A DNA stretch of 64,000 bases from Vicinamibacteria bacterium. GTDB taxonomy: Bacteria; Acidobacteriota; Vicinamibacteria; Marinacidobacterales; Marinacidobacteraceae. The stretch spans positions 1,728,001-1,792,000 of the forward strand of contig OY729431.1 of NCBI GenBank assembly GCA_963422395.1, given 5' to 3'. The first letter of the stretch is position 1, and the number at the start of each line of letters is the position of its first letter. The position numbers were made by a program, and so were the translations under genes. Shown piece after piece: positions 1 through 64,000 of this stretch. The notes under the pieces were generated by a model. The model searched no databases. It had not been told where the DNA came from and was given only the letters and a program-made list of their open reading frames with translations.

Positions 1-78
1 CGGATACCCGGTCAGCGCCTCGATCCGCTGGACGATCGACTCGATGTCCGCTTCGAAATCGAGGAATTCTCGTTGCAC
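1..78 (-). CDS. accA: Acetyl-CoA carboxylase carboxyltransferase alpha subunit, 5' end (runs off window)
   Basis: Minus strand from GTG at 78 reads (M)QREFLDFEADIESIVQRIEALTGYP, resembling the AccA N-terminal LDFE motif; the dnaE-accA gene order is conserved. Confidence 0.6.
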   Translation of the reverse strand, partial: MQREFLDFEADIESIVQRIEALTGYP

Positions 79-157
79 GGACAGAAGTGTAACGAGACGG
101 CGGAAGCGTTAGGCAATTCCTGTGCCACTGACAGCGAAGAGGTTCCGCGGCAGCGAG

Positions 158-3100
158 TTACCGCCCCGACGACGACCGGAGTTCCAGGGCATCCCGCGCG
201 TAGGGCGTCAGAGGAACGCCGTCGAGCAGGACCGATCGCGGACCGAGCAGCCGTGCCGCTTCGAGCACGAGCTCGTCGGTGGCCCCGACCGTGATCGCGG
301 TTTCCAACACCGTTTCGCCCTGCGGGTGCCGAATGCGCAGGCGAAGGGGAACTTTTCCGGGATGCCGTTCGAGAAGCGCGTGGAGAGCCGCCTCCATTCT
401 CTCGGGCTCGGTCACCAGGAGCTCCACCCGCCTCGCCGCCGTGAAGAGAGCGTCCGCCGCCAGCTGCACCCGGGAGGCGACGATCTCGGCCTGCCCCGCT
501 CTCCGGCCCCCGGTTTCCGGCTCCCGACCGCTATCCGCCTTGAACTGGCCGCTGACGAACACCGCGGGCTCGTCCTCGATCGGCGGACAGTGCTCCCAGG
601 TGTCCGGGAAGACGACGACGCCGATCGCTCCGGTCTCGTCCTCGACGGCGAAGTTGGCCATGGCGCGGCCGTCTCGGGTTTTTCGTTTGCGGACATTCCG
701 GACGAGCCCGACCACGGTGACTCCCCCACTCTCGGTCGAGGATTGCACATCCTGAACCGCGCCGGTCACGAGCGCTCCCGCTGCCTTGCGCAACGAGGTC
801 GCCGGATGTCCGCGCCAATAGAACCCGAGCGCTTTGCGTTCGCGGTGCAGACGTTCGGCGTCCGCCCAGTCGGGCACCTCCGGGAAGCGGTCCCGGGGGA
901 TTTCGCACCTGCCCCCGAAGAGAGACAGGGCCCCTCCCTCCCGGCGGCTGCGGGCCCGGTTCGCGGCTTCGAGCGCCCGGGGGATCGATTCGAAGATCCG
1001 GGCGCGGGATATCTTCAGAAAATCGAAGGCTCCGGCACATACCAGCGCTTCGACCACCCCGCGGTTGAGGGATCCGGGTTCGACCTCTTCGGCGAAGTGG
1101 GAGAGGGACTCGAAGCGGCCGCAGCCTCGGCGCGCCTCCTCGATCGCCCGGGCAGCACGGCTTCCGACCTGCTTGACCACAGCGAGCCCGTAGCGGATGC
1201 CCTCCCCCTCGACGGCGGCCTCGGCGCGGCTCTTCTGCACATCCGGCGGATAGATGGGAACCCCCTGCGCTTCGGCCGCAGCGCGGATGCGGGCGATCCG
1301 GTCGTCCCGGTCGCCCGCGCGCTGCTGCGCAGTGAGCAGCGAAGCGAGGAAGTGCCGCGGGAAGTGGGTTTTCAGCCAGCCTGCCACATAGGCGATCAGC
1401 GCATAGCCCACGGCGTGGGAGCGGTTGAAGCCGTACCCCGCGAACTTGGCGATCTGCTGGAAGGTCTCCTGCGCCAGCTTCCGGCGGAGCCCATTCGCCA
1501 CCGCGCCTTCGACGAAGCGCCCCTCCTCGCTGCGCATGGCTTCGGGGTCCTTCTTCCCCATCGCCTTTCTGAGGATGTCGGCCTTTCCGAGCGTATAGCC
1601 GGCGAGCTTCTGCGCCGCGAGCATCACCTGCTCCTGATACACGATCAGGCCCCGCGTTTCCGGAAAGAGCTCGCGCACCTCACGGTCGAGTTTCTTCGAG
1701 AACCCGTCTTTCCGCTTCGCCCGAAGGAAGTCCTCGGTCATCCCGCTTTCGAGCGGGCCCGGCCGGAAGAGCGCGTTGAGCGCCGCCAGGTCGTCCAGGT
1801 TCTCCGGATGGTACCCGGAGAGCAGGTCGCGCATTCCGTCGCTTTCGAACTGGAAGATCCCATCGGTATCGGCCCGGGAGAACAGCTCGAAAACGGCCGG
1901 GTCGGGGGGCACCTTCTCGAACCGGCCCCTGCGGATCAGAGCGAGCGCCTCCTGCTGCCCGGCGGTCCTGACGAGGTCGGGGTCCTCTTCGATCCGCTGG
2001 GCGCAGTCCTCGATGTGGGTCAGCGCCCGCAGGCCGAGGAAGTCCATCTTGAAGAGCCCGACGGCCTCGCAGTCCTTCATGTCGTACTGCGTCCGCCGAC
2101 GCTGCGCTCCCGCTCCGCCGTTCTCCGACGCGCCGTTTCTGCCTGCGCCGGCGGCGCCGCGCCCCTCCACATCCCGTTCGAGCGGCAGGATTTCTTCGAG
2201 GGGCTGGGGCGCGATCACGACTCCGGCGGCGTGGGTGCCGATAGAGCGCGGCAGGCCCTCGAGCCGCGCCGCGATCTCGAATAGCCGGCCCAGCTCCGGA
2301 TCCCGCCGAGCCTCCCTGAGCCTCGGCGCCTGGGTGAGCGCCTCCTCGAGGCTCGCCCCCTCGGGAATCGTCTTGGCGAGCTGATCCACCCGCGCCGCCG
2401 GCAGTTCGAGCATTCGCCCCACATCCCGGATCGCCATCTTCGCCTGCATCGTCGAGAGGGTCATGATCTGGGCCACCCGGTCGCTGCCGTAGCGCTCGGC
2501 CACATAGTCCAGCACTTCCTCGCGGCGAACCTCGCAGAAATCCACATCGATGTCCGGCGGACTCACCCGGTCGCGATTCAGGAAGCGCTCGAACAGCAGT
2601 CCGTGAGGGAGCGGATCGATGTCGGTGATCCCGAGCGCGTAGGCGACGAGGCTGCCCGCGGCCGAACCCCGGCCCGGACCCACCGGGATCCGCCGATCGC
2701 GGGAGAAGCGCACGAAATCCTGCACGATCAGGAAATAGGCCGAATATCCCGTCTTGCGGATCACCTCCAGCTCCATCTGGAGCCGCGCCTCGTAATCGGC
2801 GGCCGGTGGACGCTGGCCGTGCACTTCAGGAGAGCGAAGCCGCTCGACGAGGCCGCTCCGGGCGCTCTCCTCGAAATGGACGTCGAGCGTCTTCCCCTCG
2901 GGCGCCTGGAAATCCGGCAGAAGGTTTCTCCCCTCGACGAGATCCCAGGACTCGACCGCTTCGGCGATCTCCACCGTGTTCCGATATGCCTCCGAGCAGC
3001 CCTCGAAGAGGGCCTCCATCTGCTCCGAGGTCTTGAAGAAGAACTGATCCGAATCGAACTTCAGCCGCCGGGTTTCCGAGACCTTTTCGTTGACGCTGAT

Positions 3101-3805
3101 GCAAAGGCGCAGATCGTGGGCGGAGACATCCCCAGGGGCGGCGTAATGCGAATCGTTCGTCCCCACCAGCGGGATACCGGTCTTCCGCGAGACCTCGACC
3201 AGTCCTTCCCGAATCTGCCGTTCGAGCTCCGTCAGGCGCGCCGCCTTCTCGCCGCTCCCGTTCGCCGGGGTGTGGTCCATGAGCTCCAGGTAGTAGTTGC
3301 CCTTGCCGAAGACCTCCTGGTACCGCCCCGCAGCCTCGACCGGATCCCCGCCGGAGACGATCTCTCGCGGCACGATGCCCTTGGGGCAGGCGGAGAGGGC
3401 GATGAGCCCCTCGTGATGCGCTTCGAGCAGCTCGAAATCCATCCGCGGCTTGTAGTAATACCCCTCGTGGTGAGCGATCGAACTGAGCCGCATGAGGTTT
3501 CGGTATCCGGTCCGGTTCTTCGCCAGCAGCACCAGATGTTGGTTGTCGGCGTCCCGATTGCGGTCGCGGCGGCTCTTCGGCGCCACATACGCCTCACATC
3601 CGAGGATGGGCTTCACCCCGGCGTTCTGCGCCGCGCGGTGGAACTTGATCGCGCCGAAGAGATTGCCGTGGTCGGTGATCGCCACCGCCGGCATCCCGTC
3701 GCGGGCAGCGATCTCGGTGATCTCCCCGAGACGGCTCATGCCGTCGAGCAGCGAATACTCGGTATGGGTGTGGAGGTGGACGAAAGGACGCCGGGCGCCG
3801 CTCAC
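158..3805 (-). CDS. dnaE: DNA polymerase III alpha subunit
   Basis: PHP domain FVHLHTHTEYSLLDG, GPGRGSAAGS, PDIDVDF catalytic motif, FAGYGFNRSHA, C-terminal OB fold. Confidence 0.97.
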   Translation of the reverse strand: MSGARRPFVHLHTHTEYSLLDGMSRLGEITEIAARDGMPAVAITDHGNLFGAIKFHRAAQNAGVKPILGCEAYVAPKSRRDRNRDADNQHLVLLAKNRTGYRNLMRLSSIAHHEGYYYKPRMDFELLEAHHEGLIALSACPKGIVPREIVSGGDPVEAAGRYQEVFGKGNYYLELMDHTPANGSGEKAARLTELERQIREGLVEVSRKTGIPLVGTNDSHYAAPGDVSAHDLRLCISVNEKVSETRRLKFDSDQFFFKTSEQMEALFEGCSEAYRNTVEIAEAVESWDLVEGRNLLPDFQAPEGKTLDVHFEESARSGLVERLRSPEVHGQRPPAADYEARLQMELEVIRKTGYSAYFLIVQDFVRFSRDRRIPVGPGRGSAAGSLVAYALGITDIDPLPHGLLFERFLNRDRVSPPDIDVDFCEVRREEVLDYVAERYGSDRVAQIMTLSTMQAKMAIRDVGRMLELPAARVDQLAKTIPEGASLEEALTQAPRLREARRDPELGRLFEIAARLEGLPRSIGTHAAGVVIAPQPLEEILPLERDVEGRGAAGAGRNGASENGGAGAQRRRTQYDMKDCEAVGLFKMDFLGLRALTHIEDCAQRIEEDPDLVRTAGQQEALALIRRGRFEKVPPDPAVFELFSRADTDGIFQFESDGMRDLLSGYHPENLDDLAALNALFRPGPLESGMTEDFLRAKRKDGFSKKLDREVRELFPETRGLIVYQEQVMLAAQKLAGYTLGKADILRKAMGKKDPEAMRSEEGRFVEGAVANGLRRKLAQETFQQIAKFAGYGFNRSHAVGYALIAYVAGWLKTHFPRHFLASLLTAQQRAGDRDDRIARIRAAAEAQGVPIYPPDVQKSRAEAAVEGEGIRYGLAVVKQVGSRAARAIEEARRGCGRFESLSHFAEEVEPGSLNRGVVEALVCAGAFDFLKISRARIFESIPRALEAANRARSRREGGALSLFGGRCEIPRDRFPEVPDWADAERLHRERKALGFYWRGHPATSLRKAAGALVTGAVQDVQSSTESGGVTVVGLVRNVRKRKTRDGRAMANFAVEDETGAIGVVVFPDTWEHCPPIEDEPAVFVSGQFKADSGREPETGGRRAGQAEIVASRVQLAADALFTAARRVELLVTEPERMEAALHALLERHPGKVPLRLRIRHPQGETVLETAITVGATDELVLEAARLLGPRSVLLDGVPLTPYARDALELRSSSGR

Positions 3806-3812
3806 CCGTGGT

Positions 3813-5366
3813 TCACTCCCATTCGATAGTGCCCGGAGGCTTCGGGGTGATGTCGAGGACCACGCGGTTCACCCCGCGCACCTCGCCGGTGATGCGGTCC
3901 GAGATCCGGGCGAGCAGCTCGGTCGGCAGCGGCGCCCAGTCCGCGGTCATCCCGTCCCGGCTCGAAACGAGCCGCAGGGCGACGACCCGCTCGTAGGTCC
4001 GTCGGTCTCCCATCACTCCGACGGTCCGAAGCGGCAGCAGGACACAGAACGCCTGCCACAGACGGTCGTACCACCCACCGGCGCGGATTTCCTCTTCGAG
4101 GATAGCGTCCGCCTCGCGCAGCAGCGAGAGCCCCGCCGGCTCGACCGGCCCGAGAATCCGCACCGCGAATCCGGGGCCCGGGAACGGATGGCGGCCCACC
4201 AACGCCTCGGGGACACCGAGCTCCCGCCCCAGCGCGCGAACCTCGTCCTTGAACAGCTCGCGGAGCGGTTCGATCAGCCGGAGCCGCATCCGCTTCGGCA
4301 GGCCGCCCACATTGTGGTGGCTCTTGATGACGGCGGAAGGGCCCTTCACCGAAACGCTCTCGATGACATCGGGGTAGAGGGTTCCCTGCGCGAGGAATCG
4401 GACTCCCGAGAGTTGGCGGGCGGCTTCCTCGAAGACCCGGATGAACTCCCGCCCGATGACCTTGCGCTTCCGCTCCGGGCTCCGGACCCGCGCGAGGCGG
4501 GCCAGGAACCGTTCCGAGGCGTCCACCACCTCGAGGGGAATCCCGAGCCCTGCCTCGAAAGCGGCTCGCACCGAGCCAGCCTCGCCCTTCCGCAGCAGAC
4601 CGTGGTCCACGAAGATGCAGCGGAGCTGGTCGCCGACCGCTCGGTGCACGAGCGCGGCGGTCACCGTCGAGTCCACTCCGCCCGAGGCGCCGCAGACCAC
4701 CCGGTCCGATCCGACCTCTTCGCGGATCGCCGCCGCGGTGCGTTCGGCATGCGACTTCGGTGACCAGCCGCCCCGGGCGCCGCAAACTCGAAAGGCGAAG
4801 TTCGCGAGGATCGCCTTCCCGTGCTCGGTGTGCGCCACTTCCGGGTGGAACTGGACTCCGTAGAGTCCGCGCTCCGGGTTTTCGAAGGCGGCGATCGGCG
4901 CCGGCGGCGTTCCCGCGGTGCCCCGAAAGCCCTCCGGGAGGGCTTCGACGAGGTCCCCGTGGCTCGCCCAGACACGAAGGCGCCGCGGCACTCCGGCGAA
5001 GAGGCGGCCTTCGCCGGTGTGTTCCAGCTCGGCGGGGCCATAGGAGCGGCGCGGCGCGGGGCGGACATCGCCTCCCGAGTCGCGGGCGAGGAGCTGCATT
5101 CCATAGCAAACTCCGAGCAGCGGCGCCCGCGCGTCGAGGATCCCTTTCGGTGCCGGGGGCGCCTCTTCGCCGTACACGCTCTCGGGGCCGCCGGAAAGGA
5201 TCACCCCCAGCGGGTTCCGCTCGTGGATCCGGGCCGCGGGAGTCGAACAGGGCAGGATTTCGCAATACACGCCCAGTTCTCGGAAACGCCGGGCGATGAG
5301 CTGGGTGTACTGCGATCCGAAGTCGAGGACGAGCAGGAGTTCCGGCGCGGGTCCGGCCGCTGCCAT
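3813..5366 (-). CDS. guaA: GMP synthase (glutamine-hydrolysing)
   Basis: LDFGSQYTQLIARR, GVCYGMQ, GVQFHPEV, SGGVDS, IKSHHNVGGLP, KPPGTIEWE; ATG at 5366 chosen over the upstream TTG. Confidence 0.97.
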   Translation of the reverse strand: MAAAGPAPELLLVLDFGSQYTQLIARRFRELGVYCEILPCSTPAARIHERNPLGVILSGGPESVYGEEAPPAPKGILDARAPLLGVCYGMQLLARDSGGDVRPAPRRSYGPAELEHTGEGRLFAGVPRRLRVWASHGDLVEALPEGFRGTAGTPPAPIAAFENPERGLYGVQFHPEVAHTEHGKAILANFAFRVCGARGGWSPKSHAERTAAAIREEVGSDRVVCGASGGVDSTVTAALVHRAVGDQLRCIFVDHGLLRKGEAGSVRAAFEAGLGIPLEVVDASERFLARLARVRSPERKRKVIGREFIRVFEEAARQLSGVRFLAQGTLYPDVIESVSVKGPSAVIKSHHNVGGLPKRMRLRLIEPLRELFKDEVRALGRELGVPEALVGRHPFPGPGFAVRILGPVEPAGLSLLREADAILEEEIRAGGWYDRLWQAFCVLLPLRTVGVMGDRRTYERVVALRLVSSRDGMTADWAPLPTELLARISDRITGEVRGVNRVVLDITPKPPGTIEWE

Positions 5367-5541
5367 GGTCAACGAAGGGCGCCCGTCTGGCTGCCCGGTC
5401 CCATTCTCGGTACCCGGAACCGACAGCAGGGAGTGGGCCGGGACATCCTCCGAATCCTAACGAGACGAAGGGCCGGCCATCTCCGATAGATCGTCGGCAG
5501 ATCGTCGGGGCGTCAGCTCTCTCGATCGTCAGGCTCGATCG

Positions 5542-7095
5542 TCAGGGCTCTCCGCCACCGCCGATCCGAGGCCCCAGAATGGCCAGCCGCCCGTCCCGCA
5601 ACCCGAGATAGAGCCGTCGCGCCATCCACCCGGCTTCGCCCGGCTCGTCCGCTCTGCGGCGCACCACCCCCGTGACTTCCGCTTCGAGCTCGTGGGGAAG
5701 GCCGATCCTCGCTCCGGTGTTCGCGTCGATCTCGACCAGGATCCCGTCTCGGGTAACGACCAGGAGCGCCCCCGCAACCCGGATCGGCGGCGCTGCGGGC
5801 CTTCCCGGAAGGGCAGCCCGCCAGCGTTCACCGCCGCCTTTTTCGTCATGGCAGTAGAGGGTGTTCGCCTCGGTAGCGGCATAGAGCCGCGAACGGCTCG
5901 CGAGCGGCGGATGGTGAAAACCCTCGGCGAGGCGCCAGCGCCAGCGCCGCCGGCCGGTCTCCAGATCGAGCGCGTGGAGGTCGCCGCCGGCGTCCCCGAA
6001 GATCGCGAGACGCGTTTTCGGCAGCGCCAGAATCGGCCCGCTCACTCGTCCGGTGTCCGAGAAATGCCAGCGGAGCGGGTTGGCCGCCTTCCCGGGCAGG
6101 GGGACGATCGACGCCACCCCGGCGTCTCCGAGCGAGACGAGAAGTCGAGGCACTCCGCGTCCGCCGCCGCCCGCACCCACGGAGAGCGGCAGCGGCACCG
6201 GGACCATCGCCGCCGACTCCCCTCCTGGAAGCGCGTACTCCGGGATCCGAGCGCCGGATGCGAGATCGATCCCCTGGAAACTCCCTCCGGCGACCCAGTA
6301 GAGCGCCCCCCCCGAGACCGCCGCGGGAACCGGGATCGGGAGCGCCGGTCCCGCCTTCCCGGCCGAGCCGGCAGCCGGGCGCGCTGGGAAGCGGCCTTTC
6401 GGCATCCCGTCGGTCAGCCCTCGGAGCGTCACTTCGCCGCGAGGATCGAGGATCACCAGGTGCCCGCCATGTTCTCCGAGGAATGCGGCGCTCCCTCTCG
6501 AGAGGCCCCACCGCGCGCGTTCCGCGTCGGCTGTGTAGGCGACGAGCGTTCCGTCGCCGGTGTGGGCGGCGAACCCCGCCGCACCGAACACCAGGCCGAC
6601 TACCGGACTTCCGGGAGACGGCGCAGGGCTGGCCACCCAGCGGCCGGGCAGGATGCCCCGCGGAGCGGAGGTGAGGTCGGGCGTCGAGCCGCGCTCGGCC
6701 TCGCCGGGGTCTCCAGAATCCTCTTCTCCTTCGCCCCCGCCCTCGGTCGCAGGCGGCTCCCCGCTCTCGGTCGGAGGCTGCTCCTCACCCTCGGGCGGAA
6801 GCGGCTCCCCACCCTCGGTCGGCGGCGGCCCCTCACCCTCGATCGGAGGCTGCTCCTCACCCTCCGTCGGAGGCTGCTCCCCGGGGGGCCGTTCCGGCGG
6901 CTGCCTCCGCCCGAAAGCCGCCAGACCTGCCGCATCTACTGGGGCACCCGGAATGAGCGAAACCGCGAGCACTGCGGCAGGGGCGGCGGCAAGCGAAGGA
7001 AAGAGAGCGAGGAGCCGGCAGAAGGAAGAAATGGGCACCTCGCGCTTCGCGTCTTCGGGTCCGCCGAACCTGCGCCCGCCCCCCGATCTTCGCAT
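5542..7095 (-). CDS. Secreted/membrane PQQ-like beta-propeller protein (BamB-like) with acidic Pro-rich repeat linker
   Basis: Hydrophobic N-terminal segment, repeats such as GDLHALDLETGRRRWRW and LYCHDEKGGGERWR; start codon uncertain. Confidence 0.7.
   Translation of the reverse strand: MRRSGGGRRFGGPEDAKREVPISSFCRLLALFPSLAAAPAAVLAVSLIPGAPVDAAGLAAFGRRQPPERPPGEQPPTEGEEQPPIEGEGPPPTEGGEPLPPEGEEQPPTESGEPPATEGGGEGEEDSGDPGEAERGSTPDLTSAPRGILPGRWVASPAPSPGSPVVGLVFGAAGFAAHTGDGTLVAYTADAERARWGLSRGSAAFLGEHGGHLVILDPRGEVTLRGLTDGMPKGRFPARPAAGSAGKAGPALPIPVPAAVSGGALYWVAGGSFQGIDLASGARIPEYALPGGESAAMVPVPLPLSVGAGGGGRGVPRLLVSLGDAGVASIVPLPGKAANPLRWHFSDTGRVSGPILALPKTRLAIFGDAGGDLHALDLETGRRRWRWRLAEGFHHPPLASRSRLYAATEANTLYCHDEKGGGERWRAALPGRPAAPPIRVAGALLVVTRDGILVEIDANTGARIGLPHELEAEVTGVVRRRADEPGEAGWMARRLYLGLRDGRLAILGPRIGGGGEP
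6735..6882 (-). repeat. Degenerate 24-bp coding tandem repeat (~6 copies, PP(T/I/P)EG(E/G)E(Q/P)-like)
   Basis: Translation PPTEGEEQ-PPIEGEGP-PPTEGGEP-LPPEGEEQ-PPTESGEP-PATEGGGE; ggaggctgctcctcaccctc recurs on the + strand. Confidence 0.85.
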
Positions 7096-7151
7096 CGGGA
7101 AGATTCGGCGCGCCGACGGGCCGGGTCGGTACTGTAAGCCGCGGAAAGCCC

Positions 7152-10100
7152 ATGAAACCTGCAGCTCGTCGGAAACCGTCGTTCCTGGGCGTCCTGCACC
7201 GGCTCACCGTCTTCGGACTGTTCCTCGCGGCGCTCCTGGAAACCGGGAATCGTCTGGCCCTTTTCCCGGGGCCGGCGATATGGCTTCTGGCTGCCGGCGC
7301 CGCGGCCGCCGGCGCGCTCCCCTTCTCCCGCAGAACCGCCGCGGGCCCGAGCGAACGGCGCATCGCCCTGGCACTCGCCGGCGCCGCGCTGGTCGCGTTC
7401 GGCTGCCGACTCTCCCTCGGCCTCGAGGCCGCGTCCGGGCCGGAATCGGCGGCGCGGGCTGCCGACCGGGTGGACGCCTGGTTCGCGGAAGTCACTCGAC
7501 AGATCGGGGACAGTGCCTATCTGCTCGCCAGGACGCCTCACATCGCCGCGGCGGTCGAGGGATCGGACGCCAGGGACTACCGGGCGCGGGCGTTCGCAGT
7601 GCTTTCCGAATGGCCGCTCGCGACCGGAATCGATCCGGCCGGCGGGATCGGCCGCGCCGGCGCCACGCTCTACGACCGGAACCTGCGCCCGATCGCCTGG
7701 TCAGGCGGAAATCCGGACCTGGAAGGCACACTCGCCGGGTTCTTCCCCGAGGGGGTCCGGGCTGAGGACTGCCCGGACCCCGCGTTCCCCCTGTTTCTCT
7801 ACACCGAACGGGGACGCCGCGGCTATCTGGCTGCCGCCGAGTGCACCCGCAACCTCCTGGGGCTGGTCACCGTCGAACTCCTGCTACTGGAGTCTCCGCC
7901 GCCCTCGTCCGGAGCGCCGGCGGTGTCCGCGCTCGAGACCGCCGCCCGCCGCGGGCTGGAGATCCAATTCCTCCGAGGCACCGAGGACCCGGAAGGCCTC
8001 GCGCAACTGTTCGAGCGGCGCGGCGAGCGGTTCGTCGAGGGTTCTGCCGAGGCCCGGCGCTACTTCTTCGCGCTCGACGCTTACGACGGCCAACTCCTCG
8101 GGGCCGCGAGTACGGCAGTGGCGCCAGCGGCGGCGCGGCGAGCCGAGCAGCGGGCGGAAGCCCGATGGGTCGCAGCGCTCGCGCTGCTGATCGGAGGAGG
8201 CGCCGCCGCTCCGGCGCTGTGGAAGACCGGCTTCGCCGGCGCACTCCTCGCTCTCTGGACCACGCGGTTAGGTTTGGCCGCACTGGCCCAGGCGCTCCCC
8301 GCCGGATTCGCTCCCTCGCTGCTCCTGCCTTCCGGAGCGCCGCGGATCGTTCCCTTTCCCGGCATTTCCCTCCCCGGCCTGCCCCTGCCCGATCTCTACC
8401 TGCTGGACGATTCGCCGCTCGGGGCGATGCTCACCGCGGCGGCGCTCTTCCTCACGGTGCGCCTCTTCCAGCAGTGGCATGGCGGGAAGCGGCGCGGCGG
8501 CCGGCCCGCTTCGATCCTGCGGGGGGCGGTTGCCGGCGCCGCCGCAGTCTGGGGCGCTGCCCTCGTCCGCGCCGCCGGCTCCGGCGCTCTCGTGCTCGCC
8601 CCCACCTGGCGGGTCGGGATCGGTTGGCCCGAGGTGCTCGGCTGGACCGCCCTGCTGCTCGCGCTGAGCGGAGCGGTGCTCCTCGTAGCCACCCTCCTCG
8701 CGCCCCGCGCCCCGGTTGCCTGGCCGGTCGTCCTCTCCGCCTTCGCGGTGGTCCTGGGGGCCGCGCTCTTCACCGAAGACGACTCGCTCGGGTTCGCCGC
8801 CCTCCCGCTGGTGGTGGTCCTGGTGGGGCTTGGGCGCCGCGGACGGCTCGCGCTGCGGCGGCTCCGGCGCCCCCTGCTGCGAGAAGAACCAGGGTTCGCC
8901 TTCGTGATCGCCTTCGCGCTGCTGGCCCTGCCCCCGCTCCTCTGGTACCCGGCGATGCACTGGAGCGAGGAAGCGGCGCTCGACCGCTATGCCGCCGACG
9001 CCGCACCGGTTCAGATCCGGCGCCACCGACTGGCGGTCTGCCATGCGCTCGGCGAGGCGGCCCGTGCGCTCGACACCCAGCCTTCGAATCTGGAACCTCT
9101 CCGGCCCGAGACCGCCTATCGACTCTGGCTTGCGACCGGTCTCGCCCGACTCACCGCAGCGAGCGCGCTCGAAGTGCGCGGACCTGGCGGAGGCGTGTCC
9201 CGCTTCGGCGTCGGCCTGTCCCGGCGGCCGGATCCTCCCCCTTCCGATCTCGCCGGCCTCGACTGGAGCCCGATCCCGGATTGCCAACGGGACGGCCCAT
9301 TCCGCGAGGACACGATCCTTTCCACCCAGCGGCGTTTCGCCTCGGGCTCCCGAGTGACTCTTCGGGCGGCGGTCCGCACTCGGGAGATTCCCTTCCTGCC
9401 GCAGCCGCCCGGCATCGCCGACCACTTCCTGAGCCGCGGCGACGCCGCCCCCGTGGTTTTCCAGGGGCGGGACCTCCGGCTGGCCCGCGGCGCTTCCGGA
9501 GAGCCGGCGCCGGGGCGAATCAGCGCAGAGGTCACGGTGGCCGGCGAACCCTTCCTCGTCTCCTGGCGCGCGACCCGGGCGGCCGACATCGCCGCGCGGC
9601 TGCTGGGCTGGGTGTTCCTCGCGGCGCTCGTCGCGCTCCTCGTCGCGCTCGCAGCGCGGCTCCGGCTGCTGGTTCCGGGACCGGGGGGCCGCGTGCGCCG
9701 CCGCAGCTTCCAGATGCAGCTCACCGAAACGCTGGCGACGGCGGTTCTCGTCGCCATCTTCGGGCTCGTGCTCTTCACCCAGCAGCGTCTCTCCGGTCTG
9801 CTCGAAGCGGCGAGCGACCGCGAAGCGCTCGATCGTTCCCGCGCGGTTCAGCGAGTGGCCGGAGAGCTGGGAGGGCTCGACTTCGCCGCCACCCCGGAAG
9901 AGCTCGCCTCGCGGCTCGCCCACGCCGCGGACCAGCTCGACACCGACGCCGCGCTCTATGCCGGGGGAGGGCTGATCGCGGTGAGCCGTCCCGAGCTGGT
10001 CCAGACCGGCCTCCTGCCTCCGCGGCCGCCGCCCGTTGCGGTGGGAGGGCGGCCGCCGCGGGCCCCGGTGTTCAGCTTCCAGGAAGCGAAGCCGCTCCGC

Positions 10101-11165
10101 TACCGAATCCTCTGGACCCCGCTCGGCCGGAGCCTGCCCTCCGGCGGCGCTCTGCTCCTCGCGGTCCCGCTCCCCGCCGACGAAGCCGAGCGCATCGAAA
10201 GCGTCCGGACACTCCAGCGAGCCCTGTTCTTCGGCAGCGGTTCCGTGGCGCTGGTCTTCGCCATCCTGCTGCCCGGCTTCCTCGCCCGGCGGCTCGCCGC
10301 GCCGGTGCGGAGCCTCGCGCGCGCCACCGGCCGCATCGCCGACGGCGAACTCGCCACCCCGGTCCCGGTTCCCGGCGCGCTCGCCGAGCTGCGATTGCTG
10401 GCCGCGAGCGTGGAACGGCTCGTCCGCCGAGTGCCCAGCGTCCGGCGGCGGATGCGCGAGGAGGCCGCTGCCGACCTCACCCGCCGGGTCGCCCACGACA
10501 TCAAGAACGCCCTGGCCCCCATCGGCCTGGCCGCGGACTACATCCGCAAGGTGCAGCGCGACCCGCGCGGCCGCGACCCCGCGGCCGCGGTGGAGGAAGG
10601 CGTCACCGAGATCCTCGGCCAGGTAGAACGCCTCCGCCGCATCTCCTCGGAGTTTTCCGCTCTGGGCGCGCCCCTGCGGATCGAGACCGTGGATCCGGCG
10701 AAGCTGGTCCGGGACACGGTCGCTCCCTATCTGCGCGCTGCAACCGGACCCCAGGTGTCCTTCAGCGCCGTCGGGTCCCGACCCATCCAGGCGGACGCGG
10801 AACTCGTCGCCCGGATCGTGGAGAACCTTCTCCAAAATGCCCTCGAAGCCGCCTTCGACGCGCCCCGGGACGACGGCGCCGAAGGCGCCATCGCGGTCCG
10901 GATGATCGGAGCGGACGGTTCGCCCTGGATACGGATCGAAGTCGAGGACGACGGGCCGGGCGTCTCTCCCGAACTCCGCGAGCGGATCTTCGACGCGGCG
11001 TTCTCAACCAGGACACGCGGCTCCGGCCTCGGGCTCGCGAACGCGCGCCGGTTCGCCGAAGCGCACCGCGGGCGCCTGATCGCCGGCCCCCGTCCCGACG
11101 GCGGGCGCGGCCTGCTCCTGACCCTGCAGCTCCCGGTCACGGGGTCGAGAGCCCCCGGCTCGTGA
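7152..11165 (+). CDS. Large multi-TM sensor histidine kinase (HAMP-HisKA-HATPase, NtrY-like)
   Basis: Many TM segments, HAMP (RRLAAPVRSLARATGRIADGEL), H-box AHDIKNAL, N-box NLLQNALEA, G1 DDGPG, G2 GSGLGL. Confidence 0.9.
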   Translation: MKPAARRKPSFLGVLHRLTVFGLFLAALLETGNRLALFPGPAIWLLAAGAAAAGALPFSRRTAAGPSERRIALALAGAALVAFGCRLSLGLEAASGPESAARAADRVDAWFAEVTRQIGDSAYLLARTPHIAAAVEGSDARDYRARAFAVLSEWPLATGIDPAGGIGRAGATLYDRNLRPIAWSGGNPDLEGTLAGFFPEGVRAEDCPDPAFPLFLYTERGRRGYLAAAECTRNLLGLVTVELLLLESPPPSSGAPAVSALETAARRGLEIQFLRGTEDPEGLAQLFERRGERFVEGSAEARRYFFALDAYDGQLLGAASTAVAPAAARRAEQRAEARWVAALALLIGGGAAAPALWKTGFAGALLALWTTRLGLAALAQALPAGFAPSLLLPSGAPRIVPFPGISLPGLPLPDLYLLDDSPLGAMLTAAALFLTVRLFQQWHGGKRRGGRPASILRGAVAGAAAVWGAALVRAAGSGALVLAPTWRVGIGWPEVLGWTALLLALSGAVLLVATLLAPRAPVAWPVVLSAFAVVLGAALFTEDDSLGFAALPLVVVLVGLGRRGRLALRRLRRPLLREEPGFAFVIAFALLALPPLLWYPAMHWSEEAALDRYAADAAPVQIRRHRLAVCHALGEAARALDTQPSNLEPLRPETAYRLWLATGLARLTAASALEVRGPGGGVSRFGVGLSRRPDPPPSDLAGLDWSPIPDCQRDGPFREDTILSTQRRFASGSRVTLRAAVRTREIPFLPQPPGIADHFLSRGDAAPVVFQGRDLRLARGASGEPAPGRISAEVTVAGEPFLVSWRATRAADIAARLLGWVFLAALVALLVALAARLRLLVPGPGGRVRRRSFQMQLTETLATAVLVAIFGLVLFTQQRLSGLLEAASDREALDRSRAVQRVAGELGGLDFAATPEELASRLAHAADQLDTDAALYAGGGLIAVSRPELVQTGLLPPRPPPVAVGGRPPRAPVFSFQEAKPLRYRILWTPLGRSLPSGGALLLAVPLPADEAERIESVRTLQRALFFGSGSVALVFAILLPGFLARRLAAPVRSLARATGRIADGELATPVPVPGALAELRLLAASVERLVRRVPSVRRRMREEAAADLTRRVAHDIKNALAPIGLAADYIRKVQRDPRGRDPAAAVEEGVTEILGQVERLRRISSEFSALGAPLRIETVDPAKLVRDTVAPYLRAATGPQVSFSAVGSRPIQADAELVARIVENLLQNALEAAFDAPRDDGAEGAIAVRMIGADGSPWIRIEVEDDGPGVSPELRERIFDAAFSTRTRGSGLGLANARRFAEAHRGRLIAGPRPDGGRGLLLTLQLPVTGSRAPGS

Positions 11166-11190
11166 CCGGGGCGCCCGGAGGATCACGCCG

Positions 11191-11757
11191 ATGACGAACC
11201 TTCCGATATCGGATCGACGGCGCCCGGCGCGGTTTCTCGCTGAGCTGACAGCACTCGTTTTCGCTGTCGCGGGGAGCGGTTGTACGCCGGCGGCGGCGCC
11301 GCCGGCGGATCTCGACGAAGCGCTCGGGCTGGTCCGGCTGGCGTTCGAGGCCGGAGATCCGCACCACCTGGAGCCGCTCTATCCGTCGGGCTGGGCGCTC
11401 GTGTCGCTCTCCGGCGAACCCCGGCGGAGCGTCACCGGCGCCGAGCTGGAACGGCTGCTCGCCCGGATGTTCCGAAGCCGCGCACCCGTTGCCTACGACG
11501 AGCGCCCAAGGTCCATCCTCCGCTCGCGGGACGGTGCCTACGCCCTCTTCGCCCCCGAGTGGTCCAGCATGGTCCTGGGTACCGACCGGCTGATCGTCGA
11601 ACTCTTCCGCATCGGCCTCGAACGCGCCTCCGCCGAGGAATCCGCCGCCGATCCGCCTCCCGCCGCCCGGTCCGACGCTGAAGGATTCTCCGACGAGGAG
11701 TCGGCTGTCGGGCGGACCGGCTGGCAGATCCGCGAATTCACCGTCCGCACCCGCTGA
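11191..11757 (+). CDS. Hypothetical lipoprotein
   Basis: Hydrophobic leader ending VAGSGC (lipobox-like); directly follows the kinase. Confidence 0.6.
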   Translation: MTNLPISDRRRPARFLAELTALVFAVAGSGCTPAAAPPADLDEALGLVRLAFEAGDPHHLEPLYPSGWALVSLSGEPRRSVTGAELERLLARMFRSRAPVAYDERPRSILRSRDGAYALFAPEWSSMVLGTDRLIVELFRIGLERASAEESAADPPPAARSDAEGFSDEESAVGRTGWQIREFTVRTR

Positions 11758-11768
11758 CTGCCGCAACC

Positions 11769-11898
11769 GCCTGTGGATGAAGCGGCGCATCGCCCGGAGA
11801 GCGGTCCAGTTCTCCCGGTATGCCTCCCGATTCGCGCCTTGTCTGCCAGGCGCCTCCCCGGTCTCGGTGCTCGCGCCACTTCATCCACAGGCTGCTAA
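11769..11898. mobile_element. MITE-like non-autonomous element (~125 bp)
   Basis: 20-bp inverted repeats gcctgtggatgaagcggcgc (11769-11788) and gcgccacttcatccacaggc (11873-11892), 19/20 match; no credible ORF; right end continues ctgctaa. Confidence 0.55.
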
Positions 11899-12936
11899 CA
11901 GTGACCTTGCGGTAGGTTGTTCACGCGAGCCCGATGCCCGAAGCTCATGGGCATCCACGATCTCTCAGCATGAGGAGGAACCCGCATGAACATCCACAAG
12001 TCGGCCAAACTGACCCCACTCGGTCGAGAGATCCTGGTTCGCCGCATCACCGAGGAAGGCCTCCGCGTCGAGGCGGCGGCCCAGGCCTCGGGGGTGAGCG
12101 TGCGCACCGCATACAAGTGGCTCGCCCGCTGGCGCGAGGAGGGCCTGCCGGGCCTCGGGGACCGCTCCTCGCGCCCGCATCGCTGCCCCCACCGCACCAG
12201 CGAGGCGCGGCGCACCCGAGTCGTCGAACTGCGGCGCGAGCGCCGCACCTACCACGACATCAGCCAGCAGCTCGGCATCTCCCCCAGCACCGTGGGGCGC
12301 ATCGCCCAGCGCGCCGGGGTCAACCGCCTCTCCCAGCTCGAACCACCCCCGCCCCCCAACCGCTATGTCTATCCAGATCCCGGGGGCCTCCTCCACCTCG
12401 ACATCAAGAAACTCGGGCGCTTCCGGCGCCCCGGACACCGCGCCACCGGAAACCGCCGCTCCACCAGCCCCCGCGCCGGCTGGGAGTTCGTCCATGTCTG
12501 CGTGGACGACCACTCCCGCCTCGCTTTCTCCAAAATCCTCCCCGACGAATCCGCCCATAGCGCCGCCGCCTTCCTCACCGACGCACTCGCCTACTTCCAA
12601 AGCCTCGCTATCCCCGTGCAACGCCTCCTCACCGACAATGGCGGCTGCTACCGCTCCCGCCTCTTCAACGCACGATGCCAACAGGCAGGCATCCGCCACC
12701 TCTACACCCGTCCCTTCACCCCCCGAACCAACGGAAAAGCCGAGCGCTTCATCCAAACCGTTCTCAGAGAATGGGCCTACGCACACACCTACCAGAGCTC
12801 CGACCAGCGCGCCGCCCAACTGCCCGCCTGGCTCCACCGATACAACTGGCACCGGCCTCACACCAGCCTCCATCACCGACCCCCCATCCAGGCGCTCGAC
12901 TCCCCCCTCAACAACCTGGTGAGCTTGCACAGCTAG
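11895..12936 (+). mobile_element. IS481-family insertion sequence
   Basis: Imperfect ends ctaacagtg...aggttgtt (11895-11921) and aacaacct...gcacagctag (12910-12936); the transposase stop lies in the right end, as is typical of IS481. Confidence 0.85.
11986..12936 (+). CDS. IS481-family DDE transposase
   Basis: MNIHKSAKLTPLGR, LHLDIKKLGRF, VDDHSR, LLTDNG, PRTNGKAERF, NNLVSLHS. Confidence 0.95.
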   Translation: MNIHKSAKLTPLGREILVRRITEEGLRVEAAAQASGVSVRTAYKWLARWREEGLPGLGDRSSRPHRCPHRTSEARRTRVVELRRERRTYHDISQQLGISPSTVGRIAQRAGVNRLSQLEPPPPPNRYVYPDPGGLLHLDIKKLGRFRRPGHRATGNRRSTSPRAGWEFVHVCVDDHSRLAFSKILPDESAHSAAAFLTDALAYFQSLAIPVQRLLTDNGGCYRSRLFNARCQQAGIRHLYTRPFTPRTNGKAERFIQTVLREWAYAHTYQSSDQRAAQLPAWLHRYNWHRPHTSLHHRPPIQALDSPLNNLVSLHS

Positions 12937-12944
12937 AAGGGCGA

Positions 12945-13733
12945 CTAGTCCGGGTCGGGAGTAGCGGGGGTCGGGCGGGAGTCCTCGCCGCCTTCGGAGA
13001 TGGGAGCGCGGAAACGGCGGCCCGCCTGCCGGAAGATGAGGAACACCGGAGAGACCGCATAGGCGCCGGCGAGGAAGATGAACATCGCCACCGGCTCGGC
13101 GATCGTGGCGACGATGAAGACCGCCACCACCACGAGGGTGCGGTGCGACTGCGGACGGCGGCCGGTCATCCCCTTGAAGCTCGGATAGCGCACCGGGCTG
13201 TTCATGAGGAGCGCCACGGCGAGGGTTCCGAACAGGGAGGCGGCGGCGGCGATTTCGCCCACCGGAGTTTCGGGATGCCAATAGACGACCGCGCCGACGA
13301 GCGCAGCGGCGGCAGGACTCGACATTCCCGAGTAGAAACCGGGATCGGCGCTCAGTCGGCCGACATTGAACCGCGCCAGCCGCACTGCGGCGCAGACGGC
13401 GAAGAGCGCCGCGACCAGCCAGCCGGTCTGCGGCCAGCGGTGGAGTACCCAGGCGTAGGACAGGACCGCGGGCGCCACCCCGAAGGAACTCATGTCGGCG
13501 AGCGAATCCAGTTCGCGGCCGAAGTCGCTGGCGGCGGCGGCGAAGCGGGCGACTCGTCCATCCACCAGATCGGCCAGGATGGCGAAGCCGATGGCGAGCG
13601 CTGCGCCCGCGAACTCGCCCCGCAGACTCTGGACGATGGAAAAGAATCCGAAGAAGATGTTCGCGACGGTGAACAGCGCCGGCAGCAGGAAGACCCCCCG
13701 CCGGGTTCGCAGATTCTCTTTCTCTCGTCTCAT
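12945..13733 (-). CDS. pssA: CDP-diacylglycerol--serine O-phosphatidyltransferase
   Basis: LLPALFTVANIFFG, DLVDGRVAR..SDFGRELDSLAD..SFGVAP, RLARFN; start overlaps the psd stop. Confidence 0.92.
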   Translation of the reverse strand: MRREKENLRTRRGVFLLPALFTVANIFFGFFSIVQSLRGEFAGAALAIGFAILADLVDGRVARFAAAASDFGRELDSLADMSSFGVAPAVLSYAWVLHRWPQTGWLVAALFAVCAAVRLARFNVGRLSADPGFYSGMSSPAAAALVGAVVYWHPETPVGEIAAAASLFGTLAVALLMNSPVRYPSFKGMTGRRPQSHRTLVVVAVFIVATIAEPVAMFIFLAGAYAVSPVFLIFRQAGRRFRAPISEGGEDSRPTPATPDPD

Positions 13734-14449
13734 CGGAATCGGGCGATCACCGTCTCGCCGCCCCGGACCCGGTCCCCCGCGCGAACCAGCACCTCGACCC
13801 CGGGCGGGAGCAGGACGTCGGTCCGCGAACCGAAGCGGATCAGGCCGAAACGCTCGCCGGCGGCCAGCCGGTGCCCGGGCCGGGCGCGGCAGACGATCCG
13901 GCGGGCGAGCACGCCGGCGATCTGATGGATCCGCATCGTCCCGCGCGCGGTGCGCAGCTCCAGCTCGTTCCTCTCGTTCCTCGCCGCGGCGTCCCCGCGA
14001 AACGCCGCCCGGAATTCTCCCTCGCGATAGCGCACCGCTTCCACCCGTCCCGCGGTGGGGGACCGGTTGATGTGCACATCGAAAACCGAAAGGAAGATGC
14101 TCACCCGGCGGGTTTCCGGGTTCCCTTCCCCGGCGGAGCCGACCTCGGTGACGCGCCCGTCTGCGGGAGCGACGAGCGCTGCCGGATCCTCCGGAGGACG
14201 GCGTTCCGGGTCGCGGAAGAAGAACCCGCAAAAACCCGCGAGAACGAGAAAGGCCGCACCGGTCCAGCCGGCCGCCGCCGACCCGAAGAGCCCGGCGCCG
14301 GCGAACGAAACCGCCGCTGCCCCCAGGGGCGTCAGGATGAAGACCCAGCCCTCGTCGGCAATCGGGAGCCTTCGGGGCGGGAATCCCGAAAGCACCCCTT
14401 CGCGCTCCCCCTTTCGGCGGCGCGCCGCCGGAAGGCGCCCGGTCACCAC
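13730..14449 (-). CDS. psd: Phosphatidylserine decarboxylase proenzyme
   Basis: FFRDPER, APADGRV, SIFLSVFDVHINRSP, NERN, FGLIRFGSR (pyruvoyl site); start uncertain. Confidence 0.92.
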   Translation of the reverse strand: MVTGRLPAARRRKGEREGVLSGFPPRRLPIADEGWVFILTPLGAAAVSFAGAGLFGSAAAGWTGAAFLVLAGFCGFFFRDPERRPPEDPAALVAPADGRVTEVGSAGEGNPETRRVSIFLSVFDVHINRSPTAGRVEAVRYREGEFRAAFRGDAAARNERNELELRTARGTMRIHQIAGVLARRIVCRARPGHRLAAGERFGLIRFGSRTDVLLPPGVEVLVRAGDRVRGGETVIARFR

Positions 14450-14459
14450 GAACGGAGGA

Positions 14460-14732
14460 TCAGGAGGATGCGCCGAGCGCGGTGATCCGATCCTTGAGGG
14501 CCAGCTTGCGCTTCTTCATCACTGCGGCTTCGTGCTCTTCCGCCGGAGTCAAGCGGCCGGCGGCGGCGAACTCTCGCAACCGGTCGTCCAGTTCGCGGTG
14601 TTGCCGGATCAATTCCTCGACCCCGGAACGGTCTTCCGACGGGCCGGCAGCGGCTCCGGAAGGCGACTCGAGAATCGGCCCGGAACCGGCTGCGGATCGA
14701 GGATCGGTTTCCAGCGGCTCTTCTATCGTCAT
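14460..14732 (-). CDS. Small coiled-coil protein, DUF465/YdcH family
   Basis: LIRQHRELDDRL...KKRKLALKDRI. Confidence 0.75.
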   Translation of the reverse strand: MTIEEPLETDPRSAAGSGPILESPSGAAAGPSEDRSGVEELIRQHRELDDRLREFAAAGRLTPAEEHEAAVMKKRKLALKDRITALGASS

Positions 14733-14920
14733 GAACGCCTCCCGTTCGTCTCGTGGTCGTCTCTGGCATCCGGGACGGCGGCGGCTCCGGGAGCAATCAC
14801 CACAGGATCGATGCCGTAGCGTAGCCGAACCCCGGCCCGGCTCCCCACTTCGGCCGCCCCGTACACCCGAGTCGCCGCAACCGGCCGAAACCGACGAGGG
14901 ATACCGGCTCGCGGCGTACG

Positions 14921-15739
14921 ATGCCCGCCGTGTCAGCCGAAGAGAACGCGCCCGCGCCGGAAGGTGCCGCGGCGGCGGGGCCGGTGCTCGCCCTCGACAC
15001 CACCGGCGCGCTCGGCAGCGTAGCGGTCTGGTTCACCGGTTCGGAGTCGGGGGCGGACGCCGCAGTCGTCGAGACCTTCGGGCCATCGAACCGCCACGCG
15101 GCGCAACTGCTCCCCGCGATCCGACGGGCGCTCGACCGCGCGGGGGTCGGCCCGGGGGATCTGCTGCTCCTCGCCGCGACCCGCGGCCCCGGATCCTTCA
15201 CCGGCCTCCGGGTGGGTCTCGCGACGGTTCAGGGGCTTTCGCTCGGCTCCGGAATTCCGGCGGTGGGGGTGTCGAGCCTCGACGCGGCCGCACTCGCCGA
15301 CCATCTCGAAAGCGCTCTGCCCAACGACCGATCCACTCCCCGACTTTCCACGGTGGACGCGCTCCGGGGGGAACTCTTCGCCGCGGCCTACGAACGGCCG
15401 GACTCGCCCGCGGCGGCGGGGCCGGTTCGACTCGCACCGCGGGAAGCGGGACGGTGGGCGCGGGAGCGGAATCTGGGGCGGATCTGCGGACCCGGCGCGG
15501 CCCGCTATCGCGAGGAGATCGCCGCGGGAATCGGCAGCGGGACTCCGAGGGCAGCGGCCGGCGGCATGGGGGACGATCGAGAGCACGACGAGTTCGGAAA
15601 CCGCCCCCCCGGCATCACGATCGCCAGCGATCCGATTCCGCTCGCACCGGCGGCAGCCCGGCTCGGCTTCCATGCCTTTCGCCGCGGCGTCTCCGACCTC
15701 TCCCCCCTCTATCTGCGCGACCCCGACATCCACCGCTGA
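14921..15739 (+). CDS. tsaB: tRNA threonylcarbamoyladenosine biosynthesis protein TsaB
   Basis: VLALDTT, HAAQLLPAI, GPGSFTGLRVG, VSSLDA, DALRGELF, PLYLR. Confidence 0.9.
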   Translation: MPAVSAEENAPAPEGAAAAGPVLALDTTGALGSVAVWFTGSESGADAAVVETFGPSNRHAAQLLPAIRRALDRAGVGPGDLLLLAATRGPGSFTGLRVGLATVQGLSLGSGIPAVGVSSLDAAALADHLESALPNDRSTPRLSTVDALRGELFAAAYERPDSPAAAGPVRLAPREAGRWARERNLGRICGPGAARYREEIAAGIGSGTPRAAAGGMGDDREHDEFGNRPPGITIASDPIPLAPAAARLGFHAFRRGVSDLSPLYLRDPDIHR

Positions 15740-15835
15740 CGAAAGGCCCGCCCTATCCACCCCGCGGCGGCGGCGAACCAGCCGCCGGTCGGGACCACCA
15801 GCTCCCGAGGGGAATCCCCGGATAGCATCGGCTTC

Positions 15836-18574
15836 GTGATCCCCACGGCACCCCGACTCTTTCCTCCGCAGGGCTCCGCACCGGAAGCTGCCGGCGGGCC
15901 GGTGCGCCCGACCCGCCGCCGGTCGCGCGGAGAGTCGCCGGCCATGCGCCAATACCTCGATCTGAAGCGCGAGGCTGAAGACGCCATCCTCTTCTTCCGC
16001 ATGGGCGACTTCTACGAGGTCTTCTTCGAGGACGCCCAGCAGGCGGCGCAGGTGCTGAACATCGCCGTGACCTCGCGCCAGAAGAGTGCCGACGGAAGCG
16101 CGATTCCGATGGCGGGAGTGCCGCACCACGCCGCCGAGACCTACATCGCCCGACTCGTGCGCGCTGGATTCCGGGTGGCGGTGTGCGACCAGGTGGAGCC
16201 CGCCGGCGCCTCGCGCAGCCCGGTGCGCCGCGAGATCGTCCGCATCGCCACCCCGGCCACCTACCTCGACCCCGGGTACCTGGCGGATTCGGAAGCGGCC
16301 TATCTGATGGCGGCTGCCGAGCTCGGGACCGCGCAGCGGCCACTGCTGGGAGCAGCCTGGGTGGATCTGTCCACCGGCGACTTCACCGCCGCCGAATTCG
16401 GAGCGGAGACCCGCTTCCGGGAATGCGCCGAGGCGATGTCCGCGTTTCGCCCGCGCGAACTCCTCGCGGCGGAGGGCGCACCGCCGCGCGCGCTGCTCGC
16501 GGCCGCCGAAGGCGAGCCGCTCCTGACCCGGCGTCCCGGGTTCTGGTTCGAGTTCGAGCATGCGAGGGAGACCCTGCTCCGTCATTTCGGCACCGCTTCG
16601 CTCGAATCCTTCGGCGTCGAGGGAAGCCCGGCGGCGGTTGCGGCCGCCGGCGCGGCGATCAGCTATCTGGAGGAGACCCAGCGCGCCCGCCTCGCCCACC
16701 TCGTCGCCCTGAAACGCCTCGATACCTCCGGCCGGATGCCGCTCGACCCGGTGACCCTGCGGAATCTCGAGATCTTCCAGACGCTTTCCGGCGCCCGCAC
16801 CGGCGCGACGCTGGTCGAAACCCTCGACCGCACCTGTACCGGAATGGGCGCGCGGCTGCTGCGGCGCCGTCTCGCCGGGCCGCTGCTAGACAGAGGGTTT
16901 ATCCGCGAACGGCACCGGGCGGTCGACGAGCTGACCCGCGACCGCACCCTCTCGAACGCTGTCGCCGAAGCGCTCGGGAACTGCCCCGATCTCGAACGGC
17001 TGACCTCCCGGGTCGCCCTCCGCGTCGCCGGACCCCGCGAATACCTGAAAGTCGCCGAGGCCCTCTCGGTCGCCGAAACGCTTCGGGAAACCCTCGGCCC
17101 GGCGGGCACCAGCCTCCTCTGCAGTATCCGGGAGCGGCTCGATCCGCTCCCACCCATCCGCCGCCGCATCGAAGAGACGGTTGCCGGCGACGCCCCCCTT
17201 CTCCTCCGCGAGGGAGGGGTGATCCGGCCGGGGGTATCCGCGGAACTCGACGAGCTGCGGCGCCTCCGTTTCCATGGCCACGAGCGCATCCGGGACATGG
17301 AGGCACAGGAGCGGCAGCGCACTGGCATCCCGTCGCTCCGCATCCGCTACAAACAGGTGTTCGGCTACACCATCGAGGTGGGCAAGGGATACGCCGACCG
17401 GGTTCCCGAGGACTACCACCGGCGGCAGACCCTGGTGAACGCCGAGCGGTATGTAACCGAGGAGCTGAAGGAGTTCGAGGCACGGGTGGCCAGCGCCGAG
17501 GATGGCATCCGCGAGTTCGAATCCCAGCTCTTCCGAGCCCTAGAAGCGGAGGTCGGCGCCGCGGTGCCGGCGATCCTCCGGACCGCCGCCGCGCTCGGAG
17601 AAGCAGATGTAGCGCTAGGACTCGCCAACACTGCGTTCTCCCGCGACTATGTGATGCCGGAAATGCACGCTGGATTCGAAATCGAAGTTTCTGCCGGCCG
17701 CCACCCGGTGGTGGAAGCGGTCAGCGACGAGCGGTTCGTCCCGAACGACCTCCGGCTCGACGAGGGCTGCTTCCTCATGATCCTCACCGGCCCCAACATG
17801 GGCGGGAAATCCACCTTCCTGCGGCAGACGGCGCTCCACGCGGTGATGGCACAGATGGGCTCCTTCGTTCCGGCGGCCGCCGCCCGGCTGCCGGTGGTGG
17901 ATCGGGTCTTCGCCCGGGTCGGCGCTTCCGACGATCTCTCCCGCGGGCGTTCCACCTTCCTCACCGAGATGGAGGAAACCGCGCACATACTCCACCACAC
18001 CACCCGGCGCAGCCTGGTGCTGCTCGACGAGGTGGGGCGCGGCACCGCGACCTACGACGGTCTTTCGCTCGCCTGGGCCATCGTGGAACACATCGCACGC
18101 GCTCCCGGGCTGCAGATGAAGACGCTGTTCGCGACCCACTACCACGAACTGACCGCGCTCGCCGCGGCGGAACGAGGGGTGGTGAACTTCCATGTCGAGG
18201 CGAAAGAGCATCGGGACGAAATCGTGTTCCTGCGCCAAGTGGCCCCCGGCGGCACGAACCGCAGCTACGGCATCCAGGTAGCGAAGCTCGCCGGAATCCC
18301 CGCTGCGGTCGTCCAGCGAGCGGGCGAAGTGCTCGGAAGCCTGACCGAAGAAGCCGGCGGGCGCGGCGCCCGGCGGCCGCCACCGGAACCCGGCGTCTCC
18401 CACTCCCCGCTCGAGCGGGCGGAACGCCGCGTGGCGGAAGCCCTGCGCGCCGCCGAACCCGACGCGATCAGCCCCAAGGAAGCGCTCGACCTGCTCTATC
18501 GCCTCCGGCAGCAGCTCGAACCTGCGGCTTCCCGCACCGCCAGGATGGATTCCGTACCGCCGGAGGGCGCCTGA
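15836..18574 (+). CDS. mutS: DNA mismatch repair protein MutS
   Basis: PAMRQY, FRMGDFYE, TGPNMGGKST, STFLTEM, LLDEVGRGT, FATHYHEL, SYGIQVA. Confidence 0.97.
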   Translation: MIPTAPRLFPPQGSAPEAAGGPVRPTRRRSRGESPAMRQYLDLKREAEDAILFFRMGDFYEVFFEDAQQAAQVLNIAVTSRQKSADGSAIPMAGVPHHAAETYIARLVRAGFRVAVCDQVEPAGASRSPVRREIVRIATPATYLDPGYLADSEAAYLMAAAELGTAQRPLLGAAWVDLSTGDFTAAEFGAETRFRECAEAMSAFRPRELLAAEGAPPRALLAAAEGEPLLTRRPGFWFEFEHARETLLRHFGTASLESFGVEGSPAAVAAAGAAISYLEETQRARLAHLVALKRLDTSGRMPLDPVTLRNLEIFQTLSGARTGATLVETLDRTCTGMGARLLRRRLAGPLLDRGFIRERHRAVDELTRDRTLSNAVAEALGNCPDLERLTSRVALRVAGPREYLKVAEALSVAETLRETLGPAGTSLLCSIRERLDPLPPIRRRIEETVAGDAPLLLREGGVIRPGVSAELDELRRLRFHGHERIRDMEAQERQRTGIPSLRIRYKQVFGYTIEVGKGYADRVPEDYHRRQTLVNAERYVTEELKEFEARVASAEDGIREFESQLFRALEAEVGAAVPAILRTAAALGEADVALGLANTAFSRDYVMPEMHAGFEIEVSAGRHPVVEAVSDERFVPNDLRLDEGCFLMILTGPNMGGKSTFLRQTALHAVMAQMGSFVPAAAARLPVVDRVFARVGASDDLSRGRSTFLTEMEETAHILHHTTRRSLVLLDEVGRGTATYDGLSLAWAIVEHIARAPGLQMKTLFATHYHELTALAAAERGVVNFHVEAKEHRDEIVFLRQVAPGGTNRSYGIQVAKLAGIPAAVVQRAGEVLGSLTEEAGGRGARRPPPEPGVSHSPLERAERRVAEALRAAEPDAISPKEALDLLYRLRQQLEPAASRTARMDSVPPEGA

Positions 18575-19566
18575 TGATCGACGCACCTGACCGGCGGTTG
18601 CAAGCCGGCTCTCTTTTCCTGTTCGTGGCTCTTTTCGCCGGGTGCGGCGACGAACGCCCACGGCCCTTCGCGCTGGCCACCGGGAACACCGCCGGCGTCT
18701 ATTACCCCCTCGGCGGAGCGATGGCCAGCCGGTTCACCCGCGATCTGCCCGGAGTCGTGGTTCGGGCGGAAGTGACCGCCGGCTCGGTCACGAACCTGAT
18801 CCAGGTCGCCAAGGGCGAAAGCGACATCGGCTTCGGCCAGGCCGACGCGGTGGCCGACGCTCTCGCCGGCGCCGGCCGGTTCCCCGATTCCCTGCCCCTC
18901 CGCATCCTCGCCCGGGTGTACCCCAACATCGTGCACCTGCTCAGCGTCAGCGGGCGGGGGATCTCTGCGGTAGGCGATCTCCCGGGCAAACGGGTCTCCG
19001 TCGGCCCCCCGGGTTCGGGAAACGAGGTGACCGCGAGGAATGTGCTGCGGGCGGTGGGAATCGCCGAGACCGACCTGCGCATCCGCCAGATGAACTACAC
19101 CCAGAGCATCAACGGGCTCAAGGACGGAACGCTCGACGCAGTCTTCCTCGCCGCCGGGCTCGGGGTGTCTTCGGTGATCGAGCTGGGCCTCACCCGCCCG
19201 CTGGTGCTGGTGCCGTTCACCCGCGAGGAGATCGCCGCCGTCGAGGCCTCGAATAGCGCCTACCAGGGCATCGAGGTTCCGCCGGGCGTCTATCGCGGGG
19301 TGGACACCGAGACCCTCACCCCGTCGCTGTGGAACTTGCTGTTCGTCCACGAGGACCTCGACGAGGGGACGGCCTACGCTCTCGCCGCCTCGCTGCTCGG
19401 CGGGCGCGAGGCATTCTCGTCCGTCACCCGGAACGCGAACTTCATCCGGCTCGACAGCCTCGATGCGGTGGGCGCCCTGCCCCTCCACCCGGGGGCGAAG
19501 GCGTTCTACGACGAGGAGCGGGCCCGCCGGGGGCTCAAGAAACCGCCCGCCGGAGGAAGGCCATGA
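18574..19566 (+). CDS. TAXI-family TRAP transporter solute-binding protein
   Basis: Lipobox LFAGC, ATGNTAGVYYPLG, TAGSVTN, KRVSVGPPGSG, PLHPGA; ATG overlaps the mutS stop. Confidence 0.9.
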   Translation: MIDAPDRRLQAGSLFLFVALFAGCGDERPRPFALATGNTAGVYYPLGGAMASRFTRDLPGVVVRAEVTAGSVTNLIQVAKGESDIGFGQADAVADALAGAGRFPDSLPLRILARVYPNIVHLLSVSGRGISAVGDLPGKRVSVGPPGSGNEVTARNVLRAVGIAETDLRIRQMNYTQSINGLKDGTLDAVFLAAGLGVSSVIELGLTRPLVLVPFTREEIAAVEASNSAYQGIEVPPGVYRGVDTETLTPSLWNLLFVHEDLDEGTAYALAASLLGGREAFSSVTRNANFIRLDSLDAVGALPLHPGAKAFYDEERARRGLKKPPAGGRP

Positions 19567-21473
19567 GCCCGGACCCGCGCCCGCCGCTCCCCTTCGCGGT
19601 GCTGCTCGGCGGCGCGGCACTCTCGCTGTTCCACCTCTGGCAGGCGGTTTTCGGTTCCCTGGGAGCGACCTGGCTCCGGCCGATCCACCTGACCTGGATC
19701 CTCGTTCTCGCCTTCCTCCACACCGCTTTCCCCGCCGGGCGTACGGCCGCCTCCCCCCCGGAGCCCGGAGGCGTCCCGCCCGCCCGGAGCCGCCGCGTCC
19801 GTCGATTCGATCTCCTCCTCGCCGCCGCTTCGCTCGCCGCCGGCGTGGCGGTGATCCGTTTCGACCGACAGGGGATCGGCCACATCCTCGACGGACTCGA
19901 CCCGCTCGACCTCGCCGCCGGAGCGGCGCTCCTCGCCATCCTCCTCGAAGCCACCCGGCGGCGAGTCGGTGCCGTGATGACTGCGGTGGTGGGAGTCTTT
20001 CTCGCCTACAACGCCCTCGGGGCTTCACTGCCGGGCCTCCTCGCCCACCGGGGGTTCGAGATGGAGCGGATCCTTCGCTTCGAGGTGTTCACCGGGGCGG
20101 GGCTCTTCGGCCTGCCTCTGGGAGTGGCGAGCAGCACCGTCTTCGTGTTCGTGTTGTTCGGAACGCTCCTCGAATCCACCGGCGGCGGCCGCTTCTTCAT
20201 CAACCTGGCGTTCGCCGCCGCCGGGCGGTCTGCGGGCGGGCCGGCGAAGGCGGCGGTGCTGGCCTCGGCAGCGCTCGGGTCGGTGTCGGGGTCCGCCATC
20301 GCGAACACGGTGACCACCGGCGCGCTGACCATTCCGATGATGAAGCGCCTCGGCTTCTCCCGCGAGGAGGCCGGAGGAATCGAGGCGGCAGCGTCCACCG
20401 GCGGCCAGCTCATGCCGCCGATCATGGGCGCCGGGGCCTTCCTCATGGCGGAGCTCACGAACACCCCCTACCCCCGCATCGTCCTGATCTCGATCCTTCC
20501 CGCGCTGCTGTTCTTCGCCGGGGCGCTGCTCTTCGTCCACGGCCTCGCTTCGCGCCGCGGGATCGCGGCGATGGAATCCCGGCCGTCCGTGGTCCGAACC
20601 CTCGCCGAAGGCGCGCATTTCCTCGCTGCGATCGCAGTGGTCGTCGCACTGCTGCTGCTCAACTACTCGCCGCCGCTGGTCGGCGCCGCCGGCTGTCTCG
20701 CGGTCGTTACCGCGGGAGCACTCCGCCGCCGCACCCGGATCGGGCCGCAGCGTCTCCTCGAAGGATTGGCACGGGGAGCAGTGGCTGCAGTGCCGGTATC
20801 CCTCGCCTGCGCCGCCGCCGGAATCGTGGTCGGGGTCATCGGGCAGACCGGAGTGGGACTCCAGTTCGCGGAACTGCTCCTCGGGATGGCCGATGGGTCA
20901 CTCCTGCCCGCGCTCGCGCTCTCCGGGTTCGCCGCCCTCATCCTGGGAATGGGTCTGCCGGTGACTGCCGCCTACATCGTGGTCGCAGTGGTGGCCGCGC
21001 CCGCACTCATCGGCCTCGGCGTCCCGCTGCTCACCGCCCATCTGATCCTGTTCTGGCTGTCCCAGACCTCGAATGTGACCCCGCCGATCGCTCTGGCCGC
21101 CTTCGCCGGCGCCGGAGTGGCCGGCGGCCGGCCCATGAGAACCGCCGTCGCCGCCGCACGGCTGGCGCTCGGACTCTTCCTCGTGCCCCTGCTCATGGCC
21201 TACACCCCGCTGTTGCCGGCGCCGGGCGAGCCGCTCGGGGTGCCCCAGGGGCTCGCCTTCCTCTCCGGCCTCGCCGCGCTCGGAGCGGCGGCCGTCGCGC
21301 TCTACGGCCACGGCATCCGGCTGGCTGGCGTGGTCGAGCGGTTTTCGATGGGGGCGGCGGCTCTGCTTCTCCTGTTCGCCGATCCCGCGGTTCGCCTCGC
21401 GGGAGCAGTGCTCGCCCTGATCGCCTTTCTTCCGCAGCTGCGGCGGACGCCGCCGACCCCACCGCCGGACTAG
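19563..21473 (+). CDS. TRAP fused permease (4TM/12TM, DctM-like)
   Basis: GGPAKAAV, SGSAIANTVTTG, IEAAASTGGQLMPPIMGAGAF, LGMGLP, VTPPIALAAFA. Confidence 0.93.
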   Translation: MSPDPRPPLPFAVLLGGAALSLFHLWQAVFGSLGATWLRPIHLTWILVLAFLHTAFPAGRTAASPPEPGGVPPARSRRVRRFDLLLAAASLAAGVAVIRFDRQGIGHILDGLDPLDLAAGAALLAILLEATRRRVGAVMTAVVGVFLAYNALGASLPGLLAHRGFEMERILRFEVFTGAGLFGLPLGVASSTVFVFVLFGTLLESTGGGRFFINLAFAAAGRSAGGPAKAAVLASAALGSVSGSAIANTVTTGALTIPMMKRLGFSREEAGGIEAAASTGGQLMPPIMGAGAFLMAELTNTPYPRIVLISILPALLFFAGALLFVHGLASRRGIAAMESRPSVVRTLAEGAHFLAAIAVVVALLLLNYSPPLVGAAGCLAVVTAGALRRRTRIGPQRLLEGLARGAVAAVPVSLACAAAGIVVGVIGQTGVGLQFAELLLGMADGSLLPALALSGFAALILGMGLPVTAAYIVVAVVAAPALIGLGVPLLTAHLILFWLSQTSNVTPPIALAAFAGAGVAGGRPMRTAVAAARLALGLFLVPLLMAYTPLLPAPGEPLGVPQGLAFLSGLAALGAAAVALYGHGIRLAGVVERFSMGAAALLLLFADPAVRLAGAVLALIAFLPQLRRTPPTPPPD

Positions 21474-21487
21474 CCAGCCTCGGGGGT

Positions 21488-22021
21488 TCAGAGCAGCCGC
21501 GCGCGCCAGAGGTACTGCAGCGAGGTCACGAGCGTGAGCGCGACCATGGTTCCCAGCAGTACGGGGGTGATGAAGTGGTCGAGCCGGAACTGGTTCGCCA
21601 GCAGGATCCACAGAATCCCCACCACATTCGTGACCGTCGCCCACTTCCCCAGCCGACTCGGCGGAAAGTCACGGCGGCCCACCGCAAGGCTGTAGGCGGA
21701 GGCCACGATCAGGATCGTCGCGTCGCGCGCCAGCACCAGAGTCGCGATCCACGCCGGGATCCGCACCGAGACGCCCTCGATCGGCGCGGCGAGTGCCACC
21801 ACCGCCGAGACGATCAGCACCTTGTCGGCGAGCGGGTCGAGCACCGCACCCAGCTGACTGTGCTCCTTCCGGCGGCGGGCGATGACGCCGTCCATGGCGT
21901 CGGTGAGCCCCGCGAGCAGCAGCGCGGCGATGGCCCAGGCGAAGCGTCCGTAGATGATGCTGATGACCACCGCCGGCGCGAGCAGCAGCCGGAGCACGGT
22001 GAGTTGGTTCGCGAGGGTCAT
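21488..22021 (-). CDS. CDP-alcohol phosphatidyltransferase (PgsA/cardiolipin synthase-like)
   Basis: MTLANQLTVLR, TDAMDGVIARR..SQLGAVLDPLADK. Confidence 0.9.
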   Translation of the reverse strand: MTLANQLTVLRLLLAPAVVISIIYGRFAWAIAALLLAGLTDAMDGVIARRRKEHSQLGAVLDPLADKVLIVSAVVALAAPIEGVSVRIPAWIATLVLARDATILIVASAYSLAVGRRDFPPSRLGKWATVTNVVGILWILLANQFRLDHFITPVLLGTMVALTLVTSLQYLWRARLL

Positions 22022-22040
22022 CGGGGCGGGCAGGCCGGGA

Positions 22041-23471
22041 TCAGGGAAAGATCCCGAGCTCCTCGTAGGAGCGGCGGATCTTCTCGAGCGCCACCACATA
22101 GGCGGCGATCCGCAGATCCGCCATGCCGAACCGCCGGCTGGCGTCGCGGATCTCGTCGTAAGCGAGCGTCATCTTCTCCTCGAGGCCGCTGACGACCAAC
22201 TCTTTTTCGTCGGATTGGGTGACGAGCCCGGTGCGTATTTCCGGACTCAGCTGCTTGCCCGCGAGCAGCTCGGCGGCGGTGAGCAGCGCGTTCGCATTGG
22301 CGATTTCGAGACGCTTCTCCAAGAGCCCGAAGCGCATGTGCGAGAGGTTCCGTGCCCACTCGAAATAGGACACCACCACCCCGCCGGCGTTCAGATAGAC
22401 ATCCGGGATCACCGGAATCCGCCGCTCGCGGAGGATCCGATCGCCCGCGGGAGTGGTCGGTCCGTTCGCCGCCTCCGCCACCAGCTTCGCCTCGACCAGC
22501 GGCGCGGTCTCGGCGTTGATGACATTCTCGATCGCCGCCGGAATCAGCACATCGCAGGGAACCGCGAGCACCGCCTCGGGAGGCAGCTCCGTTTCGGCGG
22601 CGGGAAAGCCGCGCACCGTTCCCCGCTCCCGCTGCCACTCCTGAAGCTCGGCCACCGGGATCCCGTCGCCGCCCCGGCGAACGACGGTCGTGTCCCACTC
22701 GCCGATGGCGACGATCTTCGCGCCCCGGCGGGAGAGGATGTCGGCGGTGTGGAAGCCGACATTCCCGAAACCCTGGATCGCCACTCGCTTGCCATCGAGC
22801 CCGCGGCTCAGTCCGGACCCGGGAAAGTCCTCCACGAATTCGAGCCCGCGGCCGAGGCCGAGGACCACGCCCCGGCCGGTCGCGTCGGCGCGTCCACGCA
22901 CCCCGCCCTGCGTGACCGGCTTGCCGGTGACGCAGGCGAAATTGTCGATCTCGCCGGGATGCATCGCATCGTAGGTGTCGGCGATCCAGGCCATCTCGCG
23001 GGGGCCGGTCCCCAGATCGGGAGCCGGAACATTCACCCCCGGACCGATGAAATTCTTGCGGATCAGCTCGGCGGTGTACCGACGGGTGATCCGCTCCACC
23101 TGCTCGGGGCGGTACCGGCGCGGATCGAACGCCACCCCGCCCTTCGAACCGCCGAAGGGCACATTCACGATGGCGCACTTGTAGGTCATGAGCGCCGAGA
23201 GCGCGCTGATCTCCTGTTGGTTGACGAGCGGGCTGTAGCGGATACCGCCCTTCAGCGGATGGCGGTGGTGGCTGTGTTCCGCACGCCATCCGGAAAAGAC
23301 CTCCACCCGGTCGCCGAACTTGACCGGAAACCGAGTGTAGTAGATCGAATCGGTGAGGCAGATCTGCTGGAGCAGACCGGTCGGGAGCTCCAGCTTGCGC
23401 GCCGCTTCGTGAACGAGACCGTGAACGCTCCGTTCGAGATCGAGATCCAGGGATCTTCCGTTCGCGGTCAT
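22041..23471 (-). CDS. gdhA: Glutamate dehydrogenase (Glu/Leu/Phe/Val family)
   Basis: KGGIRY, MTYKCA, FGGSKGG, PAPD, ATGRGV, IQGFGNVG, EAANGP, NAGGVVVSYFEW. Confidence 0.92.
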   Translation of the reverse strand: MTANGRSLDLDLERSVHGLVHEAARKLELPTGLLQQICLTDSIYYTRFPVKFGDRVEVFSGWRAEHSHHRHPLKGGIRYSPLVNQQEISALSALMTYKCAIVNVPFGGSKGGVAFDPRRYRPEQVERITRRYTAELIRKNFIGPGVNVPAPDLGTGPREMAWIADTYDAMHPGEIDNFACVTGKPVTQGGVRGRADATGRGVVLGLGRGLEFVEDFPGSGLSRGLDGKRVAIQGFGNVGFHTADILSRRGAKIVAIGEWDTTVVRRGGDGIPVAELQEWQRERGTVRGFPAAETELPPEAVLAVPCDVLIPAAIENVINAETAPLVEAKLVAEAANGPTTPAGDRILRERRIPVIPDVYLNAGGVVVSYFEWARNLSHMRFGLLEKRLEIANANALLTAAELLAGKQLSPEIRTGLVTQSDEKELVVSGLEEKMTLAYDEIRDASRRFGMADLRIAAYVVALEKIRRSYEELGIFP

Positions 23472-24466
23472 GGGTCGGGATCGTAGAACAGCGTGAGAGG
23501 CGCCCGAGCGGGATTCGCGCCGTTCGGGGCCGCCGGTGGATCGAGTGGAGCGGGCAGGAAGTCCCGGACCGCTGCCCGGCAGGCGGCGGGATCCTCGAGG
23601 CAGGGGCGGCCGTGGGACGCCCCCTCGATGGTGATCATCCGGCTCGCAGACAGTCCGTTCGCCCGGAAGACCGCCGCTTGGCCGGAGACGGGCGCGCGGC
23701 GGTCGGCATCGCCCGCGATCACCAGCACCGGGACCCCGCGTGCGCCCAGCTGCCGGGAGAGCATCTCCACATCCAGGTCTCGGGGCGAAACCCCCGCCGA
23801 GAGACGCATTCCCGCGAGGGTGAGATCCCCCGCGGGGAAAGGCGGGAGCCCGAGAAACAGGTCGGCGTAGCGGTCCACCACCGCGGGTGCGCTCTGGAAG
23901 ACGCTGTCGAGGACGACCCCCGCCGGCCGAAGAGCGGTAGCGACCCCCGCTCCGGCCGCTGCGGCCCCGCCCATGGAGACTCCGTGGAGGACGAGCGGCT
24001 CGTCGGGGAACACCTGGCCCAGGTAGTCGGCCCCGGCGAGGACATCGAACCGCTCCAAGTAGCCGAGCGTCGTTCGCTCGCCGCCGCTCCCGCCGTGGCG
24101 CCGAAGGTCGAGCAGCAGCGCCCGGCATCCGTTCCGCACGAGCCAGGCGCCGTGCGCCAGGAGCTCGCGCCGAGAGCGAAAGAGGCCGTGCGCCAGGACT
24201 ACCGAGCAGCGGACCGGCTCCCGGCCCGGCAGCAGCCACGCGGAAACCCGCACCCCGTCGCGGGTCTGGAGGAAGACGGTTCGGTAGGAAAGCCCTTCGT
24301 CCGCAGGGGTGGAGGTCAATACCCGATCCTGCGGCCTCGTCCCGGCGAACCGGGTCAGCATCACCCCCACCGCCATCGGAACCCCGAGCGCGAACAGGAG
24401 GAGCAGGGTCCCGAACCCGGCGAGCACGAAAAGCCACCGGCGGCGACGGCGGGTTCGAGAACTCAC
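23468..24466 (-). CDS. Alpha/beta hydrolase with N-terminal TM anchor
   Basis: HGLF, DLRRHGGSGG, GVSMGG nucleophile elbow, IAGDAD, GASH; GTG overlaps the MFS stop. Confidence 0.85.
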   Translation of the reverse strand: MSSRTRRRRRWLFVLAGFGTLLLLFALGVPMAVGVMLTRFAGTRPQDRVLTSTPADEGLSYRTVFLQTRDGVRVSAWLLPGREPVRCSVVLAHGLFRSRRELLAHGAWLVRNGCRALLLDLRRHGGSGGERTTLGYLERFDVLAGADYLGQVFPDEPLVLHGVSMGGAAAAGAGVATALRPAGVVLDSVFQSAPAVVDRYADLFLGLPPFPAGDLTLAGMRLSAGVSPRDLDVEMLSRQLGARGVPVLVIAGDADRRAPVSGQAAVFRANGLSASRMITIEGASHGRPCLEDPAACRAAVRDFLPAPLDPPAAPNGANPARAPLTLFYDPDP

Positions 24467-25680
24467 GCGGCGGAGCGCGGTTCCGGCACCCGCGCCACGA
24501 AGACCGCCGCGAGGGCGCCGAATCCCGCCATGGCCCAGCAGACCGCCGAGAACCCGAACGGGTACAGCGCGCCGCCGAGCGCCGCCGCGGCGGCGATGCC
24601 GAGTTGGGAAAATGTGTTGGAGAAGGCGAGGAAAGCCGCTCTTCGGTTCGGTTCCACGAGTTCGCTGCGGAGTGCGGCGAAGGCGGCGATCCGGGCGACC
24701 CCGAAGCAGCCGAAGGCGAGGAGCACGAGGAGGAGCGCCGCACCCGACAGATAGGGCAGCGCCAAGGTGAGGGCGACCACCGCAAACGACGCGGCGAGGG
24801 TGAAGCGGCGCTTGCCGAAACGGTCGGCGAGCGGCCCGCTGAGCGGCTGCACCACGAAGATCGCCGCGCCGAAGGCGCCATAGAGCAGCCCGACCTGTTC
24901 GAGCGAAAGTCCCCGGCTCTGCTGCATCCACCCCGAGGCATAGGCAGAAACCCCGATCAGGCTGCCGGACATGCAGAAGGCGGCGAGCGCCGCGGTCCGG
25001 AGCCGCGGGCGCCGCAGGAACTCGAGATGTCCCGCCAGATGTTGCGTCAGCCCTTTCTTCGGGGAGCGCGCCGGCGCCTCCGGGGGCGCGTTTCGACGCG
25101 AGAGCGCCTCTGGCCGCCGCGGGAGAGCGAGCAGCATCCCCGCGCAAACGACAGCGAAGAGGGCGAGCCCGGCATACACCGCAGGGTGCCCGAAGCGTCC
25201 CGCAGTGAAAGCGGCCACGACCTGCCCCAGTATCGCCGCACCCATCGCTCCTCCCATCAGGATCGCCATGACCCGTCCCCGCCGTTCGTACGGCACCAGA
25301 TCGGCGACCCAGGCGATCGCCAGCGCGGCGATGGTCCCGCCGGCCGCCCCGGCTCCGATCCGCGCCAGCAGGAAGGCGCCGTACCGCGGATAGAACGCGA
25401 TCACCGCCGCCGAGCCGAAGAGCACCAGCACCGCTCCCAACAGGTAGCGGCGGCGCCCCCTGACATCGGACAGCGGACCGACGACCAGCGCGGTCAGCGA
25501 GGCGGCGAAGGCGTAGGCGGAAAGCGCGAAGCCCACCGCAGGCACCGAAACCTCGAGCCCGTCGGCGAGCACCGCGATGAGCGGCGTGATCACCTGCTGG
25601 TCGAGCAACCCGACTCCGAGCGTCGCTCCCAGCACCGTCCCCGGCCAAGCGAAGGAAGGCGTGCTCGAACGGTCGCTCAT
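24463..25680 (-). CDS. MFS transporter
   Basis: ~12 TM segments, GPLSDVRGRR and GPLADRFGKR motif A. Confidence 0.9.
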   Translation of the reverse strand: MSDRSSTPSFAWPGTVLGATLGVGLLDQQVITPLIAVLADGLEVSVPAVGFALSAYAFAASLTALVVGPLSDVRGRRRYLLGAVLVLFGSAAVIAFYPRYGAFLLARIGAGAAGGTIAALAIAWVADLVPYERRGRVMAILMGGAMGAAILGQVVAAFTAGRFGHPAVYAGLALFAVVCAGMLLALPRRPEALSRRNAPPEAPARSPKKGLTQHLAGHLEFLRRPRLRTAALAAFCMSGSLIGVSAYASGWMQQSRGLSLEQVGLLYGAFGAAIFVVQPLSGPLADRFGKRRFTLAASFAVVALTLALPYLSGAALLLVLLAFGCFGVARIAAFAALRSELVEPNRRAAFLAFSNTFSQLGIAAAAALGGALYPFGFSAVCWAMAGFGALAAVFVARVPEPRSAA

Positions 25681-25735
25681 GGCAGTCGGGAGGGGCGAAA
25701 ACCCGGAGGCTCGGGTATTCTCGCGCTGCCCCGCC

Positions 25736-28700
25736 ATGTCTGTCCTCGAAAGGTTCACCTCACCACTCAAAAGCCGCGACGCAGCGGCGCGCCTCAGCGC
25801 GGTGCAGCGGCATCCGGTGGAGGATACGGAAACGCTCGCGCAGCTGGCCCGCCAGGACCCCGACCCGCGCGTCCGCAAGGAGGCCATTCGTCGGATCGAA
25901 GCTCCGCGGGTACTCGCTGCGCTCGGGACCACCGCCGGAGACGAGGCCGCCAGACGACTGGCCCGGTCGAAGAGCGAATCGCTGCTGGTCAAGATCGCTG
26001 CGGACGACCGGGATCTGGAAGAGTCCCGCCGGGCACTCGGGCTGCTCGGCCCCCTCCGCGCTCTCGCCGAAGTCGTCTGCCGAGCGCGTTTCGACGCGAT
26101 TCGGGACGAAGCCTTCGATCGGCTGACCGATGTCGGAGATGGGGAAGCTGCCGCCGCGGAGCAGGAGGCGGCGTTCGCCCTCGTCGCTGCGCGGGCGGGG
26201 GAGCCTTCCTTGCGGAGACGAGCTCTGGAGGCGATCCGTGGAGACGCAGCCTTGATGCAGGTGGCGACGGGCGCCGGAGCCCGGGAGATCGCCCAGGCGG
26301 CAGTTCGCCGGATCGAGGACCCGGAGGTGCTGCTCGGCGTCGCGGGCAACAACGCTCCGAAGAGCGTGCGGCGGCTCGCCCAGCGGCGGGCCGAAGAGCG
26401 GTTGCCGGAAAACCATCCCGAAAGGGCGCGAGCGCGGGAAAAGGCGGTCCGGGCCCTTCTGGAGCGGCTCGAAGGCGGCGACCCGGAGAGCGTGGCACGG
26501 AGCCCGCAGCTCTTCGCCGAAGCGGAGACGCTCGCCGCCGCCGGACCGCTCGACGACGGACTCCTCCGCCGGCTCGCCGCGGTGCGGGCTCGGCGGGAGG
26601 ACCACGAGGCGCGGGCCGTGAACCGTGAGAGCCTTTTCGCTCCCCTCCCGGAAGCGGCACTCCGCCGTCCCGCCGCCCCGGCGGGGGGGAGCCCCGATCC
26701 TTCGGTCCCTCCCGAATACACCGAGCTCCTCGCCCGCCTCGAAGATCCGGAAGCGGAGCTCTCCGTCTCCGCAGTGGACGACGCCGAAAGGGAGGCCGGC
26801 CGGCTGCTTTCGGAGTTCGCCGAGGACTCGGAGACCCGCGTGCACCTCGCCGCTGCGCTCCGGGAGGCGCGCTCCCGCGCCTTCGACCGGAAGAAACGCC
26901 GCGCCGGAGAATTCGAACTCGCCGAAATGGCCGATCATGCGGCGGCACTCGCCCGCTCGCTGAAGAGCGAACCCGAGGAAGTGGCCGTGGACGCCGCGCA
27001 ACGGGAATTGACGCGGCTGGTGCGGCGCTTCGAGAAGAGGGATCCCCCGAAGGCAGCAGCCCCCGAACGCGAACGGTTCGAGAGCGCGGTCGCGGACGCC
27101 GAAGCGCTCCTCGCCGCCGCAAGGGAGGCCCGCGCCGAGCGGCGCCGCAAGGCCCGGGAGCGTTTCGACGCGCTCGATCGACGCCTCGAAGCGCTCGAGG
27201 CCTCCGCTCCCCTGCCGCTCGAAGACGCGGAGACCGCACTTCGCGACCTCGGCGCGCTCCGCAGCGACCGCGCGGCGTGGAAGGCCGCCGGGCCGGAAGC
27301 GGCGGCGCGTTTCCAGCGGCGTCAGGCGGCGCTCCTCCCGCGGCTCCGCGAAGCTCGGGAGGAACGCGAGTGGCGCCACTGGTCCAACCTCGAGGGACAG
27401 GCGGAGCTGATCCGACAGGCGCGGGCGCTCCTCGAAGTGCCCGAGGGCACCGATGACGCCCGGGTGGACCGCGAACTGACCCGGCTGGAGCGATCCTGGC
27501 GCGAGGTGCGCCACACGAGCCGCGACCGCGGTCAGGAGCTTTGGGAGGAGTGGGGGCAAGTCCGCGGCCAGCTCCTTTTGCGAGTCGCGCCGTTCCGCGA
27601 GGCCCGGGAGCGCGATTTCGCGGAGAGGCTCGAAGGTCTGGATGCGATCGCCGCACAGGCCGAGACGATCGCGGATGCTTCGGACCCGAGCCGGGCCGCC
27701 GAAATGCGCGCGCTGATGAGCGACTGGCGAGCTCGGGCGAAAGGAATGGGGAAGCGCACGGAACCGGTCTGGAAGCGCTTCCGTGCTGCGAACGACCGTT
27801 ATTTCGAGGCGCTGCAGGAGAGCCGAGCGAAGCGGCTCGCCGAATTGGCAGCGAACATCCCGATCCGGGAGGAACTGATCCGCCGGGCGAAAGCCCTCTT
27901 GGCAGAGGAGTCTGCCAAGGCCTCCGAAGAGGCGGTGCGCAGCGCGGTTCGAGAACTGATGCACGCATGGAAGGAGGCCCCGCCCATCCCGCGGAAGCGG
28001 TCGGACCGGCTGTGGGAGGAGTTTCGCAGTGCCTGCGACGCGGCGCGGGATCGCTTCCGCAAGACCGTAGATTCGGAGACGGACAGGGAGGGCGGCGAGC
28101 CGGCGCCCGTCGAAGCGGAGCGGCAGACCGCGCTCCGGGCCCGCGTCGCCGAAGTGACGGCGCTGCCTTCCGCCGAGCGCCCCGGCGCCGCGGCAGCAGC
28201 CTGGAGTGAATACCGGAAGATACAGCGGGACGGCAACGGCGACACCGGTTCCGAAAAAGCGGGCACCGCACTGCACGCCTGCCTGCGCGAGGCCTTCGAG
28301 AAAGCCCCCGAATCCTTCGCCGGCACCCGCTTCGACCAGGAGGCGCTCGCCGAGCGGCTTCGCGGGCTCCTCGGATCCATCGAACCACTCGCCCGCCGCG
28401 GCGACCGGGCGCCCAAGGAGGGAGGCGTCGCGATGTTCGCCGAACATCTGCAGCGCACCTTCGGCCAGGGACGCGCCGCCGACCGCGACGCCGAAGCCCG
28501 CGGCGCCGCCCGGACCGCCCGGCAGATACTCGAACGGGCGCGCGCCTCCGGCCCGGCGCTCTCCGAGGCGGCGGCCGCTTCGCTCACGCGCATCGAGCAG
28601 TTGGTGAAGGAGGTCATCTCCCGCGCTCCCCCGCCCCCGAAGCAGTTTCCAGACGAGCAGAAGCGCCGCTCTCCCCGCCGCCCGTTCCGCTCCCGACAGG

Positions 28701-28744
28701 ACGGGCCCCGCGAAAGGCCTCGCCGCGACCGGCCCGCCCGCTGA
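25736..28744 (+). CDS. DUF349-family helical repeat protein
   Basis: HEAT-like N-terminus (DPDPRVRKEAIRRI); repeats EWRHWSN, VWKRFRAANDRYF, LWEEFRSACD. Confidence 0.75.
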   Translation: MSVLERFTSPLKSRDAAARLSAVQRHPVEDTETLAQLARQDPDPRVRKEAIRRIEAPRVLAALGTTAGDEAARRLARSKSESLLVKIAADDRDLEESRRALGLLGPLRALAEVVCRARFDAIRDEAFDRLTDVGDGEAAAAEQEAAFALVAARAGEPSLRRRALEAIRGDAALMQVATGAGAREIAQAAVRRIEDPEVLLGVAGNNAPKSVRRLAQRRAEERLPENHPERARAREKAVRALLERLEGGDPESVARSPQLFAEAETLAAAGPLDDGLLRRLAAVRARREDHEARAVNRESLFAPLPEAALRRPAAPAGGSPDPSVPPEYTELLARLEDPEAELSVSAVDDAEREAGRLLSEFAEDSETRVHLAAALREARSRAFDRKKRRAGEFELAEMADHAAALARSLKSEPEEVAVDAAQRELTRLVRRFEKRDPPKAAAPERERFESAVADAEALLAAAREARAERRRKARERFDALDRRLEALEASAPLPLEDAETALRDLGALRSDRAAWKAAGPEAAARFQRRQAALLPRLREAREEREWRHWSNLEGQAELIRQARALLEVPEGTDDARVDRELTRLERSWREVRHTSRDRGQELWEEWGQVRGQLLLRVAPFREARERDFAERLEGLDAIAAQAETIADASDPSRAAEMRALMSDWRARAKGMGKRTEPVWKRFRAANDRYFEALQESRAKRLAELAANIPIREELIRRAKALLAEESAKASEEAVRSAVRELMHAWKEAPPIPRKRSDRLWEEFRSACDAARDRFRKTVDSETDREGGEPAPVEAERQTALRARVAEVTALPSAERPGAAAAAWSEYRKIQRDGNGDTGSEKAGTALHACLREAFEKAPESFAGTRFDQEALAERLRGLLGSIEPLARRGDRAPKEGGVAMFAEHLQRTFGQGRAADRDAEARGAARTARQILERARASGPALSEAAAASLTRIEQLVKEVISRAPPPPKQFPDEQKRRSPRRPFRSRQDGPRERPRRDRPAR

Positions 28745-28811
28745 TTCCTTCGCCGCGTCTCGCAAGGCCCTCGAACTCTCGCAGGCCCCGTTCGCCGGAA
28801 GCATCAGCCTC

Positions 28812-29080
28812 CCTGTCCGGGCTCGCCCCGGACCAGCGCTGCTCCGCGGCCAGAAAAAAAGACCTGTTGCGCCCGAGCCTCCGGCTCGGGCGCGGCGCAG
28901 CGGGGGTATGGGTGAAAAGGGGGTAGACCCCCTTTCACGAATTGGTAACCCCGAAGCCGAACTCGCTGCCTCCGGCAGCAGTTCGGCTTCCCGGCGCGGA
29001 GCGCCGGGCGGTGCGGGAACGGGGCGTCCCGTTCATCCCACAAGGGTGCGCAACGCAATCCGACATCACGCCCCGTTCTC
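28812..29080. repeat. Cluster of palindromes/stem-loops (REP-like or structured RNA) between convergent genes
   Basis: Hairpins at 28815-28833, 28869-28893, 28912-28938, 28953-28990, 28991-29007, and 29017-29027 pairing with 29068-29078; A-run near 28855. Confidence 0.6.
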
Positions 29081-29087
29081 GAACCGC

Positions 29088-29699
29088 TCAGCCCGAGGGG
29101 CGACGCAGGGAGAGGGCGATGCGGTCAGCGATGGTGCGGGCGAGCCGCCGGCGCTGGCCAGCCTCGTCCGGCGGGGAGCCCAGCGGAAAGCGCTCTGCGA
29201 AGACATGGGGGCGCGCCGCATCGTGGACCAGCAGCACATCCAGCCGAACGGTTTCTGCCGTTTCCGACTCCCCGCTTCCGCGAACAGAGGAGAGCGGCAC
29301 CCACGACGAGCCCGGGGCGAGCGGCTGTCCCGGGCCGGATTCCAGGCTGCCGACGAGCACATAGTCGGCGCCGAGCCGCGCTCCGATGCGGAGGAGCCCG
29401 TCCTCCCGCTCCCGGGGGCTCAGCACCGGACGGAGGCGGCGCGGAGAAATCTCGAATATTCCCTCCGGATCGCCTCCGAGCCGCTCCCGGACCGCCTCCG
29501 AGAGCTGGCGCGCGAAGCCGACGAGCTCGCCGCGCCCCGTCCGGTCGTCGAAATCCGGGACGAGGAGCACCGGGCGCCCCGGCGGGTCGGGGCGCCGAAG
29601 CGCGCTCGGCTTCCCGGCGAAGGCGATCAGGCCGAGGACGGTTCCGAAGACGACGATCCCGCCTGCCACCAACAGGCCGCGCGGAGCCGTGTCGCTCAT
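29088..29699 (-). CDS. Hypothetical membrane-anchored protein with TolB-N-like domain
   Basis: N-terminal TM, VLLVPDFDDRTG, IGARLGADYVLVGSL. Confidence 0.65.
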   Translation of the reverse strand: MSDTAPRGLLVAGGIVVFGTVLGLIAFAGKPSALRRPDPPGRPVLLVPDFDDRTGRGELVGFARQLSEAVRERLGGDPEGIFEISPRRLRPVLSPREREDGLLRIGARLGADYVLVGSLESGPGQPLAPGSSWVPLSSVRGSGESETAETVRLDVLLVHDAARPHVFAERFPLGSPPDEAGQRRRLARTIADRIALSLRRPSG

Positions 29700-29753
29700 C
29701 TTGCCCCCGGACGCCTCGGCGGCGATCATACGGCCCGAAACCGAGATCCACCC

Positions 29754-30545
29754 TTGTTGCCAGCCGTCGCCCTCGTGAAGCAGGTCCCCGACCGAAACTC
29801 GGCGTTTCGCCTTGCCGGGGACTGGATCGACGAGTCGAGCCTGGGATACGGCATGAGCGACTACGACCGCTCCGCCGTCGAGGCGGTCCTGGCGTTACGG
29901 GATGCCGGTTTGGTCTCGGAAACGGCAGTGGTGACCGCCGGGCCCGACGAAGCGAGTCAGGTCCTCCGCACCTGCCTCGCCATGGGCGCGGATCGAGGGG
30001 TGCACCTCGTTTGCGACCGGCGCGCTCTCGCAGATCCGTTCCCGGTAGCTCGCGCGCTCGCCGACGCCGTGCGCGACCTGAACCCCGCTGTCGTGACCGC
30101 AGGGCTCGTCACCGAAGACAGTGCCCACGGACAGGTCGGCGGCCTGGTGGCCGGTCTGCTCGGGTGGTCTTGGGCATCGGCGGTCACCGCGATCCGGCTC
30201 CGGGAGGATGTGGTCGAAGCGGAGCGCGAGCTCGAGAACAATCGGACGGCGGTGGTCGAGCTGCGGCTGCCCGCGGTGCTCGCGGTGCAGACCGGCATCA
30301 ACACCCCGCGCTATGCGAGCCTGCGCGGCATCATGGCATCGCGGCGGAAGCCCGTCCGGCGCGTGGAACCGCCGACGCTCCGCACGCCCCCCGAAGCCGC
30401 TGGGCTCCGCCGGTTGACGCTCCGAAGACCCGACCGCAGCGCCGGCGCGGAAATTCTCGAAGGGGCGCCGGAAACGGTGGCGGAGGCACTCGTCGAGCGA
30501 ATCCGCTCCGGCGCCGGGATCGCATTTCGAGGGCGCGGCCGATGA
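29754..30545 (+). CDS. etfB: Electron transfer flavoprotein beta subunit
   Basis: VKQVPD, DRSAVEA, LAMGADRG, GQVGG, INTPRYASLRGIM; TTG start approximate. Confidence 0.9.
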   Translation: MLPAVALVKQVPDRNSAFRLAGDWIDESSLGYGMSDYDRSAVEAVLALRDAGLVSETAVVTAGPDEASQVLRTCLAMGADRGVHLVCDRRALADPFPVARALADAVRDLNPAVVTAGLVTEDSAHGQVGGLVAGLLGWSWASAVTAIRLREDVVEAERELENNRTAVVELRLPAVLAVQTGINTPRYASLRGIMASRRKPVRRVEPPTLRTPPEAAGLRRLTLRRPDRSAGAEILEGAPETVAEALVERIRSGAGIAFRGRGR

Positions 30546-31516
30546 GCCGGCGGGTTCTCGTCCTCGCGGAGCGGGACGGCCGCGGAGTCGCCGAGATCAC
30601 TTTCGAACTGCTGGAAGCGGCAGCGCGCCTCGCCGAAGACCCCTCCGGGGTGTTCGTGGCGCTCCCCGCCGCCGATGCGGACGAGGCCGAGGCCGCCGCC
30701 GATGGCCTGCCGGCGGCGGAGATCCTCGGCGTTTGCGGGCCGGCGCTCGCCGCCTACAGCGCCGATGGATACGCCGAAGCCATCCTCCAGGCCCGGGAGG
30801 CAGCCGGGGCCCACTGTGTCCTGCTCCCGCACACCTCGATCGGCTGGGACACCGCACCTCTCGCCGCGGCCCGCAGCGGCGCCGCGGCGGCTACCGGGGC
30901 GACCGGCTTGCGTTGGACCGACGAGGGACTCTTCGTCTCCCGGAAGGCGTTCTCGGGCAAGTTCGTCCAGGAGGTCCTGCTCCCGGGGCTTCCCGCGGTC
31001 GCCACCGTCGAGCGGGGCACCTTCCCCGCCCGTATCTCCGGCGGCGCCGCTTCGTTCCGCGTGCTTCCCTGCCGGGTCCGGCCCGAAGACCTGCGCTCCC
31101 GGCTGCTCGAAGTCCGGGAGGTCGAATCCGCGGGAGAGGTGGACCTGCCGGCGGCCGAGGTGGTGGTCGCCGCCGGACGCGGTATGGGGGGGCCGGAGAA
31201 TCTCCCTCTCCTGGAGGAGCTCGCCCAGGCGCTCGGCGGGGTGGTTGGCGCCTCGCGGGCGGTGACCGACGCCGGCTGGCTTCCGCACGACCGCCAGATC
31301 GGCTCCAGCGGGGCGACGGTTTCGCCGAAGCTCTACCTGGCGTGCGGCATCTCGGGCGCCATCCAGCACCTCGTGGGAATGCGCGGCGCCCGCTTCGTGG
31401 TCGCCATCAACAAGGACCCCGACGCTCCCATCTTCGGCGCCGCCGATCTAGGGGTGGTCGGCGACGCGCTGGAGGTTCTGCCCGCCCTCAACGAAGCCAT
31501 CCGCAAGGCGCGATAG
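30542..31516 (+). CDS. etfA: Electron transfer flavoprotein alpha subunit
   Basis: VVAAGRG, GASRAVTDAGW, QIGSSG, GISGAIQHLVG, AINKDPDAPIF. Confidence 0.95.
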   Translation: MSRRVLVLAERDGRGVAEITFELLEAAARLAEDPSGVFVALPAADADEAEAAADGLPAAEILGVCGPALAAYSADGYAEAILQAREAAGAHCVLLPHTSIGWDTAPLAAARSGAAAATGATGLRWTDEGLFVSRKAFSGKFVQEVLLPGLPAVATVERGTFPARISGGAASFRVLPCRVRPEDLRSRLLEVREVESAGEVDLPAAEVVVAAGRGMGGPENLPLLEELAQALGGVVGASRAVTDAGWLPHDRQIGSSGATVSPKLYLACGISGAIQHLVGMRGARFVVAINKDPDAPIFGAADLGVVGDALEVLPALNEAIRKAR

Positions 31517-31572
31517 AACCTGCCCTGGTCGAGCCCTCGCTCCGCGCTGCACCCCCACCACCGCTCCGGCTG

Positions 31573-32961
31573 CTACACCATCGCTTCGGGACGGACCCAT
31601 TCGTCGAACTGTTCCGCAGTGAGCAGATCCAGGGAGATCGCCGCCTCCTTGAGCGAGGTTCCGTCGGCGTAGGCCTTCTTGGCGATGCGGGCGGCGTTGT
31701 CGTAGCCGAGGTGCGGGTTCAACGCCGTGACCAGCATGAGCGAGTTTTCGAGGTTCTGCCGGAGACGCTCCTCGTTCGGTTCGATTCCGACGACGCAGCG
31801 CTCCCGGAAGGAATCGCAGCCGCCTTCGATCAAACGGGCGCTGCCGAGGAAGTTGTGGGCGATGAGGGGCTTCATCACATTCAGCTCGAAGTTCCCCCCC
31901 GCCCCGCCGATCCCGATCGCCACATCGTTTCCTAGCACCTGCGCGGTGGCCATCAAGAGCGCTTCCGACTGGGTGGGATTCACCTTGCCCGGCATGATGG
32001 AACTTCCCGGTTCGTTCGCCGGAAGGAGGATCTCGCCGATCCCCGAACGCGGCCCCGACGCCAGCCAGCGGATGTCGTTGGCGATCTTGTGGAGCGACAC
32101 CGCCACCGTCTTCAGCGCGCCATGCGCGGCGACCAGCGCATCCCGGGAGGCGAGAGCCTCGAACTTGTTCGGCGCGCTCCGAAACTCGCACCCGGTGAGC
32201 CGGCTGAGCCAGCGGGCCGCCCGCGGCCCCATTTCCGGAGGGGCGTTCAGCCCGGTGCCCACTGCGGTGCCGCCGAGGGCGAGCTCCCGGAGATGGGGGA
32301 GCGAACCTTCGATGCGCAGGGCGCCGTGTTCGAGCTGGACCCGGTAGCCGGAGAACTCCTGCCCGAGGGTCAGCGGGGTGGCGTCTTGCAGGTGGGTGCG
32401 TCCGATCTTGACTACCGAGGCGAACGCCTCCGCCCGCTCGCCAAGCGCGGCAGCGAGCGCCCGCACTGCCGGAAGCACCCGTTGCTCGAGAGCGAGCACC
32501 GCCGCCACATGCAGGGCGGTGGGGAAGACATCGTTCGACGACTGCCCCCGGTTCACATCGTCGTTCGGGTGGACGAGCCGCCCCTGACCTCGCTGGCCCC
32601 CGAGCAGTTCGCTGGAGCGATTGGCGAGCACCTCGTTCATGTTCATGTTGGACTGGGTGCCGCTCCCGGTCTGCCAGACGAGCAGGGGAAACTCCTCCGG
32701 GTGCTCTCCCGCCAGCACTTCCCCGGCGGCGGCGGCGATGGCGTCCGCTTTCTTCTCGAATCTCGAGTCGAGATCCCGGTTCACGAGCGCAGCGGCCTGC
32801 TTCACGAAAGCGAGCGCACGAACGATCTCTGACGGCATCCGTTCTCCCGAGATCCGGAAGTTCCGCCGGGACCGCTCGGTCTGCGCTCCGTAGAGGCGCA
32901 CCGCCGGCACCTCCACATCGCCGAGCGTGTCCCGCTCGATCCTCGTATTCGACTCGGTCAT
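31573..32961 (-). CDS. fumC: Fumarate hydratase class II
   Basis: [42 protein letters not shown]. Confidence 0.97.
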
Positions 32962-33082
32962 CGGCGCCTCCCGCCGTCAGTCGCCCTGCATCGGTCGTCC
33001 CGCGGCGCACAGAATCGTACCGTCGGGAGTACCCGAGTTCCTTCCCTCGTAGCAAGCGGGATTACGATAGGAGACTGCCCCG

Positions 33083-40109
<7,027 letters not shown>

Positions 40110-40148
40110 CCGACCGACCGGCCCGGGCGGCGGGGCCGGCGCGGTCCG

Positions 40149-41306
40149 TCAGCCGCCCAGGAAGCTGCGGGCGAGCATCCCCATCCCGTAGCCGAGGTAG
40201 TTCCCGACCGCGTAGCCGGCGAGCGCCACCGCGATCCCCGGAAGCAGCCGATCGCCGTAACCGCGCGCCGAGGCGATCGCCACTGCCGAGGCGGCCCCGC
40301 CGATGTTCGCCTGGGACGCCACCGCCAGCGTGCCGGTGTCGAAACGGAGCAGCCGCCCCAACCCGAAGATCACCAGCCCGTGGACGCCCACCGTGATCAG
40401 GGCGAACAGGAAGAGCGCCGGGCCGGCGGCGAGCATCTCCGAGACCAGCGATTGCGCGCCGTTTCCGGCGAGGAACAGGAAGATCAGCGCGTTGCCCAGA
40501 ACCGGCGCTCCGCGCAGGCGGCGAACGACCGGCAGATGGCCGAGGAGGAGCGCGATCGAAGTCAGCCAGAGCACCGCGGGGATCGCGGGGAGCGCCGCGC
40601 CGAGCAGGCGCGCCGCGGTCATCGTCCCGAGAGTGATCGAGACGAGCCCGAAGAAGTCCATCACCCGCAGGCTCTCGCCGCTCTCCTTGAGCCGCTGCTC
40701 GAGCGTCATCGGCCCCGACCGAACCCCCTCCTCCTGTCTTGCCGGAGATCTTGCCGGGTTGGAGTTGCGGCCGCGCCGCAGGAGTGCCGGCAGCCCGAGG
40801 CAGGCAGCGAGCCAGGCCACCGTCACGATCACATCGGCGGCCACCGCCCCCGACATCAGGTTCGGGTCGGTGCCGAAGGCGCTCGCCAGCGCGTAGAAGT
40901 TCGCTCCTCCCCCGATATAGGTCCCGGTGAACTGGCCGGTCAGCTTCCAGGCCTCGGCGCCCACTGCGCCGGACAGCAGCACAGTGGCGAGCAGGGTCCC
41001 GAGCATCGTTCCGAGAGCTCCGAGGCCGAACGCCCCGAGCATCGTTCTTCCCGCCTGCCGGATCGTCCGCAGGTCCACCGCCAGCAGGATGAGCACGATC
41101 GCCGCGTTCACCCAGATCGTCCCGAGCTGGTTGTACGCCGCGGCGTCGCCGGGAAGGACTCCCGAGTTCGAGAGCAGCATCCCGAGCGTCAGGCACAGAA
41201 GGCCCGCACTCGCCGCGCGGAAGAAGCGAAACCGCTTTTCGAGCCAGACCGCGACGAACACCACCAGGGCGAGCGTCAGGAAGATGCCGAAGGGGTCCTG
41301 GATCAT
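40149..41306 (-). CDS. DUF819-family membrane protein
   Basis: Multi-TM, GTYIGGGANF, VASQANIGG. Confidence 0.8.
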   Translation of the reverse strand: MIQDPFGIFLTLALVVFVAVWLEKRFRFFRAASAGLLCLTLGMLLSNSGVLPGDAAAYNQLGTIWVNAAIVLILLAVDLRTIRQAGRTMLGAFGLGALGTMLGTLLATVLLSGAVGAEAWKLTGQFTGTYIGGGANFYALASAFGTDPNLMSGAVAADVIVTVAWLAACLGLPALLRRGRNSNPARSPARQEEGVRSGPMTLEQRLKESGESLRVMDFFGLVSITLGTMTAARLLGAALPAIPAVLWLTSIALLLGHLPVVRRLRGAPVLGNALIFLFLAGNGAQSLVSEMLAAGPALFLFALITVGVHGLVIFGLGRLLRFDTGTLAVASQANIGGAASAVAIASARGYGDRLLPGIAVALAGYAVGNYLGYGMGMLARSFLGG

Positions 41307-41377
41307 GCCCGCGCTCCTCGGGGCAACCGGCGGCGGCGAAGAGTGTCGCTCACCGCGGCAGACCGCTACCTAATCCC

Positions 41378-42505
41378 TCAGCGGAGGCCGTCCGCCCAAG
41401 CGCGCACCGGGTTCACCAGCGTTCCGATCCCCTCCGCCCAGCAGGCGGCGGTGTCGCCGGGCTCCATGAAGATCGGCGGGTCCCGCGCGTAGCCGACCCC
41501 GTCCGGGGTGCCAGTGGCGATCACATCGCCCGGGCGGAGGATCAGGTTGTGCGAGGCGTACTGGATCAGTTCGAAGACCCCGTGCTCCATGAGGCCGGTG
41601 TTCGCGTCCTGCATCACCTCGCCGGAGAGGGTGAAACGGATGTCGAGGTCGTGGGGATCGGCGACGAATTCCGCGGGAGTGATGAAAGGGCCGAGCGGGG
41701 CGAAGGTCTCGGTGCTCTTCCAGACCAGCCAGTCGGAGCCGTAGCGGTCGTCGCCGCGCCCCTCGCGGTCTCCCACATCGTTCATCATCGTGTAGCCGAA
41801 GATGTGGTTCCCGGCGTCGGCGGCCGCCGCCTCGCTCGCCGGCTGGCCGATCACCACCGCGAGCTCGCATTCCCAGTCCACCATCTCGCGATCCGGCTTC
41901 ATCAGGATCGGCTCGCCGTGGCCGATCGCGATGGCCCCCGGCTTCAAGAAGAGATAGGGATTCTGCCGGGCGTCTTCCGGCTCGCGCTCCCAGAAGTGGT
42001 CCATCGAGGCCGGCGCGTCGTCGAGCGCGGAGGCGTCCGACATCGCCGCCGGCGCCCCGGTGGTCATCTCCCGGCCGTGCGCCGGGTAGTTCAACGCGGT
42101 CGCCAGGATGATCCCAGGCCGGACCGGCGGGAACACATGGAGCCCTTCGAGCTCGTGGATCCAGCGCGGCCGCTCGCCTTCCGGCCCGGCGAGCAGGGGA
42201 AGCACCCGGTCCACGATGGCGTGAGCGCGCTCGCGCATTCCGAGGTTCCAGCGCCCGGCGAGCTCGCGCATGTCCTCCGGCATCGGCAGCCGGACCCAGA
42301 GCCGGTTATGCCGTTCCAGCGAGGCGTTCGCCCGCGCGAGGTCCACGGCGAAGGCGTCCCGCAGCACGATCCCGAGGAATGCCTCCCCCCGATGCTCGAA
42401 AGTCCCCAGCCGGAAGGGCTCGGCCGAAGCGGAGGCCGGAGCCGTTCCCATGAGGAGCGCGGCAGCGACGGCGAACAGCAGGCCGATCGGGTGTCTTCGA
42501 CTCAT
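41378..42505 (-). CDS. Fumarylacetoacetate hydrolase family protein with signal peptide
   Basis: ALNY, PYLFLK, DWECELAVVIG, NDV, K..ETFAPLGP, PGDVIATGTPDGVG. Confidence 0.88.
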   Translation of the reverse strand: MSRRHPIGLLFAVAAALLMGTAPASASAEPFRLGTFEHRGEAFLGIVLRDAFAVDLARANASLERHNRLWVRLPMPEDMRELAGRWNLGMRERAHAIVDRVLPLLAGPEGERPRWIHELEGLHVFPPVRPGIILATALNYPAHGREMTTGAPAAMSDASALDDAPASMDHFWEREPEDARQNPYLFLKPGAIAIGHGEPILMKPDREMVDWECELAVVIGQPASEAAAADAGNHIFGYTMMNDVGDREGRGDDRYGSDWLVWKSTETFAPLGPFITPAEFVADPHDLDIRFTLSGEVMQDANTGLMEHGVFELIQYASHNLILRPGDVIATGTPDGVGYARDPPIFMEPGDTAACWAEGIGTLVNPVRAWADGLR

Positions 42506-42563
42506 GGAGGCGGAGTATCCCACCGGGGAGCTCGCCCACTAAAAAGCGGACGACTCTCAGGAG

Positions 42564-44528
42564 TCACCCCTTCCTGCGGTCCGCGGTCAATTCCACCAGG
42601 CGGGAGCCGATGACCCTGACCCTGGCCCGTTCGCCCGGACGAAGCCCCAGCCGGCGAAGCGGATCGGCCAGGTATCCGAGCGAGGCTCCGTTGATGGAGG
42701 CAAGCGGCCATCGGACCGAGAGAGCGGGGCAGTCGGGCAGGTTCTCGATCCGGACCCGCTCTCGTCCGTCCGGGGCGCATCCGAGCTCCTCGGCGAACTC
42801 CGGAGGCATCCCGGTAACGCTGTATCCATCGAAGAAGCGGGCATGCACCTGGAATGTCCAGTACGGGGCGCCGCCGCGGTCCCGCCCATCGATCACCTCG
42901 TCCAGAGGACGCAGTGGCAGCGAAGAGATATCGGCGATTCGGATCCACCCATCGCGAATCACGAACTTCGGCGCTCGCATGAAGATGCGAACGCTGTTCG
43001 GTTCCACCTTGAATTGCCGGGGAATCTCCCTGAGACACCTTTCGGTCGTCGTCGCCCCGCCTCCTTCCTCGATTCGGCGAAGGATTTCCTCGACGATCCC
43101 TTCGTACGGGACATCGATCCATTCGCCGAGCCCCCAGCGGTCCTTGTCGGCTTTGACGACGCTCGGTATGTTCGAAAGGTGGGCACCGATCCGGCGTTCC
43201 GGCAATCCGCACACCGCTGCGATCTCCTGGCGCGCCGCCGGGCGCCCGAACGAGAGGAGAGCCGCCTTGGCCCGTGCTTTCCGAGTCGAACGAATCCCCC
43301 AGGATCCGTGTAGATCGTGGAGCCCGCACTGTTTTCGCAGCCACGGCCAGGACCGGCGCCACTCGCCCTCAGGCAGCCTCGCGATCAACTCGGACTCGTC
43401 GACGAGGCCGACATCATCCGCGAGCTCCTGAGCGTGAGCCTTGACCTCCTCGATGACTTTCCTGGTGCTCTCGTCGATGTAGAAGCCGTCTCGCAGGGTG
43501 AAACCCATTTCCGCGATCAAAGCCCGTCCCAACAGACGCTCGACCAGCGGGGAAGCAGCCGACAACAGGGATTTCAGGCGCCGCTCGACCGTGGCCTCCG
43601 GGGCGATGGATCCCAACTGCTCTTGCAAAACCAATGCGAGGACCCGCCGTTCTGCACCCATCGTGCCGCCGATTCTCCTTTCGACTCTGACTTGAATCTG
43701 GCGGATCCGTTCTCGCGTCACACCGACCCGCGATCCAATCGCTTCGAGCGTCAGCGGCGGTGCCCGCAGCAGCCGTTCTTCGACAATCGTGCGTTCGGTC
43801 GCCGACATCGCCTCGATCGTTCTCGCCAAACGGCTCGACATGAGGGACAGGGGGCCGATCGCCCCCTCGACCAGGTTCTCGATTCGGATCGCCGACATCT
43901 CCCGGTCGAGACCCAACCTGGCCGCCAGCCGGAGGAAATCCGGATGCAGCGCATCCGCGAGAGTTGCCCCCACTCGAAGTTCCACGGCCGCTGCGAAGAG
44001 TGGGCGCAACAGGTTCCCGGCCCCTCCCCAGGGGCCGGCGGCAGTCGGCGATGCCGCCGCACCACCCTGCTGCGCCGAGTCGGCGGCGTCCCTCGGCGAC
44101 GGACTCGCCTGGTGCGATGCCTCGACTCCGGCGGCGGCTCTCTCCTTGAGAACTTCCTCGACCTCGAAGAGCAAGTTCTTCATGGACAGGTGTCCGAAGT
44201 TGCGAATGCCGAGCAGGTCGCGAACGGCGAGAGCGTTGTCCCCCTCCATGAGCCGCGCCGTCCGCAAAGCGTTTGCCGTTCGGAAAGTCAGGAGCAGACG
44301 GTGGAGGATCGAGCGATCGAAACCCGCGGGCCAGGCGAGTGCGTTCGAACGAGGTTTGCGGCCCAGGTGAAGAGCAGTGAGCGTCTCCTCGAGCTCGTCG
44401 AGATAGCGCTGCGCTTCGCCGGAAGACAGCTGCCCGGCGACCGTCCGACGCCAGGGGAACGGCTCTTCGGCTCCGAGCGCGGCAGCACCCATCGGCTCGC
44501 CACCCTCTGCCTGGGACGGCGCCTTCAT
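42564..44528 (-). CDS. RNAP alpha-CTD-like plus sigma70 region-4 HTH multidomain protein
   Basis: LTFRTANALR...LLGIRNFGHLSMKNL (alpha-CTD HhH-like); TLEAIGSRVGVTRERIRQIQ (sigma r4); further winged-helix-like segments; start at MKAPSQ inferred. Confidence 0.7.
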   Translation of the reverse strand: MKAPSQAEGGEPMGAAALGAEEPFPWRRTVAGQLSSGEAQRYLDELEETLTALHLGRKPRSNALAWPAGFDRSILHRLLLTFRTANALRTARLMEGDNALAVRDLLGIRNFGHLSMKNLLFEVEEVLKERAAAGVEASHQASPSPRDAADSAQQGGAAASPTAAGPWGGAGNLLRPLFAAAVELRVGATLADALHPDFLRLAARLGLDREMSAIRIENLVEGAIGPLSLMSSRLARTIEAMSATERTIVEERLLRAPPLTLEAIGSRVGVTRERIRQIQVRVERRIGGTMGAERRVLALVLQEQLGSIAPEATVERRLKSLLSAASPLVERLLGRALIAEMGFTLRDGFYIDESTRKVIEEVKAHAQELADDVGLVDESELIARLPEGEWRRSWPWLRKQCGLHDLHGSWGIRSTRKARAKAALLSFGRPAARQEIAAVCGLPERRIGAHLSNIPSVVKADKDRWGLGEWIDVPYEGIVEEILRRIEEGGGATTTERCLREIPRQFKVEPNSVRIFMRAPKFVIRDGWIRIADISSLPLRPLDEVIDGRDRGGAPYWTFQVHARFFDGYSVTGMPPEFAEELGCAPDGRERVRIENLPDCPALSVRWPLASINGASLGYLADPLRRLGLRPGERARVRVIGSRLVELTADRRKG

Positions 44529-44569
44529 GAAAGGCTCCAGCGATACCGTCTGATCGGCAATCCGATCGA

Positions 44570-46255
44570 TCAGGGGCGCAGGTCGAGCACGGGGTCCTTC
44601 TGGCCGGTCAGCTCCCAGCGCACCAGCGTGATCGGAATCACCCCAGCGCCGTAGAAACGGTCGAAGAAGCCCTTCACCGAGAAGTCCGGCCCGTCCAGCA
44701 GCGCTGCCTCGGCGAGCAGTTCCTCGATCTGCAGCTTCCCGACTACATAGCTGGTCCCATAGCCCGGCTGGCGCAGGTAGAGGTGTTGTTCGCCGCGGAC
44801 GAGTTCGCCTTCGGTGAGCCAGCCGCGCGGAGTCCAGCGCATCGCGTGCGCCACCGCCTCCTCCATGTCGAACTCGCCGCTGTGGAGGCGCAGCCCGCTG
44901 AGCGCGCGGGCGGCGCGCTGGGCCAGCATGATCCAGGTGAGTTCGCGGGAGCGCGGCGACCCTGCGAGCAGGCCGAGATGGAGGAACATCTCCTCGACGC
45001 CGGTGGCGAGCCCCTCGGAACGGACCGCGAAGATGTTCCCGAGCGACGGCACCGCACGCATCGGGCTCGGGTGCGGCGCCTCCCGCATCGCCGCCAGCTC
45101 GATCCAATGGTGCATGTGGGGCCGGAAGGCGTCCGGATCCCGGTAGTTCACCTCGTTGAAGAAATTCCGCAGGTCGTCCGGGTCGGCGAGCGGCTGGAAG
45201 ACGCCCACCTTCTCCCGCAGCGCCGGCGCCATCCAGGATTCCACGGTCTGGACTTCCTCCCGCTCGAGGAACTCCAGATAGCGATCCACCGACTCGTCGA
45301 GGCGGCGGTCGTATTCGGCGGCGGAGGCGATCCGCTCGAGATCCGGGAGCGCCCGGTTGCGGTTCTCCTCGAGCCGCAGCGAGGCGTGCGACCGCGCGAG
45401 CTCCCGCCGGACGAGGGTCACCTGCTCCTCCCACGACCAGGGGAGCAGATGCACCTGGCGCATGAGCCAGGTGTAGTGGTCCGCACCGATCCCCGAGGGT
45501 CCGTTCTTCGCCTCCGCCTCGGCGGACAGCCACGCACGGAAGTCCAGGGTGGCGCGGCGGGCTTCGGCCACCGCGGCGTCGAGAGCCTCGTTCCTGCCTT
45601 CGACCCGCTCCCCGAAGGCCGCGAGGTCAGCCGCCTGATTCCGGAAGGCCCGAAGCCCGGCGAGCCAGAGATCCCTGGCGTTCGAGGCGGCGAGATTCTC
45701 CCGCGCCTGGGCGAGAAGCGCGGGAATCGCCCCGATCCGCCCGGCGAGCTCGGCGGCATCCGCGTCCGAAAGCGGATACTCGTAGGTCCACAGGTCGATC
45801 CAGCCGTGGATCACCGCCCCTTCGTGCGCCGGCACATCGCTCTGGGCGGGGAACACCGTCACATAGAACGCGGGGTCGCGCGCCCAGGGCCGCCGCACCC
45901 GGTGATCGAAGTCGAGCCCGTTCATCTCGGCGCGCACCAGGTGCCAGTCCACTTGCTCCGCGACCGGCCAACTTTCCGGGGCGAGTGCGTCCAGCCGGGC
46001 GCGCCAGTCCGGCAGGGCTGCGTGCTGACGAGCCATCGCTCCGGCGGTGTAGTCGGGGACTCCGTTCCCGAAATCGGGGCGCTCGAACTCGCGCCACTCC
46101 GCGAAGAGCGCGATCAGATCGTCGTGGGTTCCCGGCGCGGCCGGCGCCGGCCCCGGTTCCGGCGCGCAGCCGGCGGCGAGCAGCGCTGCCAGCACGACCC
46201 GAAACCTGAAGGGAGAGCGCGCGGCGGGAACAGAGCGCAGGGTCATGGGGTCCAT
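44570..46255 (-). CDS. DUF885-family lipoprotein
   Basis: Lipobox LAAGC, EGLATGVEE, YLRQPGYGTSYVVGKLQI, FFDRFYGAGVIP. Confidence 0.75.
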   Translation of the reverse strand: MDPMTLRSVPAARSPFRFRVVLAALLAAGCAPEPGPAPAAPGTHDDLIALFAEWREFERPDFGNGVPDYTAGAMARQHAALPDWRARLDALAPESWPVAEQVDWHLVRAEMNGLDFDHRVRRPWARDPAFYVTVFPAQSDVPAHEGAVIHGWIDLWTYEYPLSDADAAELAGRIGAIPALLAQARENLAASNARDLWLAGLRAFRNQAADLAAFGERVEGRNEALDAAVAEARRATLDFRAWLSAEAEAKNGPSGIGADHYTWLMRQVHLLPWSWEEQVTLVRRELARSHASLRLEENRNRALPDLERIASAAEYDRRLDESVDRYLEFLEREEVQTVESWMAPALREKVGVFQPLADPDDLRNFFNEVNYRDPDAFRPHMHHWIELAAMREAPHPSPMRAVPSLGNIFAVRSEGLATGVEEMFLHLGLLAGSPRSRELTWIMLAQRAARALSGLRLHSGEFDMEEAVAHAMRWTPRGWLTEGELVRGEQHLYLRQPGYGTSYVVGKLQIEELLAEAALLDGPDFSVKGFFDRFYGAGVIPITLVRWELTGQKDPVLDLRP

Positions 46256-47550
46256 CCTCCTTCTGCGATCCTACGCCCCCTTCCGTCCTCACTTCGGGGG
46301 GACGGGCGGGATTTCCCGCGAAGGACGGAATCCAGGGTTTCCAGAAAGCGATCGATGTCCTGCTCGCGGTGGTAGTGCGCGAGCGAGGCCCGGACCACCC
46401 CCTGCGCCGGGTCCCGGCCGCATTCCTCGAGCGTCGTCCGCGCCCCGAGATCGCCCGATGCGACCCGCGCCCCCGCATCTTCGAGAGCCGCCCCGAGATC
46501 GGCAGCGTCTCTCCCCTCCACGCCGAAGGTGAAGGTCGGCGTCCGATACGCCGCCCGGCGCGGATCGGCCTCGCCGAGCAGCGCGAGCCCCGAGCTTCGG
46601 GACAGCCCCGAGAGCATCCGCCGGGAGAGGATCCGCTCTTCGTGGCGAATGCTCTGCATCCCGCGCCGCATGGCCTCCCGACCGAAGAAGCGCTCCGAGG
46701 GGGGGGCCGCCGGCGCGCCCGGCTCCTCGCCGAGCCGCCCGGCGTAAGCGACCATCCGCAGGAGTCCGGTCACCGTCTCCGGCGAGACGAGGCCGTTCGC
46801 CGACGGTGCGGAGAGCGAACCTTCGACGGACAGGGCTTCACGATCTTCACGAAGCAGGGCTTCGGCAGGCAGGTTGGCAACTCTCGGCGGCCCCCCCGGC
46901 AGCCGATCCTTCCGGCGGCGGATCCAGAGCGCTGCTCCCTGGGCCCCGAACAGTTCGTCGGCCGCTGCGATCACGGCGCCGCAGCGCAGGTTCCGGATGT
47001 CGAGCGGCCCATGCGCCGCGAAATGGCTCGCCTCGACCACCAGCTCCACCCCGCTGCCGGCGAGCCGTTGTGCGAACGGCACCACCTCGTTCAGCGCCCC
47101 GGTGACCGGACACGCCTTGGTGAGCACCACCAGGCGGGTCTCGGGGCCGAGCAGCCCTTCGAGATCCTCGAGAAAGAGCCGGCCGCAGCCCCGCGGGCGC
47201 CAGTCGGAGACGAGGACGCCGTCGGGGGATGCGTTTTTCCAGGCGGTGCGGCGGCAGTGGGGCTCGGAAGCGGAGAGCACGATCCGGTCGCCCGCGGCGA
47301 GGCCGAAGCCCGCGAGCAGGACCGCGGCCGCGTCGGAGTAGCGGTCGGCGATCACGATCTGCCGGTCGGCCCATTCTGGGTTCGTGTTCCAGAACCAGGC
47401 GAGGGTGGCGCGCAGCGAACGGAGCGCCTCGTGATCCGCTTCCACCGGGCGGGGCCGCAGCGCGCGCGGCGACCGCACTGCGTCGAAATCGAGCCCTGCC
47501 TCCGCTGGAGGCACGAAGGCGGCAGTGACGAGAGAGTGCGAAAGGCGCAT
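46243..47550 (-). CDS. Class V aminotransferase/cysteine desulfurase-like protein, degenerate
   Basis: TRLVVLT..PVTG, EASHFAAHGPLDI, RTPTFTF, GVVRASLAHYH; the expected PLP lysine position reads E. Confidence 0.7.
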   Translation of the reverse strand: MRLSHSLVTAAFVPPAEAGLDFDAVRSPRALRPRPVEADHEALRSLRATLAWFWNTNPEWADRQIVIADRYSDAAAVLLAGFGLAAGDRIVLSASEPHCRRTAWKNASPDGVLVSDWRPRGCGRLFLEDLEGLLGPETRLVVLTKACPVTGALNEVVPFAQRLAGSGVELVVEASHFAAHGPLDIRNLRCGAVIAAADELFGAQGAALWIRRRKDRLPGGPPRVANLPAEALLREDREALSVEGSLSAPSANGLVSPETVTGLLRMVAYAGRLGEEPGAPAAPPSERFFGREAMRRGMQSIRHEERILSRRMLSGLSRSSGLALLGEADPRRAAYRTPTFTFGVEGRDAADLGAALEDAGARVASGDLGARTTLEECGRDPAQGVVRASLAHYHREQDIDRFLETLDSVLRGKSRPSPRSEDGRGRRIAEGGWTP

Positions 47551-47605
47551 GGATCGGCGCGGAGCCGCTTAGGATAGGCGTGCCGGCCATGTTTGCCGGT
47601 CTCCC

Positions 47606-48571
47606 ATGGCGCCCTTTCCCGAGTTCCCTGCTCCGTCCCCGCGGGTTACGGACAGAACCAAGGCCGTCGGCGTGTTGTCGGTGACCGGCTCCGACCGGAC
47701 CCGGTTCCTCACCCGGATCCTGTCGGGAGACCTCCCGCGCGCACCCGGCTCGGCCCGGACCGCGCTCCTCGACCCAAGGGGCCGGGTGATCGCCGCCGCG
47801 GTTGCGACGCTCACCCGCGAGGCGGTCTTTCTCGAGTGCGAGCGCACCCGGGAAGCCGCGCTCCTCGCCGCACTCGAGCGTTACCGAATCGCCGACGCCG
47901 TGGAGATCTCCCCCATGAACCGGGGAGAAATCCGGCTGTGGCGCCGCGACGGTTCGGACCCGAGAGGATCCGATCCGGGGGAAACCGCCCCGGGAGCGGT
48001 CCTCGACCTGCCCGGGGGCTATCTGCGCCGCGATTTCCGCCCCTGGCCGGCGTGGACCATCTTCCAGGCCGAAGATCTGCCGCTGCCCTCCGCTCTATCG
48101 GCCTCCGAAGAGGGAGCGGCCGCGGCGGCCCCTGAGGAACAGGAGTACCTGCGCATCCTCGCGGGGGAACCGCGTTGGGGCGCCGAGCTCGACGAGACTT
48201 CGCTTCCGCTGGGGGCAGGGCTCGCCGCTCATGTGCGCCTCGGCAAGGGCTGCTACATCGGCCAGGAATATGTCGCCCGCCAAGCCCACCGGGGCCGCGT
48301 CCCTCGGCTGCTCCGCCGCCTCGAATTCGCGGAGGAGACCCTGCCCGACCCAGGAGCGAAGGTCGCTTCCGAGGGGCGCGCCGTCGGCCGGATCACGAGC
48401 ACGGCACCCCCGCCCGCAGGTTGGCCCCCGGGAACGAAGCCGCTGGCACTCGCCGTCCTCGCCGCCGAAGTGGAGCCCGGCGCCCTCGTCGAGGCAGTCG
48501 TCGAGAATGCTGTCGCGCATGGCGGACGGCCGGCGGCGGCGGCGCGAGTCCGGGAGCTGCCGACGATCTGA
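47606..48571 (+). CDS. ygfZ: Folate-binding YgfZ/GcvT-family protein
   Basis: VTGSDRTRFL, KGCYIGQE signature, GRITS. Confidence 0.88.
   Translation: MAPFPEFPAPSPRVTDRTKAVGVLSVTGSDRTRFLTRILSGDLPRAPGSARTALLDPRGRVIAAAVATLTREAVFLECERTREAALLAALERYRIADAVEISPMNRGEIRLWRRDGSDPRGSDPGETAPGAVLDLPGGYLRRDFRPWPAWTIFQAEDLPLPSALSASEEGAAAAAPEEQEYLRILAGEPRWGAELDETSLPLGAGLAAHVRLGKGCYIGQEYVARQAHRGRVPRLLRRLEFAEETLPDPGAKVASEGRAVGRITSTAPPPAGWPPGTKPLALAVLAAEVEPGALVEAVVENAVAHGGRPAAAARVRELPTI
48256..48405 (+). repeat. Direct repeat copy 1 (150 bp, inside ygfZ)
   Basis: Matches 59974-60124 with 10 substitutions and 1 indel by manual alignment. Confidence 0.95.
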
Positions 48572-48723
48572 CTCCAGAGCACCCGGCGGCTTCCGCCGCA
48601 GCGTCCGGGCCGGCGCGGAAAGCAGCACGGCTGTCATCGGCAAGGCCGGTCTTCGCTTCCTCTGCCCCGCGCCGCGAACCCCATCGGTTGGCGCCATGAC
48701 AGAATTCGTCTAATCCATGGTGC

Positions 48724-50010
48724 ATGATGACGGCCGTGCTCCCCGCCACCCCTCTCGCCGCCCTCCCAATCGCTCCGATTTCCGCCCCGATCGCGGTAGC
48801 GGTACTCGTCGGCTTCCTGATCGGTCTCCTGATCGGCGCAGCCCTCTACTTCGCCGGCCTGCGCCGGGGCGAGCATCTCGGCCGAACCGAGACCCGCGCG
48901 GACCTCGACTCGATCGCCCGCGCCGCCGCCGACCAGAGCAACCAGACCGCCCGCGAGGCCTACGAGCAAGCCACCGGCCGCGCCTTGGAAACGCTCCAGG
49001 CCGCCGCCCGCTCGGCTCGGGAGATCGAGCACACCCGGCTCGAAAGCGCTACCGCACCGCTCCACGAATCGCTGCGGAATGTGACCCGGCTCGCCAGCGA
49101 ACTGGAGCAGAAGCGCGCCCGCGACCACGGCACCCTCACCGAGGTGGCGAAGCGGCTCGCCAACCAGGTCGAGACCGTGGTCGGCAGCGCCCGCTCCCTC
49201 CGGGAGGCCCTCCGCGGAGACCGGCAGGCGCGCGGCCGCTGGGGTGAGATCCAGCTCCAGACTCTCGTCGAATCCGCCGGCCTCCAAGAGCACTGCGACT
49301 TCGCGGCCCAAATCGGAAAGAACGGGGTGCGCCCCGACCTCGTGCTGCGGCTCCCCGGCGGCGCGAGCCTCGCGGTGGACTCCAAGGTCCCGATGGACGA
49401 CTACCTCGACGCGACCGAGGAGGCGGCAGACCCCTCCGGGCGCCGGACCGAGCTGCTCCGGAGCCATGCGGGCCGCGTCCGCCAGCACGCGAAGGCGCTC
49501 TCCGCCCGCGAGTACCCGGCAGCGCTCGGCGGCGGGCCTCCTTTCACCGTGATGTTCCTCCCGATCGAGTCCCTGCTCGCAGAAGCGATCCGCCGCGACC
49601 CGGACCTGCTCCAGTTCGCTGCCGACCGCCGGATCGTGCTCGCCACTCCGCATACCCTCCTCGGCCTGTTGTGGAGCATCGCCGCCATGTGGCGCAACGA
49701 GATCAGCGCGCAGAACGCCGAGGCGATGCGCCGGGAAGGACTGGAACTCGAGAAGCGGCTCGGACTCTTCCTCAGCCGCTTCGCCGATGTCGGCGCTCAG
49801 CTGCGCAAGACGACCAGCGCTTACAACACCGCCGTCGGCTCCGCCGAAACCCGGCTCACTCCGCATCTCCGCAAGTTGCGCGAGCTGGGCGGAAGCCCCG
49901 AGGAGACCCCGAACGACGACCGGCTCCCCGATCCGGTAGAGATCGTTCCCCGCCTCCCCCGCGGCGACGACGGCACCGACCTCCTTCCCCAACGAGCCCT
50001 CCTCTCATGA
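48724..50010 (+). CDS. rmuC: DNA recombination protein RmuC
   Basis: N-terminal TM and coiled coil, RGRWGEIQL, RPDLVLRLP, VDSKVP, VMFLPIE, LATPHTL. Confidence 0.93.
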   Translation: MMTAVLPATPLAALPIAPISAPIAVAVLVGFLIGLLIGAALYFAGLRRGEHLGRTETRADLDSIARAAADQSNQTAREAYEQATGRALETLQAAARSAREIEHTRLESATAPLHESLRNVTRLASELEQKRARDHGTLTEVAKRLANQVETVVGSARSLREALRGDRQARGRWGEIQLQTLVESAGLQEHCDFAAQIGKNGVRPDLVLRLPGGASLAVDSKVPMDDYLDATEEAADPSGRRTELLRSHAGRVRQHAKALSAREYPAALGGGPPFTVMFLPIESLLAEAIRRDPDLLQFAADRRIVLATPHTLLGLLWSIAAMWRNEISAQNAEAMRREGLELEKRLGLFLSRFADVGAQLRKTTSAYNTAVGSAETRLTPHLRKLRELGGSPEETPNDDRLPDPVEIVPRLPRGDDGTDLLPQRALLS

Positions 50011-50087
50011 GGCCGACCTTTCCCCCTTCCCTTCTCCCGAAACGCCGCGACGGTCGGCCCCGGTACCCAGATCGTGATTCGAAACCG

Positions 50088-50876
50088 ATGAGCTCCTTCC
50101 CCGAGACCGATTGGCGAGGACTCCTCGAAGTTTTCCTCCACGACCCGATGGACAAGGCACTGGACATCCGGGGGCATGAACGGCGGGCTGCGCGATATCT
50201 GTCGAAGGCGCTCGGGGAAGAAGTGAGCCGAACGCAGATCGAGTCCGCCGCCCGGCTGGCCGATCCCCTGGCAGCAGTCGCCGATCGGCTGCCGATGCCC
50301 ACCGCAGGGCCGAATGGAGAGCGAGCCGTCGCCCCCCGAGACGGGACGCTGACCGTGAACCATCCGATCAGCAGCAAGCCGGCGGCGATGCAGTGCGAGC
50401 CGCTGGACGAGCTCCGAGTAACGCAGGTCATCACCGAGATCGTGAAAGGACTCGAAACGCCGCGAGAGCGCTTCTTCGCACTCTGGCGCCTCTTGCCGGA
50501 GCGTCTCGAAGCGAAGTTCGGCCCCTGGATGTCCCGGCTGCCCGCAGACACACGTATTCCCGACCATTCCCTGATCCATCACGCCGACATCACCGCCGGA
50601 CTCTGGACGAGCCGGCAGGGCGGGCCCGGCGCCTACCTGTCGTTCGCCCTCGGGCCGGTGCAGCCGTTCATCGAGGCGGCGCGCAGCGTGCGCGACCTCT
50701 GGTCGGGCAGCGCCATCCTCTCGTGGCTCGCTTTCGCCGCGATGCGTCCGGTCGCCACAAGCTCGGCAAGGGAGAGATCGACCGGGAAGGCAGATGATGG
50801 GATCAAGCCATCCACAACAAGATTGTCTCCTTCATCCGCGGCGTGGAAGCCAGCCTCGGCTCGCGTTTACATTTAA
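50088..50876 (+). pseudogene. cas10: Truncated type III-B Cas10/Cmr2 (N-terminal ~220 aa only)
   Basis: FLHDPMDK, LPADTRIPDHSLIHH, LSFALGPVQPFIEAARSVRDLWSGSAILSWL; similarity stops at ~50753; no GGDD palm. Confidence 0.85.
50794..50845 (+). pseudogene. Micro-remnant of a type I HsdM N-terminus
   Basis: ggaagg RBS-like, ATG, one extra G, then DQAIHNKIVSFIRG, resembling the HNKIVSFIW N-terminus of many HsdM proteins. Confidence 0.5.
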
Positions 50877-50928
50877 CACCGGACAGTCGGACGCTTTCAG
50901 CAGACGCCAAAAGGAGTGAGTCCCGACG

Positions 50929-53900
50929 ATGGCGATGATCACACCCGAACGCGATCTTGAAGAGTCCCTTGTCAAGAAGCTACGGGACCTCAAGTACGAA
51001 TATCGCCCCGACATCCGCGATCGAGCAACACTTGAAGCAAACTTCAGGAAAAAGTTCGAAGCCCTGAATCGTGTCACACTTACCGATGGCGAGTTCCAGA
51101 GACTCCTCGATGAGATCGTCACACCCGATGTGTACGAAGCCGCACGCTCTCTCCGGAACCGGGAAGCGTTCGTCCGCGACGACGGCACGCCGCTCAACTA
51201 CACCCTCGTCAACATCAAAGACTGGTGCAAGAACAGCTTCGAGGTCGTCAATCAGCTCCGCATCAATACGGACAACAGCCATCACCGCTACGACGTCATA
51301 CTCCTGATCAACGGCGTCCCCGTCGTTCAGATCGAGCTAAAGACGCTTGGGATCAGCCCGCGGCGGGCGATGGAGCAGATCGTCGACTACAAGAACGACC
51401 CCGGTAACGGATACTCCAAGACGCTGCTCTGCTTCGTCCAACTCTTCATCGTCAGCAATCGCACTGACACGTGGTACTTCGCAAATAACAACACGCGGCA
51501 TTTCGCCTTCGACGCCGACGAGCGGTTCCTTCCCGTCTACCAGTTCGCGGCCGAGAACAACACCAAGATCACCCACCTCGACGAATTCTCCGATCGGTTC
51601 CTCGCCAAATGCACGCTCGGCCAGATGATCAGCAAGTACATGGTCCTTATCGCGAGTGAGCAGAAGCTGCTGATGATGCGCGCGTACCAGATCTACGCAG
51701 TCAAGGCCATCGTCGACTGCATCGATCAGAACTGCGGCAACGGCTATATCTGGCACACGACCGGGTCGGGCAAGACGCTTACCTCCTTCAAGGCCTCGAC
51801 GCTCCTCAAGTCCAACGAGAGCATCCACAAGTGCCTGTTCGTCGTCGATCGCAAGGACCTCGACCGCCAGACCCGCGAGGAGTTCAACCGGTTCCAGGAG
51901 AACTGCGTCGAGGAAAACACCAACACCGCGGCGCTCGTTCGCCGGCTCCTGTCCGACGACTACGCGGACAAGGTTATCGTCACGACCATCCAGAAGCTCG
52001 GGCTCGCCCTCGACGAGGACAGCAAGCACAACCGGCAGAACATCGCTCGGGGGCGCTCAACGTTCAAGCAGCGGCTCGAGCCGCTCCGGGATAAGCGGAT
52101 GGTTTTCATCTTCGACGAGTGCCACCGCTCGCAATTCGGCGAGAACCACCGGGCCATCAAGGAGTTCTTCCCGAACTCCCAGCTCTTCGGCTTCACCGGC
52201 ACCCCGATCTTCGAGGACAACGCGACCGCCAGGAAGATCGAGGGAGACGTCACCACCCTTCGAACCACCAAAGACCTCTTCCAGAAGAAACTCCACGCAT
52301 ACACCATCACCCACGCGATCGAGGATCGGAACGTCCTCCGCTTTCACGTCGACTACTACAAGCCAAAGGACGCCCCCGCCCTCAAGCCCGGGGAGCCCCT
52401 GGCCAAGCAGGCGGTCGCCCAGGCCATCCTCGACAAGCACGATGCCGCGACCGGTGACCGACGTTTCAACGCGCTGCTCGCTACGGCCTCCATCAACGAC
52501 GCCATCGAGTATTACGAGGATTTCCAGAAGCTCCAGGCCGAGCGCCAGGCTGCCGACCCCGAGTTCGTGCCTCTCAAGATCGCCGCCGTCTTCTCGCCGC
52601 CCGCGGAGGGCAACAAGGATGTCCAGCAGATCCAGGAGGACCTTCCCCAGGAAAAGGAGGACAACCGGCGCGATCCCGAGGGCAAGAAGACCGCGCTCAA
52701 GGCCATCATCGCCGACTACAACCAGCGGTATGGCACCAACCACGACATCAACAACTTCGACCTCTACTACCAGGACATCCAGCAGCTGATCAAGGATCAG
52801 CAGTTTCCCAATCGCGACCTGCCCCGCAAGGGCCAGGAAAAGATCGACATCACCATAGTCGTCGACATGCTCCTCACCGGCTTCGACGCCAAGTTCCTCA
52901 ATACGCTCTACGTCGACAAGAACCTCAGGCGCCATAACCTGATTCAGGCTTTCTCCCGCACCAACCGCGTCCTCAACGCCACCAAGCCTTACGGCCACAT
53001 CCTCGACTTCCGCAATCAGCAGAACAGCGTCGATGCCGCTATCGCTCTCTTCTCCGGTGCGCAGGCTGACCAAGCTCGCGAGATCTGGCTGGTCGACCCG
53101 GCATCCACAGTACTTGAGAAATACGAACAGGCGGTTGCGGCTATTGAGAAATTCATGACGCAAAACAACGTGGTCGCCGAGCCCCGGGGCGCTTACTCCA
53201 TCAAGGGAGATACTGCGCGGATTGAATTTGTGAACCGCTTCAAGGAGGTCCAGCGCCTCAGGACCGAGCTCGACCAGTACACCGACCTCACCGACGAGCA
53301 GCGGGAGCAGATCGAACAGACCCTCCCCAAGGACGACCTCCGCGCCTTCCGCGGTGCCTACCTCGAAACCGCCCAGCGCATCAAGGAGCAGCAGGGCGCA
53401 CCCGGAAGGGACGGCGAGCCGACCAAGCCCGAGGTCGACCAGCTCGACTTCGAATTCGTCCTCTTCGCCTCCGCCATCATCGATTACGACTACATCATGA
53501 AGCTGATCGCCAAGTACTCGGGTCAGGACCCGAAGAGACTGAAGATCAGCCGCGAGCAGCTCATCGGGCTGATCCGGTCCGACGCCAAGTTCCTCAACGA
53601 ACTGGAGGAGATCACCGAGTACGTCCGCTCACTCAAGGAGGGCGAGGGCCTCGACGAGGCTGCGGTCCGCGACGGCTACGAGCAGTTCAAGGCCGAGAAG
53701 CAGGCCAAAGAGATCGCCGACCTCGCTCAGGCCCATGGCTTGACGACCGAGTCCCTCTCGGCCTTCGTCGACACCATCCTCAAGCGCATGATCTTCGACG
53801 GCGAGCAGCTCACCGACCTGATGGAGCCGCTCGACCTGGGCTGGCGCGAACGCCGCGAGCGGGAACTTGCACTGATGGACCACCTGGTTCCGGTGCTGAA

Positions 53901-53964
53901 ACGGCGGGCGGAGGGCCGGCACATTTCGGGCCTCAACGCCTACGAGCATGGAGAGGCGCGATGA
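50929..53964 (+). CDS. hsdR: Type I restriction endonuclease subunit R
   Basis: RYDV..VQIELK nuclease motif, WHTTGSGKT, FDECHRSQ, GFTGTP, DMLLTGFD, QAFSRTNR. Confidence 0.96.
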   Translation: MAMITPERDLEESLVKKLRDLKYEYRPDIRDRATLEANFRKKFEALNRVTLTDGEFQRLLDEIVTPDVYEAARSLRNREAFVRDDGTPLNYTLVNIKDWCKNSFEVVNQLRINTDNSHHRYDVILLINGVPVVQIELKTLGISPRRAMEQIVDYKNDPGNGYSKTLLCFVQLFIVSNRTDTWYFANNNTRHFAFDADERFLPVYQFAAENNTKITHLDEFSDRFLAKCTLGQMISKYMVLIASEQKLLMMRAYQIYAVKAIVDCIDQNCGNGYIWHTTGSGKTLTSFKASTLLKSNESIHKCLFVVDRKDLDRQTREEFNRFQENCVEENTNTAALVRRLLSDDYADKVIVTTIQKLGLALDEDSKHNRQNIARGRSTFKQRLEPLRDKRMVFIFDECHRSQFGENHRAIKEFFPNSQLFGFTGTPIFEDNATARKIEGDVTTLRTTKDLFQKKLHAYTITHAIEDRNVLRFHVDYYKPKDAPALKPGEPLAKQAVAQAILDKHDAATGDRRFNALLATASINDAIEYYEDFQKLQAERQAADPEFVPLKIAAVFSPPAEGNKDVQQIQEDLPQEKEDNRRDPEGKKTALKAIIADYNQRYGTNHDINNFDLYYQDIQQLIKDQQFPNRDLPRKGQEKIDITIVVDMLLTGFDAKFLNTLYVDKNLRRHNLIQAFSRTNRVLNATKPYGHILDFRNQQNSVDAAIALFSGAQADQAREIWLVDPASTVLEKYEQAVAAIEKFMTQNNVVAEPRGAYSIKGDTARIEFVNRFKEVQRLRTELDQYTDLTDEQREQIEQTLPKDDLRAFRGAYLETAQRIKEQQGAPGRDGEPTKPEVDQLDFEFVLFASAIIDYDYIMKLIAKYSGQDPKRLKISREQLIGLIRSDAKFLNELEEITEYVRSLKEGEGLDEAAVRDGYEQFKAEKQAKEIADLAQAHGLTTESLSAFVDTILKRMIFDGEQLTDLMEPLDLGWRERRERELALMDHLVPVLKRRAEGRHISGLNAYEHGEAR

Positions 53965-55217
53965 CGGCCCACAAGCCATTGCACCTTGTGCCGCAGCTGC
54001 GGTTTCCGGAGTTTCGAGACGACCCAAGCTGGTCGGCTCCGCAATTCGCTGATCTGTATGACTTCAAGCGCACCAACACACTGTCGAGAGACAAACTCAA
54101 CTACGAAACCGGAACGATCAGGAATATTCACTACGGCGATATTCACACCAAGTTCAAGCCTCTTTTCCGAGTGGATGATGAGTATGTGCCATATGTCAAT
54201 GCAGATGACTCATCTAACGAATTTGATGATGACGCATTTTGTGAAATAGGTGACATAGTATTTGCCGACGCCTCTGAAGACCTCGACGACGTAGGGAAAG
54301 CAATCGAAGTTGTTTCGCTAGACGGAGAACGGGTCGTCGCTGGTACGCACACCATTCTAGGAACAAGGCGAGAGAGCGTTCCTGTCGTTGGCTTTGGCGG
54401 GCAACTATTCCAGTCCGTTGCTGTTCGTTCTGGGATAAAGAAAGAAGCTCAGGGCACGAAGGTCTACGGCATATCAGCGAAGCGAATTTCGGCCGTTCCG
54501 ATTCCAATCCCGCCGACAGTGGTCGAGCAGAAGAAGATCGCCGACTGCCTCGGCTCGCTGGACGACCTGATTGCGGCGGAGGGCCAAAAGCTCGACGCCC
54601 TGCGACAGCACAAACAAGGACTGATGCAACTTCTCTTCCCCCAGCCCGGCGCGACTGTGCCCCGGCTGCGATTTCCGGAGTTCCGAGATACGCCAGTGTG
54701 GGCGCAAACCCCTCTCGGCGACGCGTTCAAAACTATCACAAATGGGCAAGAAAACGCACAAGACCACCAAGAGGATGGTGCTTACCCCCTGTTCGACCGT
54801 TCCGAGTTAGTTAAGCGATCGCCGACGTTCCTATTCGATGCCGAGGCTGTGATCCTGCCGGGTGAGGGGATGAGATTCCAACCCCGATACTTCAACGGTA
54901 AATTCAATTTGCATCAGAGAGCTTACGCGCTCATGGAACCAACGCTAGACCCGCGCTTCGCTTTCCAAGCATTGGACAGGTTTAAGGGAGCACTTGCAGA
55001 CAGCGCTGTTAAGTCGACTGTGCTGTCGCTGAGGATGCCGATCATTGAAAAGTTCGCTATCCCTTGCCCGACGATTGACGCAGAACAGCAGAAGATCGCC
55101 GACTGCCTCGGTTCGCTGGACGACCTGATCGCGGCGGAGGGCCGGAAGCTCGACGCCCTGCGGCAGCACAAGCAGGGGCTGATGCAGAAGCTCTTTCCCT
55201 CGCTGGACGGGCAGTGA
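53961..55217 (+). CDS. hsdS: Type I restriction-modification specificity subunit
   Basis: Two TRDs, each preceded by P.LRFPEFRD and followed by EQ.KIADCLGSLDDLIAAEG.KLDALRQHKQGLMQ; TRDs are visibly AT-richer. Confidence 0.95.
   Translation: MTAHKPLHLVPQLRFPEFRDDPSWSAPQFADLYDFKRTNTLSRDKLNYETGTIRNIHYGDIHTKFKPLFRVDDEYVPYVNADDSSNEFDDDAFCEIGDIVFADASEDLDDVGKAIEVVSLDGERVVAGTHTILGTRRESVPVVGFGGQLFQSVAVRSGIKKEAQGTKVYGISAKRISAVPIPIPPTVVEQKKIADCLGSLDDLIAAEGQKLDALRQHKQGLMQLLFPQPGATVPRLRFPEFRDTPVWAQTPLGDAFKTITNGQENAQDHQEDGAYPLFDRSELVKRSPTFLFDAEAVILPGEGMRFQPRYFNGKFNLHQRAYALMEPTLDPRFAFQALDRFKGALADSAVKSTVLSLRMPIIEKFAIPCPTIDAEQQKIADCLGSLDDLIAAEGRKLDALRQHKQGLMQKLFPSLDGQ
54528..55199 (+). repeat. hsdS internal conserved-region direct repeats (114 bp at 54528-54641 and 55086-55199)
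   Basis: aagatcgccgactgcctcgg..tcgctggacgacctgat.gcggcggagggcc..aagctcgacgccctgcg.cagcacaa occurs twice. Confidence 0.9.
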
Positions 55218-55220
55218 GTC

Positions 55221-56426
55221 ATGAGCGACGCAACCACGTTCAAGGACCTCGACGCCCTCGCCGCACACCTGCGGCAAGAGCTGGAGAACAAGAAGTTCAT
55301 CCTGCTCTACGCCTATAACGGCACGGGCAAGACCCGGCTGTCCACCGCCTTCAAGAACCTCGGCAAAGGCGTGAACACCGATGACGAGACGGAACAGCGC
55401 GACACGCTCTACTTCAACGCCTTCACCGAAGACCTGTTCTCGTGGGACAACGATTTGGAGAATGACAGTGAGCGGAAGCTGACGCTCAACACGGATTCGA
55501 GCTTCTTCGCCGGTCTCGAGTCGATGGAGATGGACAACCGAATCCGTACCCTGCTCGACCGCTACGCCGACTTCGAGTTCCGAATTGACACCACGACCTG
55601 GGAGGTGGCCTTCGCCCGAGAGTTCAGAGTGAAGAAGGATGGCGCCGCCGGCGACGAGGCCGACAGCGCGGACGCGGGACGCGGTGAGAGCGGAGACGAG
55701 TACGAAACCCGCCGCGAGGAGGCCATCAAGATCTCCCGTGGCGAGGAGAATATCTTCATCTGGTGCTTCTTCCTCACCATTGTCGAGCTTGCGCTCGATG
55801 ACGATGGAGCCGGTCCCTACAACTGGGTCAAGCACATCTATATTGACGATCCGATCTCATCGCTCGACGAGCACAACGCCATCGCCGTGGCAAATCATCT
55901 GGCGATGCTGCTCAAGAAGCCGAAGAGTGGGCTCAAGACGGTGATTTCGACGCATCACACGCTGTTCTTCAACGTGCTTTGCAACGAGCTGAATAGGGCG
56001 AATAAGTACTTTCTCAGCCGCGACGGGTCGCCGGAGGGGCTTCTCCTGCGCAAGACCGGGGATACGCCATTTTTCCACCATGTGGCCGCGCTCGCTGAGC
56101 TCTACAAGGTAGAACGCGATGGCAGGCTGTACACCCATCACTTCAACCTGCTCCGCGCAATCCTCGAGAAGACCGCAAGTTTTCATGGCTACGAGAGCTT
56201 CTCCGTATGCATCAAGCGCGACGCTGACGATGAAGACGGCATCCTTCACACACGGTTGATCAACATCCTCAGCCACGGTAAATATTCATTGTTCGAGCCG
56301 CAGGAGATGCTGGAGGAGAACAAACGCTACTTTCGGAAGATCCTCCGCGAGTTCATCAGCCGGTACCCCTTCAACCCCGCCTTGTTTCCTAGTGAGCCGG
56401 CAGAGTCAGTGAATGACCCGACATGA
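55221..56426 (+). CDS. prrC: PrrC-family anticodon nuclease (ABC ATPase plus HEPN)
   Basis: Walker A YAYNGTGKT, PrrC box YFNAFTEDLFSWDND, signature ISRGEE, Walker B YIDDPISSLD, STHH, LLRAILEK and the Rx6H motif RLINILSH; located inside an hsd operon. Confidence 0.88.
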   Translation: MSDATTFKDLDALAAHLRQELENKKFILLYAYNGTGKTRLSTAFKNLGKGVNTDDETEQRDTLYFNAFTEDLFSWDNDLENDSERKLTLNTDSSFFAGLESMEMDNRIRTLLDRYADFEFRIDTTTWEVAFAREFRVKKDGAAGDEADSADAGRGESGDEYETRREEAIKISRGEENIFIWCFFLTIVELALDDDGAGPYNWVKHIYIDDPISSLDEHNAIAVANHLAMLLKKPKSGLKTVISTHHTLFFNVLCNELNRANKYFLSRDGSPEGLLLRKTGDTPFFHHVAALAELYKVERDGRLYTHHFNLLRAILEKTASFHGYESFSVCIKRDADDEDGILHTRLINILSHGKYSLFEPQEMLEENKRYFRKILREFISRYPFNPALFPSEPAESVNDPT

Positions 56427-58051
56427 CTGAACAGAACCAGAAACAGCTTGGCAAGACGCTCTGGGCCATCGCCGATCAACTCCGCGGGGCGATGAACGCG
56501 GACGACTTTCGCAACTATATGCTCGCGTTCCTGTTTCTCCGCTACCTCTCGGACAACTACGAACAGGCTGCAAAGAAGGAACTCGGGCGCGACTATCCTG
56601 ACCCGAACGCTATCGGCAACAGCGGGCGGTCCTCCTTGTCTGTCTGGTACGACCAGAACCCCGACGATGTGTCGGTGTTCGAGAAACAGATGCGGCTCAA
56701 AGCCCATTACGTTATCCGCCCCGAGCACCTCTGGGTCAGCGTCGCCCACATGGCCCACAAACAGGATGACGAGCTGCTCCACACGCTCCAGGCAGGCTTC
56801 AAGTACATCGAGAACGAATCTTTCCAGAGCACGTTCTCCGGGCTTTTCTCGGAAATCAATCTCAGTTCCGACAAACTCGGCAAGAGCTATCCCGACCAGA
56901 ACGCGAAGCTCTGCACGATCATCACCAGAATAGCCAAGGACCTCGCGGAATGCTCCACGGACGGCGACACGCTAGGCGACGCCTACGAGTATCTGATCGG
57001 CCAGTTCGCCGCGGGATCGGGGAAGAAGGCAGGTGAGTTCTACACGCCGCAGCAGATCTCGGACATCCTCTCCGAGATCGTCGCGCTCGACAGCCAGGAG
57101 CCGAAGACCGGCAAGCGGAAACCCCTCGCCAGCGTGATGGACTTCGCCTGCGGATCGGGCTCGCTGTTGCTCAATGTGCGCAAGCGCATGGGACCGCACG
57201 GCATCGGCAGGATCTACGGGCAGGAGAAGAACATCACCACCTATAACCTCGCGCGGATGAACATGCTGCTGCACGGGGTGAAGGACTTGGAGTTCGAGAT
57301 CTATCACGGCGACACGCTGACCAACGACTGGGACATGCTCCGCGAGACGAACCCGGCAAAGAAGCCCTATTTCGACGCCGTGGTCGCCAACCCACCCTTC
57401 AGCTACCGCTGGGGCCCGAACGAGGCGTTGGGCGAGGACGTGCGCTTCAAGAACTACGGGCTGGCCCCGAAGTCGGCGGCGGACTTCGCGTTCCTGTTGC
57501 ACGGGTTTCACTACCTCAAGGACGACGGTGTGATGGCGATCATCCTGCCGCACGGCGTGCTGTTCCGTGGCGGCGCGGAGGCGAAGATCCGCCGCAAGCT
57601 CCTTGTCGACGGGCACATCGACACCGTCGTGGGCCTGCCGGCAAACCTGTTCTACTCGACCGGCATCCCGGTCTGCATCCTCGTCCTGAAGAAGTGCAAG
57701 AAACCCGATGATGTCCTGTTCATCAACGCGTCCGAGCATTTCGAGAAGGGCAAGCGGCAAAACTACCTGTCCGACGAGCATATCGAGAAGATCATCGACA
57801 CCTACCAGCAGCGTCCGGAGAGCATCGAGCGGTATGCCAGACGCGTGGAGATGGACGAGATTGAGGCCAACGACTGCAACCTGAATATCTCCCGCTATGT
57901 CAGCACGGCCGAGCCGGAAGTCGAGATCGATCTGGCGGCCGCGCATGAAGGGTTGGTCGAGATCGAGAGGCAGATTCAGGAGTCAACGACGAAGCACAAC
58001 GCGTTTCTGAAGGAACTTGGACTATCGCCATTGCCAGCGCCCGACAAGTAA
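56423..58051 (+). CDS. hsdM: Type I DNA methyltransferase subunit M (m6A)
   Basis: LWAIADQLRG, GEFYTP, DFACGSG, NPPF, PHGVLFRG, NLNISRYV. Confidence 0.96.
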   Translation: MTEQNQKQLGKTLWAIADQLRGAMNADDFRNYMLAFLFLRYLSDNYEQAAKKELGRDYPDPNAIGNSGRSSLSVWYDQNPDDVSVFEKQMRLKAHYVIRPEHLWVSVAHMAHKQDDELLHTLQAGFKYIENESFQSTFSGLFSEINLSSDKLGKSYPDQNAKLCTIITRIAKDLAECSTDGDTLGDAYEYLIGQFAAGSGKKAGEFYTPQQISDILSEIVALDSQEPKTGKRKPLASVMDFACGSGSLLLNVRKRMGPHGIGRIYGQEKNITTYNLARMNMLLHGVKDLEFEIYHGDTLTNDWDMLRETNPAKKPYFDAVVANPPFSYRWGPNEALGEDVRFKNYGLAPKSAADFAFLLHGFHYLKDDGVMAIILPHGVLFRGGAEAKIRRKLLVDGHIDTVVGLPANLFYSTGIPVCILVLKKCKKPDDVLFINASEHFEKGKRQNYLSDEHIEKIIDTYQQRPESIERYARRVEMDEIEANDCNLNISRYVSTAEPEVEIDLAAAHEGLVEIERQIQESTTKHNAFLKELGLSPLPAPDK

Positions 58052-58187
58052 TCGAAGCTATCCCTCCCACAACCCTTGCGACGCCGGAGCATTGCGACGA
58101 GCCGGAAATCAAGGCCCTCCAAACACAATACCGATGTCGCGACGGGCCGCGCGCTCGATCCGACAGCCCCCAAAGTCCGACAGACTG

Positions 58188-59911
58188 CTAGCAGCCTGCG
58201 CCGCAGAAACGGGGCGGGCGATATGGTGGTAGCGACGAGCGGACGGTCGGGCTGCTCGGGAGTTGGGACCGGGGGGCGACACGGTTGCGTGGCATATAAC
58301 TCATTTTATATCATACACTTACGGAAAAGGGGCGAGGGCGTCTCGGATCCGGGGAGGGATGGTTCCGATGGGCACGCGTTTTCGTCAGTATCAGCCGGGG
58401 CAGCTGCTCTTGTTGCCGCCGGATCTGCGGCAGTGGGTTCCGGAGGGGCATTTGGCGCATCACATCAGCGATGTGGTGGACGAGCTGGACTTGTCTGCGT
58501 TCTACGCGCCGTATGCGGGGGACGGGCGGCGGAACGCGCCGTATGACCCGCGGATGATGGTGAAGGTGCTGATCTACGCTTATGCGACGGGGGTGTTTTC
58601 GTCGCGTGGGATTGCGCGGAAGCTGGAAGAGGACGTGGCGTTTCGGATGCTGGCGGCGAGGAACTTCCCGAGGCACCGGACGATCTGCGAGTTTCGTCGT
58701 CGGCATCTGGGGGATTTCCGGGAGTTGTTCGTCGAGGTGGTGCGGGTGGCGCGGCAGTGCGGGCTGGTGCGTTTCGGCAGGCTATCGCTGGACGGGGTGA
58801 AGGTTCGGGCGAACGCGAGCAAGCGCAAGGCGATGAGTTATGGGCGGATGCTGGCCGAGGAGCGGCGGCTTGCGGCGGAGATCGCGGGATATTTGGAGCA
58901 GGCGGGAGAGACCGACGAGCGGGAGGACGCGGCCCACGGGGCGGAGCGGCGCGGCGACGAGTTGCCGGCTGAGCTGCGGCGCCGGGAGGATCGGTTGGCG
59001 GCGATCCGGGCGGCGAAGGTGCAGCTGGAAGCGGAGCAGCGGGCGCGGGACGAGGCGCGGGGGCGGGTCCCCGGACAGACCCACAGTCCGGGGAACGGTC
59101 GGCGCTACCAGCGCGCGCATGGGGAGCCGAAGGCGGAAGCGCAGGGGAACTTCACCGACCCCGAGAGCCGGATCATGAAGACGAGCGCCGAGGGGTTCCA
59201 GCAGTGCTACAACGCGCAGATGGCGGTGGACGGAGAGAACCAGCTGGTGGTGTCGAACCAGCTGACGGCGAATGCGGGCGACCAGGGGCAGCTGCCGGCG
59301 CTGCTGGACCGGGTGCGAGAAGAGTTGGGCGCGGTGCCGGCGGTGGTGTTGGCTGATGCCGGATACTGCAACGAGCGGGACCTGGCACTGCTGGAAACCC
59401 GCGGGATAGACGGGTATGTCGCCGTCGGACGGGAAGGGCGGAAGCGGGCGGCGGGCACTCCCGCGAAGCATCACCCGGCGACCCGCCGGATGAGAGAAAA
59501 ACTGGCGGCTCACGCCGGGCGAAAGATCTACGCGGCGCGGAAGTGGCTGTCCGAGGCGCCCCACGGGTGGATCAAGGAGGTGATGGGGTTCCGGCGGTTC
59601 AGCTTCCGGGGGCTGCGCAAGGCGCAAGGAGAGTGGGACCTGGTCTGCCTGGCGTTGAACCTGCGACGGCTCCCGGGGTTGCTGGCAGCGTAAACGCCTG
59701 CCCCGCCCTGCCCCTGACTCCACGAACCCGCCAATCTGGCCCCTCAACCCGCGAATCTGGCCCCGGTGCGCCTGCTCGAACTCCCCTCCCGCCCGAAAAC
59801 TGCGCGATCCCGCCCCCACCAGACTCCGATCACCAATACCCAACCCACGAATCCTCCACCGAACCCCGAAAATCCCATCCGCCCCAATCTTCCTGCGGCG
59901 CAGACTCCTAG
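58188..59911 (+). mobile_element. IS1182-family insertion sequence
   Basis: Ends ctagcagcctgcgccgcagaa (from 58188) and ttcctgcggcgcagactcctag (to 59911) are inverted repeats; CTAG at both boundaries. Confidence 0.88.
58368..59693 (+). CDS. IS1182-family DDE transposase
   Basis: YDPRMMVKVLIYAYATGVFSSRGI, LDGVKVRANAS, TDPESRIM, YNAQ, ADAGY, EAPHGWIK..GFRRF. Confidence 0.93.
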   Translation: MGTRFRQYQPGQLLLLPPDLRQWVPEGHLAHHISDVVDELDLSAFYAPYAGDGRRNAPYDPRMMVKVLIYAYATGVFSSRGIARKLEEDVAFRMLAARNFPRHRTICEFRRRHLGDFRELFVEVVRVARQCGLVRFGRLSLDGVKVRANASKRKAMSYGRMLAEERRLAAEIAGYLEQAGETDEREDAAHGAERRGDELPAELRRREDRLAAIRAAKVQLEAEQRARDEARGRVPGQTHSPGNGRRYQRAHGEPKAEAQGNFTDPESRIMKTSAEGFQQCYNAQMAVDGENQLVVSNQLTANAGDQGQLPALLDRVREELGAVPAVVLADAGYCNERDLALLETRGIDGYVAVGREGRKRAAGTPAKHHPATRRMREKLAAHAGRKIYAARKWLSEAPHGWIKEVMGFRRFSFRGLRKAQGEWDLVCLALNLRRLPGLLAA

Positions 59912-59920
59912 CCCCCCGAA

Positions 59921-59957
59921 CCCGCACCGACTGCCCCGACACCGAGGGGATGGAAAC
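59921..59957 (+). CRISPR. Solitary 37-nt CRISPR-repeat-like unit (type III-like)
   Basis: cccgcaccgactgccccgacaccgaggggatggaaac has a CCCC/GGGG stem and the 3' handle ATGGAAAC; only one full copy; cas10 fragment and cas6 nearby. Confidence 0.6.
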
Positions 59958-59973
59958 CTCCTTGGTTCTGTCC

Positions 59974-60272
59974 CATCGGCCAGGGAATATGTCACCCGCC
60001 ATGCCCACCGGGGCCGCGTCCCTCGGCTGCTCCGCCGCCTCGAACTCGTGGAGGAGACCCTGCCCGACCCGGGAGCGGAGATCACTTCCGGGGCGCGCGC
60101 CGTCGGCCGGATCACGAGCACGGCGGGGCGGCCGCTGGGGTGGAGCGGCGCGTCGGCGGTGGCGCTGGCCGCCCTGAAAGGCAACGCGCTAGCATCGGCA
60201 CCTTCACTGGAAGAGCAGGGCTGCCGAGGTTCGCGAACATGCAAGGCAAGATGGACACCCGGGCTGCGGTGA
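59974..60272 (+). pseudogene. Duplicated 3' portion of ygfZ (repeat copy 2 at 59974-60124) with an alternative C-terminal tail
   Basis: EYVTRHAHRGRVPRLLRRLELVEETLPDPG..GRITST versus ygfZ EYVARQAHRGRVPRLLRRLEFAEETLPDPG..GRITST. Confidence 0.85.
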
Positions 60273-60517
60273 ACACTGCGAAGGATTGGCTCCTCGAGAT
60301 CTTCGCCGACGAAGAGGTCAGTTCGCCCCGGCTCGAAGAAATCCAACTCGACCACGGCGCCGACGCTTGGGAGGTAACGATCAGCTTCAAGCGCGATGGA
60401 AAGTCGCTCGCCGATGTCTTCGGCGGCCGCACGTTCAAGGTCGTCCGGATCGACGATCGGACCGGCGAAGTCGTCGGTATGACCCATCGCAGCCTGCCAG
60501 AAGTTTCGCCCCGTTGA
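60251..60517 (+). CDS. Small protein (88 aa), putative partner/antitoxin of the downstream PIN protein
   Basis: MDTRAAVNTAKDWL..RLEEIQLD..WEVTISF..FKVVRID resembles small proteins found upstream of PIN genes; its stop overlaps a TTG. Confidence 0.6.
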   Translation: MDTRAAVNTAKDWLLEIFADEEVSSPRLEEIQLDHGADAWEVTISFKRDGKSLADVFGGRTFKVVRIDDRTGEVVGMTHRSLPEVSPR

Positions 60518-60935
60518 GAGTCGTCACCGAAACTTCCTCGACGCGAATCTCATCGTTCTCCTCATCGTCGGAACAGTAAGCAGGGAGCGGATCAGCCAGG
60601 ACAAGCGGACCCGGCGTTTCACTCCGGAGGACTATGACCGCCTTCTGGACCTGCTCGAGCGGAAACGAGTCTTCGTCACCCCGAACACGCTCACGGAAGC
60701 TTCGAACCTGCTCAAGCCCCATCACGAGTTCGAGGAAGTGCTGCGAACCCTGATCGAAGAGAGCACCGAGGAAGCCGTCAGCAGCGCTGCCGCCGCCCGA
60801 TCACACGCGTTCCCCCGGCTCGGACTGACCGACGCCGCATTACTGGAGGTGATCTCGGTGGAGCGTCCATTGCTGACTGTTGATTTGGATCTCTACGCCT
60901 CGCCCGATAACGGCACTTCGTCCACAGACTATTAG
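60514..60935 (+). pseudogene. PIN-domain (VapC-like) nuclease, apparently frameshifted near the start and 3'-truncated
   Basis: Frame from 60531 reads NFLDANLIVLLIVG..VTPNTLTEASNL..LGLTDAAL..LLTVD; no in-frame canonical start after the stop at 60480; the TTG at 60514 is out of frame. Confidence 0.7.
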
Positions 60936-60978
60936 CCCCGACACCGAACTGCGCCGCGGCGCGTGTCGGGGTGGGGAG

Positions 60979-61866
60979 TTACGCCCTGGAGATCTGCATT
61001 CGACCCAGGCCGAACACCGTCCCTTTACCGAGATGCGTCCAGCAGCCGGCGGCGAGTAGCGGCCAGAGGCCGGGGGCGCCCGCCGGAAGTTCGACCGTCC
61101 CGGCGACACCTCGCATCTCGACCTCGCAGTGCTGGCTGCCCGACCAGCGAACGAAGTCCCGGCGCTCACCGCGCCAGGACGCAACGGGAAGTTGCTCTGC
61201 CGCAACGAGGACTTCCTGGACGAGGTCCGACGCTAGCGGCGTCTGCGCACTTTCGGCAAGAAGGAGAATGCGGCGCGTGAGCACCACACAGATGTCCTTC
61301 ACGGTGGGGCGCTCGATCAGGCGCCCGCGCCGCAACAGGCGAAGCGGCGTCTGGAACTGGATGCGCAGTCCACCCCTTCCCGCGATTCGGCGCCGCTTCG
61401 TTTCCGCCGCTGTTCGCAGGGACCATCGTTGGGACCGCACCAGCGGCTGACCATCGCAATCGAGCCATCGCACCGCACAGACGCTGAAGGCCGCCCGATC
61501 GGGGCCGAGACCGAGACCCGCCGCGGTATCCCAAGCCCGCACCAACGCGTCTTCGTGTTCGATTGCAGCTCCGAAGAGAATCCAGTCGACCGCGGGAGCG
61601 AAGGCGGGGTCGGGAGGAGCTGGGCGCATCAGATAGAGCGGCAGGCGAGTCGTTCCGGCACTGGATCGGACCCGCTGACCATCGAAAACCCGAGCGTAGG
61701 CCCGGCAATCGAAACCTCTCAGCGCACGCCCCCAGACTCCCCGCAACAGGGATGTAGTTGCACGCACCGCAGCGGTGTCGAGCAGCAAACGGCGCGGCAC
61801 GACGACGATGTCGTCGAGGATGCGCAACAGGCGCTCTTCGAGTTCCCGCCCATCCCCGGATGTCAT
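60979..61866 (-). CDS. cas6: CRISPR pre-crRNA endoribonuclease Cas6 (RAMP)
   Basis: LLRGVWGRALR, FQTPLRL, RWSGSQ..MRGVAG, C-terminal G-loop HLGKGTVFGLG. Confidence 0.85.
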   Translation of the reverse strand: MTSGDGRELEERLLRILDDIVVVPRRLLLDTAAVRATTSLLRGVWGRALRGFDCRAYARVFDGQRVRSSAGTTRLPLYLMRPAPPDPAFAPAVDWILFGAAIEHEDALVRAWDTAAGLGLGPDRAAFSVCAVRWLDCDGQPLVRSQRWSLRTAAETKRRRIAGRGGLRIQFQTPLRLLRRGRLIERPTVKDICVVLTRRILLLAESAQTPLASDLVQEVLVAAEQLPVASWRGERRDFVRWSGSQHCEVEMRGVAGTVELPAGAPGLWPLLAAGCWTHLGKGTVFGLGRMQISRA

Positions 61867-63128
61867 CTCCGGTGCATCGAGCCGCCCCCCGTTCCACCCG
61901 TTCCGAATGCTGGGTCGGGGCCGCGGATCACATCGAGGATCGCCCCCGGGTGGGAGACTCGGACCGACTCGCCGCCTTCCAGCCGGACGGGCGTCCGGAA
62001 GACGAACTTCTCGACCCAGTCCCGATCGAAACGGGTGATGCGCAGGAGAGTGGTCGCGCTCCCGTCGGCGGCCACCGCTTCCACGGTGAAGCCGCCTCCA
62101 CCGAGGTCGAGTTCCTCGGGTGGCAGGACCGCCAGCAGCGAGGCGGGGCCGAACCGAGTCGCACCCGCCTCGAACGCAACCGGCTCGACTGCGGATGCTC
62201 CGGCGGCAACCGTTTCCACAGCGGTCGGTTCGCCGCCCCCCCCCTGAGCCGCAGCATCAGCCGCGCGGCGTTTCCCGGCGGGGAAGACGACGATCTGCGG
62301 GGCATCCTCGAAGGCCAGTCCCTCGGTGTCGAAACCCTTGCGGTACTCGAGGTGAAGGAAAAGCCCGGCTTCCGGCGGAAGCGGATCGAAGACGCCCTCC
62401 GGCCGGAGGCGGGCTCCCTGCCCCACCACCCAGGTAAAGACCGGCGCCGCGTTTCGACAGCCGTCGCCGAGGAAGAGCACCGCCCGGCGGAGAATGGGAA
62501 GCGCTTCCCCGGGGACCAGCGCGAACCCGCCGGCAGCGGCGGGAACATCCTCGCCCCGGACCAGCGGCGCGCAGACTGCCGCCTCGGACTCCAGCTCGCC
62601 GATGCGAACCGGCTCCGCGAGCTGGAGCCGGGGGCCGGAAAGCGGCAGCTCCCCGTCGCGCTTCTCCCCGACTGCATCCGGTGTCTTTTCGGGTGGGGCG
62701 CCCTCGGGAGCGAGACCGATGGCCCAATCCACCAGCCGGTCGGTTTCACGCTCGTCGAGCGTGCGGGCGTGGGCGAACTCTCCCGCCCCGTCGTCGGGAA
62801 GCCAGGGCGGCATCCGCCGCTCGAGCACCTGGCGGGCGATGGAGTTGGCCCAGGGCAGAGCGTCCCCGTAGCGCATCAGATTCACCGGTGCCGGGCCGGT
62901 CCCCGCATGACACGAGGAGCAATGTCGGTCTAGGAGCGGGCGGATGTCGCGCCAGTAGGTATAACGGGACAATTCGGGCTCGTGGGCCGCAGCCGGAAAG
63001 GGGCTGCAAGAGGAGAGGAAAGCACCGATCCCTCCCGCGGCGAGCGCAGCCAGCGGCCCGTACCGCGCGAATGAGGAAAGCCGCGGCATCCGTCTCTCCT
63101 GGATATTCTGGCTCTTCCGATCGCTCAC
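61863..63128 (-). CDS. Secreted c-type cytochrome fused to a degenerate copper type II monooxygenase-like domain
   Basis: Hydrophobic leader, DIRPLLDRHCSSCH (CxxCH), RRMPPW, FDRDW..FRTPVRL. Confidence 0.7.
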   Translation of the reverse strand: MSDRKSQNIQERRMPRLSSFARYGPLAALAAGGIGAFLSSCSPFPAAAHEPELSRYTYWRDIRPLLDRHCSSCHAGTGPAPVNLMRYGDALPWANSIARQVLERRMPPWLPDDGAGEFAHARTLDERETDRLVDWAIGLAPEGAPPEKTPDAVGEKRDGELPLSGPRLQLAEPVRIGELESEAAVCAPLVRGEDVPAAAGGFALVPGEALPILRRAVLFLGDGCRNAAPVFTWVVGQGARLRPEGVFDPLPPEAGLFLHLEYRKGFDTEGLAFEDAPQIVVFPAGKRRAADAAAQGGGGEPTAVETVAAGASAVEPVAFEAGATRFGPASLLAVLPPEELDLGGGGFTVEAVAADGSATTLLRITRFDRDWVEKFVFRTPVRLEGGESVRVSHPGAILDVIRGPDPAFGTGGTGGGSMHRR

Positions 63129-63130
63129 GA

Positions 63131-64000
63131 TCAGCCTCCGTCCGGAGCCAGCTCCGGCAGCGCCCTCATCCCTTCGGCGAAGATCTCGTATGCCTCGGCG
63201 ACGCGGGTCCGGTCTCCAAGATCGCCGTAGAGGTCCAGCAGCCAGGCCCCGCGGACGATCTGCTTGAGTGCCACCCAGGGCCGCCGCTCGCCGACCTGCT
63301 CTCCGTAGGCGAGCGCCAGCGTCTTCGCTTCGAGGGCGGGGATGAAGAGGTCCGCCCAGCGTCCGGCAGCGATGAGCGTCTGCACCCGGCGGTCCCGATC
63401 CCGGATCGCTTCGAGGATGGCCCGGGGCGTCTCGGGTACCCGAAGCTCGGGAAGCGCGGCGGACGCAGCGGCGGCGCCGCCGCCGAGCGCGGCGCGCTCC
63501 GCCTCGGAGAGGAAGATGAAGTCGAATCGATCCTCCTTCCGGACGGCACCGGCGGCGGGGAAGTGCACGAAGGCAGTGAAGGCGGTCCGTTCGTCAGGGT
63601 CCGTCGTCACCGGGGCCGAAAGGGCCAGCGGCGCGTCAGAAGAAGGGGCGGGGGAAGGGGCGGCCAGCGCGACCGGATCGCCGATCGGAGCGCCCGCCTC
63701 GTCCACCTCGACGAGGCGCGCCTCGAAGGGAGCCGGCGGGAGCGGGCGGGTGAAAGAGTCGTAGAAGTAGAGTCGGAACTGTCCGTCCTCGAGTGCCCCT
63801 TCGAGGTGGTGGATGCCGTTCGGCGCCATGAACAGGATCCCCCCGTGGCGGGGGTTGTGATCGCCGTGTTCGGAGACCCGCGTGGTCTCGGCGCGCGGCG
63901 CTCCGGACGCGCAGACGCCGGGCTCGACGAAGAAGCGGTCGGAAGCCTCCGGGCAGTACCAGACGACCTCCCGGGTGGCTGGCACCAGCGGGTCGCCGGT
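63131..64000 (-). CDS. Hypothetical His-rich/heavy-metal-binding protein, 5' end outside window
   Basis: Frame stays open to the window edge; WYCPE..PGVC, HGDHNPRHGG..HHLEG. Confidence 0.6.
   Translation of the reverse strand, partial: TGDPLVPATREVVWYCPEASDRFFVEPGVCASGAPRAETTRVSEHGDHNPRHGGILFMAPNGIHHLEGALEDGQFRLYFYDSFTRPLPPAPFEARLVEVDEAGAPIGDPVALAAPSPAPSSDAPLALSAPVTTDPDERTAFTAFVHFPAAGAVRKEDRFDFIFLSEAERAALGGGAAAASAALPELRVPETPRAILEAIRDRDRRVQTLIAAGRWADLFIPALEAKTLALAYGEQVGERRPWVALKQIVRGAWLLDLYGDLGDRTRVAEAYEIFAEGMRALPELAPDGG

Follow-up and report, generated by a model that had tools for sequence, protein, structure and literature searches.

In Escherichia coli, the prr locus holds the anticodon nuclease PrrC within the type Ic restriction-modification (R-M) system EcoprrI, in the gene order hsdM-hsdS-prrC-hsdR. 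The available portions of two sources (PMC2610378, PMC3458546) describe the features of the PrrC family. On a larger scale, rapid turnover of systems in defence islands and hotspots has been described for the E. coli pan-genome (PMC10121019) and for community defensomes (PMC10924106), and orphan or remnant CRISPR elements, such as solo arrays and isolated cas genes, are commonly reported. Complete type III-B loci related to the one discussed here are found in two genomes, G005 (L015) and G004 (L016), both ordered cas10-cmr3-cmr4-cmr5-RAMP fusion-csm6-cas1-cas2-array-cas6.

Here we describe a site, within a 64,000-nucleotide stretch of a Vicinamibacteria genome (the window), that is very probably a gutted type III-B (Cmr) CRISPR-Cas locus whose interior was replaced by an imported hsdR-hsdS-prrC-hsdM cassette. 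A cas10 stump, two repeats and an orphan cas6 are what remains of the older system. The features are as follows.

47606..48571, plus strand: ygfZ (CAF17/YgfZ-like folate-binding protein), left-flank core gene; Pfam GCV_T, NCBIfam TIGR03317
48724..50010, plus strand: rmuC, core gene, left island border; Pfam RmuC, E 6.6e-79
50088..50753, plus strand: cas10/cmr2 5' stump, codons 1-222 (HD region and start of Cmr2_N); profile matches, alignment to G005
50754..50778, no strand: 25 bp between cas10 breakpoint and cassette; Cas10 likeness stops at 50753, cassette likeness starts at 50779
50779..58136, plus strand: type I R-M and PrrC cassette, 7.36 kb; DNA identity to related loci, GC, depth
50797..50938, plus strand: short cassette-borne leader frame; common to L063, L066 and L071 (3 of 12 related cassettes)
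50929..53964, plus strand: hsdR, 1011 aa; Pfam HSDR_N, SWI2_SNF2, T1R_D3-like, EcoR124_C
53961..55217, plus strand: hsdS, 418 aa, two target-recognition domains; domain and profile matches
55221..56426, plus strand: prrC anticodon-nuclease homologue, 401 aa; PADLOC PrrC, E 3.9e-138
56423..58051, plus strand: hsdM, 542 aa; Pfam HsdM_N and N6_Mtase, E 3.7e-104; PADLOC MTase_I
58137..58186, no strand: 50 bp right of the cassette; no likeness to related cassettes past 58136
58187..59912, plus strand: complete IS1182-family insertion sequence, transposase 58263-59693; NCBIfam NF033551
59921..59957, plus strand: CRISPR repeat A, 37 nt; agrees with the G005 repeat at 29 of 37 bases, stem kept
59958..59973, no strand: 16 nt 3' of repeat A; 14 nt (59960-59973) repeat ygfZ 47650-47663 in reverse complement
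59974..60209, plus strand: ygfZ', displaced 3' fragment of a ygfZ gene; nucleotide and protein likeness
60239..60517, plus strand: intact small ORF, 92 aa; homologue in G021
60514..60935, plus strand: PIN-like pseudogene; frameshifted, 3' end lost
about 60921..60978, plus strand: degenerate terminal CRISPR repeat B; abuts the cas6 stop codon, aligned with the G004 and G005 terminal repeats
60979..61866, minus strand: cas6, 295 aa, full length, orphan, convergent; Pfam PF10040, PADLOC Cas6
61863..63128, minus strand: conserved core gene, right island border; weak cytochrome-c-like signal

Both ends of the type III-B locus lie between rmuC and the core gene at 61863-63128. The up2-up1-ygfZ synteny is kept in all 14 relatives fetched, with rmuC 0.7-5 kb downstream of ygfZ in eight of them. 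A homologue of the right border gene occurs in 28 of 28 family genomes; Pfam Cytochrome_CBB3 matches this gene only below cut-off (E 0.015).

The Cas10/Cmr2 N-terminus that the initial annotation saw breaking off near 50753 is borne out by several profiles. Pfam Cmr2_N matches the stump over profile positions 1-44 of 111 (E 8.5e-12) and nothing else in the genome; NCBIfam TIGR02577 and PADLOC Cas10 match it as well, and an H18-D19 motif is present. Aligned with the 848-aa Cas10 of G005, the stump runs colinearly along residues 1-223 with 64% identity; the closest Cas10 proteins reach only 64-65%. In comparison with this full-length relative the likeness ends sharply at base 50753, from where the frame continues into foreign DNA up to a stop at 50876. 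Short-query BLAST of the 25 bp that follow (50754..50778) returned only chance-level matches of 16-20 nt (E 0.014) to the unrelated PrrC loci L095 and L074.

The loci of G005 and G004 reveal what once lay between the remnants. All three share the colinear Cas10 N-terminus (64-65% identical), a 37-nt repeat with the same stem and an AT(T/G)GAAAC tail, and a convergent cas6 next to a degenerate terminal repeat, in the same order and orientation. Compared with its two relatives, the window is missing cas10 past codon 222, cmr3, cmr4, cmr5, the RAMP fusion, csm6, cas1 and cas2, it retains only two repeats, and each of the three genomes has the locus in a different context. The absence of cmr1/3/4/5/6, cas1 and cas2 from the window, noted earlier, was confirmed, and RAMP, Cmr3 and Cmr5 have no match in the whole genome. 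The loss of the effector genes and array with retention of cas6 is supported, as is the R-M/PrrC cassette standing in for the missing interior. The lone cas6, the two repeats and the lack of an effector resemble other CRISPR remnants; unlike in the usual case, the relatives allow each deleted gene to be named, and the DNA that took their place has been identified.

The four cassette genes, taken as intact from the start, are indeed all full length with profile matches, and they overlap or abut in an operon-like manner; PADLOC REase_I, for example, aligns residues 5-995 of HsdR with positions 4-971 of 976. As in E. coli, prrC sits in a type I R-M operon and adjoins hsdS, and its product shows the ABC-ATPase motifs (Walker A 34-38, Walker B 206-211) and the Arg-x3-Glu...His triad of E. 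coli PrrC (R312-x3-E316-x35-S351-H352). The gene order differs, hsdR-hsdS-prrC-hsdM here against hsdM-hsdS-prrC-hsdR, and 35 residues separate Glu from His, compared to 31 in the known PrrC. The functions of PrrC and the R-M enzymes are predicted from homology.

At the DNA level, 13 loci from MAGs of other phyla show 79-94% identity to the cassette, whose GC content is 0.50-0.64 against 0.68-0.73 in the flanks. The related cassettes extend past both ends of the window copy, on the left into a Phd/YefM-like or VapC-like gene and on the right by about 40 nt, so the window cassette was cut on both sides; judged by its sequence, it is a piece of a larger conserved unit. The first hsdS target-recognition domain (54013-54513) is private to this genome, the related cassettes losing likeness over 54013-54510. 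An hsdM-like start scar had been proposed at the left end. The sequence is real (50797-50938), but it is cassette-borne and only weakly like the HsdM N-terminus, and one extra G shifts the window copy off its ATG. The scar as a trace of an earlier local event was ruled out, as it travelled in with the cassette. On the right, the 50 bp at 58137..58186 find no match in the fetched loci or elsewhere in the genome and may hold part of an old spacer.

Beyond these 50 bp, the IS1182 call proved correct (NF033551, 370.6 bits against a cut-off of 270). The element has CTAG at both ends and 23-nt inverted ends, 58187-58209 pairing with 59890-59912; the former is what had been taken for an orphan IS end. 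The genome carries three full copies and fragments.

A pattern derived from the G004 and G005 repeats has one match in the window, repeat A, compared to none in 100 shuffles, and Rfam CRISPR-DR10 falls on exactly the same bases below threshold (25.2 versus 39 bits, E 0.049). The initial annotation recognized this repeat and missed degenerate repeat B, whose 13-nt core (60935-60947) is identical to repeat A; the distance from terminal repeat to cas6 stop is 21 nt in G004 and 0-4 nt in G005. Between the two repeats, in the last spacer slot, lies a truncated ygfZ'-small-PIN' fragment of 0.93 kb. Its ygfZ part (59974-60209) had been overlooked: positions 59974-60124 align with 48256-48405 at 93% identity and carry a 1-nt insertion, and beyond 60124 the likeness to the YgfZ C-terminus continues at the protein level. 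The preceding 14-mer (59960-59973) has only two sites in the 2.9-Mb genome, here and at 47650-47663. In G021, a homologue of the small ORF likewise sits upstream of a PIN-like gene. The window's PIN-like gene starts with a TTG overlapping the small-ORF stop, has a 1-nt deletion after codon 7 and is replaced at its 3' end after about 60902; it matches nothing in Pfam, NCBIfam or PADLOC, and it is PIN-like only in that its acidic residues are conserved and its fold matches moderately. Of the small-gene/PIN pair described earlier, only the small ORF is thus intact, and a resident toxin-antitoxin pair was ruled out.

Could the arrangement have been assembled elsewhere, or by the assembler? An already gutted, cassette-bearing block of 11.8 kb transferred whole between rmuC and the downstream core gene seems unlikely. 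It would fit a GC content below that of the flanks across the whole 50000-61000 interval (0.63-0.66 in the stump), the patchy distribution of this Cas10 type (7 of 401 phylum genomes at E <= 1e-20; 5 of 41 relatives), and the differing contexts in G004 and G005, which show the III-B locus to be itself mobile. Yet cas genes never flank the 13 related cassettes, cas6 has a host-like GC content of 0.68, and in public run X1 one contig terminates at 50752 and repeat-spacer-repeat contigs reveal live arrays using repeat A, their depth being roughly a tenth to a fifth that of the flanks, which fits a co-resident strain with an intact locus. Less credible still, and the least probable of all, is that two organisms were joined through a community-shared cassette. 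In four public runs the cassette has 10-30 times the depth of the flanks, so that many organisms in the samples carry near-identical copies, and no public contig bridges either right-hand junction (cassette/IS, IS/repeat) because the IS is multi-copy. Against a mis-join, a 2643-nt contig of run X2 spans 48296-50938 with 0 differences and bridges the cas10/cassette junction, where a misassembly had been considered; the private hsdS domain equals the flanks in depth in X1, X2 and X5 (566-nt contig, 0 differences); left and right flanks are equal in depth; and the genome is one closed contig. A random mis-join would also not place the two ends of one III-B architecture on either side.

The intact-looking cas6 is full length (PADLOC Cas6, E 3.2e-53, profile positions 24-279 of 281), colinear with its counterparts in G005 (45% identity) and G004 (48%), and the only Cas6 match in the genome. 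Its conserved glycine-rich loop might speak for retention in another role together with the two repeats, such as processing another transcript or assisting the complete type I-C system located 750 kb away, to which the single Cas1 in the genome belongs. Repeat A shares with the I-C repeat an ending made up of a hairpin followed by AT(T/G)GAAAC, and the available part of a study on Marinomonas describes sharing of crRNA between type I and type III-B systems (PMC5576922). We consider such a role very improbable: no effector remains to use Cas6 products, and the adjacent PIN-like gene is already broken. The open frame of cas6 is not evidence of use, because the cas10 stump is likewise stop-free over 222 codons although unable to work as Cas10. 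Type I-C systems have their own processing subunit, Cas5d, whose gene is present. The cas6 gene and the stump are probably unselected leftovers whose decay is still to come, cas6 apparently being free of selection.

Replacement of a resident III-B locus by the cassette is our preferred reading, with decay in place suggested by gene order and orientation rather than by an orthologous intact locus. The initial annotation is partly confirmed in its observations, with the scar, orphan IS end and PIN readings changed, and partly supported in its interpretation: the III-B remnant replaced by a cassette stands, but successive cassettes at a hotspot are not supported, since a single replacement is documented and none of the 14 relatives with a fetched ygfZ neighbourhood has a cas10 or cas6 match there. 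Nor did the relatives examined carry cmr genes at this site, the complete loci of G004 and G005 lying in other contexts. As in the defence islands and hotspots, so far as the available parts of those studies describe them, one defence system has given way to another at a variable place in the chromosome, amid IS and toxin-antitoxin-like debris; unlike them, the locus has neither an integrase nor a mobile-element carrier, its two junctions are defined to within 25-50 bp, and the 14 relatives examined show no variation in defence genes at this site. Defence-system turnover is a known process, and the locus is a clean but ordinary example of bacterial defence swapping.

The original locus would have had the gene order of G004 and G005, from cas10 to the array and convergent cas6, between rmuC and the 61863-63128 gene. 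Foreign DNA of 7.36 kb, from a cassette circulating among unrelated bacteria in the same communities, would then have taken over from cas10 codon 223 to near the array end. Because the junctions run through conserved parts of the donor unit and show no integrase, target duplication or repeat, illegitimate end-joining or microhomology recombination of a linear fragment appears the likeliest route, either in a single step or by insertion followed by deletion. Afterwards or before, the IS1182-family element landed at a CTAG a short way ahead of the second-last repeat, and a 0.93-kb piece of a sister lineage's ygfZ-small-PIN region ended up in the last spacer; we infer this order of events.

Since no Cmr subunit remains anywhere in the genome, type III-B interference is dead, and adaptive immunity now rests on the type I-C system. 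The present defence at the site would consist of type I restriction with PrrC as backup; on the model of its E. coli counterpart, PrrC should cleave a tRNA anticodon once a phage disables the restriction enzyme. The ygfZ' fragment indicates that the history here involved more than a simple overwrite. The small ORF beside it comes nearest to an Atlas cluster labelled 'PepSY domain-containing' (score 0.90), which serves as a lead only.

The island between rmuC and the core gene at 61863-63128 is a type III-B CRISPR locus that was gutted and refilled by a horizontally spreading restriction-modification (R-M)/PrrC cassette. The genome is closed, with 2.91 Mb at 68% GC (the window being its bases 1728001-1792000), and GC content drops from 0.68-0.73 to 0.50-0.66 at 50-61 kb. 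Profile searches assigned the genes listed here, with PADLOC support for Cas10, Cas6 and the three type I R-M subunits.

Genes in and beside the island, assigned by profile search
47606-48571, ygfZ
48724-50010, rmuC
from 50088, Cas10/Cmr2 N-terminal fragment (PADLOC: Cas10)
50929-58051, hsdR, hsdS, a 401-aa AAA_13 protein (PADLOC: PrrC) and hsdM
58263-59693, DDE transposase (NCBIfam: IS1182)
60979-61866, minus strand, cas6 (PADLOC: Cas6)

The cas10 stump, two repeats and cas6 are leftovers of the III-B locus. They stand on either side of a foreign cassette. The core reading of the initial annotation, a III-B locus overwritten by an R-M/PrrC cassette, is upheld. Defence-system turnover is a well-known process (PMC10121019, PMC10924106), and the locus is a tidy new example. 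It offers a nucleotide-level record of one defence system displaced by another with no mobile-element carrier visible: relatives reveal which genes were lost, and the source of the incoming DNA is traceable to a cross-phylum cassette of the same communities.

The Cas10 fragment aligns at 64% identity to residues 1-223 of the 848-aa Cas10 of G005, one of two relatives' genomes that carry a complete III-B locus. Likeness to cas10 DNA ends after base 50753, and the frame then continues through 40 codons of foreign DNA. The palm (cyclase-like) domains are missing from the window protein: residues 1-222 are left, matching Cmr2_N over positions 1-44 of 111 with palm2 unmatched, whereas Cas10-Cmr2_palm2 is present in the Cas10 of both G005 and G004, the second of these relatives. 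The stump is an open frame of 262 codons (50088-50876) in which the HD motif H18-D19 is intact; its product, if made, would be a stand-alone HD domain ending in 40 foreign residues. Annotators are thus warned that debris can take the form of a lone cas6 or of a 262-aa ‘Cas10-like HD protein’. Genome-wide, profile searches count Cmr2_N, Cas6 and Cas1 once each, and the RAMP, Cmr3 and Cmr5 families (PF03787, PF09700, PF09701) have no match, while the controls matched; the III-B subunits Cmr3, Cmr4, Cmr5 and Cmr6/Cmr1 are thus all unrepresented.

No working III-B array is found in the window, which has two repeats only, repeat A at 59921-59957 and repeat B at ~60921-60978, with a 0.96-kb non-spacer between them. 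Repeat A (37 nt) shares 29 of its 37 bases with the G005 repeat and preserves the stem, and a pattern built from the G004 and G005 repeats matches the window once, at repeat A, and none of 100 shuffles; the Rfam family CRISPR-DR10 falls on the same bases below threshold. Repeat B is degenerate, sharing a 13-nt core with repeat A and carrying an insertion of 19-20 nt. The remnant described in the initial annotation was right in its Cas10/Cmr2 N-terminus and cas6, both recovered by profile, and in the lack of RAMP, Cmr3 and Cmr5 genes, which extends to the whole genome, and needs correction in its single repeat. Between terminal repeat and cas6 stop there are 21 nt in G004 and 0-4 nt in G005, and the window likewise has a degenerate terminal repeat. 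The Cas6 protein is full-length (PADLOC PDLC01496, E 3.2e-53 over 24-279 of 281) and, judged by its C-terminal G-K-x-x-x-x-G-L-G loop, invariant against G004 and G005, is a putative endoribonuclease. The remnant matches a locus of the G004/G005 type in gene order and strands, in the Cas10 N-terminus, in the sequence of its repeat and in having a convergent cas6 abutted by a terminal repeat.

In G005 this locus consists of cas10, cmr3, cmr4, cmr5, a 706-aa RAMP fusion, a Csm6-type HEPN protein, cas1, cas2, an array of ~40 repeats, an insertion sequence (IS) and, in convergent orientation, cas6; the locus of G004 is a mirror image with identical order. The flanks of the III-B loci differ between G004, G005 and the window. 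The Cas10 type is rare, found in 5 of 41 relatives at E <= 0.001 (two of them strong matches) and in 7 genomes of a phylum-wide sample of 401 at E <= 1e-20, the present one counted. A search of JGI metagenome contigs for a closer intact III-B locus returned one, at 30% identity. Directly adjoining cas6 on its far side in G005 (L015 18230-19981) are two genes, one encoding a DUF4276 protein and the other an AAA_15/AAA_21 ATPase, which form a pair of the defence-island kind.

The only intact CRISPR system of the genome is of type I-C and complete; it lies at a distance of 750 kb from the window, at 2.527-2.538 Mb (G000:C1:2527000-2537800; L001, L002), with cas3, cas5d, csd1, cas7, cas4, cas1, cas2 and ~31 repeats; the genome's sole Cas1 belongs to it. 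Its 29 spacers, compared with the genome and the fetched loci, gave short partial matches of 17-23 nt only and none in the island or the cassette. The array-finding script also picked up ~6 kb of 102-bp-period repeats with at least 50 units at G000:C1:516933-523171, probably a repetitive coding region.

The incoming cassette encodes a type I R-M system in which HsdR, HsdS, with two target-recognition domains, and HsdM are all full length and adjacent. The 401-aa protein between hsdS and hsdM is the anticodon nuclease PrrC in PADLOC (E 3.9e-138), and this gene order is identical in the 12 closest loci with a complete cassette. A nuclease of this kind would be expected to cleave tRNA-Lys once restriction is inhibited. 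The N-terminal two thirds of the window PrrC carry ABC-ATPase motifs (Walker A, GTGKT at 34-38; Walker B, IYIDDP at 206-211, then SLD), and its C-terminal motif R312-x3-E316-x35-S351-H352 fits, as a match by motif only, the Arg320-Glu324-His356 triad given for Escherichia coli PrrC (PMC2610378). Scanning one genome per species retrieved 542 PrrC relatives, the closest of which (76-93% protein identity) come from metagenome-assembled genomes (MAGs) labelled Alphaproteobacteria, Paracoccaceae, Thalassobaculaceae, Acidobacteriota and others. The 13 loci, out of 80, that were compared at the DNA level are 79-94% identical to the cassette over hsdR and over prrC-hsdM with equal gene order, and in the target-recognition parts of hsdS the likeness to related cassettes is lost. 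Across MAGs of several phyla (L061-L072, L130), the hsdS recognition domains alone are swapped.

Comparison with these loci also delimits the insertion. Likeness starts at 50779 (three loci) and ends at 58132-58136 (two loci), and the cassette junctions are narrowed to 25 and 50 bp. In the related loci the conserved unit continues beyond both limits, on the left with a Phd/YefM-like or VapC-like gene and on the right for ~40 nt more, so that the window cassette must have been cut out of something longer. When searched by short-query BLAST in the genome and in every fetched locus, the 25-bp left filler and the stretch from the truncated PIN-like gene to cas6 gave only chance-level matches (16-20 nt, E 0.006-0.014), and the 50-bp right filler gave none. 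Cases of this kind help to show how defence islands turn over, here probably through illegitimate recombination of naked fragments as opposed to site-specific integration. A local hsdM ‘scar’ proposed at the left junction is not borne out: the short frame, which has slight likeness to the HsdM N-terminus, lies inside the imported cassette and occurs in three related loci, and in the window one extra G puts it off its ATG.

To the right of the cassette, the IS spans 58187-59912 with 23-nt inverted ends (87%), and its transposase is of the IS1182 family (NCBIfam NF033551, 370.6 bits against a cut-off of 270). What had been taken for an orphan IS end is the left end of this element itself. The genome holds three full copies at 96-100%, the window copy included (the other two at 96-97%), plus fragments. 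Since CTAG flanks each of the three full copies on either end, target-site duplications are uninformative here and were rejected as a sign of IS-mediated deletion.

Between the two repeats lies a fragment of a different kind. Its first part, 59974-60124, is 93% identical to ygfZ 48256-48405, and the frame runs on as a YgfZ C-terminus; the resident ygfZ tail is nearest to that of G006, whose ygfZ is the most similar among the relatives, and the tail in the fragment is closer to those of the genus g2. Downstream follow an intact 92-aa open reading frame (ORF) and a PIN-like gene whose TTG start overlaps the stop of this ORF. The PIN-like gene has a 1-nt deletion after codon 7 compared with the 96%-identical database protein P0004, and its last ~20 conserved residues are replaced. 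The same order of ygfZ, small gene and PIN-like gene (71% identity) is found in the relative G021, where the small gene is frameshifted; an ORF of ~92 aa before the PIN-like gene with overlapping stop and start is common to both places.

The PIN-like protein has no Pfam match even at E <= 1 and none in NCBIfam or PADLOC; it belongs to a family of ~150-aa proteins that lacks a Pfam domain and has 1149 detectable members (L048 11596-12042; P0004-P0123). Four acidic residues are conserved among 24 sequences: D10 and E62 never vary, and at least 90% retain D107 and D124. The best Foldseek matches to a model with pLDDT 68.5 are VapC/PIN proteins at E 0.014-0.1 and TM ~0.5, with none at E <= 0.001. 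For the small ORF, an Atlas look-up gave, as a lead only, a score of 0.90 to a cluster named ‘PepSY domain-containing’. In the small-gene/PIN pair of the initial annotation, the second gene is thus PIN-like by its acidic residues and a moderate fold match only, has no match to a PIN profile and is broken in its frame. We regard the two genes as a candidate undescribed toxin-antitoxin-like pair.

Among the 14 relatives whose ygfZ region was fetched, G021 is alone in having, in the interval from ygfZ to rmuC, the small/PIN-like pair together with a transposase of the IS256 type. The up2-up1-ygfZ order is kept in all 14, and rmuC follows ygfZ after 0.7-5 kb in eight. None of them, all being of other genera, which makes for a weak test, has cas10 or cas6 within 10 kb of ygfZ, and the idea of a defence hotspot with successive layers was accordingly not upheld. 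The gene to the right of cas6 has a homologue in all 28 genomes of the family. In the genus g2 this core gene lies 43-75 kb from ygfZ, and the genes after rmuC correspond to 1.564 Mb and 1.818 Mb of the present genome (blastp on ORF sets), placing a synteny break to the right of rmuC. Given this break, reconstruction of the ancestral gene order was abandoned, as a simple history could not be derived. The same stretch of G021, from the PIN-like gene to rmuC, includes a long frame with 21 tandem copies of a 32-bp unit (L048 13837-14514), which have no spacers and are not a CRISPR array.

The fragment of ~929 bp (59974 to ~60902) sits exactly between the last two repeats (59958-60978) and leaves 16 and 18 nt, together about one spacer length. 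Of the left 16 nt, 14 (59960-59973) are the reverse complement of 47650-47663 in the 5' region of ygfZ, a sequence that occurs twice genome-wide. This inverted match may reflect a templated insertion or be the trace of an inversion plus deletion. An inversion between 47650-47663 and 59960-59973 as the sole event was rejected, since undoing it does not restore a whole ygfZ. In G005, an IS sits in the same last-spacer slot, and the trailer end of the array therefore seems to be just insertion-tolerant. The combined claim that the 0.93-kb fragment, from the ygfZ-small-PIN region of a sister lineage, is a grossly oversized trailer-end ‘spacer’ set by the locus's own adaptation machinery as opposed to a chance capture during repair, and that the sampled population still contains both the intact and the replaced allele, strikes us as improbable.

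Four public sequencing runs contain parts of this stretch, and their contigs were placed on 47500-62500; the best-matching runs may be the sample of origin, so that the evidence from runs is not fully independent. A 2643-nt contig of run X2 (48296-50938) spans the cas10/cassette junction with no differences, which speaks against a misassembly at 50753. Depth is equal in the two flanks (~50-85 in run X1) and 10-30 times higher over the cassette in the four runs, indicating that many community members carry the cassette; in the private first recognition domain of hsdS (54013-54513) it is back at flank level. The cassette-IS and IS-repeat junctions are bridged by a contig in none of the four runs, which says nothing, as the IS is multi-copy.

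In X1, at least seven different contigs of depth 6-10 leave repeat A at its end and return to it after 37-40 other letters, and one contig stops at 50752. Both observations are compatible with a co-resident strain whose array is live and whose cas10 is perhaps intact. Should the two alleles, intact and replaced, really occur side by side in the sampled population, the swap would be open to study as a live polymorphism. Another X1 contig joins 50078 to 60769 and skips the whole island; with a depth of 11.9 and 24 letters on one side it was set aside as too weak, being possibly an island-free variant or a chance join. In ygfZ itself, contigs of X1, X2 and X5 carry 95 different letters in place of 68 nt at 48051-48120, a sign that strains in the same samples vary within this gene.
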